This document shows, in pieces, positions 1 through 64,000 of a DNA stretch of 64,000 bases. The notes beneath the pieces were generated by a model. That model was not told the origin of the DNA. It saw only the letters and a list, made by a program, of their open reading frames with translations, and searched no databases. The position numbers were made by a program, and so were the translations under genes. Origin of the DNA: Promethearchaeota archaeon (GTDB taxonomy: Archaea; Asgardarchaeota; Lokiarchaeia; Sigyniarchaeales; SOKP01); contig JAEOTS010000025.1 of NCBI GenBank assembly GCA_016839745.1, positions 1 through 64,000 of the forward strand, in the 5' to 3' direction. The first letter of the stretch is position 1. Each line of letters begins with the position of its first letter.

Positions 1-1517
1 AATTTAACTAATTCTTTGTATTTATTTACCGTTTTTCCTTCTGATTCAATCTCAGAGAGGATATCAAGGGCTTTTTTAGTTTTACCGTTCAGAATAGAAG
101 AAATGGCAGCCATCACATATGATTGAACGATATGAGAGTATCCAATTTTCTTTATATTCGCCGCTCGATAGTAATAACGATACACATTTTTAAGCATCTC
201 GTTAACCAGAAAGTCTTTTGCGGTGTCGAGTTGTTGATAAAATTTTATGCTTTCCATAATAAGAGTAGCTGCTGTATAAAATTGTTTATTTTTTAGTCCT
301 TCTTTGGCAATAATGTTTAAACCTCTAACAATCTGGTTGAAAATACCAAATCTATTATATTCTAAGCTTCCTTCAACAGCTATATCATACGCGTTTAAAT
401 AACACTCTGTTGAATCGTTCACATTCTCAATTTTCCAATAATTATCACCGGCTTTTACGTAATGCTTATAAGTCATCTCAAAATTGTCTAACTCCTTAAA
501 TGTCACCGCTGCATTAAAAAAATTTGTCGCGGCTTCATTGAAATCCTCAATCCCCTCAGAATAATTTCCAGCCAAAACAAAACAAGAAGCAGATTCAATT
601 AGATTATTATGAATTTCTTGATAACATAATGCTGCCCCGCGATAATACCTTGCAATTTTGTAAAAATTTTCTTTCTTTTTTTCTAATCTTTCTGCTAAAT
701 TGATATAGGCACCAGCTTCTTTCTTAGAATAGTTAATAAATTGTTCTTCATCATCGATAATTTGATAGAGAGATTTTAAAACTTGTGAAATTTGAGATAT
801 TGCTAGATTATCATTTTTTTCTTCAAAAGTTTGAAAAAGTAACGAGAAAAACTCTATTCCATCGTAAATCATGCTGTTAGATTTATCGATCTCGTCTACC
901 TCTTGATAGCATGACGAAATTTGTTTATAAGAATAAGAAAGTAAATCAAAATATTGATAATCTTTTGCGATATTGACTACATTTAAATAATATTTTATTG
1001 CGTTTTTAAAATCATTAAATTTAAGGTATAATCCAGCAATATTTTCATAATTTTGAGCCAGCTTTCTTGTTTCATTAAATTCTTTTAATATTTTACTTTC
1101 TTGCTTCAGGTAATTAATACTTCCTAAGATATTCTTTCTACAAGACTTAGGCTCGTTTAATTTTTCATATAAATCTGCGATTCGTAAGAAAATCTCTGCT
1201 ACCTCATGTAACTTTCCTTGAAGTTTAAATGAGTTTATCTGATTGTTCCAAAATTTAACTATTAATTTATATAACTTAGCAGATTGAACAGAAGCAATTT
1301 TTTCTAATAATTCTGTTATTGAATAGAGAAATTCACCAGCTTCAAAAAGTTCTCCAGAATCAGCAATTTCAATTGCAGATAAAATAGAATCATTTATCGT
1401 TTTTTGGATAAGGTTGTTCTTTTTCTTCTCGTTTTTGATTGTTTCAATTTGCATTAAGGATTCTCTTATACTCTCGATATCATCGCCATAATCGCTAAAT
1501 GTGTCCTCCTGAAGAAT
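1..1517 (-). CDS. TPR/alpha-SNAP-like helical repeat protein (runs off left edge of window)
   Basis: Not in the ORF track. Manual translation of the - strand gives an open frame of ~500 codons with SNAP/TPR-like units (IARYYRGAALCYQE, SASCFVLAGNY, AATNFFNAAVTF, YVKAGDNYW). First ATG at 1454; an in-frame ATT at 1517 follows an SD-like element. Confidence 0.75.
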   Translation of the reverse strand, partial: MLQEDTFSDYGDDIESIRESLMQIETIKNEKKKNNLIQKTINDSILSAIEIADSGELFEAGEFLYSITELLEKIASVQSAKLYKLIVKFWNNQINSFKLQGKLHEVAEIFLRIADLYEKLNEPKSCRKNILGSINYLKQESKILKEFNETRKLAQNYENIAGLYLKFNDFKNAIKYYLNVVNIAKDYQYFDLLSYSYKQISSCYQEVDEIDKSNSMIYDGIEFFSLLFQTFEEKNDNLAISQISQVLKSLYQIIDDEEQFINYSKKEAGAYINLAERLEKKKENFYKIARYYRGAALCYQEIHNNLIESASCFVLAGNYSEGIEDFNEAATNFFNAAVTFKELDNFEMTYKHYVKAGDNYWKIENVNDSTECYLNAYDIAVEGSLEYNRFGIFNQIVRGLNIIAKEGLKNKQFYTAATLIMESIKFYQQLDTAKDFLVNEMLKNVYRYYYRAANIKKIGYSHIVQSYVMAAISSILNGKTKKALDILSEIESEGKTVNKYKELVK

Positions 1518-1788
1518 CTGAGATCAACCCTATTAATAATGCTTTAATTTATGCATTAAAATTAAAAAACACATAAAAAATAATGGTTTTAAGAAAAGAA
1601 TAGAAAAATTTTTAATTCTAGATTAACAAAATCTAAATTATTCAACACAAACACAAAACTGAGATAAATATAACGATTTAAATTTCTTTAGTATTAAAAC
1701 TCCACATTTATTGATTTCTTGAATTAATTTTAAATACTAAAAAGGTTTTATTTATAATAGTTAAATTAACATCATGAGGTAATACAAA

Positions 1789-1998
1789 TTGAAACAAACA
1801 GCAGATATTTTAGAAACAGGTATTATTGAAACCTATATTCCCGAGCGGAAAATGTTAGTTAAGGATTTACTCAGAGAGTTAAATCTGGAAGGGAAGTATT
1901 TTGGAATACTCATAAACGGGAAGAAAGCCGACGAAGACACTGAAATTTCTCCTAAAGATGACATTACAATACTTCCCCACATTGCTGGTGGGAACTAG
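1789..1998 (+). CDS. ThiS/MoaD/SAMP-family ubiquitin-like sulfur carrier
   Basis: 69 aa beta-grasp pattern (ILINGK...DDITILPHIAGG) ending in GG-N; TTG start after GAGGT. Confidence 0.85.
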   Translation: MKQTADILETGIIETYIPERKMLVKDLLRELNLEGKYFGILINGKKADEDTEISPKDDITILPHIAGGN

Positions 1999-2033
1999 AA
2001 ATAATTCATATCCTCTTATTTTTCTAAAGTATT

Positions 2034-3014
2034 TTAATCTAAAGATATTCTCATTAGATCTATAGCTAAAATAGAGTTGGGGAATACTTCTTTAGCATCT
2101 TCTAATAATTTATTAGCGTCTTCTTGATATCTTGACGATATGTGCGTTAATATTAATTGTTTTGCTCCCATTTTTTTTGCATCAGTAGCAGCATCTACAC
2201 TAGTAGAATGCAGTTTTTCCTGAGCAACATCAGAAAGGTCTTTTGAAAAAGTTGCTTCGTGAATTAATATATCAGAATTTTTTCCTAATTCTATTAAGTT
2301 TTCGCAAGGGACTGTGTCTCCTGAGTATGTTACTTTTCTCCCGGGTCTTTTTGGACCTACAATTCCTTCTTTAACGGGATTAATTGTTTTTCCTTCATAT
2401 TCGATATTTTCCCCTTCCTGTAATTTCTTCCAAAGTTTACTCTGAGGGATTCCAAGTTCAATTACTCTTTCAGGTTTAAATTTACCATAACGAGGTTTCT
2501 CGACGAATGAATAAGCAAAAGTTAACACTGAATGATGAACTTCTGTATATTTGAGAGTGTATTTATCGTTTTCATAGATAATATCATTTTTTAAGTCAAC
2601 TTCTTTACTTGGGATTTCGGAGTCTAGACTTTCGAAGATAATTAATTTCTTATTTTCATTATCGATTTCTACTATACTAATGGGATAATTTGCTTTAAGT
2701 CCGAGTATTTTTTTATGGATAAATAAATAGAGAAAAAGGTTTCTCGGTCCAAAAATTGTAATAGGAGCAGTTCTATGGTTTAATCCGAACCTAAATAAAA
2801 GGCCTGGAAGCCCAATAATGTGGTCCCCATGAAAGTGTGAAATTAATATTTTTAAAGATTTGTTGAATTTTAAACCTGCCTCAACAAATTTTCTTTGGAG
2901 ATCTTCCCCACAATCAAATAACAGGAGTTCATTTTTGTATTTAAGAGCAGTAGAAGGAAGATTTCTTTCGCGAACGGGAATTGCAGCGGAAGAACCTAAG
3001 ATTATTAATTCCAT
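2034..3014 (-). CDS. rnz: Ribonuclease Z
   Basis: LLFDCGE, SHFHGDH metallo-beta-lactamase motif, flexible arm, YSGDT, HEATF, HST, LTHISSRY. Confidence 0.95.
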   Translation of the reverse strand: MELIILGSSAAIPVRERNLPSTALKYKNELLLFDCGEDLQRKFVEAGLKFNKSLKILISHFHGDHIIGLPGLLFRFGLNHRTAPITIFGPRNLFLYLFIHKKILGLKANYPISIVEIDNENKKLIIFESLDSEIPSKEVDLKNDIIYENDKYTLKYTEVHHSVLTFAYSFVEKPRYGKFKPERVIELGIPQSKLWKKLQEGENIEYEGKTINPVKEGIVGPKRPGRKVTYSGDTVPCENLIELGKNSDILIHEATFSKDLSDVAQEKLHSTSVDAATDAKKMGAKQLILTHISSRYQEDANKLLEDAKEVFPNSILAIDLMRISLD

Positions 3015-3034
3015 AAAGCTTCATTTGGTATCCA

Positions 3035-4363
3035 TTATTTACTTTTTCTTAATTGAGAAATTTCTAACCTTTGTTGAATATTTTGTTTGTTCAAATCATC
3101 AACCAAACTTTGGAGTTCTTTAAGTCTTAAATTGGATTCGGGACTAACAGTTTGAGTTGCTTGAGTTTGAGTTGTTTGAGTTTGAAATCTAAGCGAATCT
3201 AAGTCAGCCTTTAATTCGTTAGTTTTTTGATCCTTTAATTTGAGTTGGTTATTCAATTCCTCATATTTTCTTTTTATCCTTATTGCCTCGTTTTTGATTG
3301 TAGCAATTTCTTCTTCTTTAGTTTTAATTGCATGTTTTGATTCATCTAGTTGTTGTTGTAAAAAGCTTGCCATTTCTCTTTGAATTTTTAATTTTCCTCC
3401 AACATCTCCTTGAGGTAGAGTATCTGTGGGGATATTTTGATTTGTAGTAAGTTGTTGCTTAAGGTTTGTAATTTGCGTTTTTGATTTATTTAATTTACTT
3501 GTTAATTCTTCAACTACTTTTTTTAATGAATCAGGTCCGGATAAGCTTTCCAAATGTATCGCCGAAGTATTAAGCTTTTCAATTTCTTTATTCTTATATT
3601 CTAATTCTCCAGATAATTGGGATATTTTATCTTTTAACTCCCGAACATTTTTATCTTCTTTTGGTTCTTTCTTCTTCTTATCTTTTTTCTCGTATTTATC
3701 TAACTTCTTCTTTAATTCTTCATTTTGTCTCTTTAGTTTATTAAGTGAACTCTGTAGTTCTTCTAGGAGGCTTTTTGAAATGTCCCTGCTGGTTTCTTTT
3801 GGTTCTACTTCCATTTGAATAGGTTTTTTTTCTAAATTCTCCTTTAAATCGGCAATTTGATCAGTTAGCATTTCAATATTTTTATCCTTTTCTATCAATT
3901 TTTCGTTAAATTCATCGCTTCCAATATCTTTACTTTTCAATCTCCTAATTAATGATTCTTGCTTGTTAATTTTATCTTGCAATTCATGGAGGAGGAGATT
4001 TAGAGGTGCTTTCTCCTTTTCTCTTAACTCTTCGACACTAATGACAGAAGTAGTACTAGATTTTTTAATTTCAAGATCGAGTTTCTTTTGTAATTCTATT
4101 TTTTCCATCCTTAGAAAACCCATTCTATCTTTTAGTTCTCTGATTTCTCGATCTTTTGCATCTAATTCAAGGTTTAATTTTTCTTCCTTTGCTTTTTTTA
4201 TTTTTGATTTTGGAGCTTTTTCATCGAACATTTCCTCATAGTTCATAATTTCTACTTCAAGCGTTTCAATTTTATCAAGGTATGTATTAATTTGTTCATC
4301 CCTTTCTATTAATTCTGATTCTAAATCGTTAATTTTCTTCTTTAAGCTCTCTTCTTCTGTCAT
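3035..4363 (-). CDS. Long coiled-coil protein, function unknown
   Basis: 442 aa, E/K/L/Q-rich heptads throughout, no catalytic motif. Confidence 0.75.
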   Translation of the reverse strand: MTEEESLKKKINDLESELIERDEQINTYLDKIETLEVEIMNYEEMFDEKAPKSKIKKAKEEKLNLELDAKDREIRELKDRMGFLRMEKIELQKKLDLEIKKSSTTSVISVEELREKEKAPLNLLLHELQDKINKQESLIRRLKSKDIGSDEFNEKLIEKDKNIEMLTDQIADLKENLEKKPIQMEVEPKETSRDISKSLLEELQSSLNKLKRQNEELKKKLDKYEKKDKKKKEPKEDKNVRELKDKISQLSGELEYKNKEIEKLNTSAIHLESLSGPDSLKKVVEELTSKLNKSKTQITNLKQQLTTNQNIPTDTLPQGDVGGKLKIQREMASFLQQQLDESKHAIKTKEEEIATIKNEAIRIKRKYEELNNQLKLKDQKTNELKADLDSLRFQTQTTQTQATQTVSPESNLRLKELQSLVDDLNKQNIQQRLEISQLRKSK

Positions 4364-4452
4364 TTTCGCACCTTACAATTTAATTAGAAATAATAATTTT
4401 ATATTATTTATATAAAATCAGTTTTTTAATCTTTTTCTTTCCGAAAATAAAA

Positions 4453-6366
4453 TTAATACATATCGAAATCTTTGATAGTAAATTTCTTTATTCTCCCAAG
4501 TATAGGAAAGAGGCTCAAGTAATTGAAGATTAAAAAAGCTACAAAAAGAATTCCACTAATAATAAAAGGAATTGAAATATGAGGTAAATAAGCTCTATAC
4601 AATAGAATTGTGGAATTCAATATCATTCCAATGGCCAAACTTAATAGAAGCGAAGGGATAATTATATAAAGAGCTTCTAAGAAGAGAATTCTCTTAATTG
4701 ATTTATACTGTGACCCGACTGCCCTCATAATTAAGAAATCTTTAGCTTTTTCTAAAATATTACCTTTTTGGTAATTATATAAAGAAATAATTGAAATAAT
4801 GGCCATCATAATAATAATTAGAGAGGGATATAAAGTTAAACTATTAAGGAAATCGTAATTAATCTCGAAAATTTGATTTAAATTAATATAACTGAAATTT
4901 CCTCCGAGATTTGCATTAATAATTGATTCGATGATCCCAATTATATTATTATATTCACCAGATTTAACTTTTAATAAAAGTAGATTAATCTCATTCGAGC
5001 TATAATTTAACTCTCCTTGCATAACTTTTAAATCTATATAGCCTGCGAATCCACTATAAAAACTGTCTATCACTACACCAGAAACGTGAAAGGAGTGACC
5101 TAAACCTAAATCCTCAATTCTCATACTCTGATCTAAAGGATAATCGAAAAAATTATTACCTAATCCATCCCCAATCATCATATAGATTGGATCAGCCTCC
5201 TCAAAATAGTTCCCATCCATTTCGAAATCTTGAATTATTTCAGTGGTATTTATTCCGACAATTGGAATAGACGCTGAACGCTGTTGCCCGGCAACTATAT
5301 ACCCTCCATTTTCAAGAAAATGATAACCATCCAATTCTGTGACACTGAAAAAGCTAATTAACCGTTGATCAATTTCTTCAATCTCAGAAATATTCAAAAG
5401 ATCTTCGACATCACTAAGATTGAATAAGTAATTTGGATCGAAAAAATCAATATCGTTCTCAGTAATAATGATTTCCGGGCTAGAAAACATAGAATACATT
5501 GAAGTATAGTTTTGAATGACATTCCTATGACCAATAGCAATAACATCTGTACCTTGAGATTTTGCTATCCATTCTTGAGATGAATTACTTAATACGCTAC
5601 TACCTAACCCTAATGTAAAAATTATTAAGGAAATTATGGAAAAAACTATTATATATCTCTTAAATTCACCTTTTCTTCTAATTGTATTAATTATAGAAAT
5701 TTTAAAATTATAGCCAATTGAGCTCAACCATCTTGGGATTGATGTAAGTTTTTTTGAAGCATCATAATTATATGAAATATCTCTTGAAAACAATTTAATA
5801 GTATTTTGGGTTCCTATTTTCCTTAAAAGTACACCAGGAACAATATATATTCCTCCAAGACATGAAAAAAACAAAATTGGAGTAAAAATATAATCAATTT
5901 GAAATGATGTAAAAATTCCAAAAAATGGAGCTACGAACGCGAGAATACCGTACGAAATATATCCGATTATTAAACCTAATAGAAAACCAATAATAAACAC
6001 GAGATAAGCTTCGGTCAAATAAAAACTATACAATTTTTTAGGTAGAGATCCCAATGCTTTCATAATAGCAATGTCACGCTTTTTGTTAATAATTAGAGTA
6101 CTAGTAACAATTATCACCACAGCAAAAGCCATAATTAACATCAGGATGAGAACAAGCGTAGTAAAATCTGTATATACAATACTGATCCCTCCAGAGAAAT
6201 AATAGGCGTTTTCATAATTATATGTTATAAACGTATTAAAACCTATTGCCGATATAAAATTTATTAAGAATATTGTTAAGGCAATAACTAAAGCAATCAT
6301 TAATGTGTAAGAAAAAGTCGTTTCCCGTTTCCTATAGAAATCTTTTATAGCAAAATCAAACGAAAT
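4453..6366 (-). CDS. ABC transporter permease, FtsX/MacB family
   Basis: Two FtsX-type TM blocks (RDIAIMKALGS; LIMRAVGS) around an extracytoplasmic domain. The frame extends upstream of ATG 6300 to ATT 6366 (ISFDFAIKDFYRKR). Confidence 0.85.
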   Translation of the reverse strand: MSFDFAIKDFYRKRETTFSYTLMIALVIALTIFLINFISAIGFNTFITYNYENAYYFSGGISIVYTDFTTLVLILMLIMAFAVVIIVTSTLIINKKRDIAIMKALGSLPKKLYSFYLTEAYLVFIIGFLLGLIIGYISYGILAFVAPFFGIFTSFQIDYIFTPILFFSCLGGIYIVPGVLLRKIGTQNTIKLFSRDISYNYDASKKLTSIPRWLSSIGYNFKISIINTIRRKGEFKRYIIVFSIISLIIFTLGLGSSVLSNSSQEWIAKSQGTDVIAIGHRNVIQNYTSMYSMFSSPEIIITENDIDFFDPNYLFNLSDVEDLLNISEIEEIDQRLISFFSVTELDGYHFLENGGYIVAGQQRSASIPIVGINTTEIIQDFEMDGNYFEEADPIYMMIGDGLGNNFFDYPLDQSMRIEDLGLGHSFHVSGVVIDSFYSGFAGYIDLKVMQGELNYSSNEINLLLLKVKSGEYNNIIGIIESIINANLGGNFSYINLNQIFEINYDFLNSLTLYPSLIIIMMAIISIISLYNYQKGNILEKAKDFLIMRAVGSQYKSIKRILFLEALYIIIPSLLLSLAIGMILNSTILLYRAYLPHISIPFIISGILFVAFLIFNYLSLFPILGRIKKFTIKDFDMY

Positions 6367-6410
6367 GTAATTAACACCAGATTTTTATAATTTTAAATTT
6401 AAGTTTTAAC

Positions 6411-7157
6411 TTATTCATCCTTGATTATTTTTCCATCCTCAAAAGATATAATTCGATTTGCAAGTTCGATTAGAAAATCATCGTGAGTGGCAATAACAAT
6501 TGTTTTATTATCTTTCTTCATGTCATTAAAGAGATCTCGTATAAACAAACTTGTTTTTTTATCTAAATTTGCAGTAGGTTCGTCTGCTAAAATTATCTCA
6601 GGATCATTCGCTAAAGCTCTTGCTATTGCTACTCTCTGTTGTTCACCAGCTGAAAGTTGGAACGGAAGATGTTCTCTTCTTTCTCCTAAACCCACTTGTT
6701 TCAATAGACTCACCGCTTTTTCTCTTTGTTCTTTTAAATTCAAACCAGCTAATTTCATAGGGAACATTACATTTTCTTCAGCAGTTAGAGTGCTAATAAG
6801 GTTATAATTTTGAAAAATGAATCCCACATTTATTAACCTAAATGTGGCAAGAGATTCTTCCTGCAAATTAGTTATTTTAACCCCATTTGAATAAATTACT
6901 CCCCCATTAGGAGAGTCAAGCCCGCCTATCAAATTTAATAAAGTAGTTTTACCAGCTCCAGATGGACCTTTTATTATTACAAAATCGGATTCCTTTATTC
7001 TTAAGGAGACATCATCAACAGCTCTTACAATGAATTCACCAATTTCATAGTCTTTAACTAAATGATTCGCTAAAATAACAATATTGTTCGTTTTAACTTC
7101 TTCTAAAAGGTCGATATCCTCAATATCTTGAGGTTCTTCAAGAAATTCTTTCTCCAT
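6411..7157 (-). CDS. ABC transporter ATP-binding protein, LolD/MacB family
   Basis: Walker A GPSGAGKT, signature LSAGEQQRV, Walker B ILADEPT, H-loop ATHD. Confidence 0.95.
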   Translation of the reverse strand: MEKEFLEEPQDIEDIDLLEEVKTNNIVILANHLVKDYEIGEFIVRAVDDVSLRIKESDFVIIKGPSGAGKTTLLNLIGGLDSPNGGVIYSNGVKITNLQEESLATFRLINVGFIFQNYNLISTLTAEENVMFPMKLAGLNLKEQREKAVSLLKQVGLGERREHLPFQLSAGEQQRVAIARALANDPEIILADEPTANLDKKTSLFIRDLFNDMKKDNKTIVIATHDDFLIELANRIISFEDGKIIKDE

Positions 7158-7374
7158 TTTTAATCCTATTTCACATTCTTTTTCGAATTCTTCTTTCTAT
7201 AATTTTTAGTTCTTTAAAATCTTATGCTATGAATTAAGCTATAGAGTCAATATTAGGTTGAAATTTTCTATCTAATTTCTAGATGAATATATAAATACCA
7301 TAGAAAGAAAATTAATAACAAATTAAAATTTAAAACATTATCCTGCAGAAATTCTCTCTTAGATCAACATAAAA

Positions 7375-7537
7375 CAAAAAAAAGGAGAAAGAGAGAAGCC
7401 GGAAATTGAGCAGGTTGCCCTGCAAGATTTTGGGATAAAATTTAGTTCCGTACGTTACCATTTAAATGTTCCCTTCAACGGGGAAAACCCGAGGAAATAG
7501 GAAATTAGGGGATATTTTTATTTGCGACTTCCTCTCT
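7375..7537 (-). ncRNA. Candidate structured non-coding RNA (~160 nt), family not recognised
   Basis: BRE/TATA (AAAAAGTTTATATA, - strand 7573-7560) 23 nt upstream; 5' AGAGAG(G)AAGUCG pairs with 3' CGGCUUCUCUCU; GCAGG-GCAA-CCUGC GNRA hairpin; second hairpin UUCCC...GGGAA; ends in an oligo-U tract. Confidence 0.6.
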
Positions 7538-7559
7538 AAACTACAATGTAACGCGGCAC

Positions 7560-7573
7560 TATATAAACTTTTT
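7560..7573 (-). promoter_or_regulatory. Archaeal BRE/TATA promoter, possibly bidirectional
   Basis: TTTATATA preceded by a purine run on the - strand; TATATAAA on the + strand; flanked by the inverted 10-mer TAAACTACAA/TTGTAGTTTA. Confidence 0.55.
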
Positions 7574-7721
7574 CAATATTTTACTATTTTGTAGTTTAAA
7601 CCGTTAAGTCTGAGCTTCTCTCTATTTCCTTTTTTTTGGAGAGATTATACTATATTGTCCTAATTATATTGGAAAATATTTATCTTAAGTAAGATATTTT
7701 ATTATTAAATATATACAAATC

Positions 7722-8369
7722 ATGGATTTTATTATGGATTTTGAGAAGTTAACAGAACTAATAATTGAATTAGAAGTAGATGATATTGAAGCTGCTGTAA
7801 AGGAAGCGTTGGAAGTAGATGGGAAGGAACCTTTTGATATTCTAAATGCTTTAACTAAAGGAATGGACGAGGTAGGGCGTAGATACGAAGAAAAAGAATA
7901 TTATCTTACTGAACTCGTACTCGCTGGCGAAACAATGAAAGAAGCGTTTAAAGTGCTCCAACCAGCTTTAGCGGCATCAGATCAATCGCAAGATAAGATT
8001 AAAATCATCCTCGCAACTGTAAAGGGCGATAACCATGACATAGGTAAGAACATCCTAGGCTCATTATTACTAAGTTCTGGTTTTGAATTGTTTGACTTAG
8101 GAATGGATGTTGATGAAAATGTTATAGTGGATAAAGTGAGGGAAACTGGGGCTCATATTGTTGCTTTAAGTTCCTTGTTAACAATGACAGTTGAACAAAT
8201 TAAGGCGGTTCACGAGGCTTTAATCGCAGCCGGACTTCGGGATTCAGTAAAATTGATAGTTGGTGGAGCGCCTTTGAATATGGAACTTGCCCAAAAGCTA
8301 GGTGCAGACCTATTCGCAGACGATGCTGTTTCAGGTGTAAAAGTAATCAAAGAAGCATTTGGAATATAA
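7722..8369 (+). CDS. Corrinoid (B12-binding) protein, MtaC/MtbC/MttC-like
   Basis: B12-binding cap domain plus DNHDIG (DxHxxG), SSL and VGGA motifs. Confidence 0.92.
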   Translation: MDFIMDFEKLTELIIELEVDDIEAAVKEALEVDGKEPFDILNALTKGMDEVGRRYEEKEYYLTELVLAGETMKEAFKVLQPALAASDQSQDKIKIILATVKGDNHDIGKNILGSLLLSSGFELFDLGMDVDENVIVDKVRETGAHIVALSSLLTMTVEQIKAVHEALIAAGLRDSVKLIVGGAPLNMELAQKLGADLFADDAVSGVKVIKEAFGI

Positions 8370-8620
8370 TTCACTTTTTATCTATTTTTATTTTTAAACT
8401 TTCAAACTTTATTATCTCAAATCTGAGATTTATAAATTATAAAGTCGCTTTATATGAAGTTGATTTTTCCAATTTTAAATGACAAAAAAGGTGTTTAAAA
8501 TATAATAAGAACTTTTATCTTCTTAAGGAAAGTATATCTCATAGGAGAATTATAAATTAAATTAATTCTAAATACAAAAAATCTTTATATAACATATACA
8601 AGTAATAGAAGGTTGTTAAA

Positions 8621-8872
8621 ATGTCTGGAGATAAAAAGGAGATCGAATACGACGAAGAATTAGATACGAGAGGTTTGTTTTGTCCAGAGCCATTATTTGA
8701 AGTTAGAAATTTTTCAGAAACCCTGGATGTTGGTCAGTGTTTTAAAGTTTTAGCGGACGATCCAGCAGCGGAAGAAGATTTAACAAGATGGGCGAAGAGA
8801 ACAGGAACAGAATTGGTAGAATTGGTGAAAGATGGAGAAGATCTGATATTTTACTTCAAGAAAAAGAAATAG
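8621..8872 (+). CDS. tusA: TusA/SirA-family sulfurtransferase
   Basis: LDTRGLFCPEP motif, DDPAA, 83 aa. Confidence 0.9.
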   Translation: MSGDKKEIEYDEELDTRGLFCPEPLFEVRNFSETLDVGQCFKVLADDPAAEEDLTRWAKRTGTELVELVKDGEDLIFYFKKKK

Positions 8873-8903
8873 TAAGCTAAAAACGCTAATAGAGGATAAA
8901 ATT

Positions 8904-10094
8904 ATGAGTGTTTATTTAGACAATCAAGCTGCAAAACCAGTTGATGAAAGGGTAGTATCTGAAATGATGTTATATTTTAACGAGAAATTTGCTAACCCTG
9001 CTTCACTACATTATGATGGCGATGTTGCTACGGATATTTTAGAAAAATCACGGGAAAAAGTTGCGAAATTTGTAAATGCACCTGATCGCGCTGACATTAT
9101 ATTTACTTCAGGAGCGACAGAATCAAATAACTTAGGGATAATCGGAGCTGCAATGAGACAGAAGAAAAAAGGGAACCATGTAATTATTTCTGAAATCGAG
9201 CACATCTCGATCTTAAATATTGGCAAGTATCTTGAAAAAGAAGGATTTCGAGTAAGCAGACTACCTGTCGATCGGTTTGGTATTGTCCGATTAGACAAAC
9301 TTGAAAAGTATATTACCGATGAGACGATTCTAATTTCAATATCTACTGCGAGTAATGAAGTTGGTTCAGTACAACCAACAGCTGAGATTAGCAAACTAGC
9401 TCAAGAAAAAGGAATCTTATTCCATACTGATGCATTAGCAAGTGAAAGCGTGCTTCCTATTGATGTTAAAAAAGTACCAATCGATCTTATCACACTCTCG
9501 TCAAACGATATTTATGGACCGCGAGGAGTTGGTGCTCTTTACATGAAAAAAGGAGTGAGAGTAAACCCTATAATAATTGGGGGCGGACAAGAGAGAGGGT
9601 TTAGATCCGGTTCAGAAAATGTCCCAGGAATCGTAGGATTCGCTAAAGCTGCAGAAATCATGAAAGAAGAAATGCCAAAAGAATCAGAAAATTTGAAAAA
9701 ATTAAGAGATAAGCTAATAAAAAACGTTTTGGATACAATCCCTAAGTCCCATTTAAACGGACATCCTGAAAAAAGACTTCCTCATAACGCGCATTTTCGA
9801 TTTGATTACATTGAAGGAGAATCGTTAATTCTCACACTAAAAGAGCACAATATTGCTGCCGCTACGGGTTCAGCTTGCAGTTCAAAAACATTAGAACCAT
9901 CCCACACACTAATTGCTATGGGACTTCTTCATGAAGAAGCTCATGGAAGTCTGCTTGTTTCTTTGGGTAGAACAACTCGTGAAAGTGACATTGATAAACT
10001 TTTAGAAGTATTACCCGATCAAGTAATAAGGTTGAGAAAGTTGTCGCCTTTAACGCCTTCTGATTTTTTAAAGAAAAATGAAGAGGTGAAATAA
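8904..10094 (+). CDS. iscS: IscS/NifS-family cysteine desulfurase homologue with PLP-lysine replaced by Asp
   Basis: YLDNQA, FTSGATESNN, GGGQERG, ATGSACSS loop; SSNDIYGP in place of SxHKxYGP. Confidence 0.9.
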   Translation: MSVYLDNQAAKPVDERVVSEMMLYFNEKFANPASLHYDGDVATDILEKSREKVAKFVNAPDRADIIFTSGATESNNLGIIGAAMRQKKKGNHVIISEIEHISILNIGKYLEKEGFRVSRLPVDRFGIVRLDKLEKYITDETILISISTASNEVGSVQPTAEISKLAQEKGILFHTDALASESVLPIDVKKVPIDLITLSSNDIYGPRGVGALYMKKGVRVNPIIIGGGQERGFRSGSENVPGIVGFAKAAEIMKEEMPKESENLKKLRDKLIKNVLDTIPKSHLNGHPEKRLPHNAHFRFDYIEGESLILTLKEHNIAAATGSACSSKTLEPSHTLIAMGLLHEEAHGSLLVSLGRTTRESDIDKLLEVLPDQVIRLRKLSPLTPSDFLKKNEEVK

Positions 10095-10098
10095 TAAT

Positions 10099-10902
10099 AT
10101 GAAATCTACTCAATATTCAGATAAAGTTTTAGATCATTTCAAAAATCCACGTAATGTGGGTGAAATAGAAGATGCAGATGGAATTGGTCAAGTTGGGAAT
10201 CCAGTTTGTGGCGATCTCATGTGGATATACATAAAAGTTGGCAAAAATGATGCAGGCGAGGAGATAATAGACGATATTAAATTTAAAACGTTTGGTTGTG
10301 GATCAGCAGTTTCTACATCTTCAATGGTAACTGAGATGGCAAAAGGAATGACTCTTGACGAAGCCTACAAAATCACGAGACAGGATGTAGCTGATGAATT
10401 AGACGGGCTACCACCTATTAAAATGCATTGTTCGAATCTTGCTGCTGATGCTTTGCAGGCTGCGATTGACAACTACCGTTTAGGTACGAACCCAGAAATA
10501 GAAGTTGCAACTTCATGTCAACTAGGTGTTAGAGTAATATTAGGAATTGAAAAGTTTTTTGGAACGGGCGTTTACGATCATATTCCAGCTGATTTGGAGG
10601 AACTTAGAGAGAAAAGAGTCTTAGTAGTTGATTCTGGAGATGAATCGTTAGCATTTGCAGTAAAGTTAACGGAATATACTGGACGAGTAATTGTAGTGAC
10701 CTCAGCAAAATCTATTCCGGGTAACGTCGAAGTAAGGAAAGAATTAAAGCGCTCGGAAGTTAAGATAATACACGAATCAGAACTTATAGAAGTTAAAGGA
10801 GAACTGGACGAAGTTGAAAAGGTCGTGATACATGATAATGACGAAGATGAGAATTACGACCTTTTTGTGGATGTTGTTATAGTTTTAGATTATAGAGGTT
10901 AA
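10099..10902 (+). CDS. iscU: IscU/NifU-N scaffold fused to a degenerate TrxR-like Rossmann domain
   Basis: YSDKVLDHFKNPRN, GNPVCGD, FGCGSA, LPPIKMHCS; the C-terminal ~125 aa resemble the TrxR NADPH domain. Confidence 0.88.
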   Translation: MKSTQYSDKVLDHFKNPRNVGEIEDADGIGQVGNPVCGDLMWIYIKVGKNDAGEEIIDDIKFKTFGCGSAVSTSSMVTEMAKGMTLDEAYKITRQDVADELDGLPPIKMHCSNLAADALQAAIDNYRLGTNPEIEVATSCQLGVRVILGIEKFFGTGVYDHIPADLEELREKRVLVVDSGDESLAFAVKLTEYTGRVIVVTSAKSIPGNVEVRKELKRSEVKIIHESELIEVKGELDEVEKVVIHDNDEDENYDLFVDVVIVLDYRG

Positions 10903-11097
10903 TTTTTTTCAATATATTTTCTTATTTTTTAAACTCGTATTTTATAATTCTAATTGTTTTTATTAAGTTCAAAAAAGCAAATTTTTAGTTCTTAGATTAA
11001 TCAATACATCATAAGAACGCTCTTTAAATGGAATAACGAATTTTTAAAGTTATAAGTAGTGATAACACATCTAAAAAATGTAATAGCTGATTCTAAA

Positions 11098-13485
11098 ATG
11101 GAAAAAGTAATTATTGTAGGTGGAGTAGCTGGTGGAGCTTCAGCTGCAGCCAGACTCCGAAGATTAAGAGAAGATTTAGAGATAACTGTGCTTGAAAGAG
11201 GTCCATTTGTTTCTTTTGCAAATTGTGGTTTACCTTATTATATTGGTCAGGTAATAAAAGAAGAAGAACGGTTAAAACTTATGACTCCAGAGAAATTTCT
11301 CGATCGGTTTAATATTAATATCAAGATAGACCATGAAGTAAAGAGTATTGAGAGAATTAATAAAAATATTACCGTTGAAAATTTAAAAAACGGGGATATA
11401 ATACAATTAGATTATGATTATCTTATTCTTTCTCCTGGAGCATCTCCGATTGTTCCTCCTTTTACAGGGATGAACGATGTTCCGGTTTTTACCTTAAGAA
11501 ATATTCCTGATTCTAATAAAATTATTCATCATATAGAGAGTAATAGCGTTAAACATGCGACAGTGATCGGAGGAGGATTTATTGGCTTAGAAATGGCAGA
11601 AAATCTTAGGCATCGTGGGATTAAAGTAAAGGTTACGGAAATGCTTGACCAAGTCATGGCTTCTTTAGATAAGGAAATTGCTCAGTTCGTGCACCAAGAA
11701 TTACTCCTAAACGGCGTTTGTTTACAGTTAGAAGATCCAGTAGACTCTTTTGAAGTTAGCAGCGAAGGATCCAATTATGTAATCACTAAGAGTGGGGGGA
11801 GAATTAAAACAGATATGATAATACTAGCTATTGGCGTAAAACCTGAGAATCAGTTAGCTGAAGAAGCAGGATTAGATATTGGTCCTAAAGGTCATATTAT
11901 TGTAGATGAGCAAATGAGGACATCTGATCCTTCAATATTTGCTGTTGGAGATGCCATTCAGATTAAAAATTTCGTTACAAAAAAACCAACTGGAGTACCA
12001 TTAGCAGGACCAGCTAATAAACAAGGTAGAATTGTCGCTGATGTCATAGCTGGGCGTAACTCAAGGTATAATGGAGTGTTAGGTGCTTCTGTCGTCAAAG
12101 TATTCGATTTAACCGTTTCTTCAGTTGGATTAAATGAAAAAGAATTAAGTAAAACTGAACTAAAATATGAAAAAATATATGTTCATCCTAATAATCACGC
12201 CGGATACTATCCTGGAGCAGTACCTATAACCTTGAAACTCATTTTTGAAACCCCAAATGGAAGAATTCTTGGAGTACAAGCAGTAGGAGGTTCGGGAACA
12301 GATAAAAGAATTGATGTAATCTCCACTGTTATGAAATTTGATGGGACTGTTTTTGATTTAGAGGAACTTGAGCTTACATATGCACCTCCGTACGGTTCTG
12401 CCAAAGACCCCGTAAACATGGCTGGTTTTGTTGCATCAAATGTGCTTAAAGGTGATATGCCTATCTGGCACTGGAACGATCTAGACAAAATTAAAGCAAA
12501 TAATAGTATTATCCTAGATGTTCGAACAGCTGATGAATATGAAGTTGGGACTATTGAGGGAGCAATAAATATAAGCGATTTAGAGTTAAGAAATCGACTG
12601 AATGAAATACCACAAAATAAGAAGATTTATCTTTTCTGTGAAGTGGGATTCAGAGCTTACCTTGCTACTAGGCTCTTAATCCAAAAAGGATATCAAGTTA
12701 GAAATTTAACTGGCGGATATAAACTCTATAAAACGGCTAAAGCTACAACTGAAGAAATAGCTGCTGAGTGCGGTGCATCCGAAGAAGTAATAGAAGAATT
12801 TATTGAAAAAAAACACAAGATAACCGAAGACTATATCGAAATAGATGCTTCTGGTTTAGCTTGTCCTGGTCCTTTAAATGCTCTTATAAAATCTCTTGAA
12901 ATGTTGCCCGAGAATAAAAAGTTAAAAATATATGCTACAGATCCAGGATTTAAAGCCAGTGTCGAGGCATACGCAAAATTGAATGAAGCTGTTAAGTTAT
13001 TAACGCTGGGAAAAGAAGAAGGAAAGTTAGTTGCCACATTAGAAAAAGGTATTGCAACACATGAAGAAATTGAAGCGCCAGTGAAACCTGAGAAAAAGAC
13101 AAGGAAACAAATAAGAGCTAAAGAAGCACCTGCTTTATCAAATATAACTGCGAATGAACTATATGAGAGAATGGATTCAGACGAGGCTCCAACAATTTTA
13201 ATAGATGTAAGGACACCACAAGAGTATAAGGGAAGAACTGGACATATAAAAAATTCCAAATTGATGCCCTTAGGCGAATTAATGCACAATTTTGATGCTT
13301 TAGAACAATATAAAGATGAGGAAATTGTTATAATTTGTCATAGTGGATCGCGCTCGATGATGGCAGCTCAACTCTTAGTTAGAGCAGGCTTCAAAGACGT
13401 CAGAAATTTAACCGGTGGAATGATAATGTGGCACAGAAGTGGTTATCCTGTAGAAAATGGCGGTGTTAAAAGTACAAACTATTAA
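11098..13485 (+). CDS. CoA-disulfide/persulfide reductase (CoADR/Npsr) with rhodanese, TusA-like and second rhodanese domains
   Basis: GGVAGG, SFANCGLPY, GGGFIG, YAPPYG; rhodanese CEVGFR; DASGLACPGP; rhodanese CHSGSRS. ATG 11098 (MEKVIIVGG) preferred over GTG 11059. Confidence 0.9.
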   Translation: MEKVIIVGGVAGGASAAARLRRLREDLEITVLERGPFVSFANCGLPYYIGQVIKEEERLKLMTPEKFLDRFNINIKIDHEVKSIERINKNITVENLKNGDIIQLDYDYLILSPGASPIVPPFTGMNDVPVFTLRNIPDSNKIIHHIESNSVKHATVIGGGFIGLEMAENLRHRGIKVKVTEMLDQVMASLDKEIAQFVHQELLLNGVCLQLEDPVDSFEVSSEGSNYVITKSGGRIKTDMIILAIGVKPENQLAEEAGLDIGPKGHIIVDEQMRTSDPSIFAVGDAIQIKNFVTKKPTGVPLAGPANKQGRIVADVIAGRNSRYNGVLGASVVKVFDLTVSSVGLNEKELSKTELKYEKIYVHPNNHAGYYPGAVPITLKLIFETPNGRILGVQAVGGSGTDKRIDVISTVMKFDGTVFDLEELELTYAPPYGSAKDPVNMAGFVASNVLKGDMPIWHWNDLDKIKANNSIILDVRTADEYEVGTIEGAINISDLELRNRLNEIPQNKKIYLFCEVGFRAYLATRLLIQKGYQVRNLTGGYKLYKTAKATTEEIAAECGASEEVIEEFIEKKHKITEDYIEIDASGLACPGPLNALIKSLEMLPENKKLKIYATDPGFKASVEAYAKLNEAVKLLTLGKEEGKLVATLEKGIATHEEIEAPVKPEKKTRKQIRAKEAPALSNITANELYERMDSDEAPTILIDVRTPQEYKGRTGHIKNSKLMPLGELMHNFDALEQYKDEEIVIICHSGSRSMMAAQLLVRAGFKDVRNLTGGMIMWHRSGYPVENGGVKSTNY

Positions 13486-13510
13486 TTTTAAAGAAATAAT
13501 TAGTTTCACT

Positions 13511-14653
13511 TTACTTTTTAATGGATTCTAAAACATAATCTGTTATGTATTTAATTTCTTTATCTGATTGAGTTTTATAATTTACATATCTAAAATTAAA
13601 AATGCATAATGGACAAGATGATGCGATCTCCTTAGTTTGGGTTTTTTCAAATATTTTTTTCCCAATTTTTATACTAATACTACTATCAACACCTCTAATT
13701 CCAGATCCAGCCCCACAACAAGGACAATCGTTATGATCCTCTGCTAGCTCTTTTACTTCTATTCCACATTTTCTTAATAACGCTCTAGGTTCTGTATATA
13801 GAGGTCCGCTCTTATATTTTCTTCCAAGTCTGCAAGGATCGTGATATGTAACGGATTTATTTAAAGGCGTTAAGTCAATTTTTTTCTTGTTTTCTAATTC
13901 ATAAATAACATCAATAATGTGCCTTACATTTATATCATAATCTTTTAAATAAAGAGAGTAAACTTTATCGAAAGCATATAGACATCCACCGCAAGTAACG
14001 ATTAAATTTTTTATTCCATTAGATTTAAAGAGTTCCAAATTCGTTTGAAATACTTTTTTGGCGAGACCTAAATTACCTGCTGAATATATATATTCTCCAC
14101 AGCACGGTTCACTTTTAAAAATCTTAAAATCGTAATTACACTCCTTTAGGATTTTATAAGCTGCGCTCGCACTCTCTTTTACCCGAAAGGAGGACATACA
14201 TCCTAAAAACAATAATGTATCTGAATCTTTTTTTTCGTAAACTTCTTCATCTCTATATTCTTCAGGTAACCAATCTAAGCGCTCATCTGGATTTCCATTT
14301 ACAGAATTATCCTTTTCTATAATGTCTTTAATGATTTTTTTATGAATAGATAAAGGAGCTTTATTCTGCTCAACTAATTCCATTTTAGAGGAATGAATTA
14401 TTTCAGATATCAAAATATTTTGTTGACATACTAAATCACATAGAGCGCACAAAGTACACGTATATAATCCGATAATTTCTTCTTCAGATATTTCTTTATT
14501 TGTAAATATCTTTTCAGCAATTTTTAATCTCCCGTTCGGAGATTTTAATACATCATTTGATACCATAAAGGTATCACAATATTCCATACATGTTTTGCAA
14601 TCTATACAAGCATCAATATTTTGAATAATATTATTCTTATCCATTTTTTTCAT
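13511..14653 (-). CDS. HdrD/GlpC-like Fe-S oxidoreductase (two [4Fe-4S] motifs, two CCG domains)
   Basis: CIDCKTCMEYC, CTLCALCDLVC, EPCCG, YHDPCRLGR, CCGAG. Confidence 0.9.
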   Translation of the reverse strand: MKKMDKNNIIQNIDACIDCKTCMEYCDTFMVSNDVLKSPNGRLKIAEKIFTNKEISEEEIIGLYTCTLCALCDLVCQQNILISEIIHSSKMELVEQNKAPLSIHKKIIKDIIEKDNSVNGNPDERLDWLPEEYRDEEVYEKKDSDTLLFLGCMSSFRVKESASAAYKILKECNYDFKIFKSEPCCGEYIYSAGNLGLAKKVFQTNLELFKSNGIKNLIVTCGGCLYAFDKVYSLYLKDYDINVRHIIDVIYELENKKKIDLTPLNKSVTYHDPCRLGRKYKSGPLYTEPRALLRKCGIEVKELAEDHNDCPCCGAGSGIRGVDSSISIKIGKKIFEKTQTKEIASSCPLCIFNFRYVNYKTQSDKEIKYITDYVLESIKK

Positions 14654-14860
14654 CTATACCTTCGTATATTATTTTAGAAGAACGGTTTTCCTAGATAAAT
14701 TTAAGAAATACTTTATAGTTAATTATCGAGGTGAATATCAAAACATCATCTTTTCCTTTAAATTATAAGTAAAAAAGTTATTTTTAACGAAATAAATATA
14801 TATTCAAAAATATTCAATTTACTGAAAATTTCCAATAAATAAATTAAAAAAGGTGAGAAA

Positions 14861-15445
14861 ATGAAAAAGACAGTAGAAAACTTATTTGCCGCGTTCTTGG
14901 GAGAATCTCAAGCGAGGAACAGATATACTTTGTTTTCAAAAATTGCTAAAAAAGAAGGATATATTCTTATTTCAAAGGTATTTGAGGAGACTGCAAATCA
15001 AGAAAGGGAACATGGTGGTTGGAATTATAAAATGCTCCAAGACCTTAAGAAGGAAGAGAAATTCGGAGAATTAGAGATAAAGGCTGGTGGTCCTACTACT
15101 TATGGAACCACAGAAGAAAATCTAAAATCGGCTATTGCGGGTGAAGATTACGAGTGGCAGGAAATGTATCCTGGTTTCGCTGATATCGCAGAAAAGGAAG
15201 GATATCCAGAAATAGCTAAGAGATTTCGAGCTATTGCCTCCGCAGAAAAACATCATTCAGAGAGATATGGCAAATTGTTAAAGTTAGTAGGCGACGATAT
15301 CTTCTTTAAACGAGGAGATAAAGTAGTATGGATATGCCTTGAATGTGGTTACCAAGTTGAATTAGATAAGCTTCCAGAAGACTTTGAATGTCCAAGCTGT
15401 TCACATCCAAGAAGTTATTTCAGAAAAAGATGCGAAGACTACTAA
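14861..15445 (+). CDS. rbr: Rubrerythrin
   Basis: [17 protein letters not shown] diiron motifs; C-terminal CLEC...CPSC. Confidence 0.95.
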
Positions 15446-15537
15446 ATTTTGGATATATCTTATAAAATTTAAACAAAATAATTAAATATTAACTTTCAAA
15501 TATTAGAAACAACGCTGTTCTTAATTAAAGAAAGTGA

Positions 15538-15933
15538 ATGATAAATATGAGATCAATAGCAAAGTGTAACATATGTGGAAAGGTAATTGAAATCCTTAAT
15601 CCTGGGGTTCCAGAGACTATCTGCTGCGGACAACCTATGGTTTTAATGGAGGAAAAAACTGCTGATTGGAAAGGTGAAAAGCATGTTCCTAAAATAACGA
15701 TTGATGGTAATAAGGTTACCGTTGATGTTGGTATTTCTATAGGAACACCACACCCCATGACAGAAGAGCATTATATAATGTGGATTGAATTAATCTGTAA
15801 GAATAACTGCTATAAAAGGCAAATGTTAGCTCCTGGAATGGAACCTAAAGCAGTATTTGTTGTTAGTGATACAACAGGGTTAATCGCCAGGGAATATTGC
15901 AATCTTCATGGATTATGGAAAGGTACCGAATAA
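15538..15933 (+). CDS. dfx: Desulfoferrodoxin (2Fe superoxide reductase)
   Basis: CNICG...CCG desulforedoxin domain, EKHVP, HPMTEEHYI, YCNLHGLW. Confidence 0.95.
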   Translation: MINMRSIAKCNICGKVIEILNPGVPETICCGQPMVLMEEKTADWKGEKHVPKITIDGNKVTVDVGISIGTPHPMTEEHYIMWIELICKNNCYKRQMLAPGMEPKAVFVVSDTTGLIAREYCNLHGLWKGTE

Positions 15934-16018
15934 ATTAAGGAATAATTCTTATTTTTATTTTTTTTTTAAAAATTAATATTAACTTTTTAATTAGGTAATG
16001 AGTTTTAAAGTATAGAAT

Positions 16019-17377
16019 ATGTTATTATTACTCCAAATTATTGTCTTATGTTGTTTTATTATTGTAATTATTGCTCTTTTTAGAGAGAAATCTGATTTTC
16101 TTTATTATTCTATGGTAGCTATGTTAGTTTCAGCAGCAGCTACTTTTTTATTATCTCCCGGTGTTTCGACCGAAGAAGTTTTTCTTGCTGTAGATTGGGA
16201 GGTTATATTTTTCTTAGTTTCTTTATTTACAATTGTTGCGATTCTAGAAGAACAATGCATATTTCAGGAAGTCGCGAGAAGGATTACGACGAAATTTAGT
16301 ACTAATACGCGAAAATTTTTCTGGGTGATATGTCTTATTTCTACTATAAGTGCTGCGTTCATTGAAGATATCAGCGTCGCAGTTATATTTGTTCCAATGA
16401 TAATTAGCACCAGTCAAAAGATGAAAATTAATCCCGCTCCAATACTATTGGGTATGACTATTTGCATCAATCTTGCGTCTACTTTAACTCCATTTGGTTC
16501 TGCACAGAATATTTTAATAGCAAATCATTTTGCTCTTTCATCCACATGGTTTTTTACTAATCTTAGTATTTATTTCATTGTAGGTACACTGTCTACACTT
16601 TTTTTACTTGATAGATTTATATTAAAGAAACATCTAGGCGATATATGGATCCCACACTGTGAAGAAAACGAGGAACCGCAAGAAATTGAACATTACGAGG
16701 ATCATGAACTAGTAATCCTAGAAGAACCAATAGATAAAAAAATATTTTATCGAAACATTATTGGACTAGCTATTTTTTTCATTTTGTTAATTTTTATTCA
16801 AAACATTTTGTTTGTTGGTTTATTAGGTATGCTTCTTTTTGTGTTTATAAATCCAAGATTCAATACTGCAGGAAAGAAAAAACCCGATATTTCCTTTTAT
16901 TTAACGAAAGTAGATTTCAAATTAATATTTTTTTTTATAAGCCTTTTTGTATTAATATTTTCGTTTGAGAAAGCAGGGATAATCACCCTGTTGGAGAATT
17001 TTGTGTTAGCTATAACCCCATCTAATTTATTTTTATTATGTGTTATGATACTAGTTATTACCTCTGTTCTCTCGGGTTTGCTTGATAACGTACCTGTTAC
17101 AATTCTATTCATTCCAATTATAGAGGTCTTGACGGAACCTCCCGTTGCATTTTCCACTATTCCTATGCTGATAGCTTTTATATTAGGGATTAACTTAGGA
17201 GGAAATATCTTACCTCAAGGTTCAGCAGCAGATATGATGACCTTAGAACTCTCAAAGAGATATTGTGCTGATGATTTAAATTATAAAAGGTTATTAAAAG
17301 TGGGAGGGTTATTCGCAATATATCATATTATATTAGGGATTGGTTATTTAGCTTTGATGATATTCTTCTTTTTTTAA
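16019..17377 (+). CDS. ArsB/NhaD/SLC13-family ion transporter
   Basis: Multiple TM segments, SAFIED, TPFGSAQN, SGLLDNVP, NLGGN. Confidence 0.85.
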   Translation: MLLLLQIIVLCCFIIVIIALFREKSDFLYYSMVAMLVSAAATFLLSPGVSTEEVFLAVDWEVIFFLVSLFTIVAILEEQCIFQEVARRITTKFSTNTRKFFWVICLISTISAAFIEDISVAVIFVPMIISTSQKMKINPAPILLGMTICINLASTLTPFGSAQNILIANHFALSSTWFFTNLSIYFIVGTLSTLFLLDRFILKKHLGDIWIPHCEENEEPQEIEHYEDHELVILEEPIDKKIFYRNIIGLAIFFILLIFIQNILFVGLLGMLLFVFINPRFNTAGKKKPDISFYLTKVDFKLIFFFISLFVLIFSFEKAGIITLLENFVLAITPSNLFLLCVMILVITSVLSGLLDNVPVTILFIPIIEVLTEPPVAFSTIPMLIAFILGINLGGNILPQGSAADMMTLELSKRYCADDLNYKRLLKVGGLFAIYHIILGIGYLALMIFFFF

Positions 17378-17379
17378 TC

Positions 17380-18222
17380 TTAAGCTAGAATCTCAAAATT
17401 TAGAGATTCTAATTTTAAATATTTGTTATAAATTTGTTGAGGATCACCAACAAACATCTTTTTGAATTGTGGTTTTAAAAATAAATTAAGTAATCCCGCA
17501 ATAATCCTCTTAAAAATCCCTATTCTAGTGTCGTAATAATATTGCTTATCATCTTCTAACCATCCTTGTTCAAACCAATAATTATAATCGGCATTAGTTT
17601 CATCCCTTGCAATATTATGCAGTGCTTTCCTCACTTTAAATCCAAGAACACCTCCTAAGCTTGGTTTTTGATATCTCTGACCATTTAATGCCTTTAAGAA
17701 TATTTTGCATGTTTTCTTAATTTTCTTAACAATTTTTGTTTCTGCTCCTTCAATGGGCATCGTCCGTATCTCTAATCGATGTACGAAATTAAATCCCCAA
17801 GAGTTAGCTACTTGATTGAAATAGTTTGTAACCTTCTTCGCATCAGCAATACCACAATTACAAACACCAATTGCGATTTTTCCGAAAAAACAAGGTCTGT
17901 GGAAAATGTAGGATAACCTGTCAAAAAAATTTTTCATAAGAGCAGGAATGTGCAAGGCATAAGCGGGAGCCATGAAAATTACACCATTAGCTTGATCAAT
18001 CTTATTGAAGATTATATCGCGATCGTCTTTTCCTACTGGGCATTTATCTTCACCTTTAAAAAAGCAGTTATGACACCCTCTACATTGTTCTAGATGAACA
18101 TCTTTAAGATATAAATATTCGAACTCAACTTCCTGAAGCAATTTTAGTTGATATTCTAGTTGTTGCATTATCATGGTCCCATAACCCTTTCTAGGACCAC
18201 CCATTATAGCTAAGATTCTCAT
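17380..18222 (-). CDS. Flavodoxin-fold NAD(P)H-dependent FMN reductase / iron-sulfur flavoprotein
   Basis: GGPRKG, CRGCHNC...C, APAY, MKNFFDR. Confidence 0.85.
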   Translation of the reverse strand: MRILAIMGGPRKGYGTMIMQQLEYQLKLLQEVEFEYLYLKDVHLEQCRGCHNCFFKGEDKCPVGKDDRDIIFNKIDQANGVIFMAPAYALHIPALMKNFFDRLSYIFHRPCFFGKIAIGVCNCGIADAKKVTNYFNQVANSWGFNFVHRLEIRTMPIEGAETKIVKKIKKTCKIFLKALNGQRYQKPSLGGVLGFKVRKALHNIARDETNADYNYWFEQGWLEDDKQYYYDTRIGIFKRIIAGLLNLFLKPQFKKMFVGDPQQIYNKYLKLESLNFEILA

Positions 18223-18404
18223 TTTCTATTCTCATTAATGTTGTATTAACTTAAATAATAAATATTTGACTTTCTATTTAAACTTATTGTTGGTTCTACA
18301 TAGTATGTGTTAAGTCTATATAGTAAAAAACTGAGATTTCACAGCGTCTATCGCGATTTAAAGCAATTTGACTACTTTAAGTAAGTTGAAAAATTATTAA
18401 AAAT

Positions 18405-18947
18405 ATGAGTAAAAAAAAAGCGATTATTTTAGATAGAGATGGTGTATTGATAGAGGATAAAAATTATTCATACAAAATTGAAGATTTAGAAGTCTTACCC
18501 GGAGTTATTGAGGGATTAAAACAATTACAGGAGGAATTTATCTTTTTTATAGTGACCAATCAATCTGGTATAGGGAGAGGCTACTATACAGTAAAAGATT
18601 TCCACAAATATAACGATTATTTGATATCTATTTTAAATGAAAACAATATTAAAATTGAAAAGACCTTTTTCTGTCCACATGTTAAGGAAGATAAGTGTGA
18701 TTGTAGAAAGCCTAATCCTAAATATTTAAAACTAATAGCTGATCAATGGAATGTTAATCTAGAATCCTCTTGGATGATCGGTGATCACCCATCAGATATA
18801 AAATTTGGAATTAATGGAGGATGTAGGACCGTCTATATGGTTACAGGACACGGAAAGAAGCATTTACAGGATTTAGAAGCTAAGGACATTAAACCAACTT
18901 TAGTCCATTCTAACTTTTTAGACGCAACTAAAGAAATAATGAAATGA
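18405..18947 (+). CDS. gmhB: HAD-IIIA phosphatase, GmhB/HisB-N family
   Basis: LDRDGVL, VTNQSGIGRG, CPH...CDCRKP, MIGD. Confidence 0.85.
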   Translation: MSKKKAIILDRDGVLIEDKNYSYKIEDLEVLPGVIEGLKQLQEEFIFFIVTNQSGIGRGYYTVKDFHKYNDYLISILNENNIKIEKTFFCPHVKEDKCDCRKPNPKYLKLIADQWNVNLESSWMIGDHPSDIKFGINGGCRTVYMVTGHGKKHLQDLEAKDIKPTLVHSNFLDATKEIMK

Positions 18948-18987
18948 GATAAATAAAAAACTGAATTCAGATTATTGAATTAATATA

Positions 18988-20478
18988 TTATGAATTACGC
19001 CTTTCTTCGTATTCGTTTCTTTTTTGTTCATGAAGAATGCTAACTTCTTTTTTCATCCTTTTAACAATTTCTCCAGTTAAAGGATAAAATTTAATCCATA
19101 TTAGTAAACCGATTAAACATACGATTCCAGGTAGAAGCGTCATGCTTATATTAACGCTTAAAGATGCTCTGGCTAAACCTTCAGTTGCTGATAATCCTTC
19201 GCCTACAAATATTAAACCAAATGCGGTCATTAAAGCTGGTGGTACCGCTAAAGCGACACTTATCATAGGTTTGCTAAGTAACGGTCCTATACCCGCATAA
19301 AGACCCTCTCTTCTTTCACCCGAAATTTTCCAATAATCATAATCTATAGTGTCTGCTCTCATGGGATTATGTTGGACAAATTCACCGGGAAAACCCAGCA
19401 TAAATATTGAAAACCCAATCGATACAAGAATCCAATTACCTGAAAGTCCAGCGAAAAAGCTAAAGAAACCACCTATAGCTAAAGCTCCAAAATAAAATGA
19501 AATGGATGCTTTTGTTGAGTATTTTGAAGCAATTTTTAAAATAATAGGAATTGAAATAATTACACAGAGGATTGGGCCAATCCAGAAGAGAAGCATGTTA
19601 AATCCTTCCATTGGTCCTAAAACCCACGTCAGATAGAAAGGTAAACTCACCATAACTAAGTTCAGAAACAATACTGAAACCCCGTCATATATTATATATA
19701 CTCTAAAAGATGGATTTTTAAAAGCGAGCTTTAAGGATTTAAATAAAGGAGTTTTATTTTCGGGAATATGTTCACTATGTTCGTGTACGTATTTTGATAA
19801 AATTAAGTAAGGAAAGATGCCAAAAACAGCGATAATTACTACTAGCACTTGAAATTGAGCAATAGTATCCGGATTAGGATCTGCTAAGTATATAATTGGA
19901 ATAATGAAACCAATTAAAATCGCCGGTAATTGAAACATGGTACCATAGAGTTGTATTTTCTCTCTCTCCCTTTGATTTAATGTCATTTGAGGGAGCAAAG
20001 CAACATACGCGCATAAAACGAGAGTAAACAACGCATCATAGGCAATTTGGGTCACAAGATACCATACAAACAGCCAAACTTGAATTTGGAGATTTGAAGT
20101 TTGCCCTCTCCACGCCTCTGGGGGAAAAAACACTAAAGCAAAGCACAAACTAAAGATTGGAGCCCCAAACTTAATATATGGGATATATCTTTGTACCTCT
20201 CCTCTTTTTTTGTTATTATACCGAGTATTTCCAATTGCATTACCAAAAATCGGGTCGTTTACTACATTCCAAATCGCATAGATAATTTGTGCGATAGTTA
20301 TCCAAATCGTTAAAAGACCCATCCACGCAAAGTAAAAGGATTGTATTACTCCCATAACGGAACCATAGAACGTACCCGGCATTTGAGCAAAAGCATAAGC
20401 AAACTTTTCCTTCATCGGTACGATTCCCGATGTTACATTTTCTATAGAATGAGCTTCCTCAGTAGATTTATCAGACAT
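18988..20478 (-). CDS. MFS glycoside-pentoside-hexuronide (MelB-like) transporter
   Basis: WNVVNDPIFG, ADTIDYD...GERREG motifs, about 12 TMs. Confidence 0.9.
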   Translation of the reverse strand: MSDKSTEEAHSIENVTSGIVPMKEKFAYAFAQMPGTFYGSVMGVIQSFYFAWMGLLTIWITIAQIIYAIWNVVNDPIFGNAIGNTRYNNKKRGEVQRYIPYIKFGAPIFSLCFALVFFPPEAWRGQTSNLQIQVWLFVWYLVTQIAYDALFTLVLCAYVALLPQMTLNQREREKIQLYGTMFQLPAILIGFIIPIIYLADPNPDTIAQFQVLVVIIAVFGIFPYLILSKYVHEHSEHIPENKTPLFKSLKLAFKNPSFRVYIIYDGVSVLFLNLVMVSLPFYLTWVLGPMEGFNMLLFWIGPILCVIISIPIILKIASKYSTKASISFYFGALAIGGFFSFFAGLSGNWILVSIGFSIFMLGFPGEFVQHNPMRADTIDYDYWKISGERREGLYAGIGPLLSKPMISVALAVPPALMTAFGLIFVGEGLSATEGLARASLSVNISMTLLPGIVCLIGLLIWIKFYPLTGEIVKRMKKEVSILHEQKRNEYEERRNS

Positions 20479-20599
20479 GTTTTAACCCCCAAATTCGTAA
20501 AAATCTCAAAATATCTAATAAATTAGAAAATTCGAATCGATATTTTAATATTATGTAAAATATAGGTAAAAAAAAAGTAAAAATAAAAAAATTTAATCT

Positions 20600-21781
20600 T
20601 TAAGCTCTATCTCGTTTGAATACGCTTGGCATTGCGTGTTCATATTTTTTCATCGCGAAGCGTGATATGATAATGCGTTGTATTTCACTTGTTCCTTCAT
20701 AGATTTGATAAAGCTTTGCGTCTCTGAATAATTTTTCAACAGGATATGTCCTTAAATAACCATATCCTCCATATATTTGTACTGCTTCGGTTGTTACATT
20801 CATTGCAACATCAGAGGCGAAAGCTTTAGCAATAGCAGAACTCATATTATTATCTAATCCTTGATCCGCTTCCCAAGCTGCTTTGTGGGTCAATAATCGA
20901 GCTGCTTCAATATCTTTATACATATTCGCTATTTTTTCTTGAATTACTTGATAATTCGCAATAGGTCTACCAAACGCTTCTCTTTTCTGAGCATAATCAA
21001 TTGAATATTCCATAGCTGAGCGAGCACAGCCTACAGCAAAAGCCCCTATTGCAGGACGAGTGTGAGCAAAAGTCTGCATCCCTAAGACAAATCCTCTACC
21101 AGGTTTAGCTAGAACATTCTCTTTGGGGATTCTTACATTCTTTAGAGCTACGGCAACAGTATTGGATGATCTCTGACCAAGTTTTGGGATATGTTTCCCT
21201 AATTTCACTCCCTCCGTCTTAGTATCTACGATAAAAGCTCCAATTCCTTTATGTTTTTTTTCAGGATCGGCTGTAGCAAAAACTGTAATATAATCAGCAT
21301 ATCCACCATTCGTAATCCAGAATTTAGCCCCATTTAATATATATTCTTCCCCATCTTTTTCAGCGCGACATTTCATGCCAGCCACATCAGATCCCATTGT
21401 TGGTTCTGATGTTGCGAATGCGATAAGCTTAGGTTCATTAATTAACTCACCTAAAATTCTCTCCTTTTGCTCCTCATTTCCTCCAATAACGATTGGTTCA
21501 GCACCAAGGTTATTATCAAAAATAGAAGTAGCCATTCCGGGACATGCTGAAGACATTTCTTCTACTACTAAACAAGCATCAAGCAATCCATAGCCTTGCC
21601 CTCCGTATTTCTTTGGTATTCCTAAATTTAATAATTTTTCTTCCCATGCTTTTTTAATTACCGGTAAGGGGAATTCTTCAGATTCATCGTATTTTCGAGC
21701 AACGGGTAAGACTTCTCTAATGGCAAATTCTCTTGCTTTTGCTTTTAATTTCTTTTGTTCTTCTGTTAATGTAAAATCCAT
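20600..21781 (-). CDS. Acyl-CoA dehydrogenase
   Basis: FATSEPTMGSD, LNGAKFWITNG, QIYGGYGY, IYEGTSEIQR. Confidence 0.95.
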   Translation of the reverse strand: MDFTLTEEQKKLKAKAREFAIREVLPVARKYDESEEFPLPVIKKAWEEKLLNLGIPKKYGGQGYGLLDACLVVEEMSSACPGMATSIFDNNLGAEPIVIGGNEEQKERILGELINEPKLIAFATSEPTMGSDVAGMKCRAEKDGEEYILNGAKFWITNGGYADYITVFATADPEKKHKGIGAFIVDTKTEGVKLGKHIPKLGQRSSNTVAVALKNVRIPKENVLAKPGRGFVLGMQTFAHTRPAIGAFAVGCARSAMEYSIDYAQKREAFGRPIANYQVIQEKIANMYKDIEAARLLTHKAAWEADQGLDNNMSSAIAKAFASDVAMNVTTEAVQIYGGYGYLRTYPVEKLFRDAKLYQIYEGTSEIQRIIISRFAMKKYEHAMPSVFKRDRA

Positions 21782-21785
21782 AAAT

Positions 21786-22997
21786 TTATACCTCCATTTT
21801 TTTAACTAATTTATCCACAATTTCCTTAAAGTTTAAATCACTAGGTTTTGGAACGAATTGTATTTCAATTGAATCGTCCAACATCGCTATTCCAGTGGCT
21901 TCCATTTCACTGATTATAGCTCTAACCGCACCTCTGCTCCAACCATATGATCCAAAAGCTAAACCAACCTTGTTCATTGGTTTTAAGCCTTTCTGGTAAC
22001 ATAAATATTCTGCTACGGAGGGAAAAAGTCCCCGATTTAAAGTTGGACTTCCAATAATAATAGCTTTAGCTTTCATTGCTTCAGTTATTACATCACTATA
22101 ATCAGAAGAGGTTAAATTGAACCGTTTTACTGGAATTCCCCTACGCCAAATCTCGTGGTAGAGTTCTTTCGCAATCTTGGTTGTACTTTCCCACATGCTG
22201 TCATATATAATCACAACTGAATTTTCTTCAATTTCTCCGGTTGACCATTTTGTATAAGCTTCTATGATTTCAGGGATATTCTTTCTCCAACACACCCCAT
22301 GTGAAGGACAAATAACATCTATCGGTAAAGCTCCAACGACGGGGAGAGTCTTAGCAATTAAGTTAGATAAATGAAGCAAAATATTTGCATAATATTTTTC
22401 TGCTTCCCACATTATTTCTGAAAATTTATTTTCATCATCCCAGTGTTTTGATGCAGCAAAATGTTGCCCGAAAGCATCGTTGGAAAATAACACATTTTTT
22501 CCTTTTTCGTCAGTCATAAAAGAAACCATCGAATCAGGCCAATGGATCATTGGAATAGGAACAAAAGTAAAAACTTTACCATTTCCAACATCTAAAGTAT
22601 CACCATTTTTTACTGCTCGTATTTTTTCAAAAATACTTTTATCTACTTCTTCATGATAATGTTGTTCTAAAATTTCAACCCCCTTTGTGGAGGCAATAAT
22701 CTCAGCATTTGGTAAATATTCCAATACTAACGGAAAAGAACCCGAATGATCTGGTTCGATATGATTCATAATAAGATAATCAATGTCTTTGAATTCACAC
22801 ACCGATTGAATGTGTTCTAAATAATACTTGAAGTACTGTCTTTTTACGGTATCAATTAATATCGTTTTATCTCCACTTTTTACAACATATGCATTATAAG
22901 AAGAACCCTTATGAGTCGAATATCCGTGAAAATTCCTTACTTCCCAGTCAACATAACCAACATAATATACATCTTTTAGTAATTCTAAACTTGACAT
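21786..22997 (-). CDS. fprA: Flavodiiron protein (A-type flavoprotein)
   Basis: SYNAY, NHIEPDHSG, HWPDS, SNDAFG, PSHG, flavodoxin domain FGSYGW. Confidence 0.95.
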   Translation of the reverse strand: MSSLELLKDVYYVGYVDWEVRNFHGYSTHKGSSYNAYVVKSGDKTILIDTVKRQYFKYYLEHIQSVCEFKDIDYLIMNHIEPDHSGSFPLVLEYLPNAEIIASTKGVEILEQHYHEEVDKSIFEKIRAVKNGDTLDVGNGKVFTFVPIPMIHWPDSMVSFMTDEKGKNVLFSNDAFGQHFAASKHWDDENKFSEIMWEAEKYYANILLHLSNLIAKTLPVVGALPIDVICPSHGVCWRKNIPEIIEAYTKWSTGEIEENSVVIIYDSMWESTTKIAKELYHEIWRRGIPVKRFNLTSSDYSDVITEAMKAKAIIIGSPTLNRGLFPSVAEYLCYQKGLKPMNKVGLAFGSYGWSRGAVRAIISEMEATGIAMLDDSIEIQFVPKPSDLNFKEIVDKLVKKMEV

Positions 22998-23178
22998 TCT
23001 CTTCTCCCTTTTACTTATTAATAGAATATTGTTAATTAAGTTATTAGAACTTTGAAGTTATTTTAAAGTTAATTTATATATCCTATAAATTCTTAACAAC
23101 TAATCGAGTCTAAAATTAGTCCATTCTCAAAATTTCATGTAAAAAGGAAGAAAAAAATAAAATTAATTAAAGTATATC

Positions 23179-23313
23179 TTAAATTTGTGTAAAGAAACTC
23201 TTATCAACTCCGCAGACTGGGCATACCCAATCATCAGGGAGATCTTCGAACTTGGTGCCTTCTTTATCTTCGTCGTAAACATAACCGCAAGCGCCACATT
23301 CCCATTTAGCCAC
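23179..23313 (-). CDS. Rubredoxin (44 aa)
   Basis: Manual translation from GTG: [44 protein letters not shown]; below the ORF-track cutoff. Confidence 0.95.
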
Positions 23314-23562
23314 AATAAACTACCTTTATTTTAATTTGTTTAATATTTTATAAATAAATGTATAATAATCTTTATCTTTCTTTTATTTTTAATAAATTTA
23401 ATTTCTTTAGGTTATAAAGTTCATATACTTGGGTTACCCAAAAAATTGCTGAAAAGTATAAATTTCTTTTACTATCAATTTAAATTTTTAAATTCATTGA
23501 TATAATCAATTTTAGATTATAATCAGAATAAGCCTAATTAATAAGAAATAGAGGGAGTATAA

Positions 23563-24285
23563 TTGGATTTAATTACTACTTATTTAAGTTTTCCTTATGA
23601 AAAAATTGATGATGCGAATAGAATATTCATAGAAACAGTACAGAAAAATCTGATAGATCCTGATTTATTCGAAAAAAAACCCATACAACCAGTGATGATA
23701 TGGTATTCAGAAGATTATGTTATAATTACTTCTATACTTGAAGTGAAGGAAGGTAAGCTTAAAGAGGCTTTTAATTTTCTTGATATTAGAAAAAAGTGGT
23801 GGCCTCTAGAGGAAGGGTATAAAGTAGATGCTTGGGTGTCACCTCAAAGTGGAAAAACAAGGCCTACTTTTTTTGGAGAAAAGTATTTGATCTTTGTAAG
23901 CTACGCAACAAAAGATGCTCAAACCTTTAAAATTAATGAATTCGCCAAAAAATTAAAAGGCTTTCCAGAAATTAAGAAAGTTCTTTATTGGCAGGAACAT
24001 ATGCAGGATAACATCTTTAAGTTTATGAATGATAATCTAGGAAAATGTGACATAATGTTGTTATTTTGTTCAAAGAACGCGCTAAACTCCAAACCTGTTG
24101 AGAAGGAATGGACAGCAGCCGAAGCAATTGGTGTTCCAATTATTCCAATATTTATTGATACAGATCATATTCCTCCCCTTCTTAAATCAAGATTAGGTAT
24201 TGAATATGATATTAATGATATAGATAAAAATATTCGAGATTTGCGTACTTTAATCTTAAAAAAGATTAAAGGAGTATCAGACTAA
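23563..24285 (+). CDS. Soluble TIR-domain protein with a small N-terminal domain
   Basis: C-terminal TIR: IFVSYA, CDIMLLFCSKNALNSKPVEKEW, IIPIF; no TM segment. Confidence 0.85.
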   Translation: MDLITTYLSFPYEKIDDANRIFIETVQKNLIDPDLFEKKPIQPVMIWYSEDYVIITSILEVKEGKLKEAFNFLDIRKKWWPLEEGYKVDAWVSPQSGKTRPTFFGEKYLIFVSYATKDAQTFKINEFAKKLKGFPEIKKVLYWQEHMQDNIFKFMNDNLGKCDIMLLFCSKNALNSKPVEKEWTAAEAIGVPIIPIFIDTDHIPPLLKSRLGIEYDINDIDKNIRDLRTLILKKIKGVSD

Positions 24286-24325
24286 TTAAAATTGAAAAAT
24301 ACAAATATAAACAGGATGCTTAGAG

Positions 24326-24454
24326 ATGAAAGACAAATATCTGCCAACTTTAGAATCGCTAGGCCGTCATCCTTTACCAGAGTGGTATGATGATGCAAAA
24401 TTGGGCATGTTTATAGGTTGGGGTTTGTATTCAATCGCTGGTTGGAACTATTAG
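24326..24454 (+). pseudogene. 5' remnant of a GH29 alpha-L-fucosidase
   Basis: 42 aa [42 protein letters not shown], matching the GH29 N-terminal PxWxxDAKFGxFIHWGxYS motif, then truncated. Confidence 0.8.
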
Positions 24455-24456
24455 AA

Positions 24457-24777
24457 CTAAGAAGGAAAAAATCCTGCTTTTTTCAACGCTTCCATAGAAA
24501 TTCTGCTACTTGGGCTATCTCCTCTTGCTACATTGACACTGACTTCACCCTCTACTGCTTTAAAAATTTCAGCTACATCACCATGTGTGAATCCAGGGCA
24601 TAACATAATAGCTTCTATCGACTCATTTTGCCAATATTCTTTTGATACTTGTACTGCCTCTTCTTGGGTTTTAACAACAACAGAATACAATTTATACATT
24701 CCAGTATCAATTACAGTTCTATGTTTTTTATAATCTGCATCAGGTGCGTGTGCAATGAATAAAGCTTTAAATGTCAT
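24457..24777 (-). CDS. Small conserved protein (DUF6506-like)
   Basis: 106 aa, FKALFI...IMLCPGF...VARGD pattern recalled for this family. Confidence 0.65.
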   Translation of the reverse strand: MTFKALFIAHAPDADYKKHRTVIDTGMYKLYSVVVKTQEEAVQVSKEYWQNESIEAIMLCPGFTHGDVAEIFKAVEGEVSVNVARGDSPSSRISMEALKKAGFFPS

Positions 24778-24900
24778 ATTAATGATTATCCATGGTTAAT
24801 ATTAAGTTTTTACTAAGCTATTGTTAATGAATAGAAAATTGTATTAACATGGAGTTTAAGGAATTTATTTAAGTTTTAAAATAATTTATACAAAAAGAAC

Positions 24901-26532
24901 CTATTTAGGTCGTCTAATCACTCTTCCTGGAGATTTTCGATTCTTTTTTCCGCTTTCGACGACGATAACACCATTTACAAAGACATATGGAATACCTTCA
25001 GGAAGTTGATAAGGTTGTTCGTAGGTTGCTTTATCAATAACCTTTTCAGGGTCAAAGATAACAATATCAGCCCAATTTCCTTCTCTAATAAGTCCTCTGT
25101 CTTGGAGTCCAAGCCGTTGCGCTGGAAACGATGTCATCTTACGAATTGCCTGTTCTAAGGTCAAAACTTTTTCTTTTCTGACATATTTACCCAGAATACG
25201 AGGATATGTTCCAAAGAACCTTGGATGGAATGCTCCAGCGCTAAAAGAAGCGGGAACTCCAGAACCATCTGTCCCAACCATTTGATAACGGCTAGTCATG
25301 ATTCTCTGAATATCTTCTTCTCCCATACTTTGTATGGTGGTCATGACATTTAGTTCGTTGTCAATTAATAGATTAAAAAAAGTATCAAAATCGTCTGAGA
25401 ATCCTTTGATTTTTGTGATTTCTGTGATATTCTTTGATATTATATCCTTCCATTTATCGTGAGTAACCGTTGAAATAAAGAAATTATGAAAACTCTCGTC
25501 ACGAATCCAATTTTCCCATCCTTTAATTCCTTCTTTAACCTCTGTTCTTATTCGCTCTTGATTTTCTGGTTTCCTTATGCGATTTAAAATATCTTCATTT
25601 TTTCCTTCGCGTACCCATGGAGGTAATGCCGTCATAAGTCCAGCCATACCACGATTATAAGGATATTGATCACATGTTATACTAATGCCTCGCTCGTTAG
25701 CCTCTTCAATTAAACTTAAAGTTTCCTTGCTAGTACCCCAGTAAGGTTTGCCAGATATTTTGTGATGAGCTATTTGTCCTCCAACACAACCGGATTTCTC
25801 AACGATTTCAATAACTTCCCCTACGGCTTTTAAAACCGTTGCCCCCTCACCACGTATGTGAGAAAAATACAATCCATTATATTCAGCAACTACTTTGGCT
25901 AATTCAATTATTTCATCTGTTTTTGCGAATACTTGAGGAGCATAGATCAAACCCGTACTCATACCAAAAGCTCCAGCCTCCATTGCTTCACGTAAATAAC
26001 CCTTCATTTTTTGGATTTGTTCTGGATTAGCAGGACGATTTTCGCCCCCTTGACCAGCAGCCCACTGTAAATTGCCATAACCTACAAAAAACACTAAATT
26101 TGCAGAATTCCGTTTCTTTTCGTTATAATTTAGGTATTCTGCGAATGTATGATAAGGAAACTCAAATTGAGAAAGGTTTGGGTCGATTTTACTTATTAAC
26201 TTAAGGAAGTCTTCTTCTCTTCCCTCAGGAATGGGGGCCATACCTTCTCCACACATTCCGACCACTGCTGTTGTTACTCCTTGGTATAATGTACACTCTT
26301 GACCTCTGCTACCCGGTAAAATATAATCAGTATGGGAGTGAATATCTATAAATCCGGGACATATTATCAAACCCCTGGCATCTATAACTTTCTTAGCGTC
26401 ACTTTTTATCTTTGGACTTATTTCCACTATTTTTCCGTCCTTAATTCCGATTTCTCCAGAATACCAGGGATTTCCCGTTCCATCAATTATTCTTCCATCT
26501 TTGATAATAATTTCATAATCCATGCTTAACAA
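24901..26532 (-). CDS. N-acyl-D-amino acid deacylase (amidohydrolase)
   Basis: IIDGTG, PGFIDIHSHTD, GMCG, SHIRGEG, DQYPY, HPRFFGTYPR. Confidence 0.92.
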   Translation of the reverse strand: MLSMDYEIIIKDGRIIDGTGNPWYSGEIGIKDGKIVEISPKIKSDAKKVIDARGLIICPGFIDIHSHTDYILPGSRGQECTLYQGVTTAVVGMCGEGMAPIPEGREEDFLKLISKIDPNLSQFEFPYHTFAEYLNYNEKKRNSANLVFFVGYGNLQWAAGQGGENRPANPEQIQKMKGYLREAMEAGAFGMSTGLIYAPQVFAKTDEIIELAKVVAEYNGLYFSHIRGEGATVLKAVGEVIEIVEKSGCVGGQIAHHKISGKPYWGTSKETLSLIEEANERGISITCDQYPYNRGMAGLMTALPPWVREGKNEDILNRIRKPENQERIRTEVKEGIKGWENWIRDESFHNFFISTVTHDKWKDIISKNITEITKIKGFSDDFDTFFNLLIDNELNVMTTIQSMGEEDIQRIMTSRYQMVGTDGSGVPASFSAGAFHPRFFGTYPRILGKYVRKEKVLTLEQAIRKMTSFPAQRLGLQDRGLIREGNWADIVIFDPEKVIDKATYEQPYQLPEGIPYVFVNGVIVVESGKKNRKSPGRVIRRPK

Positions 26533-26616
26533 ATCTAAGAGTTATATGAGTAGATTAAATAATTATATATTAAAAAAATAGTAGATTTTCTCAAATTTGA
26601 GCAACTAAATTTGAAT

Positions 26617-26763
26617 TTATTTTGGAGATTGCTTTTTCACGAAAAAATTCTTAGAGGTACGACACCTTGGGCATTTATAGTTGTCACCAACCTTTTCAAA
26701 CGGAATCTCGTGTTCTTCGTCTATATATACGTAATTACATCTTTTACAGCGGTGTATTGTCAT
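26617..26763 (-). CDS. Rubredoxin-like protein (48 aa)
   Basis: Manual translation MTIHRCKRCNYVYIDEEHEIPFEKVGDNYKCPRCRTSKNFFVKKQSPK; directly downstream of the reductase gene. Confidence 0.8.
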   Translation of the reverse strand: MTIHRCKRCNYVYIDEEHEIPFEKVGDNYKCPRCRTSKNFFVKKQSPK

Positions 26764-26771
26764 AATCTTCA

Positions 26772-28118
26772 CTATTTATTTTGTTGTTTTTTGAAACCTT
26801 CTTTTGGGTGTTTACAATTTAGACATTTCCAATCGTTTGGTAAATCTTTGAAGAGAATTTCCCTTTTTGTTTCATCATATTCCGCTCCACAATTAGAGCA
26901 TATATAGAGATATAGCTCAAGAATATCCATAAGTTCTTCTCGGGTGACATCTTGCTCCATCTTTTTATAAACAAACGACATAGCTTTGTTGTCTCCAAAG
27001 AGAATGGCTCCTTTAAGAGTGTTATCTTTTAATACTAACTTCTGATAGCAGCAATCTTTCTTATCTGCTCTTTTTAGAATATCCCAACCGCCTCCTACTT
27101 CCTGTGAAGGATCAAAAACTCCAATTGAAGTCAATTCTAAACCTACAATTTTTAAGGTATTTTTTGGTGTAGTTCCCTTGTATTCTATCTTTTTTAAGCC
27201 CAAGACAGATGCAGCGACGATTTTTGACTGTTCCATGCAAGCTGGGATAATTCCCCAAGTTTGATTTTTATATTCCACGCAATCTCCTACGGCAAAAATA
27301 TTTTTTTTACTTGTCTCCAAGTATTCATCAACTATGATGCCTCGATTGGTTTCTAATCCGGAATTTTGTGCAAGATCGATTGTAGCTCTAATTCCCGCTT
27401 GGATTAAAACAATATCAGCATCAATTTTTTGCCCATCTTTTAACTTAATTCCATTGACAGCTCCATTACCCACGATTTCTTCGGTTGCTGCATTTAAAAC
27501 AACATTAATACCTTTAGATTCAATTTCATTCTTTAACATGCCACTACATTCGTCATCTAGCTGCCTTGGTAATAATCGTGGAAAAAATTCAACGACCGTA
27601 GCATCCAAATTAGCGTTTTTAATTTGGTTAGCTAATTCTAATCCTAGTAGCCCTCCTCCTATAATAATAGCTTTTTTAGCTTTGACATTTTGAATAAATT
27701 CTTTTATTTCTAACGCATCATCAATGGTTCTTAACGTAAATACGCCTTTTCCTACCATTTCTCTGGCGTTTTTAATGGGAGGGATATTTGGAACACTACC
27801 CAAAGCTAATATTAACTTGTCATAAGAAACAGGGTCGTCCTGACCTTCAATAAAGAGAACTTTTTGATCTGGTTCAATTTTGGTCACCTTACTGTTTAGG
27901 TTTAGTTTGATATTTTTATCCTTATACCAATCATCTTTAAAAACGATCAAATCTTCAGCTTGAATTTTACCAGGAATTAATTCTGGTAAATTAACTCTCG
28001 TGTAATAGGGATACCGCTCTTGAGTAAAAATTTCAATTTCTACATCTTCATTTAAAAAATGTATGTTTTGAGCTGTAAATGTTCCAGCGACATTATTCCC
28101 CACGATTACAACTTTCAT
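26772..28118 (-). CDS. NAD(P)H:rubredoxin oxidoreductase-like flavoprotein with fused C-terminal rubredoxin
   Basis: VIVGNNVAG, YDKLILALGS, GGGLLGLE, FAVGDC; C-terminal YICSNCG...LPNDWKCLNC. Confidence 0.9.
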   Translation of the reverse strand: MKVVIVGNNVAGTFTAQNIHFLNEDVEIEIFTQERYPYYTRVNLPELIPGKIQAEDLIVFKDDWYKDKNIKLNLNSKVTKIEPDQKVLFIEGQDDPVSYDKLILALGSVPNIPPIKNAREMVGKGVFTLRTIDDALEIKEFIQNVKAKKAIIIGGGLLGLELANQIKNANLDATVVEFFPRLLPRQLDDECSGMLKNEIESKGINVVLNAATEEIVGNGAVNGIKLKDGQKIDADIVLIQAGIRATIDLAQNSGLETNRGIIVDEYLETSKKNIFAVGDCVEYKNQTWGIIPACMEQSKIVAASVLGLKKIEYKGTTPKNTLKIVGLELTSIGVFDPSQEVGGGWDILKRADKKDCCYQKLVLKDNTLKGAILFGDNKAMSFVYKKMEQDVTREELMDILELYLYICSNCGAEYDETKREILFKDLPNDWKCLNCKHPKEGFKKQQNK

Positions 28119-28241
28119 AGTTTTTATACTGATTTTTTCTTATTTTAAAGTTATCATTATATTCTGAAAATTATAACGATTCGAGCTGAAAAGAACATGT
28201 TCGAAATTAAAAATATATAATCATCTCCATTTGTTCTAAAT

Positions 28242-29027
28242 ATGACTGAAATAGAACACCAAAATAAAGTTGTAAGAAAAATAATTCACATTGATGAAGA
28301 ACTTTGTACCGGTTGCGGTAATTGTATCGTAGATTGTGCTGAAGCTGCTCTTGAAATTGTCGATGGAAAAGCCAAAGTTGTCAATGATCTTTTCTGTGAT
28401 GGTTTAGGTGCTTGTATCCAAGGATGTCCTACAGGTGCCCTTGAAATAATTGAAAGAGAAGCTGCAGAATTCGACGAAGAAGCTGTCGAAAAAAGACTAG
28501 AAACTTTAAAGAGCACGGAAGAAGCAGAATTAAAGCAAGTTAAGGAAATCGTTGCCGAACATTCACACCAATGTGGTTGTCCATCCTCTCAGACGATGGT
28601 TTTTGATGAACCTAAAGTTCAAAATGAAGCTACAGGAAAGATATCTTCTACTTTACGACAATGGCCAGTTCAAATGCATTTAATCAATCCGAATGCTCCA
28701 TATTATCAAGGGGCTGATGTCTTAATTTCTGCAGACTGTGTTGGTTATTCTTATGGAGATTTTCATAGAGATTTCTTAAATTCCAAATCAATTGCTATTG
28801 CTTGTCCAAAACTAGACCAAGGGAAAGAAGTTTATATTGAAAAAATTAAGAGTTTAATAGATGATGCCAAGATTAATACGCTTACTGTAGCTATCATGGA
28901 AGTTCCGTGTTGTTCTGGATTATTAGCTTTAGCTCAAGAAGGTGCTAAACGAGCAAGTAGAAAGGTCCCTATAAAGTACGTTGTAATAGGAGTCAAAGGG
29001 GATCTTCTAAAGGAAGAATGGTTATAA
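28242..29027 (+). CDS. 4Fe-4S ferredoxin-domain protein
   Basis: CTGCGNCIVDC, CDGLGACIQGCP, QWPVQ, ACPKLD, MEVPCC. Confidence 0.85.
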   Translation: MTEIEHQNKVVRKIIHIDEELCTGCGNCIVDCAEAALEIVDGKAKVVNDLFCDGLGACIQGCPTGALEIIEREAAEFDEEAVEKRLETLKSTEEAELKQVKEIVAEHSHQCGCPSSQTMVFDEPKVQNEATGKISSTLRQWPVQMHLINPNAPYYQGADVLISADCVGYSYGDFHRDFLNSKSIAIACPKLDQGKEVYIEKIKSLIDDAKINTLTVAIMEVPCCSGLLALAQEGAKRASRKVPIKYVVIGVKGDLLKEEWL

Positions 29028-29177
29028 AACAATTTTTTTCTTTTTCTTTTTAATTTTATATTATGTAAATCCTATTATCCCATTTATTAACTAGTATTAT
29101 TTTTTTTGAAGTTATTCACATTCTCATAGTTTAATTTTAATAAGTTTAAACTTCAATGAAAAATTAAGTATAACATT

Positions 29178-29687
29178 ATGAAAATAGTTATAGTTCTTGC
29201 AATGCATGGCATGCCACCTAATGATTTTCCTCAAAAAGAAACTCTTGACTATTTTATGCTCCATTCTAGATTAGAAAACATGCCAGGACCTCCACCTCCA
29301 AATATGCAAAAACAATACGAAGAATTAGACACTAAAATGCGAAAATGGCCTCGAACTAAGGAAAATGATCAATACTATTTAACTTCAAATGAAATAGCTG
29401 CTACTCTTTCAAATCAGACAAGCTTTAGTGTTGTAGTGGGATTTAACGAATTTTGTTCTCCATCTCTGGATGAGGCATTTGAGGAAGCATTACAACTAAA
29501 TCCTGATAAAATTATTGTTGTTACTCCTATGATGACTCAAGGGGGCGAACATTCTGAAAAAGACATCCCTGAAGCAATTGAACGAGCAAAAAAGAAAAAT
29601 CCTAACATTAAGTTTTCTTATGTATGGCCCTTTGATATTTCTAAAATAGCAGCATTCTTAGCAGAACAAATTAGGGATTATTCTTAA
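29178..29687 (+). CDS. CbiX/SirB-like chelatase-fold protein
   Basis: LAMHG, GFNEFCSPS, PMMTQGGEHSEKDIP. Confidence 0.8.
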   Translation: MKIVIVLAMHGMPPNDFPQKETLDYFMLHSRLENMPGPPPPNMQKQYEELDTKMRKWPRTKENDQYYLTSNEIAATLSNQTSFSVVVGFNEFCSPSLDEAFEEALQLNPDKIIVVTPMMTQGGEHSEKDIPEAIERAKKKNPNIKFSYVWPFDISKIAAFLAEQIRDYS

Positions 29688-29700
29688 GATTTAGTCAAAT

Positions 29701-30354
29701 TTACATTTCGAACATTACTTTTTTTTTAATTATTTTCCTAAGAGTAACAGATAGAGCAGACTTGGACTTCCCTAACTCGTTAGCTAATTCCTCTAAAGAA
29801 ATTTTTCTCGGAATTTCAAAAAATCCTGAAGAAATAGCTTTATTCAAGATTGTTGATTCGTCTAGAGTTAATTTATTCTTATCGTCGTCAACACTATAAG
29901 GAGAAGTCCCAATTCTGAGGAGTGTATAATTGATGCCTTTCTGTTCAAAAAGATTTAATAGATCGTCTATTCTTTCCCTACTTGACACTAACCTCCAGTA
30001 AGCGTATCCTTCTCTTACTCGAACTGGAAAGTTAACTAAAACACCACATTTGATTATTGCATATAATAAAAATGGATCCTTTGTTTTTACATTAAACTTT
30101 ACTCGCGTCTCTTCTTTTTCCATAACGCTAATTTCAATAACAGATTTATGGTGCGTAATTTCTTCTATTATTAAATCGATGCTGTGATGAAAAATCTCAA
30201 TGATTGAATTTCCAATGGATTTTTCAAAATCATAAGGAAGAAAGTGTTCAATTTCCATTCGCACATCATGAAATTTTTTGAAGATTTCCGATATCCATAG
30301 TTGGTCTGGAAACTTAATCTTAATCCTTGCTAGACTCGATTTCGATGAATTCAT
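29701..30354 (-). CDS. Bat/HTH_10-family transcriptional regulator
   Basis: C-terminal AISSGFFEIPRKISLEELANELGKSKS motif. Confidence 0.88.
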   Translation of the reverse strand: MNSSKSSLARIKIKFPDQLWISEIFKKFHDVRMEIEHFLPYDFEKSIGNSIIEIFHHSIDLIIEEITHHKSVIEISVMEKEETRVKFNVKTKDPFLLYAIIKCGVLVNFPVRVREGYAYWRLVSSRERIDDLLNLFEQKGINYTLLRIGTSPYSVDDDKNKLTLDESTILNKAISSGFFEIPRKISLEELANELGKSKSALSVTLRKIIKKKVMFEM

Positions 30355-30443
30355 CGTAATTAGTAATAACCAAGAATTTAAAACATTTTTTAGAATTAAA
30401 ATAAAAAATAATAAATAAAGAAAGAAATAGCTATATTGTAACT

Positions 30444-31043
30444 ATGGTGGAAAATAAGAATTTGCTTTTAGGAATCTGTGGAAGTCCCAGAAAACAAGGA
30501 ACTGCTTATGCCGTTGAATATGCCTTGACTTACGCTTCCGAAAAATTTGAGTTTGACACTGAATTCTGGACAGTAAGAGGAAAGGAAATCAAGTATTGCA
30601 CGCACTGCGACTATTGTATTAGAGAGAAAAAAGGATGCATAAATGAAGATGATGTTCAAAAACTTTATCATATGTTAGAAGAAGCCAAATTTTTGCTCAT
30701 AGGTACACCGGTGTTTCAAGGTAATCTTTCAGGGCAACTCAAAACTATATTAGATCGCTGTCGTGGATTAGTCGCTAAAAATCCTAATGTTTTTAAGGGT
30801 AAATATGGAATTGCGCTTGCAGTGGGGGGAGATCGAAGCGGAGGGCAAGAAATTGCGATTAGAAGCGTTTTAGATTTCTACCAACAAAATCATATAATAT
30901 CCGTTTCGGGTGGTGCGTTTGGAGCTAATTTGGGTGCTTCTTTATGGAGTAGGGATAATGGCAAGGAAGGAGTTCAAAAAGATCAAGAGGGATTAAAAAC
31001 AATTAGGAAAGTCATAAAAAGATTAGCAGAGTTTAAAGAATAG
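30444..31043 (+). CDS. Iron-sulfur flavoprotein (Isf) family
   Basis: GSPRK, CTHCDYC...C, GTPVF, GGDRSGGQE. Confidence 0.9.
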   Translation: MVENKNLLLGICGSPRKQGTAYAVEYALTYASEKFEFDTEFWTVRGKEIKYCTHCDYCIREKKGCINEDDVQKLYHMLEEAKFLLIGTPVFQGNLSGQLKTILDRCRGLVAKNPNVFKGKYGIALAVGGDRSGGQEIAIRSVLDFYQQNHIISVSGGAFGANLGASLWSRDNGKEGVQKDQEGLKTIRKVIKRLAEFKE

Positions 31044-31367
31044 AAAAGAAAAATAATTGTACTTATTGTACCCTATTTAACTCCAAAGAGTTTCTTAGCT
31101 TCTTTTTCTCTGAGTCCTGAGATACCCCAGAGCTCTTTAAACCAATATTTTCCATCCATAATTACAACTGGCGTATTTACAATACACCCATCTGCGTCAC
31201 AGAAAGTTTTGGTGAAATTTTTATCGTGTAACAGCTTATGAACGAATTCTTCGTCGTCTATATCATGTTCTATATACTCGACATTGTGTTTGCGGCCAAT
31301 CTTTCAATTCTGTACATCTTGAGCAATCAGTTTTTGATATTATTATTGGAATTTGCATTTTTGACAT
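30613..31367. repeat. Left copy of a diverged direct duplication (isf 3' part + grx)
   Basis: Aligns by eye, colinearly, with 44974-45730. Confidence 0.9.
31073..31367 (-). pseudogene. Frameshifted glutaredoxin-like gene (copy of 45434-45730)
   Basis: 295 nt versus 297 nt; 2-nt deletion after the Trp codon near 31295 (TGG C CGC AAA versus TGG CTT CAT AAG); CSRC motif retained. Confidence 0.85.
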
Positions 31368-31570
31368 ATTAATCTACCTTAATATTAATTTTGTTTTTAA
31401 TTGTATTATAAAAACATGATGTAAAAAAACTTATTTCCCTAAATTATAAATAAACTTTAATCTTTTTCAACAAAATACTTGCGAAATTTCAATTTTTTTT
31501 ATAATTTCTTGGTCTCTCGTTATTCTCTATTAACCGGATAAAAAAAAGTTACCAGTGTTTCTAAAATGAA

Positions 31571-34500
31571 TTATTTAAAGAATTTGTTGCCTCTTGACCG
31601 CATAATCTCTTGATAAAGATTCTTGATAAAAATATTAAATTGTTTTTTATCATATTTAACATTCAAGAAGTGTCCTAATATGGTTGGAATGTCATCCAAT
31701 TTTTCATAAACAGGAATAATTGTAATTAAATCCTTTTTCCTTTTTTCGAATGCTACTTGCCATTCATCTTTTACAGAAGCTGATTTCATAGAATTTTCAC
31801 TACAAAATAACACAAATACATCATATTCTTTGAGCGTTTCATCCATAAATTCCGTATAATCTGCAACTTTTTGTGCTTTATCCGATTCCCAATACATTAC
31901 TTTATCAATCTCTGGGTATTCTTCTAAACTTTTTATAACACTTAAAATTTGGAAGTGATCAATATCCAGAGTAGAATAACTTATGAAAATATTAAGCTCT
32001 TTGAATTTCTCAGGCAATAATTTAGAAACTATAGCTTTTGGTTTTATTTCTTGAGAGCGAACTTCTTCTAATAGAAGGTCCGAATCATCCCTGTCAAGAT
32101 TTAGCATCTCCCATTCTCTATAAATTTTTATGAATTGTTTAATTTGTTCGATATTCGATTGTTTGTCAAAAGCAACTGCTTTCGATTTTGAAAAGTATTC
32201 ACCATTAATCTCATTATTTTGAATCATTTCTTGTAAGACTTCAATAATGAAATCATCATCACTTATTCCAGTTTGTTCACTAATGTCAGTTATTTCTAAT
32301 CTCGCAAATTTTGTAGCTAAATTTAAAACAATTCTTTTTATTATATTAATCATTTCTAAATGTTTACTATTACATTGAGTGATTTTTTCATCACATTCGT
32401 TTAACATTTCGAATAGACCATATACTTTGCATAAATCTTTGATTTCTTCAAGGTCTTTCAGTGCATCTTTTACACTTTTTTCCTCTATCAGATGATCAAC
32501 AGTTAACAACCTATTATGAAGTTTTTGTTCGATTTTAATTTTCTTTTTGTCATATACTTTTATTTCTCTTCCTTTTTTTGGAATAATTACTCTCTTCCGA
32601 ACAACTACGAAACTTACTCCAGCTATACTAATTATACTAACAACAGTCATAATGATTACAATTAAATAATCTGGTTTCGTTATTACAGTATTTCCTTGAA
32701 ATGTATTTCCAAAACTATCTTCCTCAACATAAGCTTCATCATTTAAGTAGAAATAATTTTCAGTTATTGAATTATTGTTAGATTGTTTAAAGAATAATCC
32801 GAATTGATTACTTCCTAGGAAACTTCCACTGATGATGTTACTGTGACTCAATAATAGATAAATACCCCAACGGTTATAACTTATTGTTTCTGTATTGTTT
32901 ATAATGGAAATCAAACGACTTTCATTCAAGAAAATACCCGCTAACTTATTATGGTTCATATTACTTTCTAATATCGTGATATTCTCACAATCGTATAAAC
33001 ATACTCCATGTCCATTATTATTCGAGCAATCCAGATTAATTAATATAGCATTAGAAACATGCTCTAATTTAAGTCCTGCATCATTAAATCCTCCACCTGA
33101 GTTATGTAAAATACTATATCTTACAATGAAAAACGCAATAGAATTTCTAATTATTAAATTACTTCCAGTATTCTGACCATCAATTACTAAAAATTCAATA
33201 ATATATGGATCATTCCAAGTGCCTGAACCAAAGCACCACTCTTGAGCTTCTGCTTGATCCCAAGTGTAATTACCTGCACCAGTATCGTCAATAGTAGTAG
33301 TTTCCAAAACAACATAATCTGGGACTTTTTTAATAGATACATTTTGATAGCCGATATTTCCTACCAAATCAGCAGCATAAAAATGAATAAAAATTGTTTC
33401 AATCGGACCAGTAATAAAATTATCCCAAAGCCCTTGATCTATCTTTCCTGTTAAATCTGAAAAAGTATAATTACCTGTTATATATGTATCGTTAGATAGG
33501 GAATACCATGTGAGATCTAAATTTCCCTCAGTGATAGAAAGATTAAATTCAGGACTACTTAGTTGAAATGTCTCGTCTAATATTGGATTATGAATTGTAA
33601 TCACTGGTATTTCGATATCTTTCCCAACCATTATATCCATAAAGCTTAAAGTCCCTAAAGTATTATTTGCGTAAAATCTTATTATTACTGTTCCGTTTCC
33701 TAGAGCATCCCATTCAGCCTGATCTATAGTACCATTAGCTATAAATGTAATATTTGTGAGTCCTCCATCAAGTGTATACCACATCGAATCTATGCCATTA
33801 ACATTAGATATTTCTACATTAAAAATCGGAGGATTGTACCTAAATAAACTATTAGTAATTGGTGTATTTATTAAAATGGTTGGACCTGATAAAATATCTT
33901 TCCTGACCACAATTGAATTGGAGGCTAGATTCCCTAGGGTGTCATTCCCATAGAAAGTGATTGTTACTGTTCCATTTACTTGAGCATCCCATTCTGTCTG
34001 GTCTATGGAGCCATTAGTTATAAATATAATATTTGTGAGCCCGCCATCAAGCGTATACCACATCGTGTCAATACCATTAATAGCAGTTATTATCACATTG
34101 AAATTTGGCGCAAGAATTCCAAAAAGTTCATTAAGAATTGGAGATATGATGAAGATGTTTGGCAATTGGATATCCTTCCTAACCACAACAGAATTAGAGG
34201 CTAAATTCCCAACGGTATCATTTGCATAGAAAGTTATAGTTACAGTACCATTTGCTTGATTATCCCATTCAATTGGATCTATGGTACCATTGATTGTAAA
34301 TGTAATATTTATGAACCCGCCATCAAGCGTGTACCACATCATATCCACACCATTGATATCCGAGATTTCTACATTAAAAGTGGGGGGGAGAGGTCCAAAG
34401 AGCTCATTTGGTATAGGTGAATTAATGGTAATATTCGGAATTTCGATATCTTTTCGAACTACTACGGAATTAGAAGCTATATTCCCTAAGGTATCGTTTG

Positions 34501-37500
34501 CGTAGAAAATTATGGTAACGGTTCCATTTGATAGAGCATCCCATTCTGTCTGATCAATTGTCCCATTAGTTATAAATGTAATATTGGTTATACCTCCATC
34601 AAGTGTATACCACATTGTATCTACAATATTAATAGCAGTTATTTCTACATTATAGTTCGGAGAAGTATACCCAAACAAGTTATTTGAAGCTGGAGTATTT
34701 ATTAAAATGGTTGGACCAGATAAAATATCTTTCCTAACTACTAAAGAATTGGAAGCTAGATTCCCTAGGGTGTCATTCCCATAGAAAGTGATGGTTACAG
34801 TTCCATTCCCTTGAGCATCCCATTCTGTCTGATCTATTGTTCCATTAGCTATAAATGTTATATTAGTTAAACCTCCATCAAGTGTATACCACATTGTATC
34901 TATTCCGTTGATATCCGAAATTTCCACAGTAAAATTTGGTGCAAGGGCTCCAAAGAGCTCGTTTGGAAGGGGGAAATTAATGATAATATTTGGTAATTCG
35001 ATATCCTTACGTACTACAACAGAACTAGAAGCTAAATTCCCAACGGTATCATTTGCATAGAATATGATGGTAAGAGTTCCATTTGATTGAGCATCCCATT
35101 CAGTCTGGTCTATGGTACCATTGGTTATAAATGTAACATTAGTTATACCTCCGTCAAGCGTATACCACATTGCACCTATTCCATTGATATCGGTAATTTC
35201 TACAGTAAAAGATGGCGCAAGAGATCCAAAGAGCTCATTTGGTAAAGGTGAAATAATGTTAATATTAGGAACTTCGATATCCTTCCGAACTACAACAGAA
35301 CTAGAGTCAAAATTTCCAATGGTATCATTAGCATAGAATGTGATGGTAACAGTCCCATTTGATTGAGCATCCCATTCTGTCTGATCAATGGTTCCATTGG
35401 TTATAAATGTAATATTCGTGAGCCCGCCATTAAGTGTATACCACATTGTATCTATTCCATTGATATCAGCAATTTCTACAGTAAAAGTTGGTGCAAGAGA
35501 TCCAAAGAGCTCATTTGGTAAAGGAGAAATAATAAAAATATTAGGAGCTTCGATATCCTTCCGAACTACAACAGAATTAAAGGCTAGATTTCCTAGGGTG
35601 TCATTCCCATAAAAAGTTATGGTTATGGTTCCATTCCCTTGAGCATCCCATTCGATCTGATCAATGTTCCCGTTAGCTATAAACGTGATATTTATGAGCC
35701 CGCCATCAAGTGTATACCACATCGTATCTATTCCGTTGATATCCGTAATTTCAACGTTAAAAGTTGGTGCGATAACTCCAAAGAGCTCATTAGGAAGAGG
35801 TGAATTTATGATAATATCTGGCAATTCGATATCTTTCCTAACAATTACAGAATTAGAAGCTAAATTCCCAATAGTATCATTTGCATAGAAATTGATCGTA
35901 ACGGTACCATTTACCCGATTATCCCATTCTGTCTGATCAATGGTCCCATTGGTTATAAATGTAATATTCGTGAGCCCGCCATCAAGTGTATACCACATTG
36001 TATCTATTCCATTGATATCCGAAATTTCTACTGAAAAAATTGGCGCCAGGGATCCAAAGAGCTCATTAGGAAGAGGTGAATTTATGAAAATATCTGGCAA
36101 TTCGATATCTTTCCTAACAATTACAGAATTAGAAGCTAAATTCCCAACGGTATCATTTGCATAGAATGTGATGGTAACAGTTCCATTTGATTGAGCATCC
36201 CATTCAGTCTGGTCTATAGTACCATTGGTTATAAATGTAATATTCGTGAGCCCGCCATCAAGTGTATACCACATTGTATCTATTCCGTTGATATCGGTAA
36301 TTTCCACAGTAAAGGTTGGTGCAAGAGATCCAAAAAGCTCATTTGGTAAAGGAGAAATAATAAAAATATTAGGAAGTTCGATATCTTTCAGAATTACAAC
36401 AGAATTAAAGGCTAGATTTCCTATGGTATCATTCGCATAAAAATTTATAGTTAGGGTGCCATTTCCTTGAGCATCCCATTCAGTCTGGTATATAGTACCA
36501 TTGGTTATAAATGTAATATTCGTGAGCCCGCCATCAAGTGTATACCACATTGTATCTATTCCGTTGATATCCGTTATTTCAACATTAAAAGTTGGTGCAA
36601 TAACTCCAAAGAGCTCATTTGGAAGAGGTGAATTTATGATAATATTTGGTAGTTCGATATCTTTCCTAACTGCTACTGAATTAAAGGCTAGGTTTCCAAT
36701 AGTATCATTTGCATAGAAAGTGATCGTAACGGTACCATTTACCCGATTATCCCATTCTGTCTGATCAATGGTTCCATTAGCAATAAATGTAATATTTGTG
36801 AGGCCTCCATCGAGTGTATACCACATCATATCTATTCCATTGATATCCGAAATTTCTACATCAAACGATGGCGCAAGAGACCCAAAGAGCTCATTTAGTA
36901 AAGGTGAATTAATATTTATATCTGGTATTTCGACGTCCTTCCGAACTACAACAGAATTAGAAGCTAAATTCCCAACGGTATCATTTGTATAGAAAATGAC
37001 GGTAATCGTTCCATTTACTTGATTATCCCATTCAATTTGGTCTATGGTACCATTGGTTATAAATGTAATATTAGTTAAACCTCCGTCAAGCGTGTACCAC
37101 ATTACATCTATTCCGTTGATATCAGTAATTTCCACAATATAAGTTGGCGTTAGGACTCCGAAAAGTTCATTTGATAAAGGAGAAATAATAATAATATCTG
37201 GCGCTACGATATCTTTCCTAACTAAAACAGCAGCAGAGGCCAGCTTTCCAAGTGTACCATTCACATAGAAAGTAATTAATACTGTTCCATTTGCTAATTT
37301 ATTCCATTCAATCTGATCAATAGTCCCATTAGCTATAAATGTAATATTTGTGAGACCACCATCAAGCGTATACCACATTGTATCTACGCCATCTGTATCG
37401 TTTATTTCTACATTAAAATTTGGAGAAGTGATCCCAAATAAACTGTTTGAAATCGGCGCATTTATTACAACAGTTGGAACCGATTCAATTCCATCATCCC

Positions 37501-40500
37501 ATATTGGAAAATTATCTTGACTTCCTGCGGTACCAGGTATTAAATATGGACTATCTCCTATTCCATCATCATTTGCATCTACTCCTCCATAATCATCCCA
37601 ATAATTACCAATAGTTCCATTATCCCAATCATTATTCGTTCCATTATCGAGTGCGTTGATACCATTTCCTATAATTAAATTATTAAAAATTAAAGAATAA
37701 TTAGCTTCTGTTAAAAAAAATCCATAATTAATAGTATTATTTATGGTGTTTCCCGAAATAACATTATCAATATTTTCGAATAAATATATTCCATAGAGGT
37801 CATAGTTATTTACTATATTATTCGAGATTATGTTACTACTACTATTAAGAAGTATTCCTATCCCAAAACCAGTTGGAAACCAGTTGGAATTAATGGTGTT
37901 TCCTGTAATACTGTTATTATTACTATACAATGAAACTATCCCAAAGTTGTTACTATTTAAGGTGTTTCCTGTAATGTTATTATTATTACACTCGCTTATC
38001 CATATACCATAATAGTTTCCTGAAATCGAGTTGTTTCCTGAAATTGAGTTATTTACACTCCTTCCCAGGTATATCCCACGAGAATTATTTGAACAATTGT
38101 TTCTTGTAGATAGTGAATTAGTAACATTAACCAATTCAATCCCCGCTCTTGTTGAATTGAATACAGTACAATTTTCAATTCTAAAATATACATCAGAATT
38201 TTCAATGTAAATACAACTAACCGAATTGTTTTGAGCATTAATTGCTAAATCTTCTATTACATAAGGATCCGAACTTGTACCCTGTCCAGTACACTTTCCT
38301 GCATCTTTAAAATATTGCCACTCTTGATTACCCTCTAAATAAATAGTCTGTGGAGCTATTGCACTGTCCTGTGTCACATCATAAAAGCTTAATATCCCCA
38401 ACGCATTCGATTGAAATCCAAGAATATGACTTCGATAGGCGTCATAATTATACGGAATACAACCATATGCCCATGGCATATCATCTTCAACTAAAAGTTG
38501 TTGGATTCTTTCGTAAAATACTTTCCTTGCATTTGGATCAGTTTCGAATAATGCTGCTTCCATTAAAAGCTGCACATTGGCCCAAGGATCAAATGGATCT
38601 CTACCCGCTCCCATTGCTGCTGTATAACCATTATATTGAACTCCATTATATGCGATAGATCTATTAGTGAAATGTGGGTTGATATAATTGCTTGGATCAA
38701 CATAATCAGGACCCCATCCCATCCAAAAGAGTTCCAGCATATTTCTTGTATAGGGAGGAATTTCAACCAATCTATAAAAATAATCCGTCCAGGTCATGCC
38801 CTCATCAGTAACTTCGATTCCTATTTTATCAAGATTATTTTGCAATAAAGGTAAAATATTTTCGCGAAGGGTGTTACCTATATTATAAGTATAATTGAAA
38901 GTGCGGAATGATGCGGCAGACCATAGAGCCTCATCCATTCCGGGGTAATTTGCGTCCCATCCTATTCCAAAGCCCATACTTTGCATGATTTCTCTAGCTT
39001 GTGTTATGTTGTATATTGCAACATCAAAGGACCAATTGGCGTAGGGCATATTTTCAGGTATAGGCGACTTTAATCTTACGGCATTTCCTCCATATAATTC
39101 ATCAATAATGTAAGAGTAGTTTATTGCATACGAAATTGCTTTTCGCCATGTATTATTAATAATTTGATTATTCATACCGAGATATTGAACAATCATGCTT
39201 TGTCCAGCGTTAAATAACGTAATATCGGGATCAGCATCAAAAGTTGAAAACATTGAAGTCAATGGATCAACCAGTAAGTCAACTTCACCTGATAACAGTG
39301 CGTTATTTCTGTCTACTGCATCTGGAATAATGGAAAATTTAAGGATGGAAACATTGGCTTTTCCTGCCCAGTAATTCTCAAAAGCGTGAAACTTTACTTC
39401 ATTATCAGGTAAATAATGATCATAAACAAACGGACCTGTCCCTATTAAATCACCTGTAGTGGTATTAATAGCTGCAAATTGAGGTGTAGATATAGGAGAT
39501 AGAATATATGAACCAGGAAAGCACAATAAATTATCAAATACACCATAAGGTTTATTCAACTCGAATCTAATTGTATATTCATCTACAATTACAGTATCGT
39601 TAATAATAGGAAAATACATACTAACATCAGGATCATAATATTGATAAAGTTCAGCCGCATAAGCCATAGTATTATTTATGAAGTATGCTAACCTATCAAA
39701 AGAAAATTTTACTGCAGTCGCGTTAAATTTAGTTCCATCGTGGAAAATTACATTAGACCTGAGAGAAACAGTGTACCATGTGTCTGTGGAATTGATCATC
39801 CATGTACCCATTGATGTTGCAAGATTTGGTATAACTGGTAAATTAGGATCCGATATTTTATATTTAAATAAACCCTCACACACTTGATATATTACATCAA
39901 ATGATACTGTATCATAAGCAACGTGAGGATCAAGATCAAATGGACCATAAGCAGTACCAAAAACAATTTTAAATATATCATCTCCTTGGTCGATCCCATC
40001 ATCCCAAATTGGAAAGTTATCTTGACTTACTGTTGGGCCAGATATTGGATAAGATGTATCCCCCATTCCGTCATCATTTTCATCTACTCCTGGATAATCA
40101 TCCCAAAAATTACCAAGACTTCCATTATCCCATGAATTGCTAATCAAACTTTCAAAAGCATTGATATTATTTGAGATAAATGAATTGTTATAAATTAGAA
40201 TGCTATTACTATTATTTACATTCATTCCATATTGAACATTATTATTTACATTATTACCAGTGATGGTAAAGTTGGTATTAAGATTGAATAGATGTATCCC
40301 TACGCCGTTATTTGAACAATTGTTCCCAATTATTTGTCCATTACTAGCATTTAGCAATTTAATTCCTGCATCTGCAGAATTAAATAATGTACAATTTTCA
40401 ATTCTAAAATATACCTCAGAATTTTCAATAAAAATACAACTAACAGATTCATTTTGGCCATCGATTACTAAATCTTCGATTACATAAGGATCAGAAATTG

Positions 40501-42430
40501 TGCCCTCTCCCGTGCATTTACTTGCGTTTTTAAAATATTGCCATTCTTGATTACCATCTAAATATATCGTTTGTGGGGCAATCGCACTATTTTGGGTAAC
40601 ACCACGAAAATCTAAAATTTCCATAGCGTTCGATTGAAATCCAAGAATACGGCTCCGATAGGCATCATAATTGCGCGTGACGAAACAAAATGCCCATGGC
40701 ATATCTTCTTCTACAAGAATTTCTTGAATCCTATTGTAATATGATTCTCTTATATTTTGATTGGTTTCGAATAATGCTGCTTCCATTAAAAGTTGTACAT
40801 TATCCCATAGATTAAACGGATCTCTACCAGATTCTATCGCTGCCCAATAGCCATTATACATACCATTATTCCAACTACTAAGATCAAGTGTTCTATTGGT
40901 TAACATACTATTGATATAATTACTTGGGTCATTATAGTCATGCCCCCAACCCATCCAGAAGAGTTGCAGCATCTTCCAGCCATCCACTCCTAAAATAAAC
41001 AATCTATCTAGATATTCTGACCAGGTCATACCAGCATCAGTAACTTCGATACCAATTTTATCAAGATTATTTTGTAATAAAGGTAAAATATCTTCTCGAA
41101 ATGAGTTGCCTATATTATAGGTATAATTGTAAGTCTCGAATGATGCGGCAGACCATAGAGCCTCATCACTTCCGGGATAAGTTGTATCCCAAGCTACTCC
41201 AAAACCCATACTTTGCATTATTTCTCTTGCTTTAGAAACATTATATGTTGCTACATCAAGCGACCAGTTAGCGAATATTATACTTTCAGGAAGAGGAGAC
41301 TCTAATCTCAGTGCGTTTCCTTCACGTAATTCATTAAGAATATAAGAATAGTTAATAGCATAAGAAATTGCGTTTCTAAAAGTAACATTGATATAATAAT
41401 TACTCATTACAAGAGGCGAAATTACTGTCCCCTGTCCAGCGTCAATTAACGTAATATCAGGATCAGCATCAAGAGTAGAAAACATTGAGGAATATGGATT
41501 AAGTATTAAGTCGACTTCACCTGATAACAATGCGTTGTTTCTGTCTACTGCATCTGGAATAATGGAAAATTTAAGGATTGTAATATTTGCTTTTCCTGCC
41601 CAATAATTCTCAAAAGCGTGAAATTTTACTTCATCATCGGGTATATAATGGTCATAAACAAACGGCCCTGTACCGACTAGAGTTCCAGTAGTGATATTAA
41701 TATACTCAAATTGAGGTGTAGATGTGGGAGATAAAATATATGATCCAGGAAAGCATAATAATGCCTCGAATGGTCCATATGGCTTATTCAACTCGAATCT
41801 AATTGTATATTCATCGATAATAACAGTGTCACTAATAATAGGGAAAGTAGTTCCGAGATCAGGATCAAAATATTCATAAAGTGTAGCTGCGGTAGCCATA
41901 GAATTATTTATAAAATATTTTAACCTTTCAAAAGTAAATTTTACTGCTGTTGCGTTAAATTTAGTTCCATCGTGAAAAATCACATTAGGTCGAAGGGACA
42001 CGGTATACCATGTGTCTGTAGAATTAATCATCCATGTACCTTTTGATGTTGCTAAACGGGGTATAATCTGTAAATTTTGATCGGTTAAATTGTATGTGAA
42101 TAAACCTTCGCAAACTTGATCTATCACATTATATGAATTAGAATCCCAAGAGTTTTGAGGATCAAGATCATATGGACCAGCCTGAGTACCAAATACTAAC
42201 TTAAATATATTATTATCTTGATTACTAGAGTTGAGATCTTTATCGTAAGAAATTAGTCCCTCTCTAGTTTTAGCATTTATATTTATATTCGAATTTATTA
42301 TGAAATTTGAAAAAAATATAATTAAGAGGAAAAATAAAATTAAAACTCGTTTTAATTTCTTATTGAATTTTATTGAATATGATTTACCTTTTATATTCCT
42401 ATATAGACGAATATTGACTTTGGATTTCAT
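31571..42430 (-). CDS. Giant membrane TIR receptor: 2x[SBP family 5 + beta-helix], 15 Ig-like repeats, beta-helix, TM, PCI-like winged helix, TIR
   Basis: N-terminal hydrophobic segment; SBP_5 motifs (LDP, FHDGTKFNA, GTGPF, W..DY.DP) twice; NosD/CASH-type N-rich coils; 92-aa repeats; TM at ~32600-32670; TIR IFISYS...DVFVLFCSENS..S..VKDEW. Confidence 0.9.
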   Translation of the reverse strand: MKSKVNIRLYRNIKGKSYSIKFNKKLKRVLILFFLLIIFFSNFIINSNININAKTREGLISYDKDLNSSNQDNNIFKLVFGTQAGPYDLDPQNSWDSNSYNVIDQVCEGLFTYNLTDQNLQIIPRLATSKGTWMINSTDTWYTVSLRPNVIFHDGTKFNATAVKFTFERLKYFINNSMATAATLYEYFDPDLGTTFPIISDTVIIDEYTIRFELNKPYGPFEALLCFPGSYILSPTSTPQFEYINITTGTLVGTGPFVYDHYIPDDEVKFHAFENYWAGKANITILKFSIIPDAVDRNNALLSGEVDLILNPYSSMFSTLDADPDITLIDAGQGTVISPLVMSNYYINVTFRNAISYAINYSYILNELREGNALRLESPLPESIIFANWSLDVATYNVSKAREIMQSMGFGVAWDTTYPGSDEALWSAASFETYNYTYNIGNSFREDILPLLQNNLDKIGIEVTDAGMTWSEYLDRLFILGVDGWKMLQLFWMGWGHDYNDPSNYINSMLTNRTLDLSSWNNGMYNGYWAAIESGRDPFNLWDNVQLLMEAALFETNQNIRESYYNRIQEILVEEDMPWAFCFVTRNYDAYRSRILGFQSNAMEILDFRGVTQNSAIAPQTIYLDGNQEWQYFKNASKCTGEGTISDPYVIEDLVIDGQNESVSCIFIENSEVYFRIENCTLFNSADAGIKLLNASNGQIIGNNCSNNGVGIHLFNLNTNFTITGNNVNNNVQYGMNVNNSNSILIYNNSFISNNINAFESLISNSWDNGSLGNFWDDYPGVDENDDGMGDTSYPISGPTVSQDNFPIWDDGIDQGDDIFKIVFGTAYGPFDLDPHVAYDTVSFDVIYQVCEGLFKYKISDPNLPVIPNLATSMGTWMINSTDTWYTVSLRSNVIFHDGTKFNATAVKFSFDRLAYFINNTMAYAAELYQYYDPDVSMYFPIINDTVIVDEYTIRFELNKPYGVFDNLLCFPGSYILSPISTPQFAAINTTTGDLIGTGPFVYDHYLPDNEVKFHAFENYWAGKANVSILKFSIIPDAVDRNNALLSGEVDLLVDPLTSMFSTFDADPDITLFNAGQSMIVQYLGMNNQIINNTWRKAISYAINYSYIIDELYGGNAVRLKSPIPENMPYANWSFDVAIYNITQAREIMQSMGFGIGWDANYPGMDEALWSAASFRTFNYTYNIGNTLRENILPLLQNNLDKIGIEVTDEGMTWTDYFYRLVEIPPYTRNMLELFWMGWGPDYVDPSNYINPHFTNRSIAYNGVQYNGYTAAMGAGRDPFDPWANVQLLMEAALFETDPNARKVFYERIQQLLVEDDMPWAYGCIPYNYDAYRSHILGFQSNALGILSFYDVTQDSAIAPQTIYLEGNQEWQYFKDAGKCTGQGTSSDPYVIEDLAINAQNNSVSCIYIENSDVYFRIENCTVFNSTRAGIELVNVTNSLSTRNNCSNNSRGIYLGRSVNNSISGNNSISGNYYGIWISECNNNNITGNTLNSNNFGIVSLYSNNNSITGNTINSNWFPTGFGIGILLNSSSNIISNNIVNNYDLYGIYLFENIDNVISGNTINNTINYGFFLTEANYSLIFNNLIIGNGINALDNGTNNDWDNGTIGNYWDDYGGVDANDDGIGDSPYLIPGTAGSQDNFPIWDDGIESVPTVVINAPISNSLFGITSPNFNVEINDTDGVDTMWYTLDGGLTNITFIANGTIDQIEWNKLANGTVLITFYVNGTLGKLASAAVLVRKDIVAPDIIIISPLSNELFGVLTPTYIVEITDINGIDVMWYTLDGGLTNITFITNGTIDQIEWDNQVNGTITVIFYTNDTVGNLASNSVVVRKDVEIPDININSPLLNELFGSLAPSFDVEISDINGIDMMWYTLDGGLTNITFIANGTIDQTEWDNRVNGTVTITFYANDTIGNLAFNSVAVRKDIELPNIIINSPLPNELFGVIAPTFNVEITDINGIDTMWYTLDGGLTNITFITNGTIYQTEWDAQGNGTLTINFYANDTIGNLAFNSVVILKDIELPNIFIISPLPNELFGSLAPTFTVEITDINGIDTMWYTLDGGLTNITFITNGTIDQTEWDAQSNGTVTITFYANDTVGNLASNSVIVRKDIELPDIFINSPLPNELFGSLAPIFSVEISDINGIDTMWYTLDGGLTNITFITNGTIDQTEWDNRVNGTVTINFYANDTIGNLASNSVIVRKDIELPDIIINSPLPNELFGVIAPTFNVEITDINGIDTMWYTLDGGLINITFIANGNIDQIEWDAQGNGTITITFYGNDTLGNLAFNSVVVRKDIEAPNIFIISPLPNELFGSLAPTFTVEIADINGIDTMWYTLNGGLTNITFITNGTIDQTEWDAQSNGTVTITFYANDTIGNFDSSSVVVRKDIEVPNINIISPLPNELFGSLAPSFTVEITDINGIGAMWYTLDGGITNVTFITNGTIDQTEWDAQSNGTLTIIFYANDTVGNLASSSVVVRKDIELPNIIINFPLPNELFGALAPNFTVEISDINGIDTMWYTLDGGLTNITFIANGTIDQTEWDAQGNGTVTITFYGNDTLGNLASNSLVVRKDILSGPTILINTPASNNLFGYTSPNYNVEITAINIVDTMWYTLDGGITNITFITNGTIDQTEWDALSNGTVTIIFYANDTLGNIASNSVVVRKDIEIPNITINSPIPNELFGPLPPTFNVEISDINGVDMMWYTLDGGFINITFTINGTIDPIEWDNQANGTVTITFYANDTVGNLASNSVVVRKDIQLPNIFIISPILNELFGILAPNFNVIITAINGIDTMWYTLDGGLTNIIFITNGSIDQTEWDAQVNGTVTITFYGNDTLGNLASNSIVVRKDILSGPTILINTPITNSLFRYNPPIFNVEISNVNGIDSMWYTLDGGLTNITFIANGTIDQAEWDALGNGTVIIRFYANNTLGTLSFMDIMVGKDIEIPVITIHNPILDETFQLSSPEFNLSITEGNLDLTWYSLSNDTYITGNYTFSDLTGKIDQGLWDNFITGPIETIFIHFYAADLVGNIGYQNVSIKKVPDYVVLETTTIDDTGAGNYTWDQAEAQEWCFGSGTWNDPYIIEFLVIDGQNTGSNLIIRNSIAFFIVRYSILHNSGGGFNDAGLKLEHVSNAILINLDCSNNNGHGVCLYDCENITILESNMNHNKLAGIFLNESRLISIINNTETISYNRWGIYLLLSHSNIISGSFLGSNQFGLFFKQSNNNSITENYFYLNDEAYVEEDSFGNTFQGNTVITKPDYLIVIIMTVVSIISIAGVSFVVVRKRVIIPKKGREIKVYDKKKIKIEQKLHNRLLTVDHLIEEKSVKDALKDLEEIKDLCKVYGLFEMLNECDEKITQCNSKHLEMINIIKRIVLNLATKFARLEITDISEQTGISDDDFIIEVLQEMIQNNEINGEYFSKSKAVAFDKQSNIEQIKQFIKIYREWEMLNLDRDDSDLLLEEVRSQEIKPKAIVSKLLPEKFKELNIFISYSTLDIDHFQILSVIKSLEEYPEIDKVMYWESDKAQKVADYTEFMDETLKEYDVFVLFCSENSMKSASVKDEWQVAFEKRKKDLITIIPVYEKLDDIPTILGHFLNVKYDKKQFNIFIKNLYQEIMRSRGNKFFK
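33325..37477 (-). repeat. Intragenic tandem array: 14 conserved + 1 divergent ~276-bp units encoding Ig-like domains
   Basis: Unit P.I.I.SP..NELFG...MWYTLDGGLTNITF..NGTIDQ.EWD...NGTV.I.FYANDT.GN....V.V.KD; the 276-nt period also shows in antisense ORFs at 35112/35388/35664/35940. Confidence 0.95.
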
Positions 42431-42511
42431 TTTATCAAATTATGTCTTTGTATAGAAAGAATTGAAGTCTTGGAATTCTTTTAGAATCAATATTAACTAA
42501 ATATATAATGA

Positions 42512-42570
42512 CTAATGATAAATAGGATGTTCATCTTTTTAAGACTTTATCTTTTTGACATTTTATTCTA
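42512..42570 (-). promoter_or_regulatory. Conserved upstream element of TIR receptor 1
   Basis: TAATGATAAATAGGATGTT.ATCTTTTTAAG.CTTTAT.TTTTTGACA is nearly identical to 44603-44660. Confidence 0.7.
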
Positions 42571-42643
42571 AATTTATTATTTTAAAAACGGTTATTGAAA
42601 TAACTTAAGAATCTAGTATATATTTTTAATAGAAACTTTATAT

Positions 42644-44521
42644 TTAAGCGATTATCTCGGGAATTCTTCTGCCCTTTGAGCGCATAATCTCCTGATAAAG
42701 TTCGGTGGTAAAACTATTAAAATCAGTTTTATCATATTTAACATTTAAAAAGTGACCTAATATTACTGGAATGTGTTCGGCTTGTTCATAAACTGGAATA
42801 ATTGTAACTAATCCCTTTTTCCTTCTCTGGAATGCTGCTTGCCACTCATCTCTTACAGAAACGGATTTCATGGAGTTTTCACTACAAAATAAAACAAACA
42901 CATCGCAATTTTCAAGCATTTTATCCATATATTCTACAATATTTTGTGTACTATCCGCCTCCCAATACATTACTTTGTTAATATCTGGGTATTCTTCTAA
43001 ACTTTTTGCAACTCGTGATATCTGAAAATGATCTGTATCTATAGTGGAATAACTTAAAAAGACATTAAGATCTTTGAATTCATCAGGTTTAGACTTAGAA
43101 ATTATTGCTTTCGATCTTAATTCCCGAGGTAGAATCTCTTCTATTAGAAAGTCCGAATCATCCCTATCAAGGTTATTTTTCTCCCATTCTCCGTACGTTT
43201 TTATGAGGTTCTCAATTTGTTCGATATTCGATTGTTGATCAAAATTAATTCTTTTTGAAAAGTATTCAGCATATACCTCATTATTTTGAATCATATCTTC
43301 TATAACTTCAATAATGAAATCTTCATCATTTATTCCAGTTTTTTCACTAATATCAGTTATTTCTAATCTCGCAAATTTAGTAGCTAAATTTATCACAATT
43401 CTTTTAATTATATTAATCATCTCTAAGTACAAATAATTACAATGTTCAATTTTTTCATCACAATCGTTTATCATTTCAAATAGACCATATACGTTGCATA
43501 AATCCTTAATCTCTTCCAGATTTTTGAGAGCCTCTTTTACATTTTTTTCCCTTATCAAGTAGTCAATAAAGGATAACCTATCATGAAGATTTTCTTCGAC
43601 TTTAATTTTTGTTTTTCCGTCTACTTTCACTTCTCCTCTTTTTTTAGGAATAATTACTCTCTTCCAAATAGTTAGGATACTTACAGCGGATACACCAACT
43701 ATAATAACGATAATTATAATGGTTAAAAGTAATACATTAAATTTCGGTATTATTTCATTATTTTTAAAACTATTATTTTGACTATCTTCAAGATCATAAG
43801 CTTCATTATTTTCCATAAAGATATTTTCAATTATAGAATTATTGCTCGATTGCTTAAGAAATAATCCTAATTGATTATATCCTATAAAGTTTCCACTGAT
43901 GTTGTTATTATGACTCATTAAGAGAAAAATACCCCTTACCTTATTATTGTTCAGATCACTTTCTAATATAGAAATATTCTGAGAGTTATCCAAACAAACC
44001 CCATGGTCTTTGTTGTTTGAGCAATCTATATTAATTAATTTACCATTTGAAACATTTACTAATTTAACTCCCGCATCATTAGCTCCTCCACCAGAATTAT
44101 AGAAAATACTATCTCTTATAATGAAAAACACACTAGAATTTCTAATTATTAAACAACTTGCACCATTCTGACCATCAATTTCTAAGGATTCAATAATATA
44201 AGGATCATTCCAAGTACCAGAGCCATTACACCATTCTTGAGCTTGTGCTTGAGTCCAAGTGTAATCTCCTTCTCCAGTATCGTCAATAATCATCGATTCT
44301 GAAATATAATTATCTGATACTTTAATAATAGAAACATCTTGAGATCCAATATCCTTATTATATGGCAATTGATTGAGTCTAATTGTGAAAATTAAGCAGA
44401 ATAATACCAAGATGAAAAATAGTAATGAAACTCTCTTTAAAGTTAAATTTTTATTTGAATTAATTGAAACTGAATTTTTACTTTTATCCTTAGAGACACT
44501 AGCATTAACTTTAGATTTCAT
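42644..44521 (-). CDS. Short membrane TIR receptor paralog: beta-helix, TM, PCI-like winged helix, TIR
   Basis: Shares the MKSKVN start (ATG 44521 preferred over 44563), the last beta-helix, TM and cytoplasmic region with 31571-42430; TIR VFLSYS...SVRDEW. Confidence 0.9.
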   Translation of the reverse strand: MKSKVNASVSKDKSKNSVSINSNKNLTLKRVSLLFFILVLFCLIFTIRLNQLPYNKDIGSQDVSIIKVSDNYISESMIIDDTGEGDYTWTQAQAQEWCNGSGTWNDPYIIESLEIDGQNGASCLIIRNSSVFFIIRDSIFYNSGGGANDAGVKLVNVSNGKLINIDCSNNKDHGVCLDNSQNISILESDLNNNKVRGIFLLMSHNNNISGNFIGYNQLGLFLKQSSNNSIIENIFMENNEAYDLEDSQNNSFKNNEIIPKFNVLLLTIIIIVIIVGVSAVSILTIWKRVIIPKKRGEVKVDGKTKIKVEENLHDRLSFIDYLIREKNVKEALKNLEEIKDLCNVYGLFEMINDCDEKIEHCNYLYLEMINIIKRIVINLATKFARLEITDISEKTGINDEDFIIEVIEDMIQNNEVYAEYFSKRINFDQQSNIEQIENLIKTYGEWEKNNLDRDDSDFLIEEILPRELRSKAIISKSKPDEFKDLNVFLSYSTIDTDHFQISRVAKSLEEYPDINKVMYWEADSTQNIVEYMDKMLENCDVFVLFCSENSMKSVSVRDEWQAAFQRRKKGLVTIIPVYEQAEHIPVILGHFLNVKYDKTDFNSFTTELYQEIMRSKGRRIPEIIA

Positions 44522-44602
44522 TTTATCAAATTTGGTATTTGTGATAAAGGGATTAAAATCCAAGAAATCTTTTAAAATCGATATACAAAGTTGTATATTG
44601 AT

Positions 44603-44660
44603 TAATGATAAATAGGATGTTTATCTTTTTAAGGCTTTATTTTTTTGACACTATATACTA
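44603..44660 (-). promoter_or_regulatory. Conserved upstream element of TIR receptor 2
   Basis: Near-identical to 42512-42570 and at the same distance from the MKSKVN start. Confidence 0.7.
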
Positions 44661-44717
44661 CATTTGTCAATCAAAACATGGTTTAAAAGACAGTATTATT
44701 CAATTGAGAAAGATTAC

Positions 44718-44973
44718 TTAAGATTCTAAATCAGGGGTTTTAGATAACAAATAATTGTAAACATCAGTAATTTCGTCCTTAAAGTAGGCGGCTCTAATCA
44801 TATAAATTATCATTAAGAGTTCTTTTCCTCCCCGCGCTAATTCTGATTCAATATAAAAAATGTGATTAATTGTTTGGTACTTTCTAAAAGTAAATATAAA
44901 AATTCCTTCTTCCTCAGTGAATTCTAGAATTCTACCTAAATCTGGATGTTCTTGAGTATTTAATGGGGAACTA
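44718..44973 (-). pseudogene. Internal fragment of the longin-GTPase gene (copy of 46670-46925)
   Basis: 256 bp colinear; translates SSPLNTQEHPDLGRILEF...RGGKELLMI...SKTPDLES*; the 5' end is missing; TAC changed to TAA. Confidence 0.9.
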
Positions 44974-45404
44974 ATTGTATTAGAGAAAAAAAAGGGTGCA
45001 TTAATGAAGATGATGAATAAAAACTTTATCGCATGTTAGAAGAAGCCAAATTTTTGCTTATAGGTACACCGGTATTTCAAGGTAGTCTTTCAGGGCAGCT
45101 AAAAACTGTATTAGATCGCTGTCGTGGATTAGTCGCTAAAAACCCTAATGTATTTAAGGGTAAATATGGAATTGCGCTTGCAGTGGGGGGAGATCGAAGC
45201 GGAGGTCAAGAAATTGCGATTAGAGGCATCTTAGATTTTTACCAACAAAATCATATAATAACGATTTCTGGAGGCGCATTCGGAGCTAACTTGGGTGCCT
45301 CTTTATGGAGTAGGGATAGAGGTAAGGAAGGAGTTCAAAACGATGAAGTGGGATTAAGAACTATTAGGAAAGTCATAAAAAGATTAGCAGAATTTAAAGA
45401 ATAG
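44974..45404 (+). pseudogene. 5'-truncated iron-sulfur flavoprotein copy
   Basis: Matches 30613-31043; lacks the GSPRK and CxxC N-terminus; GTT CAA changed to GAA TAA (in-frame stop) before the ORF called at 45033. Confidence 0.85.
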
Positions 45405-45433
45405 AAAAGAAAAATAATAGTACTTATTCTAAC

Positions 45434-45730
45434 TTATTTTACTCCAAAGAGTTTCTTAGCTTCTTTTTCTCTGAGTCCGGAGATACCCCAGAGCTCTTTA
45501 AACCAATATTTTCCGTCCATTATTACAACTGGCGTATTTACAATACACCCATCTGCATCACAGAAAGTTTTGGTGAAATTTTTATCGTGTAATAACTTAT
45601 GTGTGAATTCCTCGTCGTCTATATCACGTTCTATGTATTCGACATCGTGCTTATGAAGCCACTCTTTCAATTCTGCGCACCTATGACAATCAGTTTTTGA
45701 TATTACTATTGGGACTTGCATTTTGCTCAT
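45434..45730 (-). CDS. Glutaredoxin-like protein
   Basis: SKTDCHRC active site, VEYIERDI, TPVV cis-Pro loop, extra CDADGC. Confidence 0.85.
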   Translation of the reverse strand: MSKMQVPIVISKTDCHRCAELKEWLHKHDVEYIERDIDDEEFTHKLLHDKNFTKTFCDADGCIVNTPVVIMDGKYWFKELWGISGLREKEAKKLFGVK

Positions 45731-45949
45731 AATATTTATATCATAACTTCTCTCTGTAAAAAAAGTTTAGCTTCTAATCTATAAATAAGTACAAAAGAAA
45801 TATGATAACAAATCAAATTTACATGAAAATATATTATAAATCATACAAAATTTTCAATCTTAAAATACTTCTTACTTAAGAAGTATGATCTTTATTCCAG
45901 AAAGTGGAAGTCTCCGTATAAATAAGACAAGATTAAATTAAAATGATAA

Positions 45950-46993
45950 TTATATCATTTTTTTTAACAACCAACGAATTGCATTGATAATTTTATCATT
46001 TTCATTAAGAACATTAATAGAGAAATATTCTATAGATAGTCCACACTCTTCTAACTCCACCATGTTGAATTTCTCATAAATCATATTCGAGGTTATTTCC
46101 TCTTTATCGTCAAATTTATTGCCAATAATAAGTATTGGCATAGTATCTCCCTTATCCTGGCATCTATTTAATACCAACTGGAACATTTCAATGGTTTCTT
46201 TAATAGAGTCCTTAGTAGAGGCATTAAAGATTAAGATAAAGCCCTGAGCATTATCTATACAATCTTCATACAAACTAGTTCGTTCATCATCCGTATCCTC
46301 ATCAATACATTCGTACGTCAAAACTTCGATGTTATCAATTATGAAGTCGTAAATTTTGCTAGATAAATCTCGCTTCATATTGTTATTTTTATATTGTAGG
46401 AATTGTATAACCTCCAAATTTTTAACGAGCTCTGTTTTTCCTGCGTTTCTAGGGCCAAAAATATAAATCTTCTTTAAATTTCCTTTATCTAATAAATGAG
46501 TCGTTAAATCTAGCTGTGGGCTCATTTTTTCTAGATATTTGTTGAAGAGCCTAAAGAATTCTTTTTTAAATTTTTTCGATGCTACGCTAAGAGTTTCTTT
46601 TTGATTTACACGATTTTTATGGTTGTGTAGTACTTCTTTGAGTTCTCGAAGATTTTTGAGTTCTGAAGCGTAAGATTCGAGATCAGGGGTTTTAGATAAC
46701 AAATAATTGTAAACATCAGTAATTTCGTCTTTGAAGTAAGCGGCTCTAATCATAAAAGTTATCATTAAGAGTTCTTTTCCCCCTCGCGCAAATTCTGAGT
46801 CAATATAAAAAATGTGATTAATGGTTTGATACTTCCTATAAGTAAAAATAAAATTTCCTTCTAGATCAGTGAAATCCAGAATTCTACCTAAATCGGGGTG
46901 CTCTTGGGTATTCAATGGGGAACTACAATACAAGTTAGTGGGTCCGAGAGTAGTGTCAAAATATGACACACAAAGGATAACCTCTTTTGGCAT
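45950..46993 (-). CDS. Longin/uDENN-like domain fused to a divergent Ras-superfamily GTPase
   Basis: N-terminal SYFDTTLGP and FARGG motifs; C-terminal GPRNAGKT (G1), GNKFD (G4); no DxxG. Confidence 0.75.
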   Translation of the reverse strand: MPKEVILCVSYFDTTLGPTNLYCSSPLNTQEHPDLGRILDFTDLEGNFIFTYRKYQTINHIFYIDSEFARGGKELLMITFMIRAAYFKDEITDVYNYLLSKTPDLESYASELKNLRELKEVLHNHKNRVNQKETLSVASKKFKKEFFRLFNKYLEKMSPQLDLTTHLLDKGNLKKIYIFGPRNAGKTELVKNLEVIQFLQYKNNNMKRDLSSKIYDFIIDNIEVLTYECIDEDTDDERTSLYEDCIDNAQGFILIFNASTKDSIKETIEMFQLVLNRCQDKGDTMPILIIGNKFDDKEEITSNMIYEKFNMVELEECGLSIEYFSINVLNENDKIINAIRWLLKKMI

Positions 46994-47139
46994 AGGAATA
47001 TTAAACGAAATTTAGTTATATCTAAATTATATTTAAGACATGATTAGTTTTATATCAAATGTTTTTTACTTAAAATTGTATTGATATTAACCAATTATAT
47101 GCTTGAATTTAATAATTTATAAAAATCAAATTTTAATGT

Positions 47140-47610
47140 TTGTTCCCTATTTCATACTTAATGGATTCTAATTTTAATTCTCGAGATGGCGAGTATAACC
47201 TCGCTTTTAAAAATTTGTTTCATGGCAAGATAATGGAACGTGCATCTGCTGCAAGGCAGATAGGACATTTAAAAGATGGAAGGGCTACGAATTTATTAGT
47301 AAGGGCCTTAAATTCAGAAGAAGACCCAATAGTGATAAATAGGATTATTGAGGCTATGGGTGAAATTAAAGATGCTAAAGCTACCATGGTTATCGTAGAA
47401 TTGTTAAAAAGAGAACTAGAAAAACATGAAACAGACCAAGATAAAAGTCTTCTGTTTTTAATTGTTGAGAGCTTAATGAAAATTGGAGATAAGAGGGCTT
47501 TGGAGCATTTAGGAATTCTTTCAAGATCTTGCGAAAGCGATTTGAAGACCTTCACAGAAGAAGCGATCGAATGTATAGATCCTGAATGGAAGAAAAATCT
47601 CGTAGAATAG
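47140..47610 (+). CDS. HEAT/PBS-lyase repeat protein
   Basis: RASAARQIG, IIEAMGEIKD, SLMKIGDKRA repeats. Confidence 0.8.
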   Translation: MFPISYLMDSNFNSRDGEYNLAFKNLFHGKIMERASAARQIGHLKDGRATNLLVRALNSEEDPIVINRIIEAMGEIKDAKATMVIVELLKRELEKHETDQDKSLLFLIVESLMKIGDKRALEHLGILSRSCESDLKTFTEEAIECIDPEWKKNLVE

Positions 47611-47665
47611 TTAAAACCAATAATAATCCTAAATTTATAATTTTAAAAATTAAAAGGTAAAAGAA

Positions 47666-47983
47666 ATGTTCCCAGAAATAATTGAAAGGCTAGCGCAAGA
47701 AGTGAAAGGGGAAAACGACACGCATAATGTTATCATCTTTACTCTCTCCACTTGCATGTGGTGTAAGAAATGCAAAGTTTTTCTAGCTGAGAGGGGTATT
47801 AAGTATCGATATATAGATGTTGATAGAATTGATATCAGTGAAAAATCAAAGATATTAGAATTCTTAAGAGAAACTTATAAACCAGAAAGAATTTCTTATC
47901 CTTTTGTAGTATGGGATAACGAGTTTGTTGTAGGATACAATCCAAATAAATATGAAGAATTACTAAAGCTTGGAGGAAATTAA
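47666..47983 (+). CDS. Glutaredoxin (NrdH-like)
   Basis: TLSTCMWCKK, SYP, VVGY. Confidence 0.9.
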   Translation: MFPEIIERLAQEVKGENDTHNVIIFTLSTCMWCKKCKVFLAERGIKYRYIDVDRIDISEKSKILEFLRETYKPERISYPFVVWDNEFVVGYNPNKYEELLKLGGN

Positions 47984-47984
47984 A

Positions 47985-48353
47985 ATGGACATGGAAACCA
48001 AAGAGGGTATGGAAGAATATGTGAATAAGGTAAGTCAGAAAAATAATTGGATTTTAAATAGAAACTCTGGTACTTTTAATGACTTAATTACTGGTTTAGC
48101 AGATAACAAGAAATATTATGGTTATCAATCTTGTCCGTGTCGACTGGCTTCAGGAAATAGAGAATTAGATAGAGACCTAATTTGCCCTTGTAGTTATGCC
48201 TCCGAAGATGTGAAGGAATTTGGAGCGTGCTATTGTAATTTATACTTACGATTAGATTTTTACGAAACAATTAAAGCAGATTTTGTTAGCGTTCCAGAAA
48301 GACGGCCTTTTGAAAAGGAAAAGGCAGTTTTAGATCATTTTAAATCAATATGA
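47985..48353 (+). CDS. Ferredoxin:thioredoxin reductase catalytic subunit-like
   Basis: SCPCR, ICPC, GACYCNLY motifs; ATG 47985 preferred. Confidence 0.92.
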   Translation: MDMETKEGMEEYVNKVSQKNNWILNRNSGTFNDLITGLADNKKYYGYQSCPCRLASGNRELDRDLICPCSYASEDVKEFGACYCNLYLRLDFYETIKADFVSVPERRPFEKEKAVLDHFKSI

Positions 48354-48466
48354 TTAACTTAGACTTAATCTTTTTTTTTTATCAGCATTAAAACTTAATT
48401 TTCTTATTTTTTTATCAATTTTTTATAAATATAATCCTTAAATATTTCGGATTCTCATTATATTAT

Positions 48467-48622
48467 ATGCCAAATAAAGAACTCACAGATGAAGAATTAG
48501 ATGACGAACTAGATAAAGCCTTTAAAGCGAATGAGGCAAAGAAAGATAATTGTGGTACTCCCATGCCTGAAAGTAAAGAAGTAGGAATACAAAGGACGGG
48601 AGTAAAGTTAAAAAAAGAATAA
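48467..48622 (+). CDS. Small hypothetical protein (51 aa)
   Basis: Manual ORF MPNKELTDEELDDELDKAFKANEAKKDNCGTPMPESKEVGIQRTGVKLKKE with coding-like composition. Confidence 0.6.
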   Translation: MPNKELTDEELDDELDKAFKANEAKKDNCGTPMPESKEVGIQRTGVKLKKE

Positions 48623-48764
48623 AATAAGATTAAATGTTTCTAATTTCTTTTTCTATTATTTTTAATTAATTAAAAAGTTACTCGATTAAAGTTAGTTTAG
48701 TAAAGGCTCCAATTTCGTTAAATTCAGAAGGTTTTTAATAAAGATTTTCAATTTCAAAATTTAG

Positions 48765-49757
48765 GTGAATACAATGAAAGAGAGAATTAAGGGTAGAAAA
48801 AATTATCCTACCGAGGAAGTTGACCCTGATAATTATCTGAGTGATGATGAAGTTAGAGAATTAATCAAAAATAGAGAAAAAGTAAAGTTTGTGCAAAATG
48901 ACTATTACAAACTTTACAATTGCGTTCATTGTGGTGAATGTGAAACAGAAGAAGAGCGTTTACTCCTTAAACAAAAATATCTCGAGGAAGGTAATACAGT
49001 TGATGGACTTGATGAGATGATAGAGTGTTTCAATAAATATCGAACCCCTTATCCATCTAATAAGATGCGGATTAGAAGACCTGAAGGAATTCCTACTGAA
49101 TCTGATACGCTTTTTTATATGGGTTGTCTTTCGACAATTCGGATTCCAAGATATACAGAGCATGCGCTTGAATATTTACTTAAACACAAAGTGGATTTTA
49201 CAATCTTAGAGAAGGAAATATGTTGTGGTTGGCCTTGGTTTGCTTCAGGTTGTAATGAAGAATTTGAAATTGCCAAAAAAGAAAACATCGAAATCTTCAA
49301 AGAATTCAAAAAAGTAATCTGCCTATGCCCTGCGTGTTATTTTCTTTTCAACAAATATTATAAACCTTCAATGGATTCGAAAACTGAATTTAAATATGTA
49401 TCCGATTATTTGAAACCATCTAATATTAAAAAATCGGGAAAGGTAGGAATACAACATCTCTGTCAATTAATGAATCGCGATAAAACTGGAGTTGATAAAC
49501 TGGTAAATAGTATTTTAGAAAAAAGCGGGTATGATATAGTAGATATACCCCATTGGTGTTGCGGTGGTGGTCTTGGTTATATGCATCGAAAAGATGTGAT
49601 CAACCAAGTTGCAAATAAAAGGATGAGCGATTTCGATGCTGCTGGTGGCGATTATTCAACGACATACTGTCCGAGTTGTTGGTGGATTTTAGCAAGGTAT
49701 AGTAAATTATGCAAAATAAGTCCAAAAGCTAAGGATCTATTTGAATTACTATTATAA
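48765..49757 (+). CDS. CCG-domain Fe-S oxidoreductase (paralog 1)
   Basis: CVHCGEC, MGC, EICCG, CPAC, CCGGG, CPSC. Confidence 0.85.
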   Translation: MNTMKERIKGRKNYPTEEVDPDNYLSDDEVRELIKNREKVKFVQNDYYKLYNCVHCGECETEEERLLLKQKYLEEGNTVDGLDEMIECFNKYRTPYPSNKMRIRRPEGIPTESDTLFYMGCLSTIRIPRYTEHALEYLLKHKVDFTILEKEICCGWPWFASGCNEEFEIAKKENIEIFKEFKKVICLCPACYFLFNKYYKPSMDSKTEFKYVSDYLKPSNIKKSGKVGIQHLCQLMNRDKTGVDKLVNSILEKSGYDIVDIPHWCCGGGLGYMHRKDVINQVANKRMSDFDAAGGDYSTTYCPSCWWILARYSKLCKISPKAKDLFELLL

Positions 49758-50765
49758 ATGTGTAAAATGAACGAAGATTATAACTGCCCTTGTAGGGATG
49801 TCGATCCAGATCATTTCGTTACAAATGAAGAAGTAATTAAATTATTAGAAACTAAGGATAATTACAAGTTCAATCAAGAAGATTATCTAAGATTATATAA
49901 TTGCGTACATTGCGGCGCTTGCGGCACGCATTACGAACGTTTTCTATTAAAACAAAAATTTCTAAAAGATGGGAATAAGATTGAAGGCTTAAAAGAACAG
50001 ATTGAAGTTCTTAAAAACTACGGAACCCCGTTTAAATTAAATAAGAGTCGCATTAAACCATTAGATGGTATAAATGTAAAAAGTAAGACATTGTTATATT
50101 TTGGTTGTTTTACTACCGTGAAAACTCCGAAATATGGTGAAAACATCGCAAAGTATTTGCTTAGCAAAAATATAGATTTTAATGTTTTAGAAAAAGAGAT
50201 ATGCTGCGGTTATCCAATTTTATGCACTGGAGAGGTTAGTATTTACGATCTACTAATTGAGAGAAATAAAAAGCTTTTTATTGAAATGGGATTTGAAAAA
50301 ATCATAACAGTATGCCCGAGTTGCTACATGGTATTTAAAAAGCACTATCAAGAGTTAGGTATTAAGATAGAATATTTTACTGAATACCTAAAACCACGAA
50401 TAAGAAAAAATAAAGGTGATCTAATTATTCAACACGCTTGCCCTTTAAAATATATAGAATTTCCGGGTATAGAAAAAGAGTTAATACAAATATATGAAGA
50501 TAGTGGCTATAATGTTTTGCCTATCCCTCATAATTGCTGTGGAGGAGGTGTCGGGCATCAATTAAGAGTTGATATTTCTGAACTGATTTCAACTAAGAGA
50601 ATGAAAGAATTTAAAGATACCGAAGATGTTAATTCAGAAAATGCGAATTACTCTAGTTATATTACCACCTATTGTCCTGATGCTTATTGGATATTAAAAT
50701 TTTTTGGAAAAAAGCAAAGATCTAAACACAAACTTGTTGGTATGTGTGAATTATTAAGAGAATAG
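49758..50765 (+). CDS. CCG-domain Fe-S oxidoreductase (paralog 2)
   Basis: CVHCGAC, FGC, EICCG, CPSC, CCGGG; final motif CPDA. Confidence 0.85.
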   Translation: MCKMNEDYNCPCRDVDPDHFVTNEEVIKLLETKDNYKFNQEDYLRLYNCVHCGACGTHYERFLLKQKFLKDGNKIEGLKEQIEVLKNYGTPFKLNKSRIKPLDGINVKSKTLLYFGCFTTVKTPKYGENIAKYLLSKNIDFNVLEKEICCGYPILCTGEVSIYDLLIERNKKLFIEMGFEKIITVCPSCYMVFKKHYQELGIKIEYFTEYLKPRIRKNKGDLIIQHACPLKYIEFPGIEKELIQIYEDSGYNVLPIPHNCCGGGVGHQLRVDISELISTKRMKEFKDTEDVNSENANYSSYITTYCPDAYWILKFFGKKQRSKHKLVGMCELLRE

Positions 50766-50909
50766 GATTCTTTATTTTTCTAAATCTAATATCTAAAAAA
50801 TTTTATTCTAAAATGGATATTTTATGAAGTTTTTTATAATTTAAACGAATAAAAATTTTAAGAGTAAATTCAAATATTCACAATAGAAAGAAATTTAAAT
50901 GGTGATCAG

Positions 50910-51602
50910 ATGTTATTTTCCCCAAATGAACTTGATAATGTAAAAAGAGAAATGGCTAAATTAAAAGGTAGTGTAAGGTTGAAATTATTTACCGATTTTA
51001 AAACTATGGAAGACGGATCGAAAAAAAGGGCGTGTATGGCGTGTGAGGGCGCTTATAATTTATTAAATACGCTTGAAGAATTATCAAACGAAAAGTTTAG
51101 TGCCGAAGAAATATCGATCGAAGAAAGTCCTGAAGAAGCGATAAAATACAGTGTCACGCGAATTCCCGCTATTTTATTCGTTAATGATGAAGGGAAGGAA
51201 ATCATCCGATATTCAGCGCACCCCACAGGATCTGAATTTGTACCTTTTCTAAACAGTATACAGTATTTCTCTGGTGTTAGACCCTATTATGCCGATCAAA
51301 TTTTAACTCATCTAAAGAAGATCGATAAATCTGAGATGAAGATATTCATAACTCCAACTTGCCCATATTGCCCAGCGACCGTTCCAGTTTTAACATTGTT
51401 CGCAATTGTATCTAAAGGTAAAATAACAGCAGAAGTCATTGATGTTAGCTTAAATCCTGACATCGCAAGAAAGTATGAGGTTCAGGGAGTTCCACTAACT
51501 GTCGTAAACGAGAGTGAAAGAATTGTTGGGATGTTTACACCACAAGATTTGTTAGATAAATTAACAAAAGGCCAAAGAGATTTTGGAGGAATGTATGCTT
51601 AA
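50910..51602 (+). CDS. Protein disulfide oxidoreductase (PDO/AhpF-N type) 1
   Basis: Two Trx folds, CMAC and CPYC, VQGVP. Confidence 0.9.
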   Translation: MLFSPNELDNVKREMAKLKGSVRLKLFTDFKTMEDGSKKRACMACEGAYNLLNTLEELSNEKFSAEEISIEESPEEAIKYSVTRIPAILFVNDEGKEIIRYSAHPTGSEFVPFLNSIQYFSGVRPYYADQILTHLKKIDKSEMKIFITPTCPYCPATVPVLTLFAIVSKGKITAEVIDVSLNPDIARKYEVQGVPLTVVNESERIVGMFTPQDLLDKLTKGQRDFGGMYA

Positions 51603-51628
51603 TCGAAATATTAAGAGGTATTTTAAAT

Positions 51629-52312
51629 ATGTCAGAGGACGATAAATATAAGGTAATTATTAAAAGAGAGATGGCAAAACTTACTAAACCTGTAAGGTTA
51701 AAGGTTTTTACATCTCAAAGAACAGAAGCCGATGGCGGTAAAATACGAGCTTGCATGAATTGTGGACAATTTATGTCACTTCTAAGAATTTATGAAGAAA
51801 ATTCGAATGGAATGTTAACGATAGAAGAATTATCTATTGATGATAATCCCGAATTCGCTAAACGCTACGACATTCAGAGGGTACCAACAATTTTATTTGT
51901 TAATGATGACGGTAGAGAATTGATTCGTTATTTAGCAGCACCAAAGGGTAGTGAAATCCAACCTTTTGTTCAAGCACTTTTTACCTTTGCGGGAGCGCCG
52001 AATTATTACGAAGCCACAATAAAGCAAAACCTTGATCGTATTGAACCATCAACAATCAAAGTAATGATCACAGAAACCTGCCCATATTGTCCTAGTGTTG
52101 TATCTACAGTCTCTCAATTTGCACTAGCATCTGGAGGGAAGATTAGAACAATAATCGTTGATATTATGGCGAATCCAGATATTGGACAATATTACGACGC
52201 CTCGGGAGTACCTTATACTATTATAAACGACAAAAAAACTATCGCCGGCATGGTCGGACCTGAGGTTTTACTCCGAGCGCTTATCGGAGGAAATATTAAG
52301 GTTCAATACTAA
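51629..52312 (+). CDS. Protein disulfide oxidoreductase 2
   Basis: CMNC and CPYC, QRVP, SGVP. Confidence 0.9.
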   Translation: MSEDDKYKVIIKREMAKLTKPVRLKVFTSQRTEADGGKIRACMNCGQFMSLLRIYEENSNGMLTIEELSIDDNPEFAKRYDIQRVPTILFVNDDGRELIRYLAAPKGSEIQPFVQALFTFAGAPNYYEATIKQNLDRIEPSTIKVMITETCPYCPSVVSTVSQFALASGGKIRTIIVDIMANPDIGQYYDASGVPYTIINDKKTIAGMVGPEVLLRALIGGNIKVQY

Positions 52313-52426
52313 TTTAAAATACAAAATGGAAATCAATACTAAACTTTTAAGTATAAAATTTTTAAGGATGATTTTTTATTTCTTTTACCTTATACCGAGT
52401 TAGAGAATATTAAGGATGTGAGATAA

Positions 52427-53071
52427 GTGCCGATATCATACATATATGAGAGAATGATTCGCGAAGAGATTAAAAAACTAAATAAGCCAGTAACATTGAA
52501 GATCTTTACCTCATCGAAGAACCTCAAAGAATCCGTAAAGATGTTGGAGGTTTTGGATATTTATCAGAAAGCCTCTAATGGGTTGCTTAAAATAGAAGAA
52601 TATAGGCTTGAAGATAATTCTACTCTTATAAAAAAGTATGAAATTCAACAAGTACCTATGATTTTAATGACAAGTGCTAAGGATCAAGTAATAATTCGTT
52701 ATTTAGCTGTACCCATGGCTGCAAAGATTCAACCTTTTATACAGGCATTAATGATCCTTACTGGAACTCCTAATTATTATGAAAATGTTATAAGAGAGAA
52801 TCTGAATAACATTAATCCTACAGATATAAAGGTATTAATTACTGATTATTGTGCTTATTGCTCAACAATTGTATCAATTTGCAGTCAGTTCGCGTTAGCA
52901 TCTGAAGGCAAACTACGAACAAGTGTTATTGACATAATGACCTTTCCTGATATCGGTGAAAAATATGATGTAGCCACTGTTCCAACTATAATTATTGATG
53001 AAGATAAAAAATTAATAGGCGATATAACTGCTGAGGAACTTTTAAATGAACTCATAAATAAGACTTTATGA
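52427..53071 (+). CDS. Protein disulfide oxidoreductase 3 (N-terminal CxxC lost)
   Basis: Colinear with paralog 2; only CAYC retained. Confidence 0.85.
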   Translation: MPISYIYERMIREEIKKLNKPVTLKIFTSSKNLKESVKMLEVLDIYQKASNGLLKIEEYRLEDNSTLIKKYEIQQVPMILMTSAKDQVIIRYLAVPMAAKIQPFIQALMILTGTPNYYENVIRENLNNINPTDIKVLITDYCAYCSTIVSICSQFALASEGKLRTSVIDIMTFPDIGEKYDVATVPTIIIDEDKKLIGDITAEELLNELINKTL

Positions 53072-53118
53072 AGAAAAAAAAATAATAATTGCATATTACA
53101 TAAAAAGAGGATTTAATA

Positions 53119-54063
53119 ATGTTTAATATTGATATGGAAGGCATTGATCCAGAAAAGACTTACGATCTAATTGTTTTAGGGGGCGGACCAACTGCGATAG
53201 GTTGCGCAATCTATGCCGCTCGATTTGCATTGGATGTACTAGTTATAGGGAAAATTTTTGGAGGTTTGATTGCGACAACTCATCTTGTAGAAAATTATCC
53301 CGGAATTACCTCTACAAGCGGTCAAGGTTTAATGGAAATGTTTAAAGAACACATGAATTCCTTGCGTATTCCTTACATAACAGACGAAATTCGAAGTATA
53401 GAAAAAACTAGCGATCACTTCATTCTTCACTCATTTTTTCAGAAGTTTAAAACAAAAAGTGTTGTTATCGCCACCGGATCTGAGAGGAAAAAATTAGTTA
53501 TCCCCGGTGAAGATCAATTTGCTGGAAGAGGTGTTTCTTATTGTGCCACGTGCGACGGTCCATTTTACAAAGATAAAACCGTATGCGTAATTGGCGGAAG
53601 TGATTCTGCTGCAAAGGAAGCGTTATTTTTGTCTCAAAATGTAAAAAAAGTGTATATCATATATCGAGGAGAGGAAATACGAGCTGAGCCCATAAATAAG
53701 AGAAGAGTAAAGGAAATACCAAATATTGAAATCATATATAAAACCAAAATTGTCGAAATTAAAGGAGATAGCACTGTTAAATCGGTTATTTTCGATAATG
53801 GTAAAGAATTTGAAGTAGATGGAGTCTTTATCGAAGTAGGAGCTAATCCTAACTCAGATCTAGCAAAACGCATAGGTGTAAAAACAAATGAAAAGGAAGA
53901 AATTATGATTAGTAGAAAGTCGGAAACAAACATACCGGGTGTATTCGCTGCTGGCGACGTTGCAGACGCACCATTTAAACAAGCTATAACTGGAGTTGCA
54001 GAAGGAGTAGTTGCAGCATATTCTGCCTTTGATTACATTAAAGAGATGAATATTGAATATTAG
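53119..54063 (+). CDS. trxB: Thioredoxin reductase
   Basis: GGGP, VENYPG, GVSYCATCDG, GGSDSA, FAAGD. Confidence 0.95.
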   Translation: MFNIDMEGIDPEKTYDLIVLGGGPTAIGCAIYAARFALDVLVIGKIFGGLIATTHLVENYPGITSTSGQGLMEMFKEHMNSLRIPYITDEIRSIEKTSDHFILHSFFQKFKTKSVVIATGSERKKLVIPGEDQFAGRGVSYCATCDGPFYKDKTVCVIGGSDSAAKEALFLSQNVKKVYIIYRGEEIRAEPINKRRVKEIPNIEIIYKTKIVEIKGDSTVKSVIFDNGKEFEVDGVFIEVGANPNSDLAKRIGVKTNEKEEIMISRKSETNIPGVFAAGDVADAPFKQAITGVAEGVVAAYSAFDYIKEMNIEY

Positions 54064-54176
54064 ATCGATCAACCTTCACTAAATTGTTATTTTTTCAATC
54101 AATCGAAAAAAGGCTAATAATTATAAAACAAAGAAATTTAATTTTTATTAAAAAACCAAATAATTAGTCAATAATT

Positions 54177-54479
54177 ATGGAAGAAGAAAGACCAATTCCT
54201 CATATAGTAAGAATGGACCAAGTCTTTGCAGTTGGAGGAACTTACGAGGATCCTTCAGAATTTACTCGTAAAGTTAACAAAAATCTGATGATTTTGCGAC
54301 AAAGTGACAAGAACTGTAAGGTAAAGGATATAAAATTTAGTGCTTTTTCCGATCCTCGATATTCCAACGCGGGTCCTATTCTGCTAGCTTTTATTATTGC
54401 TGAAGTCGATGTGGACATTACTCCAGAGCCTGAAGAACATGGCAAAAAACGAAAAAAGAAAAAGAAAAAGAGCAAATGA
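54177..54479 (+). CDS. Hypothetical protein with polybasic C-terminus
   Basis: 100 aa ORF ending KKRKKKKKKSK. Confidence 0.65.
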   Translation: MEEERPIPHIVRMDQVFAVGGTYEDPSEFTRKVNKNLMILRQSDKNCKVKDIKFSAFSDPRYSNAGPILLAFIIAEVDVDITPEPEEHGKKRKKKKKKSK

Positions 54480-54509
54480 ATTCCTTAATCCATCTTAATT
54501 TATCCTTGT

Positions 54510-55193
54510 TTAAAAGTCTGCTAATGGTATATTACCATCATAATATATAGTTTTTCCATCAAAACTAAGTTGTACTACATTAATTCTTATATTTTTCTCT
54601 CTTGCTTCAGATAGTTTTGTTGAAAATTTAGGGTCAGTTTCAAAGTTAGGTTTAAATCTGGAAGCTTTGCGGAATACCAAAAATAAAAGCATTCCATTAT
54701 TCTCAATAATTTCCTGTACATGTCGAGTTCCGCGTTCAGTAGGGGCGTCGGGAAATAATGCTAAATCCTCTTTTACAAGAGTAACTCCCTTTACTTCTAA
54801 AGGGACGCCATCTAAAAAGAAATCTATTCTACTTTTACCAAGTTGTACTTCCTTTCTTATTTCTTTTGCTTTGGCAGTTTCAGGTAGGTATGGAAAAACT
54901 CTCGAAGCTAATTTAGAATGGATCGCTGTATCGATAAGAACCCATTCATCTTTATGCTTTACAGCTTTAACATAATAATCCAGTTTTCCGCGAGAATCAG
55001 TGAATAGGATTTCTCGACCTTTAATTAATAACTCCGTTAACCTTCCAGGATCGTGAATATGAGCAATTTTTATTTCATTATTATACTTTATTTCGCTTAC
55101 AAATCGATTAGGGCGAGTCAAAAAAATTCCTTTTTTGAGATTTGGGAGTTCAAAAAGAGGTACCTTACTTTTATTCATTTCAAAATGGCTCAA
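54510..55193 (-). CDS. sfsA: SfsA-family nuclease
   Basis: RPNRF, HIHDPGRL, SRIDF, EVKGVTL, FPDAPTERGTRH. Confidence 0.93.
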   Translation of the reverse strand: MSHFEMNKSKVPLFELPNLKKGIFLTRPNRFVSEIKYNNEIKIAHIHDPGRLTELLIKGREILFTDSRGKLDYYVKAVKHKDEWVLIDTAIHSKLASRVFPYLPETAKAKEIRKEVQLGKSRIDFFLDGVPLEVKGVTLVKEDLALFPDAPTERGTRHVQEIIENNGMLLFLVFRKASRFKPNFETDPKFSTKLSEAREKNIRINVVQLSFDGKTIYYDGNIPLADF

Positions 55194-55296
55194 AATAGGA
55201 AGTATTTAATTAAGGTTATATTCATTGGATTTAAATAAATTTCATTATAGAATATAAACTATAGAGATAAATGGAGTTTCGCTTTAAACTAATATA

Positions 55297-55536
55297 ATGA
55301 GTGATACACCCGATAACAGTAAAATTGTGAGTTACAAGTTCCACCATATTGATACAAATAAATGTAAAAGATGCGAAGCTTTTTCGTGCGAAGAAGCTTG
55401 CTTTAGAGGAATTTATAAGGTCTTAAATAAAGATTCTGAACCTATGTGCGTTGTTGTAGAAGATCGAGAAGATCACTGCATTAAATGTCATATCTGTACT
55501 ACAGCATGCAAATTAAGAGCAATAACAATAGATTGA
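55297..55536 (+). CDS. Ferredoxin
   Basis: CKRC...CEEAC and CIKCHICTTAC. Confidence 0.85.
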   Translation: MSDTPDNSKIVSYKFHHIDTNKCKRCEAFSCEEACFRGIYKVLNKDSEPMCVVVEDREDHCIKCHICTTACKLRAITID

Positions 55537-55701
55537 GTCTAAAATATTAATTAGATTTTTATTATTGAAGCGAATTCCTTTTATGTTGATATTTTAAATT
55601 AGTTGGTGTAGTTTTTTTCATAATTTATAAAATATAAGTATATTTTTAATTTGTAAAATCATTATCTAATATAAAATTAAAATTAATATTAGGAAATTAA
55701 T

Positions 55702-56247
55702 ATGATTTCAGACAAATTAAAGCTTGATGATATCGATCGCAGAATCATTACATTAGTACAAGACGATCCAAATTTAACTCACACTCAAATTGCTGAAAAA
55801 ATCAGTAGGTCTCAACCAACTGTTGGAATGAGAATAAAAAAGCTTGAAAAAGAAGGAATCCTACAATTCCAACCGGGGATTAATTTCAGAAAGGTAGACC
55901 TATTTTTAGCAACTGTGGAATTGAATACTAAACATCCAGATGAAATTCTTGCTATGGCGAAATTTTGTCCATTTATGCTGAACGCGTTTAGACTAAGTGG
56001 AGCTCATAACATTTGTATTTTACTTGCGAGTTCTAAACTTGATAAATTGGATAATATCGTAAATTACCATTTTAGAAGCGATCCTGGTGTTCAATCTGTC
56101 TCAATGAATATGATAACTGAAATCGCTAAAGACTTTATAATGCCCGTAGACTTCGCAAGTGAAGAACATCTTCCAACAATTGAGGCGGGATGCGGCGAAA
56201 AATGTAAATATAAGATGGCTAAACTAAAAGGATTAGAGACAGTTTAG
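55702..56247 (+). CDS. Lrp/AsnC-family regulator
   Basis: LDDIDRRII...SQPTVGMRIKKLE HTH, RAM domain, C-terminal CGEKC. Confidence 0.92.
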   Translation: MISDKLKLDDIDRRIITLVQDDPNLTHTQIAEKISRSQPTVGMRIKKLEKEGILQFQPGINFRKVDLFLATVELNTKHPDEILAMAKFCPFMLNAFRLSGAHNICILLASSKLDKLDNIVNYHFRSDPGVQSVSMNMITEIAKDFIMPVDFASEEHLPTIEAGCGEKCKYKMAKLKGLETV

Positions 56248-56263
56248 AATGATTTCTCTTTTT

Positions 56264-56833
56264 TTAGCTTTCCTCTTCACTTGTATTAAATTTATAATTT
56301 GGTAGATTAACATTCAAATTACAATCAGGACCGCAAACACTTGAATGAAAATCAAATTTCTCTATCTGAAAATCAATTGGAACTACAAAATCATGAACAG
56401 AGTCAATCAAAATGTTTGTTTTCACGTTGATAACATTTGGATCTTTTCTAAAGCATAAATCTACTAATTTTTCGATGGTTTGAAGATCAGAAGCTGCAAC
56501 AAAACAAAGCAAATTAAATTCTCCAGAGATTTTGAACGCATGGTTGATGAAAGGACACTTCTCTATTTTACTAACTATTGTCTCTACATCTTTAGTTGAT
56601 ACGAAAACGATTGCGACTTTGATATCTACTTTCTTAATATTGAATCCAACTTGTCTTGTAAGTAGATGTTTTCTTTCTAATTTAATGATTCTTGCCCCTA
56701 CAGCCGGTTGAGACTTCTCTATTTCTCTTGCTATGTCACTATGCGTGACTGATGGATCTTTCTCGAGCATCTCAATTATCTTATAATCGTCGTCATCAAT
56801 ACCTAATATTTCCTTAAAAGTTTTTTTTATCAT
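56264..56833 (-). CDS. Lrp/AsnC-family regulator (paralog)
   Basis: DDDYKII...SQPAVGARIIKLE HTH, RAM domain, C-terminal CGPDC. Confidence 0.92.
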   Translation of the reverse strand: MIKKTFKEILGIDDDDYKIIEMLEKDPSVTHSDIAREIEKSQPAVGARIIKLERKHLLTRQVGFNIKKVDIKVAIVFVSTKDVETIVSKIEKCPFINHAFKISGEFNLLCFVAASDLQTIEKLVDLCFRKDPNVINVKTNILIDSVHDFVVPIDFQIEKFDFHSSVCGPDCNLNVNLPNYKFNTSEEES

Positions 56834-57015
56834 AGTCTTTTTCCTCTACTATCTAGAGAAGCTATTAATTAATTAATTTGATTTTAATAAATTAAAATTT
56901 ATTTAAATTTTAACTTAAACAATATGAATAGTTATAATCAAGTCGTTTTATTTTATAAATTATTTTAGTATTTTTAGTGCTAATTTACTCTAGAAAAAAT
57001 TTTTGAATTTTTTAC

Positions 57016-57978
57016 CTAAATTAAAGTTGTGAATATACTTAACATAAAAATAATGGCAGCAAAACCAATGAATCCAACTAAAAAATAAAGAGGTTGACCT
57101 TTTTCTTTTTCAGGAATTACTTCTCTAACTATTGTGTAGAGGATCACTCCCGAAACAAATGAAAAAAAGATATAGAATAACTCAGTGTACTCAAAACCTA
57201 TTAAATCTAAAATTAATCCAAACATAACTCCTAGGAAATTTGAAAGTGCGAGAACATATTTTCTGGTCATATTCTCATCAATATCGTAAGTATCGTAGAT
57301 TTCCAGATCAGTAAATATGATGTGGCTTTCTGATCTGTTTGTTATTATTGCTCTAAACCAAGCGAATAGAAAAAATAAAATCCCCGCAGTTAAATCAATA
57401 GTTAATAATCCTACTACGATAATCCCTACGAGAAGATGATATGAAAAATTCGTAAAAAAACGAAGACTGCTTAAATCTTCGTTGATGTGTGTTTGAATCT
57501 TAAACTTATAACGATTTATTTCTTCTTTGAACTCTCCACCTTGTTTGTGTAAATCTGCTATTGTTAGGGCTATGTCCTTCAGAGCCATATCGTCTAAATC
57601 ATCTTTTTCTAATTCTTTAGTTAATATATTCTCGATATTTTCTTCAACTTTCTGCAGAATTTGTTCTTTTTTGATTAATTTGCGCATTCGCTTTTGCGAT
57701 TTAGACTCTACCTTTTGTAAAATTAATTTTTCAGAAAGGTGGACAAATACAAAACCAATTAGCACAAATAAGTACTCAAAAAATGTAAGTTCAAATGGGA
57801 GTACGGGAATATTTTCGGCTATTTCTGGGAGAAGAACTAAGAAGAAATAGGAGATAGAAATGCCCGCTATTAAGGAAATGTTGAGTTTAGGATGTGTTTG
57901 TTGATAAAAATCGACTATGAAAAAAAGCACACTAAATATTATTGAAATAATAGCTATAATTGTAAAAGTAATTGGCAT
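57016..57978 (-). CDS. ZIP-like membrane protein with a cytoplasmic coiled-coil insert
   Basis: AGISISYFFLVLLPE and SGVILYTIVREVIPE resemble ZIP-family helices; 7-8 TMs. Confidence 0.65.
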   Translation of the reverse strand: MPITFTIIAIISIIFSVLFFIVDFYQQTHPKLNISLIAGISISYFFLVLLPEIAENIPVLPFELTFFEYLFVLIGFVFVHLSEKLILQKVESKSQKRMRKLIKKEQILQKVEENIENILTKELEKDDLDDMALKDIALTIADLHKQGGEFKEEINRYKFKIQTHINEDLSSLRFFTNFSYHLLVGIIVVGLLTIDLTAGILFFLFAWFRAIITNRSESHIIFTDLEIYDTYDIDENMTRKYVLALSNFLGVMFGLILDLIGFEYTELFYIFFSFVSGVILYTIVREVIPEKEKGQPLYFLVGFIGFAAIIFMLSIFTTLI

Positions 57979-58150
57979 TAAATATTTGAATACGATTTTA
58001 ATTTAAAAGGTTTTTAATATTATATCGGGATTAAAAATACGCTCTTCACGATCCAAAGAATGAAAATCATAAATATTTAAGGTATTTTTACTTGAATTCT
58101 ATAATGACAATTTTAATAATTTCTATGAATTCTTAGAGAGGTGAGTCTTA

Positions 58151-59062
58151 ATACAATTCTTCATTATCACTTCGAAAGAAGATAAAGCCTCCATGAATAT
58201 GCGAGAGGTTTTTTTAAATTCTAAACATTATTCTTTTATAGAGACTGGTGCGATATGGCATGAAAATCCAGTATTTAGTCTAAAGAAGTTAGCATTTGAA
58301 GGGCATAACGATAATTTTCTTAATGAAAATCAAATATTTTTAGGTTTAACAATAGAGCCCCTCATATTCCTAGAAAATTTCGAAGTTGGTGGAGCTAATC
58401 TCAAACCCGATTTAATAATTTTCGCTAGTAGACATACATCAAAAACTGCACGACCCGCATTTTTAGTTCATACAACAGGTAATTGGAGTAATAATGCAGA
58501 TTTTGGAGGAAAGCCTCAAGATTTATCCAAAACAAGTGCTCTACTACAAAAGGCAGGTTTTGAATCATTAAGAGGGCAACTAGAAAAATTCGATATCCCT
58601 GATTTTTCTTTAGATATGGAAGTAACTCATCATGGACCAACCACTTTAGATACTCCTTTGATATTCATGGAATTAGGGAGTAGTAAACAGGAATGGCTCA
58701 TAAAAGAAGCAGGTGAAGTTGTAGCGAATGCTATTGTTAACACAGTTTTTAAATATCTAGTTTTTAAAAAGAAGAAAGATCAACAAGTTGGTTTAGGTTT
58801 TGGTGGTACTCACTATGCTCCTAATTTTAATAGGTTAATTACCAATACTAATATCGCACTTTCATTTATCTGTCCAAAGTATTACATCCAAGAGTTAAAC
58901 GAGATTTTTATTAAACTTATGATCAATAACACATTAGAAGATATTGATTACTTCATATTAGATTGGAAAGGTACTAATTCTGAAGACAAGAAACACTTGA
59001 TTCCCTTACTTGAAAAATTTGACATTCCTGTGAGGAAAACAAGAAGCTTTTCAACAAATTAA
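58151..59062 (+). CDS. dtdA: D-aminoacyl-tRNA deacylase (archaeal DTD2)
   Basis: SKEDKASMN, FASRH, VHTTGN, EVTHHGP, FMELGS, GGTHYAP; the conserved N-terminus begins upstream of ATG 58193. Confidence 0.92.
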   Translation: MQFFIITSKEDKASMNMREVFLNSKHYSFIETGAIWHENPVFSLKKLAFEGHNDNFLNENQIFLGLTIEPLIFLENFEVGGANLKPDLIIFASRHTSKTARPAFLVHTTGNWSNNADFGGKPQDLSKTSALLQKAGFESLRGQLEKFDIPDFSLDMEVTHHGPTTLDTPLIFMELGSSKQEWLIKEAGEVVANAIVNTVFKYLVFKKKKDQQVGLGFGGTHYAPNFNRLITNTNIALSFICPKYYIQELNEIFIKLMINNTLEDIDYFILDWKGTNSEDKKHLIPLLEKFDIPVRKTRSFSTN

Positions 59063-59091
59063 GTATGATTAATGTTCACAGTGGATAAATA

Positions 59092-59955
59092 CTACTCTTC
59101 TTTTAACTTCTCGTAGTATTCTACTAAATTTTTAAAAACATAATGACAAGCTACATAACCTTGAGTAGCTGCTTTTTGTAAAACGTTATTGAGAAACTCT
59201 TGATACTTAGAATCCTCATTTATTGTCACATTTAATTCCCTTACATTGTAATAGCTACGATAAAATAGAGTTGGCCAATCTACTAGTGAACGAATAGTTT
59301 GATTGTAGGTCTTTTTACCTTCTTCAGATAACTCTAACTCTTTTTTTAAGCTATAGGAAAGAGATTTACCCTTTTTTACTTTAGTAATAAATCCATCTGA
59401 GGCTACTTCATGCATGTACGTTTTAAGTTGGTTGGATTTTAGTTGGATGTTTATTTTTTTAAGATTATCAATAATTTCTGTGGTCTTCTGGTCTTTAAAT
59501 TTAATTAATAAATAATTTCTTGCTAAAATATTGTATTTCAGGGGAACTGTTTCGTGATCTAACTGATTATATTGGATTAAATTACCCAAAATTTCTTTTG
59601 CAACAAAATATTTAAGAATAATTCGATCTTCTTCGTTGAAATTTTTTATAAAAATTTCAGAATCTTCAAAATAAGAGTTATAAAGAGCTGTTAGCAGCGA
59701 TTTTATCGAATGAAATCCGTCTTCGAAGGAAATCTTTATAATGTTCAGAACTTTAATTCTATAATCTAAATTTGACAAAAATTTATCTTTCTCAACTTTA
59801 ATAGAGCGAACTAAGTGGGGTTTTTCTTTTAGAGATGAAAAATTCTCGCCCCATTCTTTTTCAAAGCGATCAGATTGCGTTTTTGCGATGGTGTAAAGCT
59901 TATACACAACAGTGTATAATTTATTTAAGAATTCCTCTCCAGATACATTAGTCAT
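59092..59955 (-). CDS. Hypothetical protein, possible C-terminal winged helix
   Basis: 287 aa ORF; EVASDGFITK...YSL wing-like segment. Confidence 0.6.
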   Translation of the reverse strand: MTNVSGEEFLNKLYTVVYKLYTIAKTQSDRFEKEWGENFSSLKEKPHLVRSIKVEKDKFLSNLDYRIKVLNIIKISFEDGFHSIKSLLTALYNSYFEDSEIFIKNFNEEDRIILKYFVAKEILGNLIQYNQLDHETVPLKYNILARNYLLIKFKDQKTTEIIDNLKKINIQLKSNQLKTYMHEVASDGFITKVKKGKSLSYSLKKELELSEEGKKTYNQTIRSLVDWPTLFYRSYYNVRELNVTINEDSKYQEFLNNVLQKAATQGYVACHYVFKNLVEYYEKLKEE

Positions 59956-60059
59956 CTACGAATCCCTTAACTTTCTAGCTTCTGTTTTTTAGATTTAATT
60001 ATTATTAAACACTAAAAAGTATTAAAGTTTTATTTAAAATAAGTAATATGTTATTATAA

Positions 60060-60473
60060 TTGGGAAATTTAAAAAATAAGATGGCAATAACCTTGAGAAT
60101 AGATCACATTGCTGTAAGTTCGAATACCGAAGAAGATAGCGATAATTTTTTTGCCAAATTATTGGATATGAAAAAGGAGAGAGACTTCATTGTATCTAAT
60201 GACCTTATGGAACAATTTTTTGGAGTTAAAAAAGATCAAAGAATAGTTAGGTATGGAAATGATGAAGTAAGCGTTGAAGTTTTTATAACAGACGATAATA
60301 GCAAAATTCTAGATAAATTTACACATCTATGCCTAATAATTGAGGATCGAGAAAAACTCATAGAAAAAGCAAAGCAATTAAATTTCAAAGTAATAAAAGT
60401 CCCAAGAAAGAACAGTGACGGCTTTTATTTATTTTTAAAAGATCATTTCGGTAATCTATATGAGATTAAATAA
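60060..60473 (+). CDS. VOC/glyoxalase-family protein
   Basis: IDHIAV, VEVF, HLCL, DHFGNLYEI. Confidence 0.88.
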   Translation: MGNLKNKMAITLRIDHIAVSSNTEEDSDNFFAKLLDMKKERDFIVSNDLMEQFFGVKKDQRIVRYGNDEVSVEVFITDDNSKILDKFTHLCLIIEDREKLIEKAKQLNFKVIKVPRKNSDGFYLFLKDHFGNLYEIK

Positions 60474-60555
60474 CAATAACATTTTTTAGAGTAGATTTTT
60501 ATTTAAACATGGGGCGTTTAATAATGCCTTAAAATAATGAATGTGAATATCACAA

Positions 60556-61329
60556 ATGCCCGGATCATATAAGCTAAAATTAGTCTTAGGTGGATCACGA
60601 AATTCAGGAAAAACCACATTCATTAATAGCAATAGAAATAATAACAGCCCAATTGGTGTTTCTTTTGAATCTATTGAATGTTTCGTTAACGAAGGGGATC
60701 ATTTTAAATTTATTGTGTGGGATCTAAAAGATAACGCAAGATTTAAATTTCTTTTCCCTTATTTCTGTCGAGGCGCTAGTGCGGGATTATTATGTGTTGA
60801 TTTATCAAATAAAGAATCATTTTTAGACTTAAGTAGGTGGATAAATCTTTTTAGGGAGAGTGCGGGAGGTATTCCAATACTTTTAATTGGAACTAAAGCC
60901 GATTTAGCAAAGAGAGAAGTAACAGATGAACTAATTAATGAAATCGTTGCTACAGAAGGAATTGAATATGCGGGGCATACATCCATATTGAATTTAGATA
61001 GTAAGATAGAAGAAGTATTTAAAAAATTAGTTCAAACTTTAAACCCAAATATTTCTATTCATTATTTTCATCTTTCCAAAAAGGAAGAAGATGAAGAATT
61101 TAAGCTTTTAGAAAGGTTCTTTGATCACTGCCCTATATGCAAAAAAATAAACCATCATAGTGCAAATTTGAGAAGGATTTATGCAAATAAGACCAACCCT
61201 GATACTATGGGTTTAAGAGAAAACCTAATTAGATTAGTTGATAATTTTGATTTTATTAATTTCGAATACTCTAACAAAATTTCTGTTGGAATTCCTTGTT
61301 GTGAGTGCTATAAAGAATTATTCGACTAA
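60556..61329 (+). CDS. Rab-like small GTPase with C-terminal Cys cluster
   Basis: KLVLGGSRNSGKT, IGVSF, VWDL, GTKAD; CPIC...CCEC. Confidence 0.85.
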   Translation: MPGSYKLKLVLGGSRNSGKTTFINSNRNNNSPIGVSFESIECFVNEGDHFKFIVWDLKDNARFKFLFPYFCRGASAGLLCVDLSNKESFLDLSRWINLFRESAGGIPILLIGTKADLAKREVTDELINEIVATEGIEYAGHTSILNLDSKIEEVFKKLVQTLNPNISIHYFHLSKKEEDEEFKLLERFFDHCPICKKINHHSANLRRIYANKTNPDTMGLRENLIRLVDNFDFINFEYSNKISVGIPCCECYKELFD

Positions 61330-61745
61330 TTTTGTAAAATTCCAGACGCAATGATTATGTCTTTGTGATCAAATGCTAGCTTTAAAGATTCAATTTCTGA
61401 AACTAGCACAATTTCTAAAGATTGAGCATCATCCTTTGCAATCGGGGTCTCAGTTTTAGTTAAAGGTTCACACAAAAAAGCAATAGAGAGATTATGCCCT
61501 CTGGGATCGCGTTTTGGTTCCGAAAATACCCCTATAAGATTAATAAGATTCACATTAATATTCGTTTCTTCATAAGCTTCTCTGATACACGCCGCTTCTA
61601 CAGTTTCGCCTACATTAACAAATCCTCCGGGTAGAGCTAATTCCCCTTTAAATGGCGGATTTTTTCTACGAATTAGAACTATAGAATTCTCTGGATATTT
61701 TATAACCGCATCAACAGCCACTAATGGAGTTATAGGTTTTTGCAT
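61326..61745 (-). CDS. NUDIX hydrolase
   Basis: PGGFVNVGETVEAACIREAYEET, RDPRGH, LAFDH. Confidence 0.93.
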   Translation of the reverse strand: MQKPITPLVAVDAVIKYPENSIVLIRRKNPPFKGELALPGGFVNVGETVEAACIREAYEETNINVNLINLIGVFSEPKRDPRGHNLSIAFLCEPLTKTETPIAKDDAQSLEIVLVSEIESLKLAFDHKDIIIASGILQN

Positions 61746-61747
61746 TA

Positions 61748-62554
61748 TTAATCATCCCATACATCGGAGCTCAATAAATGCTCTATCCGCGTTCGACGCG
61801 GTCTAACAAACTTAGTTCGACTTAATTTTCGTTCTAAAAGCAGACTGCTTTCGAGGTTTGTAGAATTTACTATAGATACTTCAATATCTCCCTCGTCTAA
61901 AATAATATGATTAAAGCTAGGACTATCATCTGCTCTAACTTTATTAGAAGCAGAAGTGCCACAGTAGAGGAATGTTGTCGGTCCAATGACATATGCGTGG
62001 GGTACGTGCCTATGTCCCATTAACACCAAATCAATTTCAAATAACTGAGTAAATTCGAGAATTTCCCCAGCATCTCTTACTGTTGTAAATTTTTGCCCTG
62101 AAAGAGGTACTGGTATTAAGTGATGGTGAAGTGCCATTACTCTATTTTCGAGGTTCTTATCGCAGCACCTGCCTAAATAGTCTAACTGTTCATCTCCGAT
62201 CATTCCTTCGCTCATATCATCCCTAGCGGAGCAAATTCCTACAATTAGAGTATCCAATTCATCCAATATTAATCTGGAACGACGAGGCCCAATTATTTTC
62301 TCGAAGTAGATTAGACCGGAATTTTTTGCATCGTGATTCCCTGGCACGACTAAAAATTTGGTGATATTCCTAATTCTCTGAATATAAGGAAGAATCGCGT
62401 GAAATTGAGTAACTCTTCCTTTATGAATTAAATCTCCAGTACAAATCACTACATCTGGCTTTTTATCCCCAATGTAATTTATAACATTTTCCATATAATC
62501 AGGTACAAACTCGCTACCATAATGTAAGTCAGATATATGGATAATTTCGACCAA
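61748..62554 (-). CDS. Calcineurin-like metallophosphoesterase
   Basis: SDLH, TGD, PGNHD, LHHH, GHRH. Confidence 0.92.
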   Translation of the reverse strand: MVEIIHISDLHYGSEFVPDYMENVINYIGDKKPDVVICTGDLIHKGRVTQFHAILPYIQRIRNITKFLVVPGNHDAKNSGLIYFEKIIGPRRSRLILDELDTLIVGICSARDDMSEGMIGDEQLDYLGRCCDKNLENRVMALHHHLIPVPLSGQKFTTVRDAGEILEFTQLFEIDLVLMGHRHVPHAYVIGPTTFLYCGTSASNKVRADDSPSFNHIILDEGDIEVSIVNSTNLESSLLLERKLSRTKFVRPRRTRIEHLLSSDVWDD

Positions 62555-62731
62555 ATTTTCTCATCTCCATCTATAAATAAACCTATTTTTCTATAAGGTG
62601 TTCTAATGCATATTACATTTTAAACTATATTAAAGAATTTTAATTACATTTAGAAAAAGTTATAGTATTGTTTTCTCTACAAAAAAAACTGCTTTCAAAA
62701 TGAGTTTAAATGACTAAATTTTATAAAATTA

Positions 62732-62896
62732 TTAGACACATATTTGCTCGTTAAAAACATTCAGCATCTTCCTAGATTGAGATATTTTATCTAACAATAA
62801 TTTATCTTTACAATCTACGCATATATTTTTAGCTTTTAACCACCTAATTTGTCCACACTCAGGACAAAAAAACTCTTGATATACTAATTTCATCAT
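62732..62896 (-). CDS. Small zinc-finger protein (54 aa)
   Basis: Manual ORF MMKLVYQEFFCPECGQIRWLKAKNICVDCK...; GGTGA SD upstream. Confidence 0.7.
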   Translation of the reverse strand: MMKLVYQEFFCPECGQIRWLKAKNICVDCKDKLLLDKISQSRKMLNVFNEQICV

Positions 62897-62907
62897 AAAT
62901 TTCACCA

Positions 62908-63066
62908 TTAAATTTTATTGTATTTTAGGATTTTAACTACGTCTAAATTAATCTGATCTATAATAATATCAAATGATTTCTCAAGTGGAGTGTCGATAAA
63001 ATTCCTCTTGAGTTTTGAATAATCTTCCTCTTTTTCCGTTAAATCTTCCAATATTTCTTCAAACAT
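62908..63066 (-). CDS. Small acidic hypothetical protein (52 aa)
   Basis: Manual ORF MFEEILEDLTEKEEDYSKLKRNFIDTPLEKSF...; ends 11 nt before the Zn-finger ORF. Confidence 0.5.
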   Translation of the reverse strand: MFEEILEDLTEKEEDYSKLKRNFIDTPLEKSFDIIIDQINLDVVKILKYNKI

Positions 63067-63259
63067 AATTAATCTAATATTTTCTCTTTTCTCTTTATTA
63101 ATATAAGATTAATTTTTGTTATAAGCGATTTCGCCATAGTTTATAGATTCTATATAGTTAAAATTTATATGTAAATGTTAGAAAAAACCAGATTTTGCTA
63201 AATAATCTGAAAATATATATATAAAATTCTTAAAAAACCTAATGGAGACTATGAAAAAT

Positions 63260-64000
63260 TTAATTTTTATATAATTTCTCTTTTATATAATTAACCAGAT
63301 CGTCAATTTTTAGTTTTTTATCCCCGATAAACACTTGACCATAATCTTCCTTACCACCACCTTTACCACCGTATTTCGAAGCTATGTCTTTAACAAAGTT
63401 CCCCATATTAAAGTCTGATCTTTTCATAAGCCCTTTCCCTACCATTCCAATAATAGTAAATCCTTTCTCATCTCTATTGATAAAAATTGTGTTCAGATCT
63501 TCAGATTTCCTTAGAATTTTCACGCTTAGATTCTTAAGATCGTTTTGGGAAAGATTTTCAAAGGATTTAATAATCATTTTAGAGTTATTGAATAAGAACG
63601 CTGATTTAACAAGATTATCCATAAATTTTTCGTCAAACAAGTTTTCTACATCCTTTAATTTTACTTTAGCATCGTTCCATTCATTATATAATTTTTTTAC
63701 CTTCAGGGGAACATCTTCTTTTTTTGTATTTAGAATTCGAGATAATTCCATTAATATTTCCAATTCAAAAGTATTAGCTGAATTCAGAACCATGTCATTT
63801 TCATTAAATTTTCCAGTGTGTATTGCCTTATTTAAGTTCTTCCACTTATTTAATAATTCTTCAACTCTACCTATTATTTTGTTCTGTGGAATTTCTAATA
63901 ATTTCTCTAGTTGGTTTAAAATAAGAGAATCTTCTAAGTCTAGCTCTTGTGTCGCAGATCCTGCTGTAAAGGTCAATCTCACTATACCATCTTGAATTTT
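63260..64000 (-). CDS. alaS: Alanyl-tRNA synthetase, C-terminal part (runs off right edge of window)
   Basis: KIQDGIVRLTFTAG end of the editing domain; DHHA1/C-Ala GGKGGGK. Confidence 0.85.
   Translation of the reverse strand, partial: KIQDGIVRLTFTAGSATQELDLEDSLILNQLEKLLEIPQNKIIGRVEELLNKWKNLNKAIHTGKFNENDMVLNSANTFELEILMELSRILNTKKEDVPLKVKKLYNEWNDAKVKLKDVENLFDEKFMDNLVKSAFLFNNSKMIIKSFENLSQNDLKNLSVKILRKSEDLNTIFINRDEKGFTIIGMVGKGLMKRSDFNMGNFVKDIASKYGGKGGGKEDYGQVFIGDKKLKIDDLVNYIKEKLYKN

What the first reader, a model, noticed from the sequence alone, without database searches (positions are those of the whole stretch)
31571..44521. Pair of Toll-like-topology transmembrane TIR receptors in an archaeon
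Seen: two tandem co-oriented genes share an N-terminal hydrophobic segment, a membrane-proximal beta-helix, a C-proximal TM, a helical/PCI-like winged-helix segment and a terminal TIR domain. They differ only in ectodomain, ~3200 aa versus ~250 aa. Known: ectodomain-TM-TIR is the layout of Toll/IL-1 receptors, and TIR domains act through induced clustering, in prokaryotes usually as NADases or signal makers (Thoeris ThsB, TIR-STING, TIR-SAVED). Inference: this is a surface-sensing system in which a long sensor and a short co-receptor couple an extracellular cue (peptides, viruses or partner cells) to TIR activity. It would be a modular analogue of TLR signalling without LRRs. I cannot tell from here whether it has been described.
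Basis: partly seen in the sequence, partly recalled or inferred. Interest (0 to 1): 0.93.

Follow-up and report, generated by a model that had tools for sequence, protein, structure and literature searches.

The report
Paired surface TIR receptors in Asgard
An Asgard archaeon carries a movable two-gene cassette of surface proteins laid out like animal Toll-like receptors (outside domain, one membrane helix, inside TIR domain); the giant one has peptide-binding-type heads and an altered TIR, the small one a standard enzyme-type TIR, which points to an untested outside-in NAD+-cleaving pathway that I found in no paper.

Summary
Two intact tandem paralogues (3619 and 625 aa, 62% identical over 592 aa) share an N-terminal hydrophobic segment, beta-helix, TM, helical/PCI-like winged helix and TIR. 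The long one adds two family-5 solute-binding domains, two more beta-helices and 15 Ig-like repeats. Charge and glycosylation patterns put the ectodomain outside and the TIR inside.

Both belong to a large family with swappable ectodomains; all named hits were Asgard, and this scan noted it before on other DNA.

New here:
- The short-then-long cassette recurs at other chromosomal sites (two complete, a probable third) but is in only 3 of 42 genus genomes.
- Both genes are under purifying selection.
- Only the long lineage has a 3-residue BB-loop insertion.
- The catalytic Glu is kept but the cyclising Trp is not, so linear ADPR or NAD+ loss is predicted, not a Thoeris-type cyclic signal.

An obligate co-receptor pair is unproven: one relative has a single recombinant gene, another a frameshifted short gene. 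These are not TLRs (no LRR, enzyme-type TIR). Ligand and activity are untested.

The parts
31571..42430 (-). Long receptor gene, 3619 aa, intact
42290..42346 (-). Long: N-terminal hydrophobic segment (aa 29-47), signal peptide or anchor; cleavage not tested
40601..42205 (-). Long: family-5 solute-binding domain 1 (aa 76-610), closest solved relatives DppA/HbpA
40145..40558 (-). Long: beta-helix 1 (from aa 625)
38384..39973 (-). Long: family-5 solute-binding domain 2 (aa 820-1349), 72% identical to domain 1
37544..38335 (-). Long: beta-helix 2 (aa 1366-1629)
33326..37441 (-). Long: 15 Ig-like repeats of about 92 aa (aa 1664-3035), 37-91% identical to one another
   Evidence: Big_7 E 1e-5
32681..33310 (-). 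Long: membrane-proximal beta-helix (aa 3041-3250), shared with the short protein
32606..32662 (-). Long: transmembrane helix (about aa 3257-3275), basic residues on its C-terminal side
32114..32566 (-). Long: three-helix unit plus PCI-like winged helix (aa 3289-3439)
31595..31996 (-). Long: TIR domain (aa 3479-3612), catalytic-position Glu kept, 3-residue BB-loop insertion specific to the long lineage
42442..42559 (-). Promoter-like element upstream of the long gene, conserved in all copies
42644..44521 (-). Short receptor gene, 625 aa, intact
44375..44431 (-). Short: N-terminal hydrophobic segment (aa 31-49)
43748..44311 (-). Short: beta-helix ectodomain (aa 71-258)
43676..43732 (-). Short: transmembrane helix (about aa 264-282)
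43187..43636 (-). Short: three-helix unit plus PCI-like winged helix (aa 296-445)
42677..43069 (-). Short: canonical family TIR (aa 485-615), Glu559 at the catalytic position, Ser555 where cyclase TIRs have Trp
44533..44649 (-). Promoter-like element upstream of the short gene, near the 5' edge of the moving cassette
30613..31361 (+). Left copy of a 90%-identical direct duplication: 3' part of the intact flavoprotein gene plus a frameshifted glutaredoxin
44719..44973 (-). Fragment (codons 23-109, then a stop) of the GTPase gene at 45950-46993
44974..45724 (+). Right copy of the duplication: 5'-truncated flavoprotein gene plus intact glutaredoxin

Best explanation
These are two type-I-like membrane receptors on an accessory cassette that has moved between chromosomal sites. 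Shown: ectodomain outside and TIR inside (sequence statistics), TIR fold, catalytic-position Glu conserved, purifying selection on both genes. Inferred step 1: the long protein displays two dipeptide-binding-type domains on a 15-Ig stalk. A closure movement is unlikely to pass through such a stalk, so the signal is more likely clustering, when a multivalent surface (a virion, another cell, a peptide-decorated polymer) binds several heads. Inferred step 2: clustering, helped by the helical/PCI-like module, brings TIR domains into the head-to-tail assembly that builds the active site. Inferred step 3: the TIR cleaves NAD+ to linear ADP-ribose and nicotinamide rather than to a cyclic messenger, so the output is NAD+ loss (dormancy or abortive death) or ADPR as a signal. 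Inferred step 4, the weakest (about 0.35): the long TIR, with its altered BB loop, nucleates, and the canonical short TIR supplies or amplifies the activity. A defence or contact role is somewhat more likely than nutrient sensing (about 55:45).
For: Topology: 115 N-X-S/T sequons in the long ectodomain against 56 expected, and none in either cytoplasmic part; across 76 single-pass relatives, 23% of ectodomain Asn against 4% of cytoplasmic Asn lie in sequons, and net charge is more positive after the TM in 76 of 76. An extracellular solute-binding protein is N-glycosylated at such sequons in Promethearchaeum (PMC11284389). TIR fold. Glu kept in 112 of 114 family TIRs and aligned with the plant TIR catalytic motif. 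The Trp position is Ala/Ser/Pro/Thr in 188 of 192; an aromatic residue there marks cyclase TIRs, and two TIRs and an intact BB loop are needed for activity (10.1101/2022.05.07.491051). No SLOG reader found in this genome or in G019. The ABC permeases and their own binding proteins lie on other contigs. The cassette is patchy (3 of 42), sits at unrelated sites, and this site is empty in relatives. The BB-loop insertion is in 5 of 165 TIRs, all of the long lineage.
Against: No activity, ligand, expression or interaction was measured. Loss of the Trp lowers activity in AbTir and abolishes it in two plant TIRs, so the family may be weak or inactive enzymes. The neighbours are housekeeping genes, not defence islands. 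Solute-binding heads normally bind small monovalent ligands, which do not cluster receptors by themselves. Ectodomain dN/dS stays below 1 (0.24-0.43), so there is no sign of an arms race. The pair has collapsed to one gene in G019, and the short gene is frameshifted in L037; either could be an assembly or sequencing error.
Confidence: 0.5

Rival explanations
1. Same outside-in TIR enzyme, but the two genes are independent paralogues of an expanding and contracting tandem array, each with its own promoter; the short one is a minimal receptor, not a co-receptor.
For: Each copy has its own upstream element. Copy number is 1 in G019, 2 here and in G063, and 3 in L037. G019 carries a short-5'/long-3' recombinant, and the long gene of L037 has a short-type 3' end. 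Arrays of up to five TIR genes and many single genes occur in the family.
Against: The short and long lineages stay distinct (about 70% identical in the cytoplasmic part) and move together in the same order. The TIR asymmetry is lineage-specific.
Confidence: 0.45
2. The receptors sense nutrients (peptides or amino acids) and adjust metabolism or growth through ADPR or NAD+ level; they have no immune role.
For: Relatives swap in family-5 peptide-binding, branched-chain amino acid and ANF-type binding domains. A free family-5 binding protein is encoded next to the receptor in L034. Neighbours are metabolic genes. There is no match on plasmids or viral contigs.
Against: Patchy presence, relocation and quick changes in stalk length (0, 4 or 15 Ig repeats in orthologues) suit accessory conflict or adhesion genes. 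Many family ectodomains have no recognised small-molecule-binding domain (26, 84).
Confidence: 0.3
3. The TIRs are non-enzymatic scaffolds, as in animal TLRs, and recruit soluble TIR proteins (the genome has TPR-TIR, WD40-TIR and two small TIR proteins).
For: The WxxxE Trp is missing. Four soluble TIR proteins of the same broad subfamily are in this genome. The structural matches include MyD88, MAL and IL-18R TIRs, tied with enzyme TIRs.
Against: The Glu is nearly invariant. The nearby 240-aa TIR was not found in G063, which has the full pair.
Confidence: 0.15
4. Ordinary surface or adhesion proteins that picked up a TIR tail with no coupling across the membrane.
For: This genome has at least ten surface proteins with the same beta-helix, Ig or binding domains and cytoplasmic tails of only 3-21 residues.
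Against: The cytoplasmic part is the most constrained part of the short gene (dN/dS 0.13-0.18). More than 100 single-pass proteins keep this TIR behind many different ectodomains.
Confidence: 0.08
5. Assembly chimera or artefact.
For: The cassette is flanked by a 90%-identical duplication, and reads could not be checked.
Against: Independent assemblies give the same chassis and gene order. There is no exact repeat of 100 bp or more inside the long gene. The duplicate flanks carry a frameshift and a stop, which suggests real decay.
Confidence: 0.02

Closest known systems
Animal Toll-like and IL-1 receptors (and Hydra TRR-2)
   Same: Ectodomain, single TM, cytoplasmic TIR; the TIR fold matches IL-18Rbeta, IL-1RAcPb, MyD88 and TRR-2 at Z 12-13; a receptor/accessory pairing is conceivable.
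   Different: No LRR ectodomain. Solute-binding domains and beta-helices take its place, the Ig-like repeats are of bacterial type, and there is an extra helical/PCI-like module. The TIR keeps the enzyme Glu, whereas TLR TIRs are scaffolds (PMC11249213). TIR identity is only 12-25% with no preference for animal TIRs, so the layout is most likely convergent (phylogeny not run).
Prokaryotic TIR NADase effectors (Cat1, SPARTA TIR-APAZ, TIR-STING, TIR-SAVED)
   Same: Sensor domain fused to a TIR that is switched on by assembly. Cat1 is the top structural match (Z 15.3, tied with the RPS4/RRS1 entry), and SPARTA tops Foldseek.
   Different: Their sensors are cytoplasmic and read nucleic acids or cyclic nucleotides. 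Here the sensor lies across the membrane, and no Argonaute, cyclase or CRISPR gene was seen among the neighbours scanned.
Thoeris (ThsB TIR plus ThsA)
   Same: TIR domain with weak ThsB profile hits (E 1.7e-4). Other branches of this family often sit beside a RelA_SpoT-TPR-SLOG gene (10 of 41 loci).
   Different: No ThsA-like or SLOG gene is near this pair or was found in this genome, and the cyclase Trp is absent.
Receptors that use periplasmic-binding-protein ectodomains (class C GPCRs, natriuretic-peptide receptors, SBP-fused kinases; from general knowledge)
   Same: A transporter-type binding fold reused as a receptor head; relatives carry ANF_receptor/Peripla_BP_6 heads.
   Different: The output is TIR, the heads here are family 5, and a long Ig stalk separates the heads from the membrane.
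Plant paired TIR-NLRs (RRS1/RPS4; from general knowledge)
   Same: Neighbouring gene pair with a divergent sensor TIR and a conserved partner TIR, as an analogy for the asymmetry seen here.
   Different: Cytoplasmic NB-ARC/LRR proteins, head-to-head genes; no homology beyond the TIR fold.

Membership tests
Toll-like receptors | Single-pass membrane protein with cytoplasmic TIR | tested here: met
   (no dedicated topology predictor available)
Toll-like receptors | Leucine-rich-repeat ectodomain | tested here: not met
   Pfam and NCBIfam assign the ectodomain to SBP_bac_5, beta-helix and Ig-like repeats, leaving no room for an LRR solenoid
Toll-like receptors | Non-enzymatic TIR signalling through MyD88-type adaptors | tested here: inconclusive
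   Glu kept; soluble TIR proteins exist in the genome, but no link was shown
Toll-like receptors | TIR descends from the metazoan TLR/IL-1R clade | not tested
   No eukaryotic sequences on hand for a tree; structural matches are tied across TIR classes
IL-1 receptor family | Ectodomain of up to three metazoan Ig domains binding a cytokine | tested here: not met
   The repeats are 15 bacterial-type Ig (Big_7) units in the long protein and absent in the short one (29, 117)
TIR NADases | TIR fold | tested here: met
TIR NADases | Catalytic Glu in helix C | tested here: met
TIR NADases | Assembly-dependent NAD+ cleavage | not testable with these tools
   needs an assay
cADPR-isomer-producing TIRs | Aromatic residue four positions before the Glu | tested here: not met
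   Ser in both proteins; aromatic in 2 of 192 family TIRs (rule from 10.1101/2022.05.07.491051)
Thoeris | Linked ThsA-type effector (SIR2-SLOG or Macro-TM) | tested here: not met
   No such neighbour in the flanks scanned; no SLOG match in the genome (89% complete); SIR2 and Macro hits lie on other contigs
PCI domain proteins | Helical repeats followed by a winged helix | tested here: inconclusive
   The model shows three helices plus a winged helix; Foldseek's top rows are almost all CSN/lid/eIF3 subunits but at E 2e-3 and low TM; VIA Z about 8; Pfam PCI is borderline
ABC transporter family-5 binding proteins | SBP_bac_5 fold | tested here: met
ABC transporter family-5 binding proteins | Linked permease and ATPase genes | tested here: not met
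   All ten permease matches are on other contigs

The most novel reading that the evidence does not exclude
Asgard archaea evolved, independently of animals, a modular family of cell-surface TIR receptors. This cassette is a dedicated sensor/helper pair in which a giant peptide-binding receptor with a modified TIR nucleates a small canonical TIR NADase across the membrane: a prokaryotic outside-in, receptor/co-receptor immune or contact-sensing pathway.
Probability: 0.25. Interest if true: 0.9.

Novelty: new variant of a known kind. Interest (0 to 1): 0.72.

Why it matters
In the prokaryotic TIR systems covered by the papers read here, the sensors are cytoplasmic, and a TIR wired to an extracellular domain through one membrane helix is the signature of animal Toll/IL-1 receptors. 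[quoted passage not shown] A recent preprint judged receptor function unlikely for Asgard LRR proteins (10.64898/2026.10.28.762692), and none of the searches or papers here described these proteins. This locus is a good test case. It has a minimal 625-aa member that is easy to express, a natural TIR asymmetry between the two partners, and a clear product prediction (linear ADPR).

Tried and rejected
Tools that did not run:
- The atlas fold library was unavailable; no SignalP/DeepTMHMM was on hand.

Partner genes considered:
- The 526-aa gene next to TIR receptors in other genomes was rejected as a partner. It is a conserved single-copy gene present in genomes without TIR matches and was not found in several that have them.
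- The RelA_SpoT-TPR-SLOG gene is the commonest neighbour of other branches. It was not found in this genome or G019, and gave only weak partial hits in G063.
- The ARPP-1 neighbour in L032 marks the insertion site; its orthologue here is on another contig (55).
- The 240-aa soluble TIR at 23563-24285 was not found in G063 (127).

Other negative results:
- The upstream element occurs only before the two receptor genes, so it reveals no regulon.
- No relatives in plasmids or viral contigs, and no mobility gene among the flanking ORFs scanned.
- Sigma-70 promoter scan: no more sites than chance.
- A label-change count on a TIR tree was printed without controls and is not used.
- Literature searches found no description; most subscription papers are not covered.
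Full report
Observation. The window holds two intact minus-strand genes: 31571-42430 (3619 aa) and 42644-44521 (625 aa). Pfam gives TIR_2 above cut-off at the C-terminus of both, beta-helix domains in both, two SBP_bac_5 domains in the long one, and only weak PCI hits. The short protein aligns with the last 592 residues of the long one at 62% identity. The long ectodomain reads: binding domain (76-610), beta-helix, binding domain (820-1349), beta-helix, 15 Ig-like repeats (1664-3035), beta-helix, TM at about 3257. The binding domains are closest to dipeptide- and heme-binding proteins among solved structures.

Topology. No topology predictor was available, so I used two independent signals. 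The long ectodomain has 115 N-X-S/T sequons against 56 expected, and neither cytoplasmic part has any. Over 76 single-pass relatives, 23% of ectodomain Asn but 4% of cytoplasmic Asn lie in sequons, and net charge is more positive after the TM in all 76. Relatives are not independent, but the direction is uniform. An extracellular solute-binding protein of Promethearchaeum is glycosylated at such sequons (PMC11284389). Whether the N-terminal segment is cleaved is untested; the TIR stays inside either way.

Cytoplasmic part. A model of the short protein's tail shows three helices, a winged helix, a disordered linker and a five-stranded TIR. The TIR matches Cat1 (Z 15.3, rmsd 1.7, 118 residues), RPS4/RRS1, IL-18Rbeta, MyD88 and SARM1, with no preference for animal receptors. 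For the middle module, Foldseek's top rows are nearly all COP9, proteasome-lid and eIF3 PCI subunits, but at E about 2e-3 and low TM; VIA gives Z about 8. 'PCI-like' is fair; membership is not shown.

Active site. Glu559 of the short protein aligns with the catalytic motif of a plant TIR and is kept in 112 of 114 family TIRs. Four positions before it, where all tested cyclase TIRs have an aromatic residue (10.1101/2022.05.07.491051), both proteins have Ser, and the family has Ala, Ser, Pro or Thr in 188 of 192. The prediction is linear ADPR rather than 2'/3'-cADPR. The same paper shows that losing this Trp can also lower or abolish activity, so the enzyme claim remains an inference.

Family. 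Searches returned 77 plus 36 close relatives and 624 representatives at E below 1e-10. A pattern-seeded scan of one genome for each of 185,579 species gave 38 loci, all named ones Asgard, mostly Promethearchaeota; that scan would miss distant bacterial TIRs. The same TIR sits behind family-5 binding domains, branched-chain amino acid/ANF binding domains, FN3, PKD, Ig, FG-GAP and LVIVD propellers, four-TM units and cytoplasmic LRRs. Of 211 TIR proteins classed, 103 are single-pass. This genome has seven TIR genes, including TPR, WD40 and multi-TM fusions, and many surface proteins with the same ectodomain modules but almost no tail. The scan's notes report this family from at least ten other genomes; I treat them as leads only.

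The pair. The short-then-long arrangement recurs beside glyoxalase/ARPP-1 genes in GCA_016840545.1, beside ribonucleotide reductase in a JGI contig, and probably beside a sulfatase in Logan contigs, where the downstream long ORF could not be read. Short and long copies form two lineages: in the helical/winged-helix and TIR parts, short orthologues are 86-90% identical to ours and long ones 80-96%, while the paralogues are about 70% identical. Both are under purifying selection. The short tail is the most constrained part (dN/dS 0.13-0.18) and the long TIR is looser (0.30-0.32). A 3-residue insertion that breaks the conserved BB-loop motif occurs in 5 of 165 TIRs, all of the long lineage. An intact BB loop is needed for activity in AbTir. 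This asymmetry is the best evidence for a sensor/helper division.

Against an obligate pair. G019 has one gene whose first 200 bases are short-type and whose remainder is long-type. In L037 the short gene is frameshifted inside the TIR, the long gene has a short-type 3' end, and a third copy follows. Either case could be an assembly or sequencing error. Every copy has its own upstream element, found nowhere else in this genome. Long orthologues carry one or two binding domains and 0, 4 or 15 Ig repeats.

Accessory nature. The close clade was found in 3 of 42 genus genomes. DNA similarity between loci runs from the short gene's promoter to the long gene's stop. In eight of ten relatives examined, flavoprotein, glutaredoxin and GTPase genes are contiguous. 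Here that segment is duplicated at 90% identity and the cassette replaces part of the first copy, leaving a frameshifted glutaredoxin and a GTPase fragment. The decay argues for a real event. The long gene contains no exact repeat of 100 bp. Reads could not be checked.

Output partner. A RelA_SpoT-TPR-SLOG gene neighbours other branches of the family in 10 of 41 loci. It was not found in this genome (89% complete) or in G019. No ABC permease is near the pair. With the missing Trp, this favours the TIR acting directly on NAD+ or making ADPR.

Mechanism. Most likely (0.5): multivalent binding outside clusters the receptors, the TIRs assemble and cleave NAD+, and the cell slows or dies, or reads ADPR. 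Fifteen Ig repeats make allosteric transfer from the binding domains to the membrane unlikely; this is my inference. The rival readings are not all exclusive. Independent paralogues (0.45) is more likely than a required co-receptor (0.35). Nutrient sensing stands at 0.3, a scaffold TIR at 0.15, a passenger TIR at 0.08 and an artefact at 0.02.

Comparison and novelty. The proteins are laid out like Toll/IL-1 receptors but are not members: no LRR, bacterial-type modules, and an enzyme-type TIR (PMC11249213 and PMC8635717 for the scaffold/enzyme split). They are not Thoeris. Eight literature searches and the Asgard reviews and defence surveys I opened did not describe them. One preprint calls receptor function unlikely for Asgard LRR proteins. 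Databases name them only by domain. I class the finding as a new variant of a known kind (assembly-activated TIR proteins), with an input, extracellular and transmembrane, that I could not find described in prokaryotes. Interest 0.72.

Noticed in passing
window 23563-24285 (+): Soluble 240-aa TIR_2 protein with an unassigned N-terminal domain and the catalytic-position Glu; its N-terminal part was found in only 3 of 42 genus genomes, and not in G063.
   Followed up: partly
window 45950-46993 (-): 347-aa protein with an unassigned N-terminal domain fused to a small-GTPase domain; single copy in 19 of 24 genus relatives and not found outside the genus at E 1e-40.
   Followed up: partly
G000 C157:34842-36089, C40:4796-8152, C89:625-4314, C21:5226-5924: Other TIR fusions of the same broad subfamily: multi-TM-TIR, TPR-like-TIR, WD40-TIR and a small helical-TIR protein.
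   Followed up: partly
G000 C26:16736-20185: Beta-helix ectodomain, TM and a 515-aa cytoplasmic tail ending in WD40-like repeats: the same receptor layout with a different inner module.
   Followed up: no
G000 C46:39729-41621, C147:22677-26783, C162:274-3429, C154:2399-4999: Four SIR2-like domain plus TPR-like proteins, a second NAD+-consuming sensor-type family in this genome.
   Followed up: partly
proteins P0048, P0055, P0058, P0059: Soluble LRR-(PCI)-TIR proteins of 483-485 aa in Promethearchaeota, with no TM; LRR and TIR in one Asgard protein.
   Followed up: partly
L068:7029-9599 and nine other loci: RelA_SpoT-like, TPR and SLOG fusion of about 856 aa directly beside TIR receptors of other branches; split into two ORFs in L027/L079.
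   Followed up: partly
L034:326-4720: A free family-5 binding protein ends 22 bases before a beta-helix-TM-TIR gene that lacks an N-terminal hydrophobic segment: a split form or a broken fusion.
   Followed up: no
L031 (G017:C77:55500-64800): Cluster of at least four genes carrying the same PCI-like winged helix without a TIR.
   Followed up: no
L073:10867-13029, L074, L071, L084: Convergent LRR-PCI gene next to TIR receptors in four loci.
   Followed up: no

Follow-up and report, generated by a model that had tools for sequence, protein, structure and literature searches.

The window, by which we mean the whole stretch of 64,000 nucleotides that was analysed (positions 1 to 64,000 of contig JAEOTS010000025.1, assembly GCA_016839745.1), is from a Promethearchaeota archaeon (Asgardarchaeota; Lokiarchaeia). 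It includes a gene for a protein of 3619 aa with a paralogue upstream. The features are as follows, each given with its coordinates in the window, its strand and the basis for it.

31571..42430, (-): whole gene, 3619 aa (ORF list and translation, Pfam)
42281..42346, (-): N-terminal hydrophobic segment, aa 29-50 (translation; orthologues also show the segment in a crude hydropathy scan)
39977-42211, (-): unit 1, aa 74-818
40511..42211, (-): SBP5 domain 1, aa 74-640, d1 type (Pfam, genome search, PDB sequence search, AF2/Foldseek, motif comparison)
40937..40939, (-): codon of Asp498, the equivalent of DppA Asp408, within WGHD
39977..40510, (-): NosD-like parallel beta-helix 1, aa 641-818 (Pfam NosD at aa 650-781)
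37475-39976, (-): unit 2, aa 819-1652
38288..39976, (-): SBP5 domain 2, aa 819-1381, d2 type (Pfam at aa 866-1257; PDB search)
37475..38287, (-): NosD-like beta-helix 2, aa 1382-1652 (NCBIfam NosD_copper_fam at aa 1419-1629; unit alignment)
33325..37474, (-): stalk of about 14-16 Ig-like repeats of 92 aa, 276-bp period (TRF and translation)
32669..33178, (-): juxtamembrane beta-helix 3, about aa 3085-3254 (Pfam Beta_helix at aa 3119-3259)
32603..32671, (-): single TM helix, about aa 3253-3276 (hydropathy scan; helix in the AF2 tail model)
32168..32551, (-): helical bundle and winged helix, PCI-like, about aa 3294-3421 (weak Pfam PCI match; AF2 secondary structure)
31574..31996, (-): C-terminal TIR_2 domain, aa 3479-3619 (Pfam, alignment, Foldseek)
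42644..44563, (-): upstream paralogue, 639 aa (Pfam)

Two SBP5 domains, one TM helix and a TIR_2 domain share a single ORF without stops, in the order signal segment, two [SBP5 + beta-helix] units, Ig-like stalk, beta-helix 3, TM helix, PCI-like domain and TIR_2. Pfam recognises two stretches of SBP_bac_5 (PF00496), four of NosD/Beta_helix and one of TIR_2 (aa 3481-3591), and the translation is dense in N-x-S/T sequons. The topology predicted from Pfam, hydropathy and AF2 is an ectodomain, a single TM helix and a cytoplasmic TIR domain, plus the N-terminal signal segment, which may be a signal peptide or may stay uncleaved as a signal anchor. In the stalk TRF counts 13.6 copies (33690-37434, 78% matches), the membrane-proximal copies being more diverged, and the stalk region of P0122, a protein from an independent metagenome (3673 aa, 77% identity), matches Pfam Big_7. 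About 1870 residues (aa 1381 to 3253, comprising two beta-helices and about 15 Ig-like repeats) separate the second SBP5 domain from the TM helix, a spacing that speaks against close mechanical coupling of clamp and membrane domain.

The cytoplasmic tail (PCI-like domain and TIR) has 343 aa. Foldseek matches of the PCI-like region to COP9 signalosome subunits are weak (TM about 0.15), while the TIR domain matches those of SPARTA, MyD88, SARM1 and Hydra TRR-2. It keeps the NADase-type Glu and is closest to the prokaryotic SPARTA TIR domains, and the Glu-Trp of the VKDEW motif is invariant in all 16 aligned TIR tails. TIR NADases such as SARM1, SPARTA and plant TNLs are activated by oligomerisation. 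There is also a soluble TIR gene at 23563-24285 in the same window.

The two [SBP_bac_5 + NosD-like beta-helix] units make up residues 74-1652 (window 37475-42211, (-)). The original prediction had a duplicated [SBP_5 + beta-helix] unit of about 2.2-2.5 kb in the ectodomain, and this is borne out: the units have 68.6-69% protein identity over 690-739 aa and about 77.5% DNA identity over 1.9 kb. They differ in size (2.2 and 2.5 kb) because beta-helix 2 is about 90 aa longer than beta-helix 1 in the unit alignment. Beta-helix 1 ends in a GDxxY...QDNFPIWDDG motif and in the AF2 model packs after the SBP5 domain with high confidence. The junction of the two units is spanned without differences by contigs from two runs of one study, one run being a possible source of the window DNA (in runs X5 and X8 the contig cover is patchy and the junction is not spanned), and the two-unit architecture recurs in P0122. 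Faulty assembly therefore does not account for the duplication.

The SBP_bac_5 match scores 443.6 bits over both stretches, against a cut-off of 32.4, and in a profile search of the genome the single domains score 241 and 220 bits. Near-invariant positions of the SBP5 family are kept at 75 and 76 of 77 sites in the two domains respectively. Among PDB sequences domain 1 matches DppA and HbpA with E values of 1e-30 to 1e-33, and the AF2 model, made for unit 1 only (pLDDT 93.2, pTM 0.88), shows both lobes in full, in an open, DppA-like arrangement with a cleft between them. Foldseek with this model matches DppA, YliB and NikA (E 1e-37), the closest structures being apo DppA, YliB and NikZ; TM scores are up to 0.90 normalised to target (YliB), with 0.82 for apo DppA and 0.73 for liganded DppA.

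[quoted passage not shown] In unit 2 it is Asp1242, in WGPD, by HMMER alignment to 1dpe, and in unit 1 Asp498 was assigned to the column via the family alignment. The column has Asp in about 103 of 112 family domains, and the TIR-linked proteins P0018, P0022 and P0143 are without it. For unit 1 against unit 2 dN/dS is 0.26, and TIR-linked heads evolve no faster than others, with dN/dS of 0.23-0.26 against 0.21-0.26 for stand-alone and anchor-only pairs. Both SBP5 domains look intact and are under purifying selection.

These data bear on the proposal that the protein is a structural or adhesive fibre, a long glycosylated filament for syntrophic cell-cell contact or a coat, with the SBP5 and beta-helix domains as building blocks and ligand binding irrelevant. 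The protein is very long, its dense sequons and its Ig-like and beta-helix repeats are typical of archaeal surface proteins, and cultured relatives are apparently without an S-layer (PMC11284389). However both units keep the ligand Asp and almost every family-invariant SBP5 position, and the model shows a complete open cleft, which argues for a retained binding function and not a mere scaffold, and we give the fibre the smallest chance of the explanations weighed here.

With regard to specificity, the two copies had been said to differ at likely pocket motifs. The three motif pairs are all present, namely QNSWDSNS (aa 92) and HVAYDTVS (aa 836), VISPLVMS (aa 336) and IVQYLGMN (aa 1080), and WGHDY (aa 495) and WGPDY (aa 1239), but only the second pair proved type-specific. 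In d1 the family motif QYLGMNN is altered to SPLVMSN (aa 338-344) and there is a DLS insert (aa 516-518), both being common to d1 types only, whereas d2 keeps the family consensus (IVQYLGMN, and Asp1242 in WGPD). The motif sits in the inter-lobe crossover strand and is not a proven contact residue. The other pairs do not define types: unit 1 of the orthologue P0122 has WLPDF at the position of WGHDY, and QNSWDSNS/HVAYDTVS is not conserved in P0122, the N-terminal loop varying freely. At the place of DppA Arg355 unit 1 has Glu and unit 2 has Arg, but this was not used as a specificity marker because the column is variable across the family, being mostly Ala, Opp-linked members included. Domain d1 is 78% identical to P0122_d1 and 87% to P0010, and d2 is 82% identical to P0122_d2 and 80% to P0002. 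The two units thus seem to be old, separately conserved module types, with unit 2 canonical and unit 1 a conserved derived form.

In a phylogeny that includes transport-linked SBP_5 proteins, the TIR-linked SBP5 domains form a clade (support 97) adjoining, with weaker support (83), a group of stand-alone proteins that includes P0086, which is encoded in an SBP-SBP-x-oppBCDF operon. The nearest stand-alone relatives, with about 50% identity, are in SBP-oppBCDF operons, and further Opp-linked relatives have 42-53% identity. On this basis the heads, as we will call the SBP5 domains, descend from the proteins that bind peptides for Opp importers in this archaeal lineage. The SBP5-TM-TIR arrangement is found in at least two separate clades (P0100 as against the main clade), and such fusions have arisen more than once. 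P0132 combines SBP5, Peripla_BP_6 and TIR, and so has a second SBP class on the same chassis, and other relatives have zinc-ribbon and other tails fused to SBP5 ectodomains. Searching the ESM Atlas with P0002 gave generic archaeal SBP5 clusters only, and in the searchable literature we found no description of an SBP5 protein fused via one TM helix to TIR, nor of any Asgard or other archaeal membrane TIR receptor whose ectodomain is of the solute-binding kind.

Most relatives with 2-4 tandem SBP5 domains have a cytoplasmic tail of only 6-14 aa and no output domain, examples being P0123-P0127 (four SBP5 domains), P0130/P0131 (three) and L038/L039/L040 (two), so SBP5 arrays must do something at the surface without one. 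These anchor-only Asgard giants share with the window protein the SBP5 subfamily, the tandem arrangement, the beta-helix and Ig-like spacers and the C-terminal TM helix, but end shortly after that helix, where the window protein has its PCI-like and TIR tail. They speak for the alternative that the heads are a surface capture array, which scavenges peptides at the surface or passes them in trans to Opp permeases. The TIR domain would then have been added for some unrelated purpose such as localisation or turnover. There is more in favour of this: the genome encodes three Opp permease/ATPase sets, the heads have the same dN/dS as stand-alone SBPs, and in P. syntrophicum, a member of this peptide-feeding lineage, no protein is more abundant or more glycosylated than one of the SBP5 family (PMC11284389).

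The original prediction noted that there are no adjacent Opp/Dpp permease or ATPase genes, and this extends to the whole contig of the window, where a profile search of the genome found no BPD_transp_1 and no oligo_HPY (Opp-type ATPase). The three Opp permease/ATPase loci are elsewhere in the genome, on C2, C43 and C130, and either include SBPs or are situated at the end of a contig, so that each has, or may have, an SBP of its own; the heads are only 25-37% identical to the genome's Opp-associated SBPs. The heads may still serve OppBCDF in trans, and if the N-terminal segment is uncleaved, unit 1 would be at the membrane and could reach a permease. Unless it stays anchored in this way, about 15 Ig-like domains and two beta-helices put the heads far from any permease. 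A capture array also leaves the repeated fusion of TIR, zinc-ribbon and other tails to SBP5 ectodomains unexplained, and we consider it rather unlikely, though it deserves to be taken seriously.

In the sister species the receptor, in L036, has 1877 aa, with one SBP unit and about 4 Ig repeats, and directly upstream of it is an orthologue, 79% identical, of the 639-aa paralogue, so the gene pair is conserved. The paralogue has the same chassis (beta-helix, TM helix, PCI-like domain, TIR_2) without SBP5 or stalk. We saw neither a conserved downstream partner gene nor a conserved adaptor-like gene beside the receptor. Between the two species dS is about 0.30 for the chassis and 0.71-0.77 for the SBP units. 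PADLOC, applied to six proteins (tail, paralogue, soluble TIR and three nearby ORFs), gave weak ThsB-like matches for the tail (E 1.6e-4), with none of the six matching effector models such as ThsA, and there is no defence-island context around the receptor.

The fast change in ectodomain make-up, in both dS and the number of units and repeats, is one of the points in favour of a decoy or guard, in which the heads mimic an abundant surface SBP to which viruses or other cells might attach. A virion or foreign surface, bound multivalently, would draw receptors together and so set off the TIR NADase, with abortive infection or an alarm response as the outcome. The origin of the heads in a transporter SBP clade, the dominance of an SBP5 protein among the surface glycoproteins of a cultured relative (PMC11284389), the resemblance of the TIR domain to oligomerisation-activated NADases and the keeping of some TIR-linked heads despite loss of the ligand Asp all fit such a role. 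However it is speculative, no virus of the lineage being known to use an SBP, the surroundings are not those of a defence island and the ThsB-like matches are weak, and a dN/dS of 0.25 does not point to an arms race acting on the heads. We regard it as very doubtful.

Both bacteria and eukaryotes are known to have turned binding proteins of ABC importers into sensor domains, and SBP folds are the sensor domains of BvgS, which has two Venus-flytrap clamps in tandem, of iGluRs and of class C GPCRs. BvgS (two tandem SBP_bac_3 domains), class C GPCRs, iGluRs and ANF receptors are like the window protein in having clamp and membrane signalling module in one polypeptide. However the window protein uses family 5, its output is a TIR domain and not a kinase, channel or GPCR, and its clamps are about 1870 residues from the membrane and not directly above it. 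GlnPQ has two tandem substrate-binding domains of different specificity, and importers of this type likewise have two non-identical tandem clamps, but these are fused to a permease, whereas in the window protein the ectodomain is followed by one TM helix, with no BPD_transp_1 match. The cluster C proteins OppA and DppA (DppA 1DPP/1DPE; also P0086 and P. syntrophicum DSAG12_03090) have the same Pfam family, two-lobed fold and Asp, but are free or tethered proteins beside a permease, in contrast to the two copies in a 3619-aa TM-TIR chain with no transporter on the contig.

SBP5 proteins are also known to signal via separate receptors, as in DppA-Tap, AibA-TlpB and CBP-ChiS (PMC8050422). In those cases the SBP docks as a separate protein, whereas here it is part of the receptor chain. 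The predicted topology, Ig-like outside and TIR inside, is that of Toll-like/IL-1 receptors and Hydra TRR, but the window protein has no LRR in Pfam, its Ig-like repeats are a uniform stalk and the recognition module would be the SBP; no MyD88-like adaptor is known. The likeness to Toll-like/IL-1 receptors need not reflect common descent.

The interpretation we tentatively prefer, although we would put it at a little less than an even chance, is that these Opp-derived and probably peptide-binding heads are the recognition part of a one-component TIR receptor and do not feed a permease. It starts from the observed architecture, the integrity, ancestry and selection of the heads, the lack of a linked transporter and the recurrence of the fusion, which with the P0132 cassette suggests a non-random coupling of SBP5 and TIR. 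The protein would be a giant single-pass surface glycoprotein, with a PCI-like domain and an enzyme-type TIR at its cytoplasmic end. Its heads most likely still bind peptides or peptide-like ligands, perhaps with different specificities, and most likely serve as the ligand-recognition part of the membrane receptor. As about 1870 residues of beta-helix and Ig-like stalk intervene, clamp closure is unlikely to be passed on allosterically, and the trigger would more plausibly be ligand-dependent clustering of receptors, bringing TIR domains together and so activating them.

There are difficulties with the receptor interpretation, in that it is hard to see how a conformational signal would travel down the long stalk, small peptides alone do not bring receptors into clusters, most tandem-SBP5 relatives are without an output domain and P0018, P0022 and P0143 are without the Asp. 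The weak PADLOC matches and the failure to see a conserved downstream partner gene beside the receptor pair count against it as well. The original prediction, that two clamps of different specificity act as sensors for a TIR output and not for transport, thus stands in part. The clamps are complete, under selection, of distinct types and with the Asp kept, they have no adjacent transporter and they are joined to a TM helix and TIR. Against this, two of the three motif pairs that had suggested different pockets are unconserved, the spacing is long and most tandem relatives are anchor-only.

A more specific version, which we think distinctly unlikely, is that of an Asgard pattern-recognition-type receptor, in which the Opp-derived heads would see a multivalent peptide-bearing target, cluster and switch on the TIR NADase. 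The targets might be bacterial cell-wall stem peptides on a partner or prey, or a virus docking on the abundant surface SBP, and SBP5 d1, SBP5 d2 and Peripla_BP_6 would be exchangeable sensor cassettes on one signalling chassis. If true, Toll-like receptor logic would have been built independently from transporter parts.

On the receptor interpretation in its general form, nutrient-capture modules seem to have been reused as heads of a receptor of Toll-like shape, with ligand and signalling both putative. The architecture is found in the archaeal lineage closest to eukaryotes, and its overall layout is that of Toll-like/IL-1 receptors. If the heads only scavenge, the protein is still an example of how an archaeon that feeds on peptides and has no S-layer covers its surface. 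If the heads sense ligands and the TIR domain fires, it would provide a simple and testable model for how transmembrane TIR signalling can be built, and would show how sensor cassettes are shuffled between receptors.

Both SBP5 domains of the receptor are encoded by a single open reading frame on the minus strand (31571..42430), with a product of 3619 aa. In Pfam it has two matches to SBP_bac_5, four stretches of NosD/Beta_helix, a weak match to PCI and a C-terminal TIR_2 domain. The NCBIfam matches (NikA, DppA, GsiB and SapA) are all sub-threshold, so that the SBP domains are of family 5 and the equivalog of no named transporter protein. From the N-terminus the features are:

aa 29-50, N-terminal hydrophobic signal segment
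aa 74-640, SBP5-1, the first clamp
aa 641-818, beta-helix 1, after SBP5-1
aa 819-1381, SBP5-2, the second clamp
aa 1382-1652, beta-helix 2, after SBP5-2
13.6 copies of 276 bp (TRF), stalk of Ig-like repeats of 92 aa each
between stalk and TM helix, beta-helix 3
about aa 3253-3276, single TM helix
cytoplasmic side of the TM helix, helical bundle with winged helix
C-terminus, TIR domain

The window has a G+C content of ~30%, its DNA is present in marine sediment metagenomes, and the organisms carrying relatives are named Promethearchaeota, Lokiarchaeota or Hodarchaeota archaeon. One marine sediment run from another study (X8) has contig pieces over 39972-42380, the unit 1 region, with ~2-8% differences, and a close variant of the receptor therefore exists elsewhere.

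The original prediction of an ectodomain with a duplicated [SBP_5 + beta-helix] unit is borne out. In two runs of one study, of which one is a possible source of the window DNA, contigs bridge the junction of units 1 and 2 with zero differences, and P0122, an independent metagenome protein of 3673 aa with 77% identity, also has two units, a stalk and a TIR domain. The units have 69% protein and 77.5% DNA identity, with dS 0.79 and dN/dS 0.26, and the beta-helix of unit 2 is longer by ~90 residues. A tree of 109 SBP5 domains does not place them as sisters: unit 2 pairs with P0002 (support 98), a shorter protein of the order SBP5-beta-helix-TM-PCI-TIR, within a clade (support 99) of both units, P0002, the sister-species orthologue and P0028. 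Unit 1 has 78% identity to unit 1 of P0122 and 87% to P0010, and unit 2 has 82% to unit 2 of P0122 and 80% to P0002; these pairwise identities show two orthologous types, d1 and d2.

The sister-species receptor (L036:5981-13731) has 1877 aa, one SBP5 unit and about four Ig repeats. In comparison with this locus dS is ~0.30 for the cytoplasmic tail (31574-32602) and for the small paralogue beside the receptor (42644-44563), as against 0.71-0.77 for the SBP5 + beta-helix units (37475-42211). On this difference the ectodomain cassettes seem to predate the chassis of beta-helix, TM helix, PCI-like part and TIR_2 that carries them, and they were probably exchanged between paralogous receptor genes rather than duplicated recently in place.

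Unit 1 retains 75 and unit 2 76 of the 77 SBP5 columns with a conservation of 90% or more among 58 relatives. In a HMMER alignment to E. coli DppA (1dpe) the WGPD Asp of unit 2 corresponds to DppA Asp408, which touches the charged N-terminus of the dipeptide (PMC3295651), and the WGHD Asp of unit 1 is in the same column of the family alignment. About 103 of 112 family domains have Asp in this column, Opp-linked ones included. The AlphaFold2 model of unit 1 (pLDDT 93.2, pTM 0.88) gives Foldseek matches to DppA, HbpA/GbpA, YliB, NikA/NikZ and OppA (E ~1e-37), with higher TM-scores to unliganded structures (YliB 0.90, apo DppA 0.82, apo NikZ 0.82) than to liganded ones (DppA with Gly-Leu 0.73, NikZ with Ni-His 0.75). 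The better fit to unliganded forms in a high-confidence model argues for a normal, open, two-lobed clamp; the collapsed pocket that would have told against a sensor is absent from unit 1, as far as prediction goes.

Three TIR-linked relatives have lost the ligand Asp: it is Pro in P0018 and Cys in P0022, and in P0143 it is not retained, with a 2-residue alignment gap just ahead of the position. The DPSNY motif that follows has also decayed in P0018 and P0022, and this branch may no longer bind peptides in the canonical way.

With regard to the claim that the copies differ at pocket motifs, one of the three pairs cited stands and two do not. Differences between the units are mostly at family-variable columns (mean entropy 2.07, against 1.37 for identical positions). 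The WGHDY/WGPDY pair adjoins the ligand Asp, and the residue two before it corresponds to GbpA Ser430, which contacts the ligand, but the His/Pro difference is not kept (P0122 unit 1 has WLPDF); the QNSWDSNS/HVAYDTVS loop likewise varies among orthologues. The VISPLVMS/IVQYLGMN pair, in contrast, is type-specific, as every d1-type sequence has (S/Y)PL(V/Q)MSN where QYL(G)MNN is found in unit 2, in the remaining TIR-linked heads and in every Opp-linked relative. A second feature common to the d1 type is a 3-aa insert, DLS (aa 516-518). In the unit 1 model the motif is within a long strand crossing between the lobes, where it may shape the pocket floor or hinge. The DppA Arg355 position (Glu in unit 1, Arg in unit 2) is in a family-variable column and was thus given no weight. 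The comparison supports two different clamps in the sense of two conserved types, and their specificities may differ.

No Opp/Dpp permease or ATPase had been seen next to the receptor, and this extends to the whole contig, which has neither BPD_transp_1 nor an Opp-type ATPase. The genome has three Opp-type loci on other contigs (C43, C130 and C2). Those on C43 and C130 have an SBP5 gene nearby; the oppBCDF operon on C2 (G000:C2:26000-32531) is without one and runs to the contig end. An SBP5 gene on C127 (G000:C127:30327-31291) is cut by a contig end and may belong to the C2 operon, and these two contigs may be neighbours. The Opp-type ATPase ORFs on C130 (L002:6094-9060, 988 aa) and C43 (L001:4849-6792, 647 aa) have long N-terminal extensions, with ABC_tran beginning only at ~aa 659 and ~aa 292 respectively.

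The heads have only 25-37% identity to the SBP5 proteins of the genome's own Opp loci, and 42-53% to stand-alone SBP5 proteins directly upstream of oppBCDF in relatives (L044, L050, L051, L052). In the phylogeny, a check that the original prediction had proposed, the TIR-linked clade lies beside a stand-alone clade (support 83) that includes P0086, from a Promethearchaeota MAG operon of order SBP-SBP-x-oppB-oppC-oppD-oppF. These relatives and the position of this clade indicate that the heads were recruited from genuine transporter binding proteins. Directly upstream of the opp-operon SBP5 in several genera there is a gene pair for a multi-pass membrane protein of ~845 aa and a membrane protein of ~316 aa (L044:1597-5106, L049:5517-9035, L050:5172-8686, L051:5338-8846, L056:3135-6641, L059:1175-4680).

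At E <= 1e-60 the SBP5 subfamily is present in 24 of the 40 same-family genomes and in all 3 from a sister family, and in none of 157 others sampled from the phylum. In this subfamily SBP5 serves generally as a module of large surface proteins. Their arrays contain two, three or four of these domains, often separated by beta-helix and Ig-like spacers, and finish with a TM helix and a tail of 6-14 aa. At L040:952-11488 (G109:C48) three adjacent genes (710, 1588 and 1115 aa) encode four SBP5 domains in total, each gene having beta-helix spacers, Ig-like spacers or both, and a C-terminus that serves only as an anchor; this local surface SBP array has no permease nearby.

Cytoplasmic domains occur in a minority of the subfamily: TIR_2 (P0122, P0002, P0018, P0022, P0100, P0132, P0143, L036, L037), zinc ribbons (P0031, P0043) and other tails. 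P0100, which is SBP5-TM-TIR without beta-helix, falls in another clade, which implies two or more origins of the TIR fusion. P0132 (2016 aa, an NCBI metagenome protein) has SBP_bac_5, NosD beta-helix and Peripla_BP_6 (LivJ type), then one TM helix and TIR_2. The chassis is also found without any SBP, in the 639-aa neighbour of the receptor (42644-44563) and in P0147, P0151 and P0152. Neighbour and receptor are kept as a pair in the sister species, with no other flanking genes conserved.

At the output end, all 16 aligned tails keep the Glu-Trp of VKDEW. A model of the tail (pLDDT 70.8) has the TM helix, the helical bundle and the winged helix as well as a disordered linker and a TIR fold, with best structural matches to the TIR domains of SPARTA, MyD88, SARM1 and Hydra TRR-2; the PCI-like part weakly matches COP9 signalosome subunits (TM-scores ~0.15). 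PADLOC gives only weak ThsB-like matches. The genome's other TIR proteins, as far as they were checked, are cytoplasmic and of TPR-TIR or WD40-TIR type. A small soluble TIR_2 protein of 240 aa (23563-24285, plus strand), 7 kb from the receptor, has a weak bSEFIR match in PADLOC (E 0.0018).

We tentatively favour, as the most likely reading, a one-component membrane receptor with the two SBP5 units as its functional heads for ligand binding. There is an unlikely alternative, in which peptides are captured at the surface and passed in trans to Opp permeases, for which the numerous anchor-only SBP5 arrays and the feeding of this lineage on peptides (PMC11284389) both speak. A decoy or guard that senses viruses or foreign surfaces is improbable, and a mainly structural or adhesive fibre slightly more so. 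The N-terminal hydrophobic segment bears on all of these, as if uncleaved it would hold unit 1 at the membrane and make it distal only in sequence.

For ligand-binding heads, ~1870 residues lie between them and the membrane, so we consider direct transmission of clamp closure unlikely. TIR enzymes are activated by oligomerisation, and the trigger would be clustering of receptors by a multivalent or surface-bound ligand, which fits both this and the architecture.

The heads are SBP_bac_5 proteins by sequence, fold and key residues but lack the operon association of that family. In topology the protein as a whole matches Toll/IL-1 receptors, without their recognition domains or adaptors, and it is like BvgS-type and eukaryotic SBP-fold receptors in principle while differing in SBP class, output and geometry. 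We found no description of an SBP5-TM-TIR receptor in the searchable literature, and this architecture, with its putative function, is of real interest for how transmembrane TIR signalling evolved.
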